Below, one piece after another: positions 1 to 36,378 of a DNA stretch of 36,378 nt. The notes below the pieces were generated by a model. The model searched no databases. It worked only from the letters and a program-made list of their open reading frames with translations, and had not been told where the DNA came from. How positions within the stretch are numbered: position 1 is the stretch's first letter; each line of letters opens with the position of its first letter. Source of the stretch: Myxococcota bacterium (lineage in GTDB: Bacteria; Myxococcota_A; UBA796; GCA-2862545); the NCBI GenBank assembly GCA_039208735.1, contig JBCCQY010000090.1, positions 1-36,378 on the forward strand. The letters run 5' to 3'. Position numbers and translations under genes: made by a program.

Positions 1-2
1 CG

Positions 3-1190
3 ACGAAGTTCGTTCGGGTCCGCCTCGACAAAGTCACGAACCTCATGTCGTTGGCCGGCGAAATCGGCCGGGCTCTCGGAACCGTACTGGACCTCCCTGC
101 GGTGCGGGCCGAAATCGAACGCGAGGATGTCGGTGCCGTCGCGGACCGCCTCGAAGGTCTGATTCGCGATCTGCAAGACGGAAGCGCGAGCCTTCGCCTC
201 GTCCCCATTTCGAACGCCTTCGCGCCACTGAATCGCGCGGTTCGCGACCTGTCGATGCGGACCGGAAAGCCCCTCGAGTTGACCACCGAGGGCGAAGACA
301 TTGAGATTGACAAGCTGATGGTGGAGGCGCTGACCGATCCGCTGATTCACCTGGTGCGAAACGCCGCGGACCATGGCATCGAGCCCCCCGATGTACGGGC
401 CGACATGGGCAAGCCCAAGGGTGGGCGCCTACACCTGTCGGCCCATCACCGGGGTGACCACGTGATGGTGCTCATTCAAGACGATGGACGCGGTCTTGAC
501 CGGCAGGGCATCCTTGACAAGGCCATTCGCCAAGGGCTCATCACGCCTGAGGTCAGCGCCGAACTCCCCGATCGGGACGTCTGGGAACTCGTCTTCAAGT
601 CCGGCTTCTCCACCGCATCCGGGGTCTCCGAAATCTCCGGGCGAGGGGTCGGCATGGAGGTGGTCCGAAGCTCGATCGTGGCTCTAGGAGGGACGGTCCG
701 CATCCAAAGTGAAAAGGGCCGCGGCACCACGGTCCAAATGATCTTGCCGCTTACGCTGGCCTTCCTCGATGGGATGGTCGTGCGGTCGGGCGAAGTCACC
801 TACGTGATTCCCATCACCAGCATCGCCCAGGTGTTCCGTGCCGAAGTCAAGGATGTCGAGCGCGTCGAGTCCGAACGCATGGACCTCATCCACGTAGGCG
901 ACGAACTGGTCCGTGGACTGTGCCTCCAGCGCTTCTACGCGCCCGAGAAGCACCCCGAGCCCGTCGATTGGATCGGCCGACTCGTGGTGGTCGTTCGAAC
1001 TTCACGGGGCATGCTCGCGATTCCCATCGACGAGCTGCTCGGGCATGAGAAGGTCACGATGAAGCCGCTGACAGGTCCCCTTGGCGGCATTCGCGCCAGC
1101 GCGGGCTGTGGCCTGCTCCGTTCGGGCGGCGTCGCCATCGCGCTGAACTGCGAATACCTCAACGAACAGTTGCCGGCGGACGACGCTTAG
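3..1190 (+). CDS. cheA: Chemotaxis histidine kinase CheA, 5'-truncated by the window edge
   Basis: Frame is open from position 3 (TKFVRVRLDKVTNLMSLAGE, dimerisation domain). HATPase motifs DPLIHLVRNAADHGIE, IQDDGRGLD and GFSTASGVSEISGRGVGM, then a C-terminal CheW-like domain (LPLTLA…). Confidence 0.95.
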   Translation, partial: TKFVRVRLDKVTNLMSLAGEIGRALGTVLDLPAVRAEIEREDVGAVADRLEGLIRDLQDGSASLRLVPISNAFAPLNRAVRDLSMRTGKPLELTTEGEDIEIDKLMVEALTDPLIHLVRNAADHGIEPPDVRADMGKPKGGRLHLSAHHRGDHVMVLIQDDGRGLDRQGILDKAIRQGLITPEVSAELPDRDVWELVFKSGFSTASGVSEISGRGVGMEVVRSSIVALGGTVRIQSEKGRGTTVQMILPLTLAFLDGMVVRSGEVTYVIPITSIAQVFRAEVKDVERVESERMDLIHVGDELVRGLCLQRFYAPEKHPEPVDWIGRLVVVVRTSRGMLAIPIDELLGHEKVTMKPLTGPLGGIRASAGCGLLRSGGVAIALNCEYLNEQLPADDA

Positions 1191-1953
1191 CCAGCACATT
1201 CACCCCGCTAACGCCGAACTTTCGGGCAACAGCCTCTTTGGAGGTGCCTTCGAAGGTGTCGAAGCGATGGGTGACGCGAACCGATGTGAAGTCCAACTCA
1301 TCGAGCAAACGAAGAAGCTCTGCCTCCGGCAGAGCACCACCGATTCAAGCCGCCCATAGATCGATGTCCGAACGAATCCCCTCCGACAGCTCACTCGCCA
1401 CCACGATGTCCGCGAACTGAAGCCGTCCCGTCGGCTTGAGGACTCGCGCAATCTCCCCAAATGCGACCTCTTTGTCGGGAGCCAGGTTCAGCACACCGTT
1501 GGAGATGACCACATCAACGCTGGCGTCGGGCAAAGGCAGCGCCATCACATCGCCCTCGAGCACGGACACCTGGGGCAACCCTTCGGCGGCCTTCCGAGCC
1601 CGGTCGCGCATCGACGCCGTAAAATCGACACCAATGACCTTCCCCGTTGGTCCCACGGCCTGGGCCGCAACAAGCAGGTCCGTGCCGGTTCCCGAACCGA
1701 TGTCCACCACGGTCTGTCCGGTCGTCAACGGAGCGATGACATGGGGGTTGCCGACCCCGGCGAACGAATCGGTGACCTCGGCCGGCAGCTCCGACAGTAC
1801 CCGGGGGTCGTAGCTCAGGCGCTCGACAGCAAACGACGCTCCGCGGTGGAAGTGAAAGTCACCCTCTGGCTCGAGGGCAACGCGGTGGTAGAGTCGACGA
1901 ACCTCCTCGCGCAGTCGCGCACGGTCGAGGTCGATGGGACAAGCGTAGGCCAT
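1159..1953 (-). CDS. ArsM-like SAM-dependent methyltransferase, putative selenoprotein (U at TGA 1345-1347), 264 aa
   Basis: ATG at 1953 preceded by AGGAGG. SAM motif VVDIGSGTGTD and DVVISNGVLNLAPDK. The TGA lies in DLWAA*IGGAL, matching the LWxGCIxGAL motif of ArsM-like proteins. The frame continues 61 codons (IGGALPEAELLRLLDELDFTSVRVTHRFDTFEGTSKEAVARKFGVSGVNVLAKRRPPATVR) to TGA 1159-1161, and a SECIS-like hairpin follows the internal TGA. Confidence 0.85.
1317..1335 (-). promoter_or_regulatory. Putative bacterial SECIS element of the methyltransferase
   Basis: mRNA reads UGA-AUCGGUGGU-GCUCUGCC-GGA-GGCAGAGC: a perfect 8-bp stem with a G-initiated apical loop 17 nt after the UGA. Confidence 0.75.
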
Positions 1954-2001
1954 GGGTCCTCCTTGCCCCCTCGATGTCACCGAGCGGTCCTTACCACAGG
2001 C

Positions 2002-5000
2002 TTACTGCTCGGCGAGGACCACCCATCCTTCAATCCCCGCGGCCCCCAATCGGTTCATTGCCCCCTCCGCCGCCGCTTCGAGCGCTGCAGCATCGGTCGG
2101 CTTCCCAAGTTCACGAAGGGCGTGGGCCCACACCTGCCGAGTCCGGGCCAATTCGTAGGGCGCCGCGGCCTTGTCGTAGGCCTCGGCCGCGGCCCGCAGT
2201 GCCTCAATGGCATCCGCAGGGGCCCCTCGCGCGACCTGCAACCGACCCCGGGCTTGGGTCGCCATCCCGACCCACGCGAGGCTTCCGTACTCATCGGAAA
2301 GCGCCTCGAGTTCACGGACATGGACTTCGGCCTGGTCCAGGTCGCCGGCCGCGATGGCTACGCGAACGGCCTCAGGCAACAGCAACGCACTGCAGGTCAC
2401 GCACGCCCCATGGCCAGCCGCCACCGCAGCCCCGACCTCCATACACTGCATCGCGGCTGCAATATCCTTAGCCGCGAGCCGATTCCGCGCCATCGAGGCG
2501 TGCATGCGTGTGAGGCAGTGAGACCGCATGGTGGCGCGTTCCGCGACCGCCACGCCATCCGCCAGGATCTCCCAGGCTTCATCGAGTCGACCCATCGCGG
2601 TAAGGAGGACCCCCAGTCGCTGCTGAGACAACGATTCACCCGAAGCCGAGCCGAGTTCACGGTACAAGGTGATGGCTCGTTGAAGGTCTTGCTCGGCCTC
2701 AGCCCAGTCGCCGGATTGGTACGACAACGCACCGCCAAAGTTCAGGCAGAGCGCCTCGGCGCGAGGGGCTCCCATGCGTTTGGCCTGCCCCCGGGTACGG
2801 GCAACCATGTCGATGAGCTGGGCATGTTCGCGATCACCATACAGGTGATACTCCCATAGTCAAAGATGAACGTCGAACGACTGCGCGACGTCGACGGGCC
2901 CTCCCACCAGGGCTTCGCGTTGCGCTTCGTAGCGCTCTCCTTCGTGCCACGACCCAAGCGAATGGCACGCCAGCGCCAGCATCTCGTAGCCACGAGCAAT
3001 CGATTTAGGGTCGCGCGTGCGTTCGGCAGCCGCCAAACAGCTCTCGGCCACCGCATAGGCCTCATCGTGGCGGTTTTGGTGCCATCGCAGCTGCGCCAGG
3101 TAGTACAGCGTGTCGGTGAGCTGAGCGTCGTCGTCGCTGGCCTCGAGCGCTTCGAGCGCCGCCTGGATGCGAACCTCAGCGGGCTCGAGATGGCCGCTCG
3201 TAATGAGGGCCAGCCCCCCGAGCCGCAATGCACGGCCTCGATTCGCCGGACTGGGCGCCCAACCAGCAGACCGCAACTCCGCCGCCCGGTCAAGCGAGGC
3301 CACCGCTGCCTCAAGCTGGGACAGCAACAGCTGGGCTTGTCCAAGTCCAAGCAGGATTTCAAACATCTGCGAATCCGCCGGCTGGTCCCCGAGCAGTTCG
3401 AGCGCCTCGTTGTAGAACGCCACCACCTCGCGCAGACCGGTCTGCTGGCGCGCGCGTTGGGCGGCTTCAATCAAGTACGGAATGGCTCGGTCCACGTCAT
3501 TGGCCAGCCGATGGTGCCGAGCCAACCGCTCGACCCGGTCCGACAGGCGGGGCCACCGCTCCTCGATGTTTCGAGCCACCTCGCGATGCACAAGACGTAG
3601 TCGTGCCGATGTGATGCTGCTGTGGACCGCCTCCTGGACCAACGCATGCCGAAACCGGTATCGGTCGTCGTCCTCGCGGAGCAGGTCCGCATCGAGACAG
3701 CGCTCTAGGGCATCGAGCGCCGATTCCGATCGGAGGCTTGCCACATCCGCCGCCAAGTCGAATTCGAAGTGTTGCCCCACCACCGCGGCGGCCCGCATCA
3801 GTGCGTTCGCATCGTCACCCAGACGATGGATGCGATCGAGGACCGCATCTCGAAGCTCTCCGGGTAAGGCGATCTTTCCCGTTTCCGACCACGCGTGGAC
3901 CAGCTCTTCGACGTAGAACGGGTTCCCCTCCGCCAGATCGTGGATGCGGGCAACGATTGGCGTGGTGGGTGCGTCATTGACCAACTGAGCAATGAAATGG
4001 GAGGTCGTGGCTTGATCGAAGGGCAGTAGATCAATGCGCGTCAGCAACCGTTCTCGATGCAGGGCCGCCACCACGCTGTGCAACGGTGCACCGACGATGA
4101 GCCCTTCGGGCCGCGCAGTGGCGATGAGCACAACCCCCGAAGTTCGCGTTGTGCGCGCCAAGTAGTGGAGCAGGTGAAGGCTCGACCCATCGGCCTGGTG
4201 GAGATCGTCGAGCACCAAACAGACTCGTCGACCCGCTCCAATCGCATTGAGCGCCTGCTCCACGGCCTGGTAAAGCCGCAGCGTGTCGTCCTGAACGGCG
4301 CCCGAAGGCTCAAACGCAAGAAAGGGATTGTCGCCACTACCCGACATTCGGTCCCACGCCGTGAATGCTTCGATGAACGGTGCGAACGGCGGCATGCCTT
4401 CGAAGTCAAGGCCTGCGCCCGCCAGCAAGACGGCGCCATCGGCCTCGGCGAATCGTGCGGCCTCGACCGCAAGACGGGTCTTGCCAATACCAGCCGTGCC
4501 CGTAATCAAGAGCACGCCGCCTTGGGCCTGCGAAAACTCGCGAACTTCATCAAGTTCGGCCTGACGCCCAAGGAGGGGAGCCGGGTCGCGAGTCCCCAAG
4601 AGGATGCGAGAGAGGCGCGGCCAGCCAGACTCCTGCGGCGTAGGCGTACTCCGCGACCGAGACGCCAACGACTCGGCCAGTGCGACGGTGGCTCCAGAGG
4701 GCGAAACCCCACGTTCGGCCAGCGCCTGTTCACAGGTGGTGTATTGGTCCATCGCCTCGGCGATTCGACCGGTGTCCGCGAGCCCTCGCATGAGCAAACG
4801 ATGGGCCTCTTCGATGGCCGTTTCGATGGCCAGCAAATGGCGCAAGACCGCGGTCGCTCGGTCCGGGTGACTGGCGAGGGCCCGGCGCGCGCACCGCAGG
4901 GAGCTGTCGATGAAGTGTTGGCGCAAGGCCTCGATCCGGGCGTCCAACATGTCGAGATCGAGTCCCGGGGTGCCCCGATAGAGGTCGAGCGCCTCCGGAT

Positions 5001-5328
5001 CGTCCGCATGGCAGCCGGCCTCGAAGGCCGCCACATCCACCCAGACGTCCTCGGCGAGCCGCACCTGTGGACCATCGATCGAGACCCAAGGCCCACCTCC
5101 GAGCGCCTTGCGAACGTCGTGCAGTGCACGATGCAGGTTGTTGGCACCTCGGGAGGGGTCCTTACCGGGCCAAAATCCCGAGATCAGATCGGCCTTCGGC
5201 ACCGCGTGCCCCTCGGCCACCGCGAGGGCCGTGAGCAGATCAACGGCTCGCTTCCGGCGCCAGGTGGCGGCCGGAAGGGGTCCATCATCGAGTCGCACTT
5301 CGAACCGACCTAGGACCGACAACCGCAT
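2002..5328 (-). CDS. SARP/BTAD-domain STAND (AAA ATPase)-TPR transcriptional regulator, putative selenoprotein (U823 at TGA 2860-2862), 1108 aa
   Basis: N-terminal wHTH/BTAD (LSVLGRFEV…WRRKRAVDLL…EEAHRLLMRGL), Walker A GTAGIGKT, Walker B LVLDDLH, GNPFYVEEL, FRHALVQE, then TPR-like helices. ORFs 2860..5328 and 2002..2808 are in the same frame and joined by SFDVHL*LWEYHLYGDREHAQLIDMVAR with one TGA, followed by a SECIS-like hairpin. Confidence 0.8.
2833..2849 (-). promoter_or_regulatory. Putative bacterial SECIS element of the STAND regulator
   Basis: mRNA reads UGA-CUAUGGGAGU-AUCACC-UGUAU-GGUGAU: a 6-bp stem with a GU-containing loop 16 nt after the UGA. It may extend via a bulged U and a G-C pair. 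Confidence 0.65.
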
Positions 5329-5439
5329 CCAATCTCCATTGTTCGGCAGACCTTACCGCATGGGGAGGGTCCTGGGTCAGCCAGGAGTAAGGAGGACTCG
5401 GCGACAGTTCGAGTGCCAAGCAAAAACGGAGGCATTCCA

Positions 5440-5811
5440 ATGTCGCTCAACAACAATGCCAAGCTCGTCGTCGTTCTCACTCAACATGGTGGCCATGACA
5501 CCGCAACGGTTGGGTTTACCATTGCCAACGCGGCGCTCTCCCAAGGCAAGGACGTGGCAATCTTCCTGACGTCGGACGCCGTGGACCTCGCCCGTCAGGG
5601 CGCGAATGACCTAGCTGAAGTCCGACCCTTCCGCCCTCTAGCCAGCCTCATCGAGGACTTCACGGCCCATGGCGGCGTGGTATGGGCGTGCTCGCCTTGC
5701 TTCCAACATCGTGGCCAGCGCGTTGAAGACAACGTCGATGGGGTGACCGTGACGGGCGCGGGACCCATGCTCGAATGGATCGACGCCGGCGCGTCGACCA
5801 TCTGTTTGTAA
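5440..5811 (+). CDS. DsrE/DsrF-family protein
   Basis: GGAGG before ATG 5440. DsrE-like pattern TVGFTIANAAL…VAIFLTSDAVDLA…GGVVWACSPCFQHRG (CxxC). Confidence 0.85.
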   Translation: MSLNNNAKLVVVLTQHGGHDTATVGFTIANAALSQGKDVAIFLTSDAVDLARQGANDLAEVRPFRPLASLIEDFTAHGGVVWACSPCFQHRGQRVEDNVDGVTVTGAGPMLEWIDAGASTICL

Positions 5812-5817
5812 GCCGCC

Positions 5818-6993
5818 ATGCCCCCGGTCTACCTCGACCATGCGGCCACCACTCAGGTGGACGAATCCGTCCTCGCGGCGATGCTGCCCGCGTTCCGTGA
5901 GGCCTTTGGCAACCCGGCGAGCCGGGGTCATGCGATAGGCCGACGCGCATCAAAAGCGGTCGATGACGCGCGATTTGCTGTCGCAACCTTGATCGGTGCG
6001 CGATCGATGCGCGACATCCTGTTTACCTCGGGGGCCACCGAGGCCAACAACCTCGCACTGAGCGGGCTTCTTCGGCCGGGGGCCCACCTCATCACCGCCC
6101 GCACGGAGCACAAGTCCGTTCTCGATACGGCATTGCACCTGACCCAGCACGGGGTCACGGTCACGGTGTTGGACGTGCAACCCGATGGTCGGGTCGACCC
6201 GGCCGCCGTCGCAGCCGCGCTCCGCCCCGAGACCGCGCTGGTCAGTCTGATGTTGGTGAACAACGAAACCGGTGCCCGACATCCCATCGAGGCTATCTCT
6301 CCGATCGTCCAGCAGGCCGGCGTGCCGCTGCACGTCGACGGCACCCAGGCGGTGGGTCAACTTCCCGTGGAGGTGCAGACCATGGGGATCGACCTGCTCA
6401 GCCTCTCTGGCCATAAGCTGTATGGCCCCATGGGTGTCGGAGCCCTGTACATTCGGCGGGAAGTGCGCCGTCATCTCGTCCCCATGCTCCGCGGAGGAGC
6501 ACAAGAGGGCGGGACACGGGCGGGTACCCTCAACGTGCCGGGCATCGTGGGCCTGGGCGCAGCCTGTCAACTTGCCACAGACGTGTTGCCTGCCACAGAA
6601 CCACAGATTCGGCACCTCCGGCAGCGCCTATGGGCGGGCCTAAAGCCACTCGGCCGGGTGCATCGTCAGGGGCCAACCGACGAAGCAGCCCTCGCCCCTG
6701 GGATCCTCAACGTCGCGTTTGAAGGCGCCGACCGCAGCGCCGTACTCCCCCGAATCCCCGAACTCGCGGTGTCGGGCGGCAGCGCGTGCACCGAAGGGTC
6801 ACTCGCCATCAGCCATGTGTTGGACGCGATGGGCGTCTCTGCCGAGCGCGCCAAGACGGTCATCCGCTTCAGCCTCGGTCGCCACACCACAGCCGAAGCT
6901 ATCGATTTCACGATCGACCGGATGACCGCAGCCGTGCAAGCGGTCCGTCAGAGCGATTCGAGGCACAGGGATGCTTCACCGCGGTCAAGGTGA
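5818..6993 (+). CDS. NifS/IscS-like (group I) PLP-dependent cysteine desulfurase
   Basis: YLDHAATT, FTSGATEANN, VNNETG, HVDGTQ, SGHKLYGPMGVG (PLP Lys), RAGTLNV and SGGSACT (catalytic Cys). Starts 6 nt after the dsrE stop. Confidence 0.93.
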   Translation: MPPVYLDHAATTQVDESVLAAMLPAFREAFGNPASRGHAIGRRASKAVDDARFAVATLIGARSMRDILFTSGATEANNLALSGLLRPGAHLITARTEHKSVLDTALHLTQHGVTVTVLDVQPDGRVDPAAVAAALRPETALVSLMLVNNETGARHPIEAISPIVQQAGVPLHVDGTQAVGQLPVEVQTMGIDLLSLSGHKLYGPMGVGALYIRREVRRHLVPMLRGGAQEGGTRAGTLNVPGIVGLGAACQLATDVLPATEPQIRHLRQRLWAGLKPLGRVHRQGPTDEAALAPGILNVAFEGADRSAVLPRIPELAVSGGSACTEGSLAISHVLDAMGVSAERAKTVIRFSLGRHTTAEAIDFTIDRMTAAVQAVRQSDSRHRDASPRSR

Positions 6994-7865
6994 ATGGAAT
7001 CCCAGGTTCGACCGCACTCGTGTTGGTCGTCTTCCATCGAAGGACAGGTGTCACGAATCGCGCAGTAATGGCGCATCTGCAGCACGTTCTCACTACTTCC
7101 GTCGAAGTAGAACGTGCCCAAGTACACCCGATCCGGGATGCGACCATCGTTGTCGTAATCCTGAACGATGTACTCACCGTTGCAATTTCCTTCGAGCGGC
7201 AGACCCGCAGGATTTGCTTCATTGTACACGCGGTAGTAGCCGGACTCGTTGCGCTGGCTGGCCCCCGATTCCGCCACCTCGTTCTTGTAGACGGCGTACC
7301 ACCCCTCGCGGGGCACATCTTCGAGGGTCACTTCTACCGTTGCGGAAAAATCGCGCTTGCTAATCCCCTTTCGCGGCCGCCTATAGTTCACCGATGAATC
7401 ACAATCATCGGCGTCAAACACGCGAGGGAGCGTGTCGCTGATGGCAATTCCTGAAAGGTCCACCCCGGTCACGCCGAAGAACCCACCAAACACGGTGTTG
7501 AGCGCACGGTCCCCGGTACGGCGGACGGTGGCTTGCGTGGCTTCGATTTCGGCGTTGCTCACTAACGTTCCACTCTTGCGATCGACGGTGCCCCAGGTCA
7601 GCGGCTCTAGCACGAACGTGCCTCCGTCCTTGGCGACGTAGGCGCGGACGAGTTGATCCGCGATGGCCTGTGCCTCGGAGGTCGTGTGACCTTTGTTGTA
7701 GGCAACGATGGCCGTCTGCGCGGCGGAGTACGCCACGAGTTCGGCTTCACTGGCCGCCAATGACGCGCGTGTCAGGTCGATCGAAAGTGCGCCCACGGCG
7801 ATGACCGGAACCACGCCTGCCGCAAGCAACATCGCATATTGTCCCCTTCGGCCTTGAAGCTGCAC
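6948..7865 (-). CDS. TadG-like (Flp pilus assembly) protein with an unassigned C-terminal domain
   Basis: GTG 7865 after GGAGG. RRGQYAMLL…GALSIDL…SAAQTA resembles the TadG N-terminal pseudopilin-like segment. The C-terminus is Cys/Asp-rich and probably extracellular. Confidence 0.6.
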   Translation of the reverse strand: MQLQGRRGQYAMLLAAGVVPVIAVGALSIDLTRASLAASEAELVAYSAAQTAIVAYNKGHTTSEAQAIADQLVRAYVAKDGGTFVLEPLTWGTVDRKSGTLVSNAEIEATQATVRRTGDRALNTVFGGFFGVTGVDLSGIAISDTLPRVFDADDCDSSVNYRRPRKGISKRDFSATVEVTLEDVPREGWYAVYKNEVAESGASQRNESGYYRVYNEANPAGLPLEGNCNGEYIVQDYDNDGRIPDRVYLGTFYFDGSSENVLQMRHYCAIRDTCPSMEDDQHECGRTWDSIHLDRGEASLCLESL

Positions 7866-7990
7866 GAATCCACCTCCACAGCGCAATGGATCACGCCGAC
7901 TCCTCAGACGTACCAACGTTCGGAAAATCCGCCAAGAAATTGCCCGAGATCTATTCTTTCATAAGACCACACATTCGCCAGGTTCGCGAT

Positions 7991-10456
7991 TTACGCGTCT
8001 CGGCCGACGCGGGCAATCGCGTCACGGATCCGCGAGTTGCCGAGAAGTCCACGCTCCTGGGCCAATCGCCGCGCCGCCTCGACCATCTCGTCGGCTTCGG
8101 GGTCTTCATCGACCGATCGCAAGGCGGCGGCAAGCTCACAATACGCCTTGATGTGGAGATAGGCACTTCCCAATTGGCCAAGTTCGTCCACACCCTTGCG
8201 CAGCAGCGACAAGGCTTCCGTTGGCGCACCCTCTTGCAAGCGCAACTTGCCGTAGAGCAGGTTGCCGACCGCTCGTGTGATGGCGAGAGGGCCCGTCGCG
8301 GTCAACGCCCGGGCTTCGGTTAGGCGAATGCGCGCCTCTGGGGCGTCCTCAAGTTCAAGCAACAAGTCGGAGGCCGCAATGAGGCACGAGGCGAGGCCTC
8401 CCGCCTCCCCAAGCGCCCGGTGGGCATCCGCCCCTTCCGCGTAGGCGGCCACTGCATCAGCCGCCTTCCCTTCAACCCGGTAGGCCGCCGCCACATTCGC
8501 CAAGAGCAACGCCAAGTCAGGACGAGCCCCCACCTCGATGAGCCCCGTACGGGCCTGTTCGTTGTGGTGGGTCGCGAGCCCTGGTTCACCAGATTGGACG
8601 TACTGAATTCCGAGTTCAAGATGCGCATGGGCGGCTTTGTAGACTTCGCCGGCACCTTCGAGCACCCGTACCGCACCCGCCGCCACCCGACGTGCTTCAT
8701 CGAAGTTCCCTCGCTTACGAGCTCGCGTGGCAAGCGACAATTGGATGACCCCTTGAAGTCGAGCGGAAAGGGCATCGCGCAGGGCTTCCGTCAACATCGA
8801 AGTGGCGATTTCGCCTTCCCCTTGGGCCGCGAGTTGGCCCGCGCGACAATACACGCCAAGCGCCCGGACATCGGGTTCTTGGGCGAGTTGCGAGACCTCG
8901 GCAAGCTCGGCATCCATACCCGTCCGATCGAGGTCAAAACGCGCCTGGCAGCGGCACAAAATCGCGCGGGCCCGATCGTTCGGGGCCAGGTTGTCGAGCG
9001 CCAAGACCGCATCCGCCAATGGCAGGACGACTTCGACAAAGCCGCCGAGTTGTGCGGCTCGACGGACCCCCTCGAGGCATCCTACGGCGACGTCTGGCAT
9101 GGCCAGCTCGGTGGCCGCACGACATGCCGCGATGAGGTTCGCCGTTTCGGTCAGATGCGCCTTTCGCTCGGGTAGCTGCCCAAACCGCGCGAGTGCTGTG
9201 GCATGTGCACTTCGCAGATTTGCATCCTCGAACCCCGCTCGGCGACGCACGCTGTGGAGCAGGGTGAGTCGTGGCCGCCCCTTGATGGGGGTCCGCTGGA
9301 TCATGGACGCTTGCGCGAGGCTCTGCAGAACATGAACGACCGGTCGCCCATCGGCCGGAGGGGACAACACCGCTTCGGCCAACGGGAGATCGAAGCCTTC
9401 TTCGAAGACCGACAGTTCGGTCAAGGCGAGCCGCTCGACCGGGTCGAGCAACGCAAACGACCGTTCCAAGACATCGTCGAGCGACAACGGCCCAGCGCCC
9501 GCCTTGATGCGCCGGGACAATTCCGACAGCTCGAAGACGCCAAGCCACGGGGCCACGAGTTCGATGGCCAGGGGAAGGCGATCGAGGCGTTCCACCAGCC
9601 CGAGTACCTCGTCGTCGGCGCCCACCGTCGTCCATCCTTGGCGAGCGGCGTGGTGCTGCAGCAGGCTCACCGCATCCGCGGGCGGAAGCGGGCTCAATCG
9701 AACCACATGTTCGTCGCGCAGACCCAACACCCGTCGCGATGTCACGACCACACGGAGGTTCGAAGCGACAGACCTCAGCCCTGCAACCACTTCGGCCACC
9801 GCTTGCGTGACCGGCTCCGCTTCGTCGATGACGAGCAACCGGGGCGACGGCTCGAGGGCGAGGGCTTGGCCAAGCGCCGCCACCTCCGCCGTTCCGAGTG
9901 GGATTCCTGCCGCCCTGGCCACCCTCTGGACAATGTCCCGAACGCCACGTGCATCGAGCACCGACACCGTCACGGCGCGGTAGTCCACCAACCGGAGCAC
10001 AAGCTCACGAGCCGCCCGCGACTTCCCGACGCCCGCAGGTCCGGTAATCACCACGAGCGGCGTCTGTTTGACGAGGGCAACGAGCGACGACACGACGTCT
10101 TCCTGCCCCACCCACCGGTCGTCGGTGCGCATCTCGGGAAGCTCGGGTTCGGGCCGAGGCACAAAACGGTAGCCCTGACCGCGAACGGCCAACAGGTGGT
10201 CCGGCGCCCACGGCTCGAGTTCCACCTTCTTACGCAGGGTGACCATCGTCTTGTCCACCGCGCGCGAGACCACCGTGGCCGCATAGCCGAACACTTCGAC
10301 GAGAAGTTCCTCTCGGGGCACCACTTGGTGAGGGCGCTCCGCCAGGTACCGCAACAGTCCAAGTTCCCGACCGGTGAGGCGACGCGTCTCGCCACCTCCT
10401 TCGACGGAACCCGAGCCAAAATCAACGTTGCAACGGAAGAGCGAGACGCGTTCCAC
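7991..10456 (-). CDS. OmpR-type winged-helix + ATPase + TPR transcriptional regulator
   Basis: LTGRELGLLRYL…VVPREELLVEVFGY…VRGQGYRF (Trans_reg_C), Walker A GPAGVGKS, VVVTSRRVL, LDRLPLAIEL, TPR-like C-terminus. Confidence 0.88.
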   Translation of the reverse strand: MERVSLFRCNVDFGSGSVEGGGETRRLTGRELGLLRYLAERPHQVVPREELLVEVFGYAATVVSRAVDKTMVTLRKKVELEPWAPDHLLAVRGQGYRFVPRPEPELPEMRTDDRWVGQEDVVSSLVALVKQTPLVVITGPAGVGKSRAARELVLRLVDYRAVTVSVLDARGVRDIVQRVARAAGIPLGTAEVAALGQALALEPSPRLLVIDEAEPVTQAVAEVVAGLRSVASNLRVVVTSRRVLGLRDEHVVRLSPLPPADAVSLLQHHAARQGWTTVGADDEVLGLVERLDRLPLAIELVAPWLGVFELSELSRRIKAGAGPLSLDDVLERSFALLDPVERLALTELSVFEEGFDLPLAEAVLSPPADGRPVVHVLQSLAQASMIQRTPIKGRPRLTLLHSVRRRAGFEDANLRSAHATALARFGQLPERKAHLTETANLIAACRAATELAMPDVAVGCLEGVRRAAQLGGFVEVVLPLADAVLALDNLAPNDRARAILCRCQARFDLDRTGMDAELAEVSQLAQEPDVRALGVYCRAGQLAAQGEGEIATSMLTEALRDALSARLQGVIQLSLATRARKRGNFDEARRVAAGAVRVLEGAGEVYKAAHAHLELGIQYVQSGEPGLATHHNEQARTGLIEVGARPDLALLLANVAAAYRVEGKAADAVAAYAEGADAHRALGEAGGLASCLIAASDLLLELEDAPEARIRLTEARALTATGPLAITRAVGNLLYGKLRLQEGAPTEALSLLRKGVDELGQLGSAYLHIKAYCELAAALRSVDEDPEADEMVEAARRLAQERGLLGNSRIRDAIARVGRDA

Positions 10457-10468
10457 GCGGCAGCCTTT

Positions 10469-10494
10469 GTCCAGGACAGTCCAGCCGTGTCCAG
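10469..10494. repeat. Three GTCCAG direct repeats at 10-bp periodicity; putative wHTH operator
   Basis: GTCCAG starts at 10469, 10479 and 10489 in the divergent intergenic region. Confidence 0.65.
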
Positions 10495-10551
10495 AACCTA
10501 CGATGCCCTGCTCTCAACAGCGTATGCAAGGACGACTGTCCCGGAGGCGAT

Positions 10552-11007
10552 GTGCAGACGTCCATTCAGTCCATCGTGATGTTGTTCTCCGGGACATTGA
10601 TGGTCCTGGGCGGGGCGGCGGGCATGCTCGCCATGATCGTGCTGGCCCTCACCATGCCGGGTCGAACCCAGGAAGCCTACGCCTCGCTCGCCGAAGTCCG
10701 TGTCGCGACCACCCCGCTCCTGCGGGAAGCCATGTCGTTGGAACGGCCGCGACACGAGACCCTGGCGTGTGACTTCCCAAGCGGCCCCGGCACCGTCACC
10801 ATCGAGCGTGACCCGTCCGGAACGTTTGCCGGCCGCTTCGAGAACGGCCGTGGTGACCGCTCCTTTACCGGCCGCGGCCAGCGCCTTTGGTTCACCGACC
10901 CCGCCGGCAACCAACTGTCCGGTCGCTTTGCATGGCAGGCCGACCGGCTTGACGTCCACATTCCCGCGGACGGCGCACGCTCCGTGCGGTGCCTCGTCGC
11001 GCGGTAG
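10552..11007 (+). CDS. Hypothetical membrane-anchored protein
   Basis: GTG after GGAGG. Hydrophobic N-terminus followed by a beta-rich soluble part. Divergent from the regulator. Confidence 0.6.
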   Translation: MQTSIQSIVMLFSGTLMVLGGAAGMLAMIVLALTMPGRTQEAYASLAEVRVATTPLLREAMSLERPRHETLACDFPSGPGTVTIERDPSGTFAGRFENGRGDRSFTGRGQRLWFTDPAGNQLSGRFAWQADRLDVHIPADGARSVRCLVAR

Positions 11008-11010
11008 GCT

Positions 11011-14000
11011 TCAGCGAAGGTCGAGCAAACGCCACGTGCCGTTGGCCATGCCATCGCGCTCGACACGGCCGTAGGCTTCTTTGGCGCGCGAATCGAGGCC
11101 GAAGTGCTCGGCGATCCGTCCCTCGACGAAGCCCCACTCGGGACCCAGCCGCACGTAGGTGGTCCGGGCTTCTCGCCACGTTCGCACCGCTGCATCGAAC
11201 GCATCGGTAAACACCTCGAGGCACGCCCGGGTGTGCAGCTCGGCCATGCTTGCCCCCTTCAGGTGCTCCGCCCACTCGCCCGCATCTTCCGGCCGACCCT
11301 CGATGAGCATCGCCCATACCGCATCGTTCGCCACCCGCGTCTTGAGCGTGTCATCGTCGGCCACCAACTTCCGCAATTCGTCGAAACGCCCGAGTGAAAG
11401 CGCAAGTTCAATGTTGGCATCCGCGTTGTCGAGCCGCTCGGCCAGCGCTTCCGCTTCCTTGTTCCGACCCGCCTGGACGAGGGTCTCGATTTGGGCGGCG
11501 GGGAACAACTCTTCACTGTGCCCTTCAAGCACGGCCAGCTTGCACTTCAGCTCTCCGCGACAGCTCTGGACCGCCGGTCCCACCAGATCGTCTGGGACTT
11601 CGGCCAGTCGGTCGTGGTCACGCTTTTCTGCCCCCAACACCATCTTGGCCCAAAGCCAGTGATGGACGGGCTCCTCGGGAAGCTCCTCAACGCTGGCTCG
11701 GTTGGACGCCACCGCCACCTTCTCGAGCACCGTTTGAAGGTCGTCATCGCGCTTCTTGGCCAACGCGCGCTCCAGGTCTCGGGCAATGCGCTCGTAGGCC
11801 TCGGTGTCCACCGCCGTGACGCGAGGTTCACCCTTCTGTTGCTCGACATAGAAGGTCGCCGTGGTCTTCTTGGGTGGGTCCGACAACTGGACAAACCATC
11901 CCGTGGATTCGTCACCGGCGACCCGGGCCTTATCGTGCACCATCTTCGCCAGGATCATCCCTGCGAATGTGCGCGTTGTGGGAATGGGCATCTCAAGTTC
12001 CAACAACGCCCGGAACGTGTCCTCGATCCGTATGGCATCCCGTAGATCCTTTGGAATGTCCTCTTCACGGCGCTCGACCTTGGCCCGCATGAGCTTGGCC
12101 ACCGCCTCGACCGGCGTCGTGGCGGGCTTCATGGGGTCGCCATGGATGCCCAAGTCGTCGATCTTCTCGAGCCAGCCCGTACTGGCCTCGGCAGGCAACA
12201 TCGCGCGGAGTTCAGGCACGAACAGCCCAATGTGCGACAGCAACACCCCAGACGCTGAGACCACGTCTTCCGGCAGGTTCTCAAGGGGTTGCCCTTTGAG
12301 CATACGGGCAACCGCCATCGCGGCCGGGACATAGTCCTTGGGGAGTTCGAGTCCTGCCACCCCTTCGACATCACCGTTCATCAGACGACCCGCGAGAGCG
12401 AGCTGCTCGAAGTCCCGAGGGGTATCGAGTTCGCGGGCCGCATACGCCTCACCGAGTTTGGCCAACGCCTCGAATTGGCCCTCAAAGAACAGGAGCCGCG
12501 CCAGTTCGACCGGAGCAAAATCGGGGTTGGCCTCGAACGCGAGTTCGAACGTCTTGATGGCCTCTTCAGGCTCGCCTCGAAACGCCAAGGCATCGCCCAG
12601 CGCCCGCAGCACCAAGACATCTTCAGGCCGCACGCGGTCGGCCTGCCGATACGACGCGACGGCCTCCTCTTCAAAGCCCGCGCGCCACTTCACATGCCCA
12701 TCAAGCACCCACTCATGGGCCAACTTGTCCTTGTCGCGAGGCACCGCGTCGGAAAGTGCCGTCCACGCTGTGGCGTGCTCATCGCGGTCCATCGCCGCGG
12801 CCGCGGGATGAACGGCCCGAACGTTGGTGGTGCGCGACAGCTCCAAAAACGCCTGTCGAACAGCTTCGACCTCGCTCACTTCGAACCGGCCGTCCCCGAT
12901 GTCGAGCGTGGCGGACCGGCGCAGGACCGTGTCATCGCCAAGGGCATGCTCAAGCACGAGCGTTGCATCGCCAAATGTCCACGTTTGTGGTTCCACATCG
13001 CCCGTGAGTTCAAACCCTCGGGGCAACCGGATGACATCCTCGAGTTCGACCCGTCGTGGCGACACTTCGACCGGAATCGACCGACCCGCCAGCGGGTCCT
13101 CCGCCGACCCTGGCCGAACGTTGAAAATCTCGGGCAGTGAGCCGACAAGGGGCTGCAGCCCGATGCGTGCCCACGCATGTCCGATCACGGACTGCGAACG
13201 GCGGGGCGATGCCTCGAGCGTCATCGTGAAGGGACCGGCCACGGGCGCCCCCATGGTGCCCTTGCCCCATGGCGAGCCGTAGGCGCGGGAGGCGTAGTCG
13301 TCGAGCATCTCCTGCTTACGCCCTCGCGCGGCGGTCGAAAACTGATGGTGCAATCCCAACGCGCTGTCCCCTTCCGCGTAGGTCTTCTCGACCAACGAGC
13401 CCTCGCCCGGCACCGAAATGTCGAGCATCCTCGTCTCGCGGTAGAAATCACCCGTATGTGGCGTACGAACCAGGTCCTCTCCACGGGCCGAAATCGGCAG
13501 GGCCCACCGACCCTGGGATTGACCGGGCAACTTGCCTACCGGGCTGAACCGCGAGGTGGGATCGATCCAGAGATCCAGCTCGGGGATGTGAACAATGGCA
13601 TGGTTAAACCAGTCCAACGAGGGAAATGCGGGGTCGGTATCGGACGGCCGTCGGTCGGCCCACAAGAGCGCAGGTCGCGCCTCGACCCCGGCCGAGGCAA
13701 GCAACGTGACCAACAGGGCTGACTTGTCTTTGCAATCGCCGTAGCCAAGCCGCAGTACGTCGGATGGCGTGTACGGCACGATGCGTCGGACGCCGAACTC
13801 CACCCCCGTGTAGCGGACATCCTCCCGCGCAATCTTGGCCGCGACCTCGACCTTGGCTCGCGTGTCCTTCGCGGCCTGAACCTGGCTGATGGCCGCGTCG
13901 AGACCCGCCGCGGACATCGATTCCGAAATGAGGTCGGCATACGCCCTCGAAACCGCTTTCCACGAGCCTCCGGTGCCTACGACCAACGAGGGAATGGTGG

Positions 14001-14736
14001 GCGTGCCGTGGGGCACGGCGTCCGGCGGAGCCTCAAAGGGTGGCGTCTCAGACGTCACGGTCACCCGAATGATGCGCTGCTTTCCTGCTTTGCGCTGGGC
14101 GATCTCATAGGTGCCTTCTCGGCCGTCTGCCCCTCGGGTCTCGACGGTCAGGTCCGTCCCGACAGGCACGCGAATCTCGACCTGTCGCTCACCAACGTTC
14201 TCACGGCCATAGAGCGGCACGATGACGATTCGCCCCGAGCTGCGCGTCGCGGTCACATCTCGGTGGACGGACTCAAACTCGATGACCGCACCCTTGGTCA
14301 CCTGCGGCAGCGGAGCCCACAAATCCCGCGTGTCTTGCAACACCGTAGGATCGTCGTTGTTCTGAACCGCCTCCTGAAAACGGGTGGCGTCGAGCACGTG
14401 TTCTTCGCCGTCGGGCGTGATGACGCGGGCGCGCAACTCCGGCCGCGATTCCAATTCGGGCTTCCAACTGACGCCTACGGTCGTCCACTCCTTGACCGCC
14501 TCGTCGGACTGCACCACCGCCACCGTTCGGTGCGTGCTCGTCAATCGACCGTCCGCGTCAATGTCGTGCCGGGTGGTCCGCGTGAGCGTCCAAGCTCCCA
14601 CGTCCTCGGGGGCCTTGGCCGCCATCTTCAGCAACTTGTTCGGCGAAAGGTCGAAGCTATCGGCGGCGTAGGCGGGCGACCCAAGCCCGGCCAGCATCCC
14701 CCATCCAACCAACATCCAATGCAAACGGGCCTCCAC
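11011..14736 (-). CDS. Secreted DUF3857/transglutaminase-like protein with TPR region
   Basis: Signal peptide (…PAYAAD), DUF3857-like N-terminus, Cys-His-Asp triad motifs GDCKDKSALL, FNHAIV and WIDPT, helical repeat C-terminus. Confidence 0.85.
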   Translation of the reverse strand: MEARLHWMLVGWGMLAGLGSPAYAADSFDLSPNKLLKMAAKAPEDVGAWTLTRTTRHDIDADGRLTSTHRTVAVVQSDEAVKEWTTVGVSWKPELESRPELRARVITPDGEEHVLDATRFQEAVQNNDDPTVLQDTRDLWAPLPQVTKGAVIEFESVHRDVTATRSSGRIVIVPLYGRENVGERQVEIRVPVGTDLTVETRGADGREGTYEIAQRKAGKQRIIRVTVTSETPPFEAPPDAVPHGTPTIPSLVVGTGGSWKAVSRAYADLISESMSAAGLDAAISQVQAAKDTRAKVEVAAKIAREDVRYTGVEFGVRRIVPYTPSDVLRLGYGDCKDKSALLVTLLASAGVEARPALLWADRRPSDTDPAFPSLDWFNHAIVHIPELDLWIDPTSRFSPVGKLPGQSQGRWALPISARGEDLVRTPHTGDFYRETRMLDISVPGEGSLVEKTYAEGDSALGLHHQFSTAARGRKQEMLDDYASRAYGSPWGKGTMGAPVAGPFTMTLEASPRRSQSVIGHAWARIGLQPLVGSLPEIFNVRPGSAEDPLAGRSIPVEVSPRRVELEDVIRLPRGFELTGDVEPQTWTFGDATLVLEHALGDDTVLRRSATLDIGDGRFEVSEVEAVRQAFLELSRTTNVRAVHPAAAAMDRDEHATAWTALSDAVPRDKDKLAHEWVLDGHVKWRAGFEEEAVASYRQADRVRPEDVLVLRALGDALAFRGEPEEAIKTFELAFEANPDFAPVELARLLFFEGQFEALAKLGEAYAARELDTPRDFEQLALAGRLMNGDVEGVAGLELPKDYVPAAMAVARMLKGQPLENLPEDVVSASGVLLSHIGLFVPELRAMLPAEASTGWLEKIDDLGIHGDPMKPATTPVEAVAKLMRAKVERREEDIPKDLRDAIRIEDTFRALLELEMPIPTTRTFAGMILAKMVHDKARVAGDESTGWFVQLSDPPKKTTATFYVEQQKGEPRVTAVDTEAYERIARDLERALAKKRDDDLQTVLEKVAVASNRASVEELPEEPVHHWLWAKMVLGAEKRDHDRLAEVPDDLVGPAVQSCRGELKCKLAVLEGHSEELFPAAQIETLVQAGRNKEAEALAERLDNADANIELALSLGRFDELRKLVADDDTLKTRVANDAVWAMLIEGRPEDAGEWAEHLKGASMAELHTRACLEVFTDAFDAAVRTWREARTTYVRLGPEWGFVEGRIAEHFGLDSRAKEAYGRVERDGMANGTWRLLDLR

Positions 14737-14978
14737 TTCAGAAAGCCAGTCTAAAGCGAGCCGGCGTTTGCCACACCTTCAAGAAGTGCACTTTGTTGAC
14801 CGCTTGGGCCTACATCGGCTCGGTCACGACCAGCGATGCTTCGTCGCAGCGGCCTAGCGACGAAGCCACACTTTCAACAGATAAGGGACCTACCAAGCTT
14901 TAGATATGACTTTCGCAGAGCAGCAGACCCAAAACCAATCAGTGTATAGTCTTCAGGAAGTGTGCAGAGGGTCGTCGA

Positions 14979-16388
14979 GTGGATTCACGTTTCTCACCAA
15001 CCCGAATGGCGTACGGCATTGGTATGGCCGCCGTCGGCGTCCAACAGAATGCGTTCAACATGTTCCTGTTGTTCTTCTATCAGCAGGTTGTTGGCCTTGA
15101 TGCGATGCTCTGCGGGGTGGCCCTGTTCATCGCACTCCTCATCGATGCGGTGACAGACCCTTGGGTAGGGCTCCTGTCGGACCGCACGCGGTCGGCGTGG
15201 GGTCGGCGGCATCCGTTCATGCTGGCGAGCATCGTCCCTCTTACGATCTGCTTCTACGCTGTGTTTCAGCCACCGGACGGTTTGGGACAGGTCACGTTGT
15301 TTCTCTGGCTCTTGGCCTGGGTGATTGGCACGCGCATCGCGATGACCTTGTTCGCGATTCCGCACCTCTCGCTGTTGGCCGAACTCGCGCAGCGACCGGA
15401 CGATCGGGTCTCCCTTCAGTCTTTGCGGGTGTCGATGGCGTGGCTCTTTGGGCTCATCAACGCCATCGTGGTCTTCTCGGTCCTTCTGCCGCCCACCGCA
15501 GCCTACCCAAGCGGCCTCGGCAACCCTGACGGCTACTTCGGCTTGGCCCTTTGGGGAGCGGGGGTGATGTTGATCGCGACGTCGATTAGCACCTTTGGAA
15601 CCATCCACGCCACGCTCCATCACACACGAACCCTCGAGCCTGACCCTGCCTTGGATCTGAACGATGCCGTGCGCGCGGCGTGGGCGAATCGAAACTACCG
15701 GGCTGCGGTGCTCGGTGGACTGGCGTTGACGGTGGCGGTGGGCTTTCACGACAGCCTCTCGAACTACGTCACGACCATGTTCTGGGGATTGTCCTCCGAC
15801 CAGGTCTCGGTCCTCGTCGTGGCCATCATGGGGGCCGCCCTTCTTGTTTTGGCGACCGCAAGACCGGTCGCGACCCGTATCGGCAAGCGTTCCGCCACGT
15901 TCCTCGGGGCGGCTCTCGTCGCCGTCACCTGGCCCCTTCTCCTGGCCCTTCGCCTTGCCGATTGGCTACCCCATGGCGAAGGCCTGCTCCCGGTCTTGGT
16001 TGTGGCGTCGGTGGTGATTTACTACGGCATGATTCTTGGCATGACGATGGTGGGCGCCATGATTGCCGACGTGACCGATGAGCACGAGCTGCGGACTGGG
16101 CAACGCCAAGAGGGGCTACTGTTCAGCGCCTACACCTTCGCTTCGAAGGCATCGTCGGGACTTGGGCTTCTCGTCGCAGGCGCCGCCCTGCGGCTTTCGG
16201 GGGTTCCAAAAGGCGCATCGGGTACGTTGGATGACCCCAACGCAGCGCTCCGTCTTGTCTTCATCCAGGTCTCGATCATCGCGTTGCTCGCCTTGGCCAC
16301 CGCGGCCAGCGTGCGGGGCTTTCGCCTCGACCGAAACGCACACCAACAAGTCCGCCAAGCCTTAGAGGAGCGGCAGCGCCGCGCGTAG
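14979..16388 (+). CDS. MFS transporter, GPH/MelB (glycoside-pentoside-hexuronide) family
   Basis: AYGIG, IDAVTDPWVGLLSDRTRSAWGRRHPF, MIADVTDEHELRTGQRQEGLLF; about 12 hydrophobic segments. Confidence 0.9.
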   Translation: MDSRFSPTRMAYGIGMAAVGVQQNAFNMFLLFFYQQVVGLDAMLCGVALFIALLIDAVTDPWVGLLSDRTRSAWGRRHPFMLASIVPLTICFYAVFQPPDGLGQVTLFLWLLAWVIGTRIAMTLFAIPHLSLLAELAQRPDDRVSLQSLRVSMAWLFGLINAIVVFSVLLPPTAAYPSGLGNPDGYFGLALWGAGVMLIATSISTFGTIHATLHHTRTLEPDPALDLNDAVRAAWANRNYRAAVLGGLALTVAVGFHDSLSNYVTTMFWGLSSDQVSVLVVAIMGAALLVLATARPVATRIGKRSATFLGAALVAVTWPLLLALRLADWLPHGEGLLPVLVVASVVIYYGMILGMTMVGAMIADVTDEHELRTGQRQEGLLFSAYTFASKASSGLGLLVAGAALRLSGVPKGASGTLDDPNAALRLVFIQVSIIALLALATAASVRGFRLDRNAHQQVRQALEERQRRA

Positions 16389-16458
16389 CGAACAGCCGGA
16401 GTCCGCTTCGGGAGGACGGGAAGGCCAAGTCGAACGCCGTGGCGGTTTACACCCACCT

Positions 16459-16479
16459 TATTGCAACTGAGTTGCTATA
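16459..16479. promoter_or_regulatory. Putative Zur (Fur-family) box
   Basis: TATTGCAAC-TGA-GTTGCTATA is a 9-3-9 palindrome with one mismatch, AT-rich, about 40 nt upstream of an operon containing a COG0523 GTPase. Confidence 0.65.
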
Positions 16480-16518
16480 GCGTTTGGGTTGAAGTAGTCA
16501 GCCCTGAAGAGGAGGCCC

Positions 16519-16908
16519 ATGAAAACGCTCTGGATGGACCGTCTTGGCAGTATGGCGAGTGCGGTTTGCACGCTCCACTGTTTGGCGCTCGCACTGGCGC
16601 CGGCCCTCATCTCGGTCCTCGGCCTAAGCTTTCTCGCCAACGAAGCGTTCGAATGGGGTTTCTTCACCATTGCAGTAGCCTTTGCGGGCGCCGCGGCCCT
16701 CATCGGATATCGCGTCCACCGAGCTTCCTGGGTGGTCCTCGGGTTTGGATTAGGCATCGTCATGTTGGCCTTTGGGCGGCTCGGCGAAGCGTTGAATCTT
16801 TTTGAAGGCAGCGCACTTTTCGCAATGGCCGGAGGTCTCGTGCTGGTCGCCACCCACCTGGCGAGCTTGCGGCAGTTGCGTGCTTGTTCGAGCGCCGAAT
16901 GCGCGTGA
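16519..16908 (+). CDS. MerC-domain membrane protein
   Basis: GAGGAGG RBS. MDRLGSMASAVCTLHCLALAL (CxxHC) motif, four TM segments, late His. Confidence 0.85.
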   Translation: MKTLWMDRLGSMASAVCTLHCLALALAPALISVLGLSFLANEAFEWGFFTIAVAFAGAAALIGYRVHRASWVVLGFGLGIVMLAFGRLGEALNLFEGSALFAMAGGLVLVATHLASLRQLRACSSAECA

Positions 16909-17891
16909 CCGATTCTGTGCCGGTGACACTCCTCACCGGGTTCCTAGGGGCCGGGAAGACCACGTTGCTCAACCACGTGTTGAGGACCGCAACGGATCGA
17001 CGATTCGCGATCATCGAAAACGAATTTGGTGAACTGGGGATCGACGGTTCACTCGTGGCCACTCCCGTCGAAGCCTTGTTCGAGCTTTCCCAAGGCTGCG
17101 TGTGTTGCACGGTTCGCGATGACCTCGTTGACGTGCTTGTCCAGCTCCTCAACCGGCCAAACCTCGATCACGTGATCCTGGAGACCACCGGCCTGGCGGA
17201 GCCAGCTCCGGTGTTGCAAGTCTTCCAAACGCCGAACGTTCGTGACGGGTTCCACCTCAATGGCCTGATCACGGTGGTCGACGCCGCTCAGGTAGAGCAG
17301 GACCTTGCCGAAACCTCGACGTGTGCGGAACAAATCTCGTACGCCGACCTTCTTGTGCTGAACAAGACAGACCAAGTGCCCTCCGAACGATGGCCTGAAC
17401 TCGAGGCGCGCCTCCATCGCCTCAACCCGCTGGCCCGCATCGTACGAGCCCAACATGGCCAAGTCCCGGTCGATGAGTTGCTTGCCCTTCAACGGCACGA
17501 CGCCTCACACTTAGGGCAAACCAGCGTTCCCCACACGCACCATCACCACCACCATGACGACACCATCGGCTCGGTGGCGCTCGAAGCGGACGGCGACATC
17601 GATATTGGCGCCCTGGACCGCTGGCTTGGCGATCTGACCCGACGCAGCGACATCGATGTGCTTCGCATGAAGGGTGTGGTGGCGGTGGTGGGCCAATCCC
17701 GTCGGTTTGTGTTCCACGGGGTTCGAAGGTCGATCGACGTGCGGCCCGACCGCCCGTGGGGCGACGAGGTCCGGCGCAATCGGTTGGTCCTCATCGGCCG
17801 CGGCCTCGACGCGGAGATGCTGGGCAAAGGCTTCCGAGCGTGTCTGCGGGACGCTTTCGCCCCTTCGGTAAGTGGAGGACTCCGTGGCTAG
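16905..17891 (+). CDS. COG0523/CobW-family G3E GTPase (metallochaperone)
   Basis: GTGA overlap with the merC-like stop. TGFLGAGKTT, IENEFGE, GCVCC, ETTGLAEP, LNKTD, His tract HTHHHHHH and a CobW_C domain. Confidence 0.93.
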   Translation: MTDSVPVTLLTGFLGAGKTTLLNHVLRTATDRRFAIIENEFGELGIDGSLVATPVEALFELSQGCVCCTVRDDLVDVLVQLLNRPNLDHVILETTGLAEPAPVLQVFQTPNVRDGFHLNGLITVVDAAQVEQDLAETSTCAEQISYADLLVLNKTDQVPSERWPELEARLHRLNPLARIVRAQHGQVPVDELLALQRHDASHLGQTSVPHTHHHHHHDDTIGSVALEADGDIDIGALDRWLGDLTRRSDIDVLRMKGVVAVVGQSRRFVFHGVRRSIDVRPDRPWGDEVRRNRLVLIGRGLDAEMLGKGFRACLRDAFAPSVSGGLRG

Positions 17892-19068
17892 TGCTGCCGT
17901 GCTGGATTGGGCGATCATTGGGGGAGGCATTCACGGGGTGCACCTTGCGGCCCGGCTACTCGGTGAGGCGCGCGTCCCCGCCGAAAAGCTTCGCATCGTG
18001 GACCCGGCGCCGTCGTTGTTGGAAACCTGGCGACGTTGTTCGGGCAATGCCGGAATGCGCCACCTTCGTTCACCAGGTGTTCATCACCTCGACCTCGAAC
18101 CCTGGTCTTTGGTGCAATTCGCAGAAGCGAAGGCGGCCGGCGATTCGAAAGGAATGTTTGCGCCACCCTACGGTCGTCCGAGTCGCTCCCTCTTCGCCGA
18201 TCACTGCGCTCGCGTGATTCAGCGCTTCGGGCTCGATCACCGGCATCAACGAGATGCAGCGGTCCACCTCGACCTGACATGCGACCACGTCGGCGTGGGC
18301 CTCCAAAGCGGCACGAAGCTCTTGGCCCGCCACGTGTTGCTCGCCATTGGCTCGGCCAGTGAACTTCGCTGGCCTTCGTGGGCCCTTGCGTTGCGGGAGG
18401 AGGGGGCCCAGGTCCGGCATGTGTTCGACCCAGGCTTCGTGTTGGCTCCCCAGACCCAGCCTTCGCGAGTCGCCGTGATCGGAGCCGGGCTCACGGGGGC
18501 ACAAGTCGCCCTCCGCCTCGCCGACACCCACGAAGTGCACCTCATCAGCCGGCATGCGTTGCGAAAGCACCAGTTCGACAGCGACCCTGGATGGATCGGG
18601 CCCAAGCACATGCGCCGCTTCTTGATGACCGAGGACCCTGACGCCCGGCGCGCGCAAATCACCGCGGCTCGGCACACCGGCTCCATGCCTCCAGACGTCC
18701 ACCGCGCCCTTCGTCGGGCCATGGAGGGTGGCCGCGTTCAGTTTCATCGAGGCACCGTGCAATCCGCCAAGGGTGGCGATGCCCTGACCCTAGGGATCGA
18801 CTCGCAACGCATCCAGGTCGACTCCGTGCTGCTGGCGACGGGATTTGGGTCAGGCCGACCGGGGGGCACGTTGGTCGACGAATTGGTCGACACGCATGCG
18901 CTGCCCTGCGCCTCGTGTGGCTTTCCCATCGTCGATGCCCATCTCCGCTGGCACCCTCGTGTGTTCGTGACGGGGCCACTCGCCGAACTCGAGATCGGAC
19001 CCGTCTCTCGCAACATCGTCGGGGCACGTCGCGCCGCGGAGCGCATCGTCCCTGTCGCGTGCGCCTGA
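17884..19068 (+). CDS. FAD/NAD(P)-binding oxidoreductase
   Basis: Two Rossmann motifs (IIGGGIHG; VIGAGLTG), HLRSPGVHH, LLATGF. Overlaps the GTPase end; start is GTG 17884 or 17872. Confidence 0.85.
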   Translation: MASAAVLDWAIIGGGIHGVHLAARLLGEARVPAEKLRIVDPAPSLLETWRRCSGNAGMRHLRSPGVHHLDLEPWSLVQFAEAKAAGDSKGMFAPPYGRPSRSLFADHCARVIQRFGLDHRHQRDAAVHLDLTCDHVGVGLQSGTKLLARHVLLAIGSASELRWPSWALALREEGAQVRHVFDPGFVLAPQTQPSRVAVIGAGLTGAQVALRLADTHEVHLISRHALRKHQFDSDPGWIGPKHMRRFLMTEDPDARRAQITAARHTGSMPPDVHRALRRAMEGGRVQFHRGTVQSAKGGDALTLGIDSQRIQVDSVLLATGFGSGRPGGTLVDELVDTHALPCASCGFPIVDAHLRWHPRVFVTGPLAELEIGPVSRNIVGARRAAERIVPVACA

Positions 19069-19143
19069 TGCACACGAACCTTGCTTGCCGTGCATTGGGC
19101 GCACGTGCGAGCACGGTCTACGACGAAGGCAGTGGAGGCTGCC

Positions 19144-19527
19144 TTGGAACTCCTTCGTCGGCACATCTTTCTCTTTGACGGTCTCGGTGCCGTCCTCAGC
19201 ACCTTCGGTACGGCCGTGCTGCTACCGCGCTGGTCATCGTGGATCGGCTTGCCCGTTGACGTGCTGTGGGCGCTGGCTGTGCCCGCCGCGCTCTTCGCGA
19301 CGTACTCCCTTTCGTGCTGGTTCTTCGGCGCTCGGCTCTGGCCCTGGTTGGCGGTCATCATGGTGGGCAACCTGGCGTATTGCGTAGGCGTAGCCTTCGT
19401 AATGGCAAACTTCGGATCGGGTCTCACGGCGCTGGGGGCAGCCTACTTCGGAGGCGAAATGCTGGTCATTGCCGGTGTCGTTGGCCTTGAAGGCTATGTG
19501 TTACGAACGTCCCCTCCAGCGGCATGA
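19144..19527 (+). CDS. Hypothetical four-TM membrane protein
   Basis: Hydrophobic ORF (FLFDGLGA…NLAYC). TTG 19144 has GGAGG upstream; start uncertain. Confidence 0.6.
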   Translation: MELLRRHIFLFDGLGAVLSTFGTAVLLPRWSSWIGLPVDVLWALAVPAALFATYSLSCWFFGARLWPWLAVIMVGNLAYCVGVAFVMANFGSGLTALGAAYFGGEMLVIAGVVGLEGYVLRTSPPAA

Positions 19528-20453
19528 AACGTGGTTTGCTCCGCCACAACTTCTGCGACCAGTGCCCGTAGCATGCGGTGACGTGGCTGGGCGGTGTGGC
19601 GAGGATGCCAGAGGAGCCGCATCTCCATGCGGGGAACCGGTACGGGAGGCGGATGGGCTACGAGGCCCCGGCCGAAGGTCGGTAGGATTTCGGACGGGAC
19701 CAACGCCAGCATGCGAGTCGCCCGAACCACCCGAACCACCGCCGCAAAGGTCGTGACCGAGCAAGCCACCCGCCTCGTGGACCCCTGCGTCCCAAGCAGA
19801 TCGTCCATAAAGCCGCGACCGCCTCCTTCGTCGCTCATGATCACATGTTCCGCGGCCAAGTAGCGTTCGAGATCCGGCGGTTCGGACCATAAGGTCTCGG
19901 CCCCAATGACAACGAATCGCCGCTTGTAGAGGGTTCGGTGGACCAAATCGCTCAAGTCCGGCAAGTTTGGCACCACGATCGTCGTCAGATCTGGAGCGAT
20001 CGCGGCATGAAGTAAATTCCGCTTGCCTTCCTCTACAGATTGCATGGTGAGACTTCGTACTCGGAGATCGATGCCTGGGGCTTGCGCACGAATCTTCTCC
20101 ACCATGGCGGGAAACCAGGCCTGTTCGAGCTCATCGCCCAAGCCAATCACAAAGTCCCCCGTGGCGGTGCGTGGATCGAAAGGGCGAACGCGTTGAAAGA
20201 CATCACGGGCCGCCTCGATGGCACGCGTGGCGGGCCGCACGAGTTCCCGAGCCCGATCCGTAGGCACGAGGCGGTTGCCGGCCCTCACCAGCAGTGGATC
20301 GCTAAGCGCATCCCGGAGCCGCTGCAGCGCACGGCTCGTTGCGGAGGGGGATAGCCCCAGATCGTCGGCCGCCTCACTCACACTCTCGCGGGCAAGAACC
20401 CGCTCCAACACGAGCAACAAGTTTAAATCGACATCTCCGTACGTAAGGGGCAT
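19494..20453 (-). CDS. LysR-family transcriptional regulator (NodD/NahR-like)
   Basis: DLNLLLVLERVLARESVSEAADDLGLSPSATSRALQRLRDALSDPLLVR HTH, and C-terminal LLWHPRHTAQPRHRMLR. Confidence 0.93.
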   Translation of the reverse strand: MPLTYGDVDLNLLLVLERVLARESVSEAADDLGLSPSATSRALQRLRDALSDPLLVRAGNRLVPTDRARELVRPATRAIEAARDVFQRVRPFDPRTATGDFVIGLGDELEQAWFPAMVEKIRAQAPGIDLRVRSLTMQSVEEGKRNLLHAAIAPDLTTIVVPNLPDLSDLVHRTLYKRRFVVIGAETLWSEPPDLERYLAAEHVIMSDEGGGRGFMDDLLGTQGSTRRVACSVTTFAAVVRVVRATRMLALVPSEILPTFGRGLVAHPPPVPVPRMEMRLLWHPRHTAQPRHRMLRALVAEVVAEQTTFHAAGGDVRNT

Positions 20454-20560
20454 GCAAGGTCCTCGGTTCGCGCAATTTCGGATCCACCCGTATACCGGCC
20501 ACGTCCCAAGGAGATCCTCCAGTTCGACAAATCTCCTTGTTGCCTATGGTAGGCTGCGAC

Positions 20561-21178
20561 ATGAATTCGCGAACGCTTCTCGCTGCCGGATTTGTGATCA
20601 CGATCGTGGTCGTCGGCATCGCTTGGATGGGGAGCCGTGACGCCACTTCTCCGGGCTCCCCTGGACCCGAAGATGCCGGTACAATGGTGTCCGCGCCGAC
20701 AGCTTCCCCGCATCCGAACCCTGGACCAGCGGAAGGCCCCCGTCCTGACGAAATCACGTTGTCTGAGGATTTGTGGCCCAACGTGGATTGGGACAACGTT
20801 CGCGAACGCACACCACAGAGTCTGGTGTGGACCGAAACGATGCCCCCGGACACCGATGCGGAGCGAGCCCGTCGCGCCAAATCGGCCCAGGAGCGGAATG
20901 CGACGTTTGGTCGAATCCAAGCCGGATTGGCCGACGACGACGAAATCGACACCTACTACGACGACCGAGAGCGGCTCCTCACCGACAACCTCGAGTTCGT
21001 TGGCATCCTTCTTCAAGACTACCGGTCATCGATTCCCGAGCGTGACCAAGGCCTGCTCGAGATGAGCTTCAGTATGACCTACCGACGGTTGCAACAAATT
21101 CCCGAAGAGCGCGAACGAGCATTTGGTTGGAAAGCCGATCATGATGCACGACGCGCCGCCCGGAACGCGAGCCCATGA
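20561..21178 (+). CDS. Hypothetical protein (N-terminal TM anchor, Pro-rich linker, helical domain)
   Basis: ATG 20561, hydrophobic N-terminus, charged helical C-terminus. Ends 10 nt before the hydrolase gene. Confidence 0.7.
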   Translation: MNSRTLLAAGFVITIVVVGIAWMGSRDATSPGSPGPEDAGTMVSAPTASPHPNPGPAEGPRPDEITLSEDLWPNVDWDNVRERTPQSLVWTETMPPDTDAERARRAKSAQERNATFGRIQAGLADDDEIDTYYDDRERLLTDNLEFVGILLQDYRSSIPERDQGLLEMSFSMTYRRLQQIPEERERAFGWKADHDARRAARNASP

Positions 21179-21188
21179 AGGAGGTGCC

Positions 21189-22508
21189 ATGCTCGTTTGG
21201 CTCACCGCAATGGCCACAACGGCCGAAGCCCAGGACCTCAGCGCCCTAATCAGTTTGCTCGTTGATACCGGGACCCCACGGTCTTGGACGGAGATGATGC
21301 TTCCGGACACCGTGTGCGGCAACGGAACCCCTTACCGGTTCTACGTGCACGAAAACGACCCCGGTGAGCCCGAGAACGTGCTCTTCTACTTCGAAGGGGG
21401 CGGGGCTTGCTGGACCTACGAAGGATGTACTGGTCAAAATGGCGTGCTTAGCGCCGCGAACCCCAACGGGATTCCCGCCAACTACATGACGGGACTTCAA
21501 CAACAATACGCAAGCCCCTTGGTCAATGGTGCGGACCCGGGGCTACCCCTGCGCTCACGCACGGATCTGTTCACCAAAGACTGGAACGTGGTGTTCCTGC
21601 CGTACTGCACAGGCGACACGCACGTTGGCAACTCCGTGCGAACCTACACCGACCCGGCCGACCCGACGAACAGCATCACTTACCACCACAATGGCTACAA
21701 CAACACCCAAGAGGTGATCGCGTGGGCCGATGGCAATTGGCCGACGGTCAACGACCTGTTGGTGAGCGGCTATTCGGCGGGCGGCACGGGAACCGCCGCG
21801 AACTACTACTTCATCCGGAACGCCCTTACCGTCACAGGTGAGGCGTACTACCTCAATGATTCGGGACCGCTGTTTCCAGCCCCGAACACCAACTCGAATT
21901 CACGAGCCTTGCACGACCGCATCACCATCGAGTGGGACCTGCTGTCGGTTTTCGACCAATTGCCAGACTCGATCACCGACCTCACGCAAAACCCCAATGG
22001 GTTCGATCTGAACGACTACGGCACCCTCAACCGAGCCGTGGCGAACGAGTTCCCCAACGACCACTTCGCCTACACCGCGTTCTCGATGGACTACAACTAC
22101 AGCCGGTTCTCGTACGAGAGCTTCCTGACCAACCCGTCGCGGGACGACATCCTCGACCGCTGGCAAGACGATCAGGACGATCTGGTCCAACTGCTCGGCA
22201 CCCTGCCCAACTTCTCTTGGCACATCCCTTGGGAGCGGCCGCTGCTCGATAGCCACACCGTCACCACCGTGACCTTCATCGGTTCGCACGCATGCGAGCA
22301 GATGGAGAAGAAGCGGTATTGGTGGGAGTACCTCGCCTGGCCGTGGGGACAGACCTACAAGTGCTACTCCGAGTTCCTGCCCATGGAGACCTTCCTCGAC
22401 CGGTGGTACACGGGCCAAACCAGCCGGATCGTGGAGCCCGAAAACGGCTACAACGATGAAGACCCGGGCATGCAGCTCATCAAGTCCTTGGTCGAAGCCG
22501 CTCTCTAG
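21189..22508 (+). CDS. Pectinacetylesterase/Notum-like secreted serine hydrolase
   Basis: GGAGG RBS. CGNGTPYRF, FYFEGGGACW, PYCTGDTHVG, nucleophile motif GYSAGG, NDSGP. Confidence 0.85.
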   Translation: MLVWLTAMATTAEAQDLSALISLLVDTGTPRSWTEMMLPDTVCGNGTPYRFYVHENDPGEPENVLFYFEGGGACWTYEGCTGQNGVLSAANPNGIPANYMTGLQQQYASPLVNGADPGLPLRSRTDLFTKDWNVVFLPYCTGDTHVGNSVRTYTDPADPTNSITYHHNGYNNTQEVIAWADGNWPTVNDLLVSGYSAGGTGTAANYYFIRNALTVTGEAYYLNDSGPLFPAPNTNSNSRALHDRITIEWDLLSVFDQLPDSITDLTQNPNGFDLNDYGTLNRAVANEFPNDHFAYTAFSMDYNYSRFSYESFLTNPSRDDILDRWQDDQDDLVQLLGTLPNFSWHIPWERPLLDSHTVTTVTFIGSHACEQMEKKRYWWEYLAWPWGQTYKCYSEFLPMETFLDRWYTGQTSRIVEPENGYNDEDPGMQLIKSLVEAAL

Positions 22509-23107
22509 AACCGCCCGACACTGACGCCACCACTCAGCGAAACCCCGCTGTAGTCGGAGCGAAGAAACGCGTCATAGCCGAAGATGGTGCTGAACCGCAC
22601 GGCAAGGTACGGTCGAAGGTGCTCGGTGGCGGCCAAGGTCACCCGAGCCCCCACATCTGCGCCAAGGCCCAGCGAACTGTCGCGGCCTTCCATCAGGCGA
22701 TCTTCCCAGACGCTCGGAAGGTCGCCATCCGGCGTCTCCCTGTCCTTTCCGACCAGGTAGAAGCCGTAGCCGCCAAAACCGACCATCGCCGGCAGGTCGA
22801 GTCGGATCTTATCGTTCACTTCAAAACCAGGCGCCACGTACACGCCGAAGAGGGCCCCGTCAGACCGAAGTGAAAGGACGTTTTGTCCCCGGTAGGGCTC
22901 ATCGACGGCCAGATCGAAGGTCACGGGATTGATGGGACCCGGACGGGCGAAGCCCGACACCCCAACCCGAAGGTGGTCATCGAAAAGGCCCACCCCTACG
23001 CCCACGCCCGGGCCGTGGTTCGCGTGCTGTCCAAGATAGTTGGCGCGCCACTCCACATCCACGATGATCGGGGTCTGCGCGATGGCGGTGCTCATCAACC
23101 AGAACAT
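22505..23107 (-). CDS. Hypothetical outer-membrane beta-barrel-like protein
   Basis: Short signal-like N-terminus, alternating Gly/hydrophobic strands, terminal Phe (…SVGRF). Confidence 0.6.
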   Translation of the reverse strand: MFWLMSTAIAQTPIIVDVEWRANYLGQHANHGPGVGVGVGLFDDHLRVGVSGFARPGPINPVTFDLAVDEPYRGQNVLSLRSDGALFGVYVAPGFEVNDKIRLDLPAMVGFGGYGFYLVGKDRETPDGDLPSVWEDRLMEGRDSSLGLGADVGARVTLAATEHLRPYLAVRFSTIFGYDAFLRSDYSGVSLSGGVSVGRF

Positions 23108-23132
23108 AGCGATCTCCAAGATTCAAAGGGAT

Positions 23133-23765
23133 TCAGAAGTTCTTCCAGGTACGTGCCATGCCCGGAACCCAGCGGAACGCTGCGTGGGCCCCCGCGAGGT
23201 ACTTGCCGCCGTCGCCGTTGAAGCCAAAAATGCCGCCCGTAGCACCGCCAATGGCAAGCTGTAGATCTTCGTTGAGCGCCAACACCCCCTCGGCCCGAAT
23301 CAACGCCCCCTGGGCATCGAGTGCAGAACTCGGCGCAACCTGCTGATGGAAGACGTTCTTCCACCCGACGCGAAGGGCCCCGGTCCCTCCCAACGGCAGC
23401 GTGACCATGGGCGAAAGGTCTGCGATGACCGACACCCCGTTGTCATCGATCCGGGAGTCCGCCTCAGGCTGGAGCTGCTGAATCCCCGCATCCACCTCAA
23501 TGTCGACCTGGACCGTTTCGAGACGGACCAGGGGCACAGTCAACTCCACGGTGCCCCCAAGCCGGGTCCCGTCGACTGCGAACCCATCCACAAAGCCCTC
23601 GGTGACTTGTGCTCCGAAGCCCCGGAACCCAAGTTGCCAGCCTTTCTCGAATCGTAGGCGGCCATTCAGCGCCAAGGTGCGATCTGCGGTCGAAACCCCC
23701 GCATCCACCCCAAGCGCTCCCGCCGGCCCTGCGTGCGCCAGCGTCGTCAAGAGCAACACCATCAT
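23133..23765 (-). CDS. Hypothetical outer-membrane beta-barrel-like protein
   Basis: GGAGG before ATG 23765, signal peptide (…LAHA), amphipathic strands, terminal Phe. Confidence 0.6.
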   Translation of the reverse strand: MMVLLLTTLAHAGPAGALGVDAGVSTADRTLALNGRLRFEKGWQLGFRGFGAQVTEGFVDGFAVDGTRLGGTVELTVPLVRLETVQVDIEVDAGIQQLQPEADSRIDDNGVSVIADLSPMVTLPLGGTGALRVGWKNVFHQQVAPSSALDAQGALIRAEGVLALNEDLQLAIGGATGGIFGFNGDGGKYLAGAHAAFRWVPGMARTWKNF

Positions 23766-23852
23766 TCCCTCCATTTGGGTACCGAGGTATTGCTGCATCT
23801 GACGAAGCATAAGACACCAAGAGCGTCCAACTCTATTGCACGGAGTACATCA

Positions 23853-24719
23853 ATGGCATCGATCGATGCGCTGCGGCTGTTCGTCGAAGTCTTCGACAAG
23901 CAGAGCTTCACCGCGGCAGGACGAGCGGTGGGCCTTGATCCTTCGGTCGTCTCACGGCGAATCCGCCGTCTCGAGGATGAACTGAAAGCGCCCCTCTTTC
24001 GGCGAACCACCCGCGCGGTGAGCCCCACCGATGCCGGCCGAATCTTCTATGAACGTGTCGCTCCTGCGCTGGTCACGATTCAGGAGGCCGTCCTTGAGCT
24101 TTCCACACCTGAAGGACACCTGCGAGGCCCCTTGCGGGTGGCCGCACCAGGGGCGTTCGGACGAATTCAGGTAGCCCCAGTCGTTCATCGGTTTGTGCAG
24201 ATGCATCCCGATGTCGATGTCGAGTTGTTGCTGAGCGACCGGAGAGTCAACCTCGTGCGGGAGGGCATCGACGTCGCAATCCGTATTGGAAAGCCCACCG
24301 AGCAGGGGCAGGTGGTCCGCCGCCTCGGCGCCTCAGAGCAATGGGCCGTCGCGTCCGCCGGCTACCTTGAAGCCCATCCCATTACCGAGGAGCTGCGCGG
24401 CCATCGCGTTGTGCTGCGCATCGAGGACGGCGTCCTCATCGACATTCGCCAACACACGCCCCTGCCTTCCCATTCGGTAGACGTCGCGATGATCACCGAC
24501 GATCTGTCGGCCGCCTATGACGCCGTCAAAGCCCATCTTGGAATCGGAGGATTGCCGCGCTGGCTCACGGAAGCCGACGTGGCGTCCGGCACGCTCGTAC
24601 GGCTCGCGTTGGGGCCCCGAGACCTTCACATCCCGATCTATGCGGTGTTGGTGTCAGGCCGGCGCGCCACCGCGCGCACCCGCGCGTTCGTCGATGCACT
24701 GGCCGAAGCCCTTGCCTAG
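23853..24719 (+). CDS. LysR-family transcriptional regulator (CrgA-like)
   Basis: LRLFVEVFDKQSFTAAGRAVGLDPSVVSRRIRRLEDELKAPLFRRTTRAVSPTDAG, and EGIDVAIRIG. Confidence 0.93.
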   Translation: MASIDALRLFVEVFDKQSFTAAGRAVGLDPSVVSRRIRRLEDELKAPLFRRTTRAVSPTDAGRIFYERVAPALVTIQEAVLELSTPEGHLRGPLRVAAPGAFGRIQVAPVVHRFVQMHPDVDVELLLSDRRVNLVREGIDVAIRIGKPTEQGQVVRRLGASEQWAVASAGYLEAHPITEELRGHRVVLRIEDGVLIDIRQHTPLPSHSVDVAMITDDLSAAYDAVKAHLGIGGLPRWLTEADVASGTLVRLALGPRDLHIPIYAVLVSGRRATARTRAFVDALAEALA

Positions 24720-24722
24720 CTT

Positions 24723-25190
24723 TCACGTGCCTCCGGCGATGACCACCTCAGGAAACAGCGTATCCCCCGCGTCCATCCGGGCGGCATCCATCGTGGCAAT
24801 CAGGAGTTCGTAAGAAACGAAGGCGTCGGGCACCAAGATGACACTTCGCTCTGCCTGATGCCGCTTCTTGAGATCGGCCAACAACGCGGTGAGGCCTGAC
24901 AGATCGTAGGTTTCGGGGCCTCGGCAGGGACCTCGACACAACAACGCGGCCCCCTCCTCGAGCTGGGGATCGTTCCCTTCAACCCGAAACCCCGCATCAC
25001 CGACGTGCACCTTGAGTTCCAGAGCATCGACTTGTCGTTCTCCACCGGGTCCAATCGCTGGAAGAACACTTGGAATCACGGCAAGGCTGGCAAACGAAGA
25101 CGCGATGAGCAGAAATGGGATCAGGATGGTGACCAGGTTCATGATGGGAACCAGGTCGAGTTCCGTGCGGATCGTGGTCGGACGAGACAT
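24723..25190 (-). CDS. ExbD/TolR-family protein
   Basis: ELDLVPIMNLVTILIPFLL TM segment, and C-terminal VILVPDAFVSYELLIATMDAAR. Confidence 0.85.
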   Translation of the reverse strand: MSRPTTIRTELDLVPIMNLVTILIPFLLIASSFASLAVIPSVLPAIGPGGERQVDALELKVHVGDAGFRVEGNDPQLEEGAALLCRGPCRGPETYDLSGLTALLADLKKRHQAERSVILVPDAFVSYELLIATMDAARMDAGDTLFPEVVIAGGT

Positions 25191-25288
25191 CGAACCCCTC
25201 CACGAGGGGTTGACCGCAAGCCTGCCAGGGGGTTCGTCAACGAATGGTCATCCTAAGGCTTAATAGACGGCAAACGTACGAGAGAGCC

Positions 25289-27628
25289 GTGACGCAGCCC
25301 ATCGAAAACCACATGTTGAGAACGGTCCTCGACGATCTGCCTGTTGGTGTGATTGTGCAGGGTCCAGGGGCTGAAATTCGCTACGCGAACCAGGCCGCGT
25401 TGCGATTGCTTGGGCTCACCATGGACCAACTTCTCGGCAAAACATCCTTCGATCCCGATTGGGACGTCGTACGACTCGATGGCTCGCCGTTCCCGGGACC
25501 CGAACACCCCGTACCCGAAGCGATTCGAACGCGACAGTCCGTGCTCGACGTGCTGATGGGCGTTCGTCGAGGCAAACTTGGCGATCGCGTTTGGCTCCTC
25601 GTGAGTGCACTGCCCCGGCTCCATGCGTCAGGGGCCGTGCGAGACGTGCTGTGCACCTTCTCGGACGTCACCCAAGAGCATGCCCATGTCGAAGCGTCCG
25701 AGCGATCGCTGAAGCTCGCCGAACGCCGCATGCAAGAACAGTCTGAGTTGCTCGCAGCGATGTTTCGAGCCACGTCAGAGGGCATCGTCCTCCACGGACC
25801 TGATGGCTCCATCCGCATGGCGAATCGCGCCGCCGCAAAGGTCTTGGGCCTGACCATCGAGCAACTGACCGGCCGCTCTCCGACCGACCCCCGGTGGGGA
25901 TTGGTGCGCACCGACGGGACCCCGTTGCCGCCCAAGGAGATTCCATCGGAAGTCACCCGCCACACCGGTGCGCCCATTCAGATGCGGCTGCTGGGGGTCG
26001 ATCGGCCCGACCGAGGTCGGTCCTGGCTCGCCGTGACCACCGACCCCGTCCGACCAGAAGCGGATCCGCCCCACCATGTGGTGGCGACGTTTACCGACAT
26101 CTCCCGGCTCCGCGAAGCCCAGCTCGCGCTTCAGCGGTCTGAGGCTCAGCTCGCGCGGGTCACCCAGGCCGTCCCTGGCGTGCTGTTCGAAATCGTCCGG
26201 AGGCCACGCGACGACAGCCGGCCCCGACCAGACGCAATTTCAAAGTACGAATGGTCTTTTTCGTTCCTTTCCGGTGAGGTGGAGGAACTCTTTGGACTCC
26301 CGACCGAAGTGGTGCGTCGAGACCCCCGCGCCCTTTTGGCAGTGCTTCCTCCGGACCAAGTTCGCATCGTGCGGGACGCGCTTCAGACCGCGGTGCTCCA
26401 AGGGCGGTCGGCCGAAGTCGAGGCCCGACTCCATCGAGGAGAGTTCGATCGCTCGATTCGCATCCACGCCCGCCCTGATGCAACGACGGAATCCGTCAGG
26501 TGGACCGGATTCATCTTGGATGTGACCGAGGCTCGACGACTGGAAGACCGCCTCCGAACCTCCCAGCGCCTCGAGGCCATGTCGAGCCTCGCCGCAGGCG
26601 TAGCGCACAACTTCAACAACATGCTGGGCGCCATCGTCCCCAACCTCGACTTGGCCCTCGCCAAAGCAGCCCCGCACCTTCAGGGCCCCTTGCGCGATGC
26701 CCTCACGGCCGCACGATCCGCCTCCGAACTCGTTCGACAGCTCCTCTTCGCGTCTCGCGGCGAACCGGAAGGACACAGTGCCACCGTCGATGTCCACCAG
26801 GTCTTGTCCGAAGTGGTGAACATCTGCCGACGCACCTTCGACGCCGGCATCCTGCTTGATGTCGAACTTTCTTCTTCCCCCCTGCCCTCCCGGGGTTCGG
26901 CAACGCTCATCCAACAGGTGGCCCTGAACCTCCTCATCAACGCGCGCGATGCGGTGTCCGACGTCGATGAACCTCAAATCGACCTGCGAGCCTTTGCCAT
27001 CGAGGATCAGTGGGTGGCCTTCGAGGTGCGAGACAACGGCACCGGCATGACGTCCGAGGTCCGCGCCAGACTTGGCGAACCCTTCTTCACGACCAAGCCT
27101 CCAGGACAAGGCACCGGACTCGGTCTTGCTTCGGTGTACGGCATTGTCTCGGATCTCGGTGGCCGAATCGACGTCGACTCAACGGAGGGGGTGGGCACTC
27201 GGTTTCAGGTCCGATTGCCGAAGGTGCAGCCCCAAATCACGGACTTCGCCTCAACCGATCCGCGAACGGCCGAACTTGCGGGTCGTCGAATCCTCCTCAT
27301 CGACGATGAACCATTGGTTCGACGCGCCATGAGCCGCATGCTGCGCCATCGCAAGGTCGTCGTCATGGAGGCGGGCTCCGGCGAGGACGGATTGACGATG
27401 CTCGACGACACCATCGACGCAGTGCTGCTCGATCTTTCCATGCCCGGCATGCCAGGCGATCATGTTTTGCGACTCATGAAGGTGGATCGACCTCATCTTC
27501 CGGTGGCGATTGTGACGGGCCACGTCGACGACATGCCAGCGCTAGAGCCTGCAGACACCGTTTTACGGAAACCCGTCGACGCACAGACCCTGATCCGCTG
27601 GCTTTCGTCGGTTCTCGCTAAGCGGTGA
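25289..27628 (+). CDS. Hybrid PAS-domain sensor histidine kinase/response regulator
   Basis: Three PAS-like domains, H-box GVAHNFNNML, N-box NLLINARDA, DNGTGM, EPFFTTKPPGQGTGLGL, receiver domain LLIDDE…LLDLSMPGMPG…KP. Start uncertain (25244 or 25289). Confidence 0.93.
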   Translation: MTQPIENHMLRTVLDDLPVGVIVQGPGAEIRYANQAALRLLGLTMDQLLGKTSFDPDWDVVRLDGSPFPGPEHPVPEAIRTRQSVLDVLMGVRRGKLGDRVWLLVSALPRLHASGAVRDVLCTFSDVTQEHAHVEASERSLKLAERRMQEQSELLAAMFRATSEGIVLHGPDGSIRMANRAAAKVLGLTIEQLTGRSPTDPRWGLVRTDGTPLPPKEIPSEVTRHTGAPIQMRLLGVDRPDRGRSWLAVTTDPVRPEADPPHHVVATFTDISRLREAQLALQRSEAQLARVTQAVPGVLFEIVRRPRDDSRPRPDAISKYEWSFSFLSGEVEELFGLPTEVVRRDPRALLAVLPPDQVRIVRDALQTAVLQGRSAEVEARLHRGEFDRSIRIHARPDATTESVRWTGFILDVTEARRLEDRLRTSQRLEAMSSLAAGVAHNFNNMLGAIVPNLDLALAKAAPHLQGPLRDALTAARSASELVRQLLFASRGEPEGHSATVDVHQVLSEVVNICRRTFDAGILLDVELSSSPLPSRGSATLIQQVALNLLINARDAVSDVDEPQIDLRAFAIEDQWVAFEVRDNGTGMTSEVRARLGEPFFTTKPPGQGTGLGLASVYGIVSDLGGRIDVDSTEGVGTRFQVRLPKVQPQITDFASTDPRTAELAGRRILLIDDEPLVRRAMSRMLRHRKVVVMEAGSGEDGLTMLDDTIDAVLLDLSMPGMPGDHVLRLMKVDRPHLPVAIVTGHVDDMPALEPADTVLRKPVDAQTLIRWLSSVLAKR

Positions 27629-27686
27629 CCAGCGGATCCTTGCCACAGAGAGTAGCATGGGGGGTAGGGATTGAACTGGAGGCCTC

Positions 27687-28271
27687 ATGACGCTTGGGTA
27701 CCTGATCTTCGCCCTCGCTCCGTCTGCGAGCGCACAGGCACCCGAGGTGCCCACCACCACCGTGGAACCCGACGACAAAAAGGGGCGCCAGCGCGAGACC
27801 ATCGAGGCCCTTCGTGAAGGAAAGGGGACCGGCGGCTACGGCGGGCCCGAGTTTGGTTTTGGCCTACTGGGTGGCCGTGCCGCCTCCCGGGTTGGGAGCC
27901 GGGCGGGCTGGGTCGCCACCCGCAACCTCATCGTGGGCGGTTTCGCCGAGGGCATCAACAGCGACACCGAAGCCAATGAACCCGTACGCATCGTCGACGC
28001 GGGTGCCTTCCTCGAAACGCAGATCGCGCCTTACCAGACCATCCACGCCTCCATCGAGGGCGGGGTAGGTGTCGGTTCGGTGGCGTGGGGTGCCAATCGG
28101 GCGGCTGGCTTCCTGCCCTATGCGGCGGTGCGACTCGAAGTGAATGTGGTGGAGTGGTTTCGGCTGTCCGTAGGTCCGAACCTCCGGGGCATCGTGTCGA
28201 ACGCGGTGCCCGTCGATAAAAGCCGCGTCTCGGGCGGACTCGACGTCGCACTGAAGTTCGGCGCGTTCTGA
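27687..28271 (+). CDS. Hypothetical outer-membrane beta-barrel-like protein
   Basis: GGAGG RBS, signal peptide (…ASAQA), GGYGGP, terminal LKFGAF. Confidence 0.7.
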   Translation: MTLGYLIFALAPSASAQAPEVPTTTVEPDDKKGRQRETIEALREGKGTGGYGGPEFGFGLLGGRAASRVGSRAGWVATRNLIVGGFAEGINSDTEANEPVRIVDAGAFLETQIAPYQTIHASIEGGVGVGSVAWGANRAAGFLPYAAVRLEVNVVEWFRLSVGPNLRGIVSNAVPVDKSRVSGGLDVALKFGAF

Positions 28272-28443
28272 AATGGCGATCGTAGCGACCTGCTCGAGCC
28301 GCCCGCCGCCCCCCTGACCGGGCGGGGTTCCTTCGCAATCGGCCCGCGTGGGTCGTGCGGCCGAACGGCATCGACCGCTACGACGCAGGGTCTGACGGTC
28401 CGAAGCTCGTCTTGTAGGATGCGGGGCTCGAGGGGGCCCACAC

Positions 28444-31098
28444 ATGGACGAACTCACCGCTCAACTTCGGCGTAGCCGCGCGATCGGCTTGGTTCTCCCC
28501 CTGTTCTTCCTCTCCGGGGCGACCGCCCTGGCCTACCAAACGCTGTGGGTACGCGAACTTCAGGTCGAACTCTTCGGCACCTCCACCTTCGCGATTTCGA
28601 CGGTCCTCGCAGCATTTATGGGCGGTTTGGCCCTCGGGGGCTTCGCCATGGCGCGGCTTGCGGACCGCGTGACGCGGCCCCTGCACCTTTATGGCTGGCT
28701 CGAAGTAGGCATTGGACTCTATGCCCTCGCGTTTCCCTGGCTGGTTCAGGGCCTGCAACCCGTCTACCTCGAGGCGTGGCGTACCCTGCGACCGGATCCG
28801 CTGACCTTCGGCCTCATCCAATTCGGGCTCGTATCGATCGGTCTCGTCCTGCCCACAGCGGCCATGGGCGCCACACTTCCCCTGCTGGCCCGATTCGCAA
28901 CCGAACGGTTGGGGGCCGCGGGCGAACGGGTGGGCACGTTGTACGCAGTCAACACGCTCGGCGCGGTCGTCGGGACGGCCGCGTGCGGCTTTGGCTTGCT
29001 CCCGGGACTCGGGCGCGCGACGACCACCGGTTTGGCGGCCGGCGCGAACCTGCTCTTGGGCGTTGCGGCCATCGCGCTTTCGGCCTGGGCAGGGCGTCAC
29101 CAGACCACCGTCGTCAATGATCTTTCGGAACCTCATCCCACGTCGCGTTGGCTCCTCCCCGTCGGCATGGCCATCGGCCTCGCAGGATTCTCGGCCCTCG
29201 CCTACGAAGTGGCATGGACTCGCCTGCTCGGTCTCATGCTGGGGGCCTCGACCTACGCGTTCACCATCATGCTGCTGTCGTTTCTCGTCGGCATCGCCTT
29301 AGGTGGCGCACTCGGGGGCCCGCTTGCGGACCGTATGTTCACGAGGTGGGGAGCCCCCGGCGTCCTCCTGACGTTCGCGGGCGTTGAAGTCGCCATCGCG
29401 CTGGTGTCCTACGCGATGATGTACCTCTACCCCCAGCTTCCGTTTCTTTACGTGTGGCTCTTCGATGCCTTGCGCGCAGAAGCGAGACCCGAACGTGCCT
29501 TTGAGGTGTCCATGGTCGTCGCGGCCTGCATCATGACCCCACCGGCGGTGCTGATGGGGCTGCACTTCCCGCTGGCCGTCCGCGCCGTCATCGGCGACCG
29601 AGACCAGCTCGGTGGACCGGTAGGCGTCGTGTACGGGCTCAACACCTTGGGTGGCGTCATCGGAGCCTTCCTCGCCGGCTTCGTGCTGCTTCCGATGCTC
29701 AAACTGCAGGGCACCGTCTACACCGCCGCCATCATCGAACTCGTGGCCGCGGGGGGGCTGCTTGTGGCCGTGGCCCAGCAACCGGCTTGGCGCTCGATCG
29801 CCGTGGCATTTGGCATGTCCGTGGCCGGCATCGCACTGGCCCTCGGCGGGCTTGCAACCCGCCCTCCCTGGAATCCGATGCTCATGACCGCGGGCATGTA
29901 CACCTACGTGTCGAACTTCGACGATCACAGCCGCGAAGGCATCCTGGCTTACGCAGTGGAGAAGTATGAGCTGCTGTACTACGCCGAAGGATTGTCGACG
30001 GTCGTGACGGTGGCCCGCAGCCCGCGTACGGGAAACCTCTGGCTGGCCAACAACGGGAAGATCGATGCCTCAACCGAGGGCGACCTTCCCACCCAAGTGC
30101 TGTGTTCCCTTCTTCCGATGCAATACGTCGAAGACCCGAAGCGGGTGCTCGTCATCGGCTTAGCAAGTGGAATCACCGCCGGCGCAGTCACCCAAATCGA
30201 AGCGGTCGAACGTCTCGAAATCGTGGAACTCGAACCGCGAATCGAAGAGGCCGCTCGCCTGTTTGGCCCCTACAACCATGACGTGCTTGACGACCCTCGT
30301 GTGGAACTCATCATCAACGATGGACGCAACCACGTGCTCCTCGCCGAGCCCGGTACCTATGACGTCATCGTGAGTGAACCCTCGAACCCCTGGATCACGG
30401 GCGTCTCGAACCTCTTCACACGGGAGTTCCTCGAGATCGGAAAGTCCCGTCTCGCGGAAGGTGGCGTGTGGTCCCAGTGGATCCAGATGTATGGAATGGC
30501 CCCCGACGACCTACGCACGTTGCTCGGAACCGTGGCTGACGTGTTTCCGTACGTGAACCTGTACGTGTTGGACCACGCCGATCTCGTGCTTGTGGCGTCG
30601 GAAAAGCCATTGCCCGCCACGCTGGACCGAGCCGCCCATCTGCTGGCGTGGCCAGGCGCCCGGCGCGAATTGGCCTCGGTCGACGAACGATTGCAGGGCG
30701 AAGACAACCATGTGCCGCTGAGGACACCAGCCAACCTGCTTTCGTTCTATGCCTTCGACCAGGACGTCATGCGTAAGTTGGGCCAAGGCTACCCCATGAA
30801 CACCGATGACAACATGATCATCGAGTATTCAGCCCCCCTCAACCTCCATCGCACCACACAGATCGCGAACAACGAACTGATCGCCGAACATGCCGAGGTG
30901 CCCGTCCGCTGGGTGCCGGGCGCCGAAGCCCTCGCCGAACTCGCCAAAGCCTACCGAGCGCGGTGGGATGAACGCGCGTTTCCTACCATGGAGGCGGCGA
31001 TCGAACAGGCCCCCACCGAAGAGACGGCCATCGCTTGGTCGGTCCTCGTCGAAGCCTGGCGAGCCGAAGACGCGGATTGGGAGTGGGTGGACGAATGA
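28444..31098 (+). CDS. Fused MFS-like membrane domain/spermidine synthase-like protein
   Basis: Duplicated membrane repeat (FFLSGATALAYQTLW / LAGFSALAYEVAW), then RVLVIGLASGIT, IVELEP, INDGRNHV, YDVIVSEPSNPW and NLFTREF. Confidence 0.9.
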   Translation: MDELTAQLRRSRAIGLVLPLFFLSGATALAYQTLWVRELQVELFGTSTFAISTVLAAFMGGLALGGFAMARLADRVTRPLHLYGWLEVGIGLYALAFPWLVQGLQPVYLEAWRTLRPDPLTFGLIQFGLVSIGLVLPTAAMGATLPLLARFATERLGAAGERVGTLYAVNTLGAVVGTAACGFGLLPGLGRATTTGLAAGANLLLGVAAIALSAWAGRHQTTVVNDLSEPHPTSRWLLPVGMAIGLAGFSALAYEVAWTRLLGLMLGASTYAFTIMLLSFLVGIALGGALGGPLADRMFTRWGAPGVLLTFAGVEVAIALVSYAMMYLYPQLPFLYVWLFDALRAEARPERAFEVSMVVAACIMTPPAVLMGLHFPLAVRAVIGDRDQLGGPVGVVYGLNTLGGVIGAFLAGFVLLPMLKLQGTVYTAAIIELVAAGGLLVAVAQQPAWRSIAVAFGMSVAGIALALGGLATRPPWNPMLMTAGMYTYVSNFDDHSREGILAYAVEKYELLYYAEGLSTVVTVARSPRTGNLWLANNGKIDASTEGDLPTQVLCSLLPMQYVEDPKRVLVIGLASGITAGAVTQIEAVERLEIVELEPRIEEAARLFGPYNHDVLDDPRVELIINDGRNHVLLAEPGTYDVIVSEPSNPWITGVSNLFTREFLEIGKSRLAEGGVWSQWIQMYGMAPDDLRTLLGTVADVFPYVNLYVLDHADLVLVASEKPLPATLDRAAHLLAWPGARRELASVDERLQGEDNHVPLRTPANLLSFYAFDQDVMRKLGQGYPMNTDDNMIIEYSAPLNLHRTTQIANNELIAEHAEVPVRWVPGAEALAELAKAYRARWDERAFPTMEAAIEQAPTEETAIAWSVLVEAWRAEDADWEWVDE

Positions 31099-31967
31099 GC
31101 TTGGGAGAGGCCATGAACGCAGTACCGACGCATCACCAGACAACCGTTGAGGGACTGACCCTTCACCATCGGGAGGTAGGCTCCGGTCCTCCGATCCTGA
31201 TGATCCACGGATGGCCTACGTCCTCCGCACTGTGGCGCAACATCCTACCCATCGTCGGCCGTACCCACCGGGCCATCGCCATCGACCTGCCGGGATTCGG
31301 TCAGTCGAGCAAACCCTTGGATGCAAGCTACAGCTTTCGCTTCTTCGATCGCATCCTGGACGGGTTCCTCGAACAACTGGGAATCGAAGAGGTCGGTCTG
31401 GTGGTGCACGATCTGGGGGGGCCCGTAGGTCTGCACTGGGCGGTTCAGCGGCTGGAACGCATCCGCAAGCTCGCGTTGATGAATACGTTGGTCTACCCTG
31501 ATCTCTCGTTCGCCGTCATGGCGTTTATTGCCGCCGCCCGGCTGCCCCTCGTCCGGAACCTCCTGACCAGCGCCTGGGGGCTCGAACAAGCCCTGTACCT
31601 GGGCGTAACGGACCGCCGTAGGCTCGCCCCCGATGCGGCGGCCTCGTTTGTTGCGCCCTTTCGCAACCGAGCCGATCGCCGAGCCCTGGCCAAAGCAGCG
31701 GTAGGACTGCATCCTGGAGGCTTGAAGACGATCGCTTTGCGACTGCCCGAGTTCAAAGGCCCGGTTCGCATTCTCTACGGAGCCAACGATCGGATCTTGC
31801 CCGAGTTTCCCACGAAGACCCTCGCGCAACTCCGACGAGACCTGCCTCAGGCGGAGGTAACGGAACTGGAAGACTGCGGTCACTTTCTCCAAGAAGAGCG
31901 GCCTAAGGACATCGGAACCCTCCTCCATCGGTTCTTCGACGAATCCGCGACCGGCGAGGAGTGCTAA
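31095..31967 (+). CDS. Alpha/beta hydrolase (haloalkane dehalogenase/epoxide hydrolase-like)
   Basis: ATGA overlap with the upstream gene. IHGWPTSSALWR, DLPGFGQS, nucleophile HDLGG, CGHFLQEE. Confidence 0.9.
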   Translation: MSLGEAMNAVPTHHQTTVEGLTLHHREVGSGPPILMIHGWPTSSALWRNILPIVGRTHRAIAIDLPGFGQSSKPLDASYSFRFFDRILDGFLEQLGIEEVGLVVHDLGGPVGLHWAVQRLERIRKLALMNTLVYPDLSFAVMAFIAAARLPLVRNLLTSAWGLEQALYLGVTDRRRLAPDAAASFVAPFRNRADRRALAKAAVGLHPGGLKTIALRLPEFKGPVRILYGANDRILPEFPTKTLAQLRRDLPQAEVTELEDCGHFLQEERPKDIGTLLHRFFDESATGEEC

Positions 31968-31986
31968 CAGAACGGAGAGGCCGCGA

Positions 31987-32424
31987 ATGCGATTCTTCTT
32001 CGATCCAGACTCGCTCTTCCTGCGATCCACGGCTGCGGCCGTGGTTCAGGGCGCGATCGTCCTAAATGCATTGGCCCTCGGCTATGCGATGGCCCTGCGT
32101 GCGATCGGGGTGAGCATGGGACTCGCGGTGCTCCTGGTCGCAAGCCTCCTGTTGAGCCGAACCACGGTGGTCCTCATCATCGATGCGGCGCGTCAGGTGG
32201 GTTGGATCGATGGCATCCGCGACACGCTGCTGTCGCAGTACGCCACCACGTCGGCGACCCGCGAGGGGCCAGAAGAGACGGCAAGGCCATTCGCATCCGA
32301 AGCCATTCGTTCTCCAACCGAACCCGACCGCCGAGAGCCGGCGGGGCCTCGCCTCGAAGTTGTCCGAACTCCCGAAACGGAAACCTCGGAACTTCCTCAG
32401 ATCTTTCCCAACCGCACGCTATAG
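31987..32424 (+). CDS. Hypothetical membrane protein
   Basis: GGAGAGG RBS, two hydrophobic segments and a disordered tail. Confidence 0.55.
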   Translation: MRFFFDPDSLFLRSTAAAVVQGAIVLNALALGYAMALRAIGVSMGLAVLLVASLLLSRTTVVLIIDAARQVGWIDGIRDTLLSQYATTSATREGPEETARPFASEAIRSPTEPDRREPAGPRLEVVRTPETETSELPQIFPNRTL

Positions 32425-32660
32425 GCGGGACGCCAAATGCGGTCAGAAATAGACCTGAACAACCGATCCTGGATGGACATCTGTTCACCTTCCGTGCTAG
32501 GGGTAGAGCCAAGGAGGTCGACCGGCCTCCAACCTTGCCTTTTGCTCAGGAGCCTCCGATGCCGTTCGAAATCGTTGTTGCGTGTGCCCTCCTTGCCAGC
32601 GTGGCTGGCCTCATGGCCAACGAAGAACGTCCCGAAGGCGCCTAGCTTGCGAGCGATGGA

Positions 32661-33599
32661 GTGAACGAGCCCCTGCCCTTCTTGGCCAACGAAGCGGCCC
32701 TCGACCGATGGCTCTCCGATGGTCAGGCCGTGCACCACGGCCTGGTGAGCGCCGCACGTCAGTTGGGGCGTACAGAAGATCCCGAACGATTCAGCCGGGG
32801 GTCACTACCGGTGGCGGCCTTTGGCGACGTCGTGATCAAGCTCTTTCCGCACTTTGAGGAGGACCTGGCGGAAACGGAACGTGGGTGTTTAGCCGCCCTT
32901 GAAGGCGCGTTGCCCGTCCCAACCCCGGGCCTCATCGAGCACCGTTCGCTTCCGGGCTGGCACGTGGTGGTGATGGAGCGACTGCGAGGCGTAGAACTCG
33001 CGGACCGCTGGCCGACCTTACCGCTCGACGCCCGCCTCGACCTCGCTCGACAGGTGGGGGAATGTGCCGTGGCCTTGCACCGCCAAGCCGCTCCCGCGTC
33101 CGTCCCGCAAATCGAATGGTCTGCGTGGGTGGATGAACGCAAACCCCTCGTCGTTGCCCGACAGCGCGAACGCGGAGCCCCCGCCTGGCTTCTGGACAGT
33201 CTAGATTCCTTTGTCGCAACAGCGGATCTTTCCGAGGGGCCTCGAGGGCGAGGGTGGCTGCACACCGAGCTGATGCTCGAGCACCTGTTGGCCGAGCCGA
33301 CCGACCAAGGCCAATGGCGCTTGTCGGGTCTGTTTGACTTCGAACCCAGCATGGTGGCCCCTGTCGACTACGAATGGTCGTCCTTGGGACTGTTTGTGGC
33401 CCGGGGCGAGGCCAACGTCTGGCGTGCGGTCCTCAAGGGGTTGGGGGTCGCGTCCACCCCTGACGTTCCCCTGCGCGCGTTCGCGATGGCGCTGATGCAT
33501 CGCTACGTGAACCTGGCCTGGTACCTGCGAAGGCTCCCATCGCCGCACCCTGATCTTCGTTCGGTCATCGAGGCGTGGTTTGGCCTCGACGCTCCTTGA
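32661..33599 (+). CDS. Aminoglycoside phosphotransferase/choline kinase-family protein
   Basis: VVIKLFP, LPVPTP, VVMERLRG, LHTELMLEHLL, GLFDFEP. Confidence 0.8.
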   Translation: MNEPLPFLANEAALDRWLSDGQAVHHGLVSAARQLGRTEDPERFSRGSLPVAAFGDVVIKLFPHFEEDLAETERGCLAALEGALPVPTPGLIEHRSLPGWHVVVMERLRGVELADRWPTLPLDARLDLARQVGECAVALHRQAAPASVPQIEWSAWVDERKPLVVARQRERGAPAWLLDSLDSFVATADLSEGPRGRGWLHTELMLEHLLAEPTDQGQWRLSGLFDFEPSMVAPVDYEWSSLGLFVARGEANVWRAVLKGLGVASTPDVPLRAFAMALMHRYVNLAWYLRRLPSPHPDLRSVIEAWFGLDAP

Positions 33600-33635
33600 G
33601 CGATTGCGGACGTATGCTGCCTCGAGGGAGGCCAC

Positions 33636-34870
33636 ATGCGCCGAATCGGAATCATCTTTTCGGGGGGTCCCGCCCCTGCCGCCAATGCTGTCATCACATC
33701 CTGCGTGATGGCGTTTCGCCGCGCCGGCATCGAAGTGGTGGGGTTCCGCCACGGGTATCGCGGGCTCATGGCCGAAGAGCTGGTCGAAGACCGGGATTGG
33801 TTTCGATTTGAGAACCACCACCTCCGAGGCCTACGGAATCGACGGGGCATCATCGTGGGCACCGCTCGGGCCAATCCGGGCAAGGCCATTCGCCAACCTG
33901 CCGATCTCGAGGACGCCGATAAATCTGCACCGTTGGCGCGGGTGCACCAAGCACTGACCTCCCTCGGCATCGACGCCTTGGTGAGCATTGGCGGCGAGGA
34001 CACGCTCCGCACGGCCAACCTGCTGCATCGGTTTCAACGGGGCCTGCCCGAAGAAGCCCATCGCATCAGGGTCGTTCATCTGCCCAAGACGATCGACAAC
34101 GACTACCGGGGTATCGACTTCACGTTTGGGTTTTTCACGGCGGTTGACGTGCTCGCGAAGGAGCTGCTCAACCTTCGGGCCGATGCCATGGCCACAAGCC
34201 GCTACTTCATCTGCGAAACGATGGGTCGCAAGGCAGCGTGGTTGCCCTATGGGGTCGCGATCGCAGGCGAAGCTCACATGGTCATTGGGGTCGAGGACGT
34301 CATGGGGCCGCTGGCCATTGAAGGCACCACGCCACCCGACTCCACGTCGATGCCCTGTGCGATCGCATTGGAGAGTTGGTCGAAACTCGCTATGCCTCGG
34401 GCCGCGACTACGGCACAGTCGTGTTGGCCGAGGGATTGGCCGAGCTGCTTCCCGAGGATCAGCTCGCCCATCTGCCTCGCGATCCACACGGTCACATCTC
34501 GATCAGCCGCCTAAACCTCGCCAAGCTCGTCGCGGAACGTGCGAAGGAGCGAATCGAGGCGAAGACCGGTCGGAAGGTCGCGATGACCGGGGTCCAGCTC
34601 GGCTACGAGGCGCGATGTGCGCCACCGCACGCCTTTGACGTGGTGCTCGGCTGCCAGCTTGGCCAGGGTGCCTACCGCGCTCTGGTCGAGGAGGGGCTCG
34701 ATGCCCATCTCGTAAGTGTCGAGGGACAAATGACGCTGCAGTTCGTTCCGTTCGACCAGCTCGTCGATCAAGAGACCCTGAACAGTCACGTTCGGTTCGT
34801 GCCTCCGGGCAGCGACTTTCACCGACTCGCGCATGCGCTCGGCACACGGTTGCCCAGTTCGTCGAGCTGA
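33636..34870 (+). pseudogene. pfp: PPi-type 6-phosphofructokinase, split by a 1-nt frameshift near 34335-34337 (pseudogene or sequencing error)
   Basis: First frame: SGGPAPAAN, SIGGEDT, PKTIDND, ETMGRKAAWL. The -1 frame continues RLHVDALCDRIGELVETR…VVLAEG…QLGYEARC to 34870. Confidence 0.8.
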
Positions 34871-34918
34871 GTCCAAATTCGATACGATGCAAAATGCGCG
34901 GGGCTTGAGGGGCCCACC

Positions 34919-36378
34919 ATGGGGGGACAAGTACTGGCTCTCGTTGCGTTGCAGTCGGCCATCGCCGAGGCACAGGTAACGACGGTCGAAGAACTCATCA
35001 CCGCGGTCAATGACGGAAAGCCCGGCGCTACCATCACCCTTGATCAAGGCACGTTCGATCTCGTCGAGCCCTTGCGGCTCAAGGTCGACATGACGCTGCA
35101 AGGCGCGGGCAAGGGCCGCACCATCCTCCAGAGTGGGGGCACGGATTGGCTGGCTGGCCCCGCCGAAACGGGGGGCGACGGAGGGGCCAATTGGAACGCC
35201 GTCGATTGCGAGCAGTACCTCCTTGCATTCGAGGACCGGGCAACCGGCGTGACCATCGCCGATCTGACGCTACGGGGGCCGGATCGCCTGGGTGCGATCT
35301 GCGCATTCAACCCCGATGGCTTGGAATTGACCGGCCTCGAGATCCGGGAGTTTCTCTGGAGTGGTGTCCGCACCTATGGAATGGAGGACGCTCACATCCA
35401 CCACAACACCTTCGTCGACGCGGGCGGTCGAGTAGGGGTCACCCAAGGAGCCACAGGCGGCGCCTTGTTCCTGACGTTTACGCGAACGTCCGACATCCAC
35501 GACAATCGCTTCACCAAGACCCCAGAGTTCAAGAGCAACTACTTCGGTATCAAAGGCCGACAAGCTCGAGAAACCCGGATTCACCACAACACGATCGAGA
35601 CGAGCTTCGCCATCGAGTTCCCGTTTGAGAACGATGAAAACGTCGAGATCGACCACAATGTGTTGCTCGGTACCGTATCGATTCCCAAATCGAACGGGGG
35701 CCCGGTGCCGGAGGGCGGATTCACCTTCCACCTCCATCACAACTACCTCAATCGCACCTATTCGGTCGAGTTCCATCGCAACGGCGTGGAAATCGACCAC
35801 AACCTGTTCGACTTCGCGCTCGACGATGATGGTGGCAACCTCATCAGTGGCTTTGCCAACGTGGCCGCGATGGGATCCACGAGGATGCACAACAACCTGA
35901 TCTCGAATCCAGGTCGGGGCATATACTGGAATGACGGTGTATATCAAGGCTTTTCGTTCTTCAACAACCATGTCCGAGGCGCCACCACCGCGACGCCGCG
36001 AACCGACGGACTCTTTGGCTTTCGCGTCGAATCCGATGGCCTCGCCACCGACTGGTCCGCCATCGAGATTCGCGACAACATCATCGAACTGACGGGAACG
36101 CCGCGCTCCCTGATGCGGAATGAAGCGAGCTACGCGGCCGTCATCGAAAACAACGCGCTGACCAACCTAGGTGACACCGCTTCGTACGAAAACCCCTCCA
36201 CCGGAGCCCCGCAAGGCCTCCTCGAACCCCTACGGTTCCGTCTGGGAGCAGATGAGGCCTACCTTGTCGACGGCTGGAACTTCGGTCGGTACGTCGAGCC
36301 CTCGGAAACTGGCGAGACCGGCGATACGGCGGTGCCAAGTGCACCGACCGGCGATACCGCGATGCCCAAGCCGACCCC
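34919..36378 (+). CDS. Secreted right-handed parallel beta-helix repeat protein, 3'-truncated by the window edge
   Basis: Absent from the ORF track because no stop falls in the window. Manual translation gives MGGQVLALVALQSAIAEAQVTTVEELITAVNDGKPGATITLDQGTF…LQGAGKGRTIL, recurrent IHHNTF/IHDNRF/IDHNLF repeats and a DTA/Pro-rich linker at the end. Confidence 0.8.
   Translation, partial: MGGQVLALVALQSAIAEAQVTTVEELITAVNDGKPGATITLDQGTFDLVEPLRLKVDMTLQGAGKGRTILQSGGTDWLAGPAETGGDGGANWNAVDCEQYLLAFEDRATGVTIADLTLRGPDRLGAICAFNPDGLELTGLEIREFLWSGVRTYGMEDAHIHHNTFVDAGGRVGVTQGATGGALFLTFTRTSDIHDNRFTKTPEFKSNYFGIKGRQARETRIHHNTIETSFAIEFPFENDENVEIDHNVLLGTVSIPKSNGGPVPEGGFTFHLHHNYLNRTYSVEFHRNGVEIDHNLFDFALDDDGGNLISGFANVAAMGSTRMHNNLISNPGRGIYWNDGVYQGFSFFNNHVRGATTATPRTDGLFGFRVESDGLATDWSAIEIRDNIIELTGTPRSLMRNEASYAAVIENNALTNLGDTASYENPSTGAPQGLLEPLRFRLGADEAYLVDGWNFGRYVEPSETGETGDTAVPSAPTGDTAMPKPT

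Follow-up and report, generated by a model that had tools for sequence, protein, structure and literature searches.

A candidate selenocysteine-containing SARP/STAND activator with predicted sulfur- and selenium-handling targets in a Myxococcota bacterium

To our knowledge, nearly every prokaryotic selenoprotein described so far is an enzyme, a carrier or a transporter, and the inducers of bacterial STAND sensor domains are mostly unknown. The STAND activator MalT has maltotriose as its ligand and contains no selenocysteine (Sec). The persulfide sensors CstR, SqrR/BigR, FisR and sHdrR control genes of the dsrE, tusA, rhodanese and persulfide-dioxygenase types through reactive cysteines; as far as we know, their folds are unrelated to that of the regulator described here, most are repressors and none contains Sec.

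The window (the whole stretch analysed, 36,378 nucleotides) encodes a SARP-type STAND regulator of 1108 amino acids (2002..5328, minus strand) with one in-frame TGA, read as U823. The wHTH was assigned from a match to the AfsR model starting at residue 1 and from PF00486 on homologs, and is followed by the BTAD (residues 112-220), a P-loop NTPase with all motifs (Walker A 277-284, Walker B 372-377, sensor-I 402-406, GxP 468-470) and a TPR sensor. As judged from sequence, the architecture is shown to be SARP, STAND NTPase and MalT-like TPR. Besides Sec823, the residues H750, C788/H789, H821, C861, H937 and C976xxC979 are conserved in the sensor. Domain order, intact STAND motifs and 11-bp direct repeats ahead of target genes are shared with AfsR and the other large SARPs of Streptomyces (SARP-NOD-TPR), but the regulator differs in its occurrence in other phyla, its GTAAG repeat, its sensor lined with Sec, Cys and His, and its predicted sulfur- and thiol-related targets rather than antibiotic clusters. 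It is not an AfsR equivalog: scores on NF053617 were 32.7 and 62 bits, far under the cut-off of 1430. Identity to MalT, in which domain III is the sensor, is 16%, and the output domain is an N-terminal SARP in the regulator and a C-terminal LuxR in MalT.

Selenocysteine codons and SECIS elements

The first-pass annotation described two adjacent genes, each with a single in-frame TGA and a hairpin downstream, and this description is confirmed. In the regulator the TGA lies at 2860..2862 (minus strand) within the motif FDVHL-U-LWEYHLY. The second gene encodes an ArsM-like class I SAM methyltransferase of 264 amino acids (1159..1953, minus strand) with Sec203 (TGA at 1345..1347, minus strand) in the motif UIGG, at the position of C224 in CmArsM; it terminates at a second TGA (1159-1161), where its homologs end too.

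The regulator codon 823 is TGA in 104 of 120 metagenome loci and TGC or TGT in the other 16. Many of these loci are related Chloroflexota-type sequences, some of them duplicates, so that the counts overstate independence. Among 120 protein homologs the aligned residue is Cys in 93, with conservation on both flanks, while 13 terminate just upstream and 14 belong to a clade that has no Cys there, which indicates that the residue is dispensable for the fold. In the methyltransferase, the codon is TGA in 22 and TGC in six of the 28 neighbouring homologs whose sequence spans this position, the present one included.

The regulator SECIS (2833..2849, minus strand; ATCACC-TGTAT-GGTGAT) has a 6-bp stem and a 5-nt loop with G at loop position 2, and the loop starts 16 nt past the TGA. 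Stem, loop and spacing agree with the bSECIS model (loop 16-37 nt after the UGA, G in the first two loop positions, stem of 4-16 bp). Synonymous sites in the element are kept constant where the allele has TGA and vary freely where it has Cys. The perfect 6-bp stem is found in 80 of 89 TGA alleles and in none of 16 Cys alleles; the loop G is present in 89/89, with a mean MFE of -8.9. The methyltransferase SECIS (1317..1335, minus strand; GCTCTGCC-GGA-GGCAGAGC) has an 8-bp stem, and its GGA loop begins 17 nt past the UGA. Among 17 distinct TGA contexts each pair forms in 16-17, and four pairs show two-sided changes; pairs 2-5 are formed in one of four Cys contexts. Folded singly, the hairpins of the two genes are not significant (z between +0.45 and -1.38 in four folds); the signal above chance emerges when homologs are compared.

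The genome encodes selA, selB, selD and tRNA-Sec (selC), as the first-pass annotation had proposed to check. A selB gene is also present in genome G401; none above the cut-off was found in G400, which carries a distant Cys member. With the TGA/Cys interchange and the SECIS constraint in homologs of both genes, UGA823 and UGA203 are almost certainly Sec codons with SECIS elements. The expectation that annotation would split both genes was also borne out. Database entries are cut at the Sec codon, which for the regulator family applies to 96 of the best 120 matches in one search, and many such entries are corrected by the present reading. The regulator family was found neither among the 119 prokaryotic selenoprotein families catalogued in 2026 nor in NCBIfam r20.

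Predicted operators and target genes

Direct GTAAG repeats with an 11-nt period precede the target genes in 31 of the 57 regions examined and occur in none of 57 controls; the strict repeat pair is missing in the other 26 regions. In the window, a predicted operator/promoter of dsrE-nifS (GTCAG-N6-GTAAG) lies at 5376..5406 (plus strand) and one of the methyltransferase (GTAAG-N6-GTAAG) at 1975..2005 (minus strand), the TAA stop of the regulator falling inside the first repeat. Both share GTAAGGA-N3-CTCGG-N-GACA, and the -10 boxes match poorly at both sites. No 11-nt repeat pair was found upstream of dsrE in locus L006. These comparisons show a conserved GTAAG repeat before adjacent target genes, newly described here as a predicted SARP-like operator, and the regulator very probably activates the promoters that bear the repeats. 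A divergent region shared by the four genes had been described; its length of 111 nt (5329-5439) is confirmed, but the methyltransferase does not depend on this region alone, as it is preceded by an operator-like site of its own.

The DsrE-family protein (5440..5811, plus strand; 123 amino acids, PF02635 with E 7e-16) has the motif C84xxC87. Of the 61 long loci, 16 have a DsrE homolog next to the regulator, the present one counted. The gene that follows encodes an IscS/NifS-type PLP cysteine desulfurase (5818..6993, plus strand; 391 amino acids, PF00266), in which K200 and C324 lie in SGHK and SGGSAC, which we take to be the PLP lysine and catalytic cysteine motifs. As nifS begins 6 nt behind dsrE, downstream of the operator, the two are probably co-regulated at this locus. 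The protein had been described as a cysteine desulfurase or Sec lyase; the IscS/NifS likeness holds, with model scores of 380-398 that are likewise below the cut-offs, while the lyase SclA is rejected (NF040779, 143.9 against 525). The module was originally drawn with all four genes. Regulator, methyltransferase and DsrE do recur together, in 12 of 61 long loci, but tblastn gave no NifS match in 121 related loci, 19 of them with wide flanks. Conservation of the module as a set of four is thus not supported, NifS being a member at this locus. Linkage of nifS to dsrE was also seen in run X2, on a single contig from a related strain. The module is flanked by a CheA-like kinase gene and an ORF without a Pfam match, so the earlier remark that no isc/suf genes lie beside it stands.

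Other predicted targets across loci are rhodaneses, MBL-rhodanese, TusA, a sulfite-oxidase-family protein, SBP56, SelD and OsmC, and point to the handling of reactive sulfur or selenium. Rhodaneses, SBP56, SelD and TusA each occur in one or a few loci only (selD lies 1.2 kb after the methyltransferase in L014), and the commonest targets (OsmC, the methyltransferase, a membrane protein and SCO4226-like) are not sulfur-specific.

Proposed signal and alternative readings

The locus is read, at somewhat better than even chances, as a local regulon in which a selenoprotein transcription activator responds to a reactive chalcogen and controls targets that handle sulfur and selenium. By analogy with AfsR and MalT, the resting regulator would be auto-inhibited; the inducer would react with or bind in the TPR sensor, and nucleotide exchange would release the SARP domains, which would then occupy the repeats that overlie the -35 region and switch transcription on. 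The conserved residues and the neighbours suggest that the inducer is, somewhat more likely than not, a reactive sulfur or selenium species, most likely a persulfide or polysulfide, or else selenide or a selenopersulfide. The Sec823 selenolate would capture it, assisted by a His/Cys site (H937, C976, C979) that is probably a metal holder or redox pair. DsrE would be a sulfur or selenium carrier, loaded here by the desulfurase; the single-Sec methyltransferase may methylate a thiol, sulfide or selenide, and elsewhere rhodaneses, MBL-rhodanese, TusA, the sulfite-oxidase-family protein and SBP56 may move or dispose of sulfur and selenium.

It is unlikely that the signal read by the same activator is a thiophilic metal(loid) or an organometal (As(III), methyl-As, Sb, Hg) and that the methyltransferase methylates this species. 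Soft metals would suit Sec, His and Cys ligands, the closest models and solved structures of the methyltransferase are arsenite methyltransferases, and SCO4226-like (nickel-responsive), PpoB2 (copper chaperone) and, in L024, FMO-like genes are among the neighbours. Against this, the annotated neighbours of the regulator included no gene for the transport or reduction of arsenite or mercury. The accessible part of PMC5552862 gives as a rule for ArsM at least three of the CmArsM cysteines 44, 72, 174 and 224. By this rule the present enzyme, in which 72 is Val, 174 Gly and 224 Sec, is not an ArsM, and the equivalents of C72 and C174 are missing from 29 of 29 neighbouring methyltransferases. Another enzyme encoded in the genome is an ArsM that does have equivalents of C72, C174 and C224, and arsenite methylation by the present enzyme is therefore doubtful.

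It is similarly unlikely that Sec823 serves the activator to detect an organic electrophile, thiol or oxidant, the regulon then being a general response to thiol-reactive stress or xenobiotics. The TPR fold matches that of MalT, a class that binds organic ligands, and OsmC-like (20 loci), AhpD-like, DinB/mycothiol-transferase-like, PIG-L and hydrolase genes stand behind the operator. DsrE, TusA, rhodaneses, desulfurase and SelD would be left unexplained, however, and in the OsmC alignment a single Cys is conserved throughout, with Thr or Ser where the resolving residue usually stands.

Much less probable is that the UGA itself is the sensor, low selenium giving an 822-aa product without most of the sensor domain and selenium the full length, so that the regulon tracks supply. 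Termination at U823 would cost 286 C-terminal residues but spare the SARP and NTPase parts, selD and SBP56 are among the neighbours, and TPR removal alters AfsR activity according to the accessible part of PMC10936776. Cys-allele loci (L034, L036, L041, L053, L063, L066 and L084) nevertheless retain this operator and resemble the TGA loci in their targets, which argues that the conserved function is the chemistry at residue 823 and not recoding; UGA read-through could be a secondary regulatory layer.

Strongly disfavoured is the reading of the TGAs as true stops in pseudogenes or split genes, as assembly errors or as other recoding such as Trp or Gly: the genes do appear split in databases and the individual hairpins are not significant, but the same codon is kept as TGA across clades with Cys in the remainder, SECIS-shaped synonymous constraint is confined to TGA alleles, neighbouring genes use TGA as stop in a genome with full Sec machinery, and a contig assembled independently from run X1 (possibly the source sample) is identical over the stretch.

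Comparison with described selenoproteins

There is about an even chance that the family represents unlisted, widespread STAND (NLR-like) activators with a Sec receptor in a His/Cys/Sec TPR sensor that reads sulfur or selenium directly, with a Sec thiol/selenol methyltransferase in the regulon; UGA read-through may add a selenium-supply switch. If this is true, a selenoprotein acts as a DNA-binding sensor and not as an enzyme or carrier. The regulator would add to the selenoproteins a transcription activator of 120 kDa for which a binding site and targets are predicted, and a candidate ligand site is named in a bacterial STAND sensor domain. As Sec and Cys alleles occur naturally side by side, the contribution of selenium to signal sensing can be tested directly.

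The methyltransferase, with a class I SAM-binding fold and a (C/U)xxG motif, is by sequence a selenoprotein of the known UxxG ArsM-like type. The UxxG motif and Sec at the C224 position are common to it and the Sec-containing arsenite methyltransferase families NF008823, NF041536, NF041537 and NF047649, against which it scores 197-227 bits, under every cut-off (NF008823, 201.5 against 263). It differs from them in its single domain, single Sec, lack of C72 and C174, and predicted control by a STAND operator. Sec-containing arsenite methyltransferases are entered in Table 1 of PMC13188914, where the only regulator-named entry is a small FmdB-family protein. In the accessible part of that paper the selenoprotein operons SAO and Tso resemble the present locus in having clustered selenoprotein genes hidden by truncation, but neither is listed there with a Sec-containing DNA-binding regulator such as the one predicted here.

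Recoding in the regulator family and in the methyltransferase

With TGA read as Sec, the regulator gene (window 5328-2002, minus strand) encodes 1108 amino acids with a single TGA, at residue 823, and the methyltransferase gene (1953-1159, minus strand) encodes 264 amino acids with a single internal TGA, at residue 203. Translation table 11 splits the regulator into 822 amino acids and a separate 268 amino acid piece and shortens the methyltransferase, so standard annotation cuts both genes, as the first-pass annotation had claimed. The hairpin loops start 16 nt past the regulator TGA and 17 nt past the methyltransferase TGA; taken singly, neither hairpin stands out from shuffled sequences on folding (z +0.45 to -1.38). 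The source genome bin (9.4 Mb, completeness 92.7%, contamination 6.15%) contains selA, selB and selD, all above curated cut-offs, and tRNA-Sec, the four genes proposed for a search, on contigs other than that of the window. Its SelD has a TGA of its own (CAG-U-ASK). A named Deltaproteobacteria MAG carries dsrE, a TGA regulator and a TGA methyltransferase consecutively, and also selB.

Among the 120 protein matches listed for a C-terminal query, position 823 is Cys in 93; 13 sequences, one of them the regulator of the window, stop immediately before it, and 14, mostly from one divergent clade, have another residue; Trp, Arg and Gly were not found there in these 120. A Chloroflexota-type query gave 436 matches, and 96 of the best 120 stop exactly before the Sec site while 24 have Cys. 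At the level of 50%-identity representatives, the top 150 comprise 70 with Cys, 21 ending before the site, 45 starting after or not covering it and 14 with other residues. Source names among the matches include Anaerolineae, Chloroflexota, Ktedonobacterales, Polyangiaceae, Labilithrix and Myxococcota. The metagenome DNA pattern admitted only TGA, TGC and TGT at codon 823, other codons being invisible to it; in the matches listed, from at least 120 loci, the codon is TGA in 104 and Cys in 16 (TGC 12, TGT 4). The hairpin-building codons are fixed across 89 distinct TGA contexts (TAT 89, CAC 89, CTG 88, GGT 89, GAT 81), with usages of 0.46, 0.61, 0.44, 0.20 and 0.46, respectively, further along the same genes. 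The 6-bp stem is perfect in 80 of these 89 contexts and in none of 16 Cys contexts. The earlier claim that both genes encode selenoproteins is borne out, and by sequence comparison the Sec recoding and architecture of the regulator are established. In a quick tree with the Sec site masked and the root not set, Sec and Cys rows are interleaved with at least five forced changes and certain Cys clades lie inside Sec clades, which fits repeated Sec-to-Cys change.

Variants of the regulator were also observed. A subfamily of about 720 amino acids (proteins P0073-P0093, loci L027, L028 and L086) keeps the SARP part and the Cys sensor domain with no NTPase domain match. Between its BTAD and NTPase parts, protein P0373 (1287 amino acids), which ends just before the Sec site, carries a Ser/Thr kinase domain. 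The P0091-P0118 clade, Anaeromyxobacter entries included, has lost the Cys at the Sec site and kept H937 and CxxC.

In the methyltransferase, U203 aligns to C224 of CmArsM, with Val at C72 and Gly at C174; Cys is absent from both latter sites in 29 of 29 neighbouring methyltransferase homologs. According to the available text of PMC5552862, ArsM needs three of four Cys. The protein fails this rule and scores under all ArsM-type cut-offs. Its SECIS has both-sided changes at 4 of 8 pairs over 17 TGA contexts and is broken in most Cys contexts. The protein is a predicted ArsM-fold enzyme with one selenolate, for which the ArsM label is unsuitable. The source genome has a separate ArsM with all three cysteines (C72, C174 and C224 equivalents; contig C54, 34269-35506, minus strand), adjoining a small Cys-bearing HTH-like regulator. 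A methyltransferase homolog in G703, a genome of the same genus (L132, 1426-2274), has Gly at the Sec position.

Gene neighbourhood

DsrE (window 5440-5811) is divergent from the regulator, past a 111-nt intergenic gap, and shares its arm with the NifS-type gene (5818-6993). In 61 loci of at least 2.5 kb (the window's included, some duplicates), the neighbours are ArsM-like in 29, OsmC in 20 and DsrE in 16, with ArsM-like and DsrE together in 12. An ArsM-like gene adjoins 24 of 32 Sec regulators versus none of 10 Cys regulators with at least 2.3 kb downstream, a contrast inflated by kinship. NifS had no match in 121 related loci, 19 with wide flanks, and the NifS-dsrE linkage was found on a single contig belonging to a related strain from a different study. 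Of the four-gene module proposed in the first-pass annotation, Sec and the core of regulator, methyltransferase and DsrE stand, and the role of NifS was overstated.

Single loci carry a two-domain rhodanese, an MBL-rhodanese and a Mo sulfite-oxidase-family gene (L024), TusA (L028), SBP56 (L038), and AhpD-like, DinB-like, SCO4226-like, DUF1326 and PpoB2 genes. In L014, a selD with an in-frame TGA (HGAG-U-ACK; 2412-3500, minus strand) lies 1.2 kb past the Sec methyltransferase, followed by DsrE/DsrF/DsrH and MBL-rhodanese. Pfam gave no match for 35 of 54 ORFs in one neighbour set, some of which are surely not genes. Unannotated proteins recur: a membrane protein of about 180 amino acids directly past the operator (10 loci; L088 1964-2512), a His/Cys-rich protein of about 86 (6 loci; L055 5415-5681) and one of about 98 (4 loci; L057 9626-9919).

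Elsewhere in the window, a convergent cheA-like gene shares 32 nt at its 3' end with that of the methyltransferase (1159-1190). A 322 amino acid ORF (6948-7916, minus strand) has zero Pfam matches; its N-terminus presumably resembles a Tad/TadG pilus-type protein. A second STAND-like regulator (7994-10456, minus strand; wHTH-NTPase-repeat, 821 amino acids) shows no sequence relationship to the Sec regulator, and a protein of 1241 amino acids (11011-14736, minus strand) combines DUF3857, transglutaminase-like and TPR parts. Consecutive genes for a CobW/COG0523-type GTPase, an FAD oxidoreductase and a LysR regulator (16884-20453) are possibly a metal-starvation unit.

Predicted operator

Of 57 distinct regions 3' of the regulator stop, 31 have a GTAAG pair (at most one mismatch) spaced at 11 nt and 14 have one at 22 nt; every other spacing is found in six or fewer. 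Coding controls gave 0 of 57 and shuffles a mean of 0.4 (maximum 3). Conservation of the predicted operator is clear in these sequences, and in many loci a TAnnnT box follows about 10 nt past the last degenerate repeat. The pair, followed by GA-N3-CTCGG-N-GACA, precedes both the methyltransferase (2005-1990, minus strand) and dsrE (5376-5391, plus strand), and therefore the two arms of the locus look co-regulated. This longer motif, derived from these two sites, occurs genome-wide only there; two further loose pairs, at 765 and 20443, probably reflect chance. The TAA stop of the regulator falls inside the first GTAAG repeat in the window (2002-2005, minus strand) and in locus L006 (11408).

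Proposed mechanism and relation to known systems

The regulator is most likely an auto-inhibited STAND activator sensing sulfane-sulfur or selenium species through Sec823, and we infer activation, inducer and substrate of the system as follows. The TPR sensor would react via Sec823 with such a species, the reacted regulator would then bind the GTAAG repeats, and the bound regulator would induce carriers and enzymes that transfer, oxidise or methylate S/Se. Sensing of metal(loid)s by the regulator is an unlikely alternative, and it is likewise doubtful that an organic electrophile or oxidant is sensed. It is very improbable that selenium supply is sensed via UGA read-through. That the TGAs are true stops can hardly be maintained.

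The regulator family is a real selenoprotein family and apparently unlisted. Table 1 in PMC13188914 (2026; 119 families) has no SARP, STAND or TPR entry and includes Sec ArsM (UxxG); a text search of deep-Sep (PMC12013277) found no sign of such a family, and the word 'regulator' is absent from the main text of BSepDB (PMC13326102) as available. No NCBIfam r20 model scored over its cut-off for three family members tested, and no paper on such a protein was found in a literature search that covered few subscription journals. The family is a variant of the large SARP/STAND activators and has a predicted operator and regulon. In AfsR, according to the available text of PMC10936776 and PMC10972967, two 11-bp repeats cover the -35 element, and the repeat geometry of the predicted operator is alike.

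Follow-up and report, generated by a model that had tools for sequence, protein, structure and literature searches.

A predicted selenocysteine in the TPR sensor region of an AfsR-like STAND transcription factor and its putative methyltransferase module

The DNA analysed here, referred to as the window, comprises positions 1-36,378 (36,378 nucleotides, forward strand) of contig JBCCQY010000090.1 from the 9.4-Mb genome of a Myxococcota bacterium (GCA_039208735.1). On its minus strand, positions 2002-5328 read as a single 1108-codon frame interrupted by one stop, a TGA at 2860-2862, which is codon 823 in the context FDVHL-stop-LWEYHLYGD. A sequence-only reading of the window had taken the 822-aa ORF (2860-5328) and the 268-aa ORF (2002-2808) to be one frame broken by a single TGA and the 17 codons in between to be coding; translation bears out the former, and the conservation of LWEYHLYGD in homologs supports the latter. 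The features of this gene are as follows.

2002..5328, minus strand: regulator gene, encoding a 1108-aa AfsR-like large SARP with a predicted Sec823
4669..5328, minus strand: SARP effector region, an N-terminal winged-helix region plus BTAD (Pfam BTAD, aa 112-220)
4123..4575, minus strand: STAND-type NTPase core (AAA_16, aa 252-402, above cut-off)
4477-4500, minus strand: Walker A sequence motif GTAGIGKT, aa 277-284
4204-4218, minus strand: Walker B sequence motif LVLDD, aa 371-375
2005..3492, minus strand: TPR sensor region, about aa 613-1108 (Pfam TPR_MalT, 866-1083; TPR_12, 863-930)
2860..2862, minus strand: in-frame UGA, predicted selenocysteine 823, from homolog codons and the Sec machinery
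2832..2850, minus strand: predicted SECIS element UAUCACC-UGUAU-GGUGAUC, with the stem starting 9 nt and the loop 16 nt past the UGA
2392..2520, minus strand: His937 and Cys976-x-x-Cys979, putative metal or thiol ligands, most conserved and kept without Cys823

The product is thus arranged as a DNA-binding head, a BTAD, a STAND NTPase and a TPR sensor, and the UGA splits the TPR region mid-way, with Pfam domains found on both sides of the stop. The regulator family profile matches the AfsR chains 8k60/8jke (E 1e-23) and EmbR 2fez. Pfam Trans_reg_C matches many homologs but not the window's regulator at E<0.001, in which the winged helix is supported via these homologs and the AfsR profile match rather than by a direct Pfam match. 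The motif set of STAND NTPases consists of Walker A, Walker B, GxP and the terminal His of the winged-helix domain; all of these are present in the regulator sequence, which has GNP at 468-470 and RFRH at 558-561.

A protein search with residues 700-1108 returned 120 matches, of which 93 carry Cys at site 823, 13 end just before it (the window's own product and 12 others terminating exactly at ..D[VA]HL) and 14 have other residues (V, I, A, L, T, S or M), the latter forming one distant group with a different motif. Proteins ending at FDVHL and Cys homologs, the two forms by which a Sec codon had been expected to reveal itself, are thus both found. When the codon was left free, a GTDB scan gave 108 matches (60 TGA, 32 TGC, 13 TGT and three non-homologous matches in closed frames, which were dropped), leaving 105 homologous loci with 60 TGA, 45 Cys and no TAA, TAG or TGG. 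A metagenome scan permitting TAA, TAG, TGA and TGG gave at least 119 TGA loci and, among the matches listed, a single TAA, which was non-homologous and was dropped. Across 179 TGA loci (among the matches listed) and 45 Cys loci, TAA, TAG or TGG was found at site 823 in none. In contrast, the true ends of the regulator genes, taken from the 94 distinct loci among the matches listed that run at least 240 codons past the TGA, are TGA in 46, TAA in 27 and TAG in 21, i.e. TAA or TAG in 48/94. A non-Cys sense codon in homologs, or two genes with variable stops, had been named as the findings that would speak for a nonsense mutation or for separate genes; the 105 GTDB loci hold no such sense codon, and the 179 TGA loci (among the matches listed) no TAA or TAG. 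A few TGA loci, e.g. L009, L017 and L177, break earlier.

The TGA forms share 32-100% identity (median 61%), and those in GTDB are mostly from Chloroflexota (51/60); overall, the regulator occurs in Chloroflexota, Myxococcota, Acidobacteriota, Balneolota, Rhodothermota and Pseudomonadota. Among the best 150 representatives of 50%-identity clusters, 37 end at D.H[L/P/F], exactly before the site, and Cys823 is present in 52 of the 76 other representatives aligned by blastp. A 126-row tree (80% non-redundant, with site 823 masked) requires at least seven Sec/Cys changes, all forced by well-supported branches, and does not distinguish gain from loss. A phylum-wide pattern search of 400 genomes yielded one further match, which was non-homologous and added no close Cys controls, and plasmids yielded a single weak match, confined to the N-terminal part.

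The earlier reading had also pointed to the core hairpin AUCACC-UGUAU-GGUGAU (2849-2833), which has G at loop position 2. It is indeed present, and its conservation exceeds chance, but its folding energy is ordinary (z -0.82 over 50 nt and +0.68 over 80 nt), and folding energy was dropped as SECIS evidence because it was not significant. According to the accessible part of PMC13188914, bacterial SECIS elements have a loop of 3-9 nt, a stem of 4-16 bp, a G in the first two loop positions, a spacing of 16-37 nt and an MFE of -7.5 or below. The regulator hairpin, with a 5-nt loop (UGUAU), a 6-bp stem, a spacing of 16 nt and an energy of -7.5 kcal/mol alone and -11.6 in context, falls within all four criteria given there, its spacing and energy lying at the limits.

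In 151 TGA loci among the matches listed, codons +4, +5, +6 and +8 are TAT (151), CAC (151), CTG (149) and GGT (150 of the 150 covered), whereas the corresponding background frequencies within these genes are 0.46, 0.58, 0.41 and 0.17; the locus search patterns permitted alternative codons at these silent sites. TAT, CAC and GGT occur jointly in 150/151 distinct TGA loci (among the matches listed) versus 4/45 Cys loci, and the inner five pairs are intact in 148/150 versus 1/45, counts that are not independent events since the TGA loci are related. This fixation of silent sites yields a stem of 5-7 bp in TGA loci, and among the eight Cys loci sharing YHLYG the stem is kept in one. Compensatory covariation was found in none of 150 TGA loci (among the matches listed), because the stem is essentially invariant. 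A genome scan for UGA, 9 nt and a perfect 7-bp stem gave nine matches, with no excess over other spacings (3-15), indicating that SECIS geometry alone is not diagnostic. In addition, the base after the UGA is C in 151/151 loci (among the matches listed), while about 20% of the Leu codons across these genes begin with T. UGA-C is a weak termination context, and its fixation therefore suggests selection for read-through.

SelA, SelB, SelD (with a UGA of its own) and tRNA-Sec are all present in the window's own genome, and tRNA-Sec is the only TCA-anticodon tRNA found there. The machinery was further surveyed in 101 genomes, for which 103 of the 105 homologous GTDB loci were submitted and two were assigned by shared assembly prefix. 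Of the 58 genomes carrying a TGA copy, SelA was detected in 54, and of the 43 Cys-only genomes in 11. The four TGA genomes lacking SelA all have SelB, and three of them have a tRNA-Sec over the cut-off, so that SelA or SelB is present in 58/58; in the 32 of 43 Cys-only genomes without SelA, SelB was found in 0/32. The counts include three unpublished TGA genomes (G041, G051 and G061), and no conclusion hangs on them. As only three phylogenetically independent pairs were available (sign test p 0.5), the association with the machinery is not significant after correction for kinship. Judged by Cys/TGA interchange, silent sites and Sec machinery, and compensatory covariation aside, the regulator displays every testable hallmark of a bacterial selenoprotein, and Sec is very probably inserted at codon 823, as the sequence-only reading had predicted for the TPR sensor of this STAND-class transcription factor. 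SelB would bind the hairpin just 3' of the UGA.

The genes and putative promoter elements adjoining the regulator are as follows.

1159..1953, minus strand: ArsM-like SAM methyltransferase, 264 aa, with a predicted Sec203 (UGA 1345-1347, WAA-U-IGG)
1317..1335, minus strand: predicted methyltransferase SECIS element GCUCUGC-CGGAG-GCAGAGC, with a 9-nt spacer and a 7-bp stem
1975..2005, minus strand: putative methyltransferase operator, GTAAG-N6-GTAAG then GA-N3-CTCGGTGACA, overlapping the regulator stop
5376..5406, plus strand: putative dsrE-nifS operator, GTCAG-N6-GTAAG then GA-N3-CTCGGCGACA, with an 11-bp period
5440..5811, plus strand: DsrE-family protein with CxxC and no UGA, a likely target
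5818..6993, plus strand: IscS/NifS-like cysteine desulfurase after dsrE, the two genes forming a pair divergent from the regulator

The methyltransferase gene lies directly downstream of the regulator; its Sec203 falls at the Cys224 position of ArsM, and the spacer and stem position of its SECIS element equal those of the regulator. A methyltransferase gene stands beside the regulator in 85/131 loci that span 3 kb or more, and in 63/76 of those with 2.5 kb downstream. Of the 54 scored loci with a TGA regulator, 42 have TGA and 12 have Cys at the methyltransferase site; the 23 loci with a Cys regulator all have Cys there and none has TGA. Other neighbours among 132 loci are OsmC-like (56), MBL-fold/rhodanese (10) and DsrE (up to 27, in a cluster that includes some stray frames; strict tblastn gave 10/131). 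A cysteine desulfurase beside the regulator was found at 0/131 loci elsewhere.

The 20-nt element that follows the two repeats has two sites in the 9.4-Mb genome, namely the methyltransferase operator and the one before dsrE, and the two-repeat pattern of the window promoters occurs seven times. Across the family, the motif has G(T/G)AAG repeats at an 11-bp period followed by a third repeat of the form GG(G/A)AG, with a TAT-type -10 placed 8 bp further on. It was found downstream of the regulator stop in 82/109 loci versus 0/545 shuffles by a matrix that was both fitted to these loci and scored against them; the fixed two-repeat pattern was found in 54/110 loci versus 0.3% of shuffles. This layout matches that of SARP targets as set out in the accessible part of PMC10936776, where direct repeats recur every 11 bp and stop 8 bp short of the -10. 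The family matrix gave no match at the window's promoters and no credible regulon in the window's own genome. Both window promoters keep the first two repeats, 11 bp apart, whereas the third repeat and the -10 differ from the family matrix, indicating that they are a variant. Taken together, the regulator is probably a Sec-containing SARP-STAND activator of its local module. Based on the motif and on analogy, it is nearly as probable that the SARP head binds the GTAAG-type direct repeats at adjoining promoters and activates the ArsM-like methyltransferase in its Sec or Cys form, usually together with genes of the OsmC-like or DsrE type. In common with other STAND proteins, the NTPase would be held inactive by the TPR region until an inducer is detected.

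Conservation in the sensor was examined in 213 C-terminal domains chosen by motif. Outside the motif, W749, E782, G792, W794, G797, G873, C976 and C979 are invariant, H750, R804, R904, H937 and R941 are present in 212/213, and C861 and C788 in 208 and 189, respectively. Widening the alignments leaves H937, C976 and C979 in place and shows a broader distribution for Cys823 than for C788 or C861. These patterns suggest a His/Cys/Sec site in the TPR region, and we lean towards a sensing site made up of Sec/Cys823 together with His821, His937 and Cys976/Cys979, either a reactive selenol or a metal-selenolate centre, in which residue 823 would be the reactive or metal-binding element responding to a sulfur/selenium-type signal. 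Thiol-reactive sulfur/selenium species, e.g. a persulfide, selenide or small thiol/selenol, are the leading candidates for the signal, although tentatively so; arsenicals or soft metals are less likely, and other electrophiles account for the remainder.

The V, I, A, L, T, S or M found at 823 in distant relatives fit a partly buried residue equally as well as an exposed sensor. Sec could be real and Sec823 only a structural or metal ligand in the TPR, with a metabolite or a protein as the inducer, an account consistent with the retention of His937 and Cys976/979 where Cys823 is lost and with the hydrophobic or small residues at 823 in the one distant group. However, that group loses Cys788, His828 and Cys861 along with Cys823, as a single event, and costly Sec decoding and fixed silent sites are maintained down to 32% identity. 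Sec is rare at purely structural sites. We regard a purely structural Sec823 as a minority possibility.

Alternatively, the chief role of the UGA might be that of a switch responding to selenium availability: in the absence of selenium an 822-aa form with a truncated sensor would be made, so that production of the selenoprotein target is limited to conditions under which its UGA is decodable, or the truncated form itself signals shortage. The stop does remove His937, Cys976/979 and half of the TPR, AfsR without its TPR retains DNA binding and activation in vitro (in the accessible part of PMC10936776), and TGA at the methyltransferase site is confined to loci with a TGA regulator (42/54 versus 0/23). 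This last link is confounded by genome Sec capacity, however, and 12 TGA-regulator loci drive a Cys methyltransferase, while the C after the UGA in 151/151 loci (among the matches listed) suggests selection for read-through. Moreover, Cys orthologs, which make up 52/76 of the aligned full-length representatives (of the best 150), retain the module and the promoter motif, which argues that the chemistry of the residue is the conserved feature and that a selenium switch is not the best-supported role. As the main function we consider a switch improbable; as a secondary one it is possible and compatible with the activator reading.

It is similarly improbable that the regulator is an arsenic- or soft-metal-sensing activator of an arsenite methyltransferase. 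The models and structures closest to the methyltransferase are those of arsenite methyltransferases, and the Cys-rich TPR sites could bind As(III). The arsenite methyltransferase selenoproteins NF008823, NF041536, NF041537 and NF047649 share with it the fold and UxGG at Cys224. However, it lies below every ArsM family cut-off, these included (201 versus 263 bits), and in an alignment to solved ArsM it keeps the Cys224 position (U/C) only, the Cys174 position being Gly in 85/85 methyltransferases and the Cys72 position T, V or L. In ArsM, Cys174 and Cys224 are the arsenic-binding pair, and Cys72 and Cys174 are needed for As(III) methylation and binding (PMC6138428, accessible part); the absence of a Cys174 equivalent thus indicates that this is not a standard arsenite methyltransferase. 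No ars genes occur among the 45 commonest neighbour clusters (13-14 representatives scanned), and the DsrE, OsmC-like and MBL-fold/rhodanese neighbours, together with the loss of Cys174, point away from classic arsenite methylation.

Two genes with a real UGA stop, a nonsense mutation, a sequencing error or UGA read as Trp/Gly, readings to which the truncated form annotated at NCBI (e.g. MFZ5478157.1, 792 aa) and a first in-frame ATG at codon +29 in 110/151 TGA loci (among the matches listed) lend some colour, are ruled out by the codon census at 823 and are very improbable, given also that the window's +18 Met recurs in 9/148 loci (among the matches listed), that the +29 Met appears as well in a consensus to which full-length Cys proteins contribute most, that LWEYHLYGD is conserved where a two-gene model has no protein, and that UGA is the commonest true stop of the regulator genes and tRNA-Sec the sole TCA-anticodon tRNA found.

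At the level of sequence comparison, our results demonstrate one protein, a Sec-type UGA with a SECIS element, and conservation of both the target module and the promoter motif. A broader reading, to which we give even chances, is that the regulator is the first DNA-binding transcription factor and the first STAND (NLR-like) family to sense by Sec: covalent modification of a Sec-His-Cys centre in the TPR by sulfur/selenium species or an alkylating electrophile would turn on the module of the single-Sec methyltransferase, and UGA read-through would also tie synthesis to selenium supply. If true, a transcription factor that perceives its signal through Sec would join the known uses of Sec in catalysis, transport and metal handling, and the natural Sec/Cys pair offers a way to ask what selenium adds to a sensor. 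The regulator would also provide a named inducer site in the STAND class, whose ligands are mostly unknown. In addition, the 37 of the best 150 cluster representatives that end exactly before the site expose a systematic annotation error.

Catalogued bacterial selenoproteins are nearly all enzymes, transporters or small redox proteins, and CstR, SqrR and BigR, thiol-based sulfur sensors controlling sulfur handling genes, have unrelated folds and are not described with Sec. The selenium regulators LysR_Se and HrsM likewise control selenium handling genes, but they have unrelated folds and are not described with Sec in the accessible part of PMC9312934. With the 119 catalogued prokaryotic selenoprotein families (PMC13188914, Table 1, through which the families of Haft and Tolstoy 2025, mSystems, were also compared), the regulator shares the occurrence of UGA and Cys forms, a canonical SECIS geometry, confinement to genomes that decode Sec, and clustering with another selenoprotein. 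No SARP, BTAD, STAND, TPR or evident DNA-binding transcription factor is among them, in line with the earlier remark that Sec would be unusual in a DNA-binding signalling NTPase; the nearest names, 'putative regulatory protein, FmdB family' and methylated-DNA-protein-cysteine methyltransferase, denote other families. The regulator scores above the cut-off of no NCBIfam model, its family was not found in the accessible parts of PMC12013277, PMC13326102, PMC13745706 and PMC9312934, and no report of the family or class was found in the literature searched, which covered papers outside subscription. It is apparently a widespread, uncatalogued selenoprotein family of a functional class without listed precedent. 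Its closest functional counterpart is the AfsR-type large SARP (SARP-NOD/STAND-TPR, as described in the accessible part of PMC10936776), with which it shares the domain order, the structure profile match (E 1e-23) and, at the level of the family, repeats of 11-bp period ending 8 bp before the -10. In contrast to AfsR, its TPR is His/Cys-rich with Sec/Cys823, its targets include no antibiotic clusters, and it scores 32.7 against the cut-off of 1430 bits of the AfsR equivalog NF053617. Judging from these likenesses and differences, the regulator is a protein predicted to work like AfsR, yet it is not AfsR.

Among the copies of the SARP-STAND-TPR regulator gene that carry a Cys codon at the predicted selenocysteine (Sec) position, two retain a SECIS-like stem, intact in one (locus L096) and partly decayed in the other (L011). 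Because these copies retain the stem, they suggest a recent Sec-to-Cys change. Both forms occur together in one genome, G012, which holds a TGA copy (L017) as well as the Cys copy at L096.

Further candidate selenoproteins were noted. A DsbA-like gene with the motif DYI-U-PWCY lies at ~6643 (+) of contig C215 in the source genome (G000), and its UGA is followed by a hairpin with a 9-nt spacing like that of the regulator; it probably encodes yet another of this genome's selenoproteins. A second ArsM-like methyltransferase subfamily, which adjoins the regulator at L064, L069, L071, L078, L132, L152, L155 and L181, has a frame terminating in SEAAFAG followed by TGA, probably another unannotated Sec site. 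The distant regulator cluster representatives P0183, P0188 and P0260 terminate at DVHH, DVHV or DAHY, at the same position as the regulator's UGA, and likely represent additional Sec subfamilies that the DNA patterns did not pick up.

Shorter relatives of the regulator (P0072-P0092, ~670-750 aa) contain BTAD and share its H-L-C-L-W-E-Y sensor, and the domain search gave no AAA match in them; judged from this architecture, the sensor can therefore work without the NTPase.

Two neighbours recurring at regulator loci had no match in Pfam or NCBIfam:
L136:3651-4184, 160-aa hydrophobic protein, recurring in 13 loci, probably a membrane protein
L151:5415-5681, 85-90 aa His/Cys-containing protein, recurring in 11 loci

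One isolated GGTAAGG repeat unit, at window 5346-5357 (-), lies upstream of the start of the regulator gene itself and is possibly an autoregulation site. Other genes noted in the window are:
45-1190 (+), CheA-like gene, convergent with the methyltransferase gene
6948-7916 (-), 322-aa ORF
7991-10456 (-), second winged-helix and STAND-type regulator (Trans_reg_C, AAA_22)

The read-through form of the methyltransferase gene overlaps the 3' end of the CheA-like gene by ~30 bases (1159-1190). The second regulator lies near the first, yet is not closely related to it. The 322-aa ORF had no match in Pfam, and its N-terminus presumably resembles Tad-type pilin assembly proteins.
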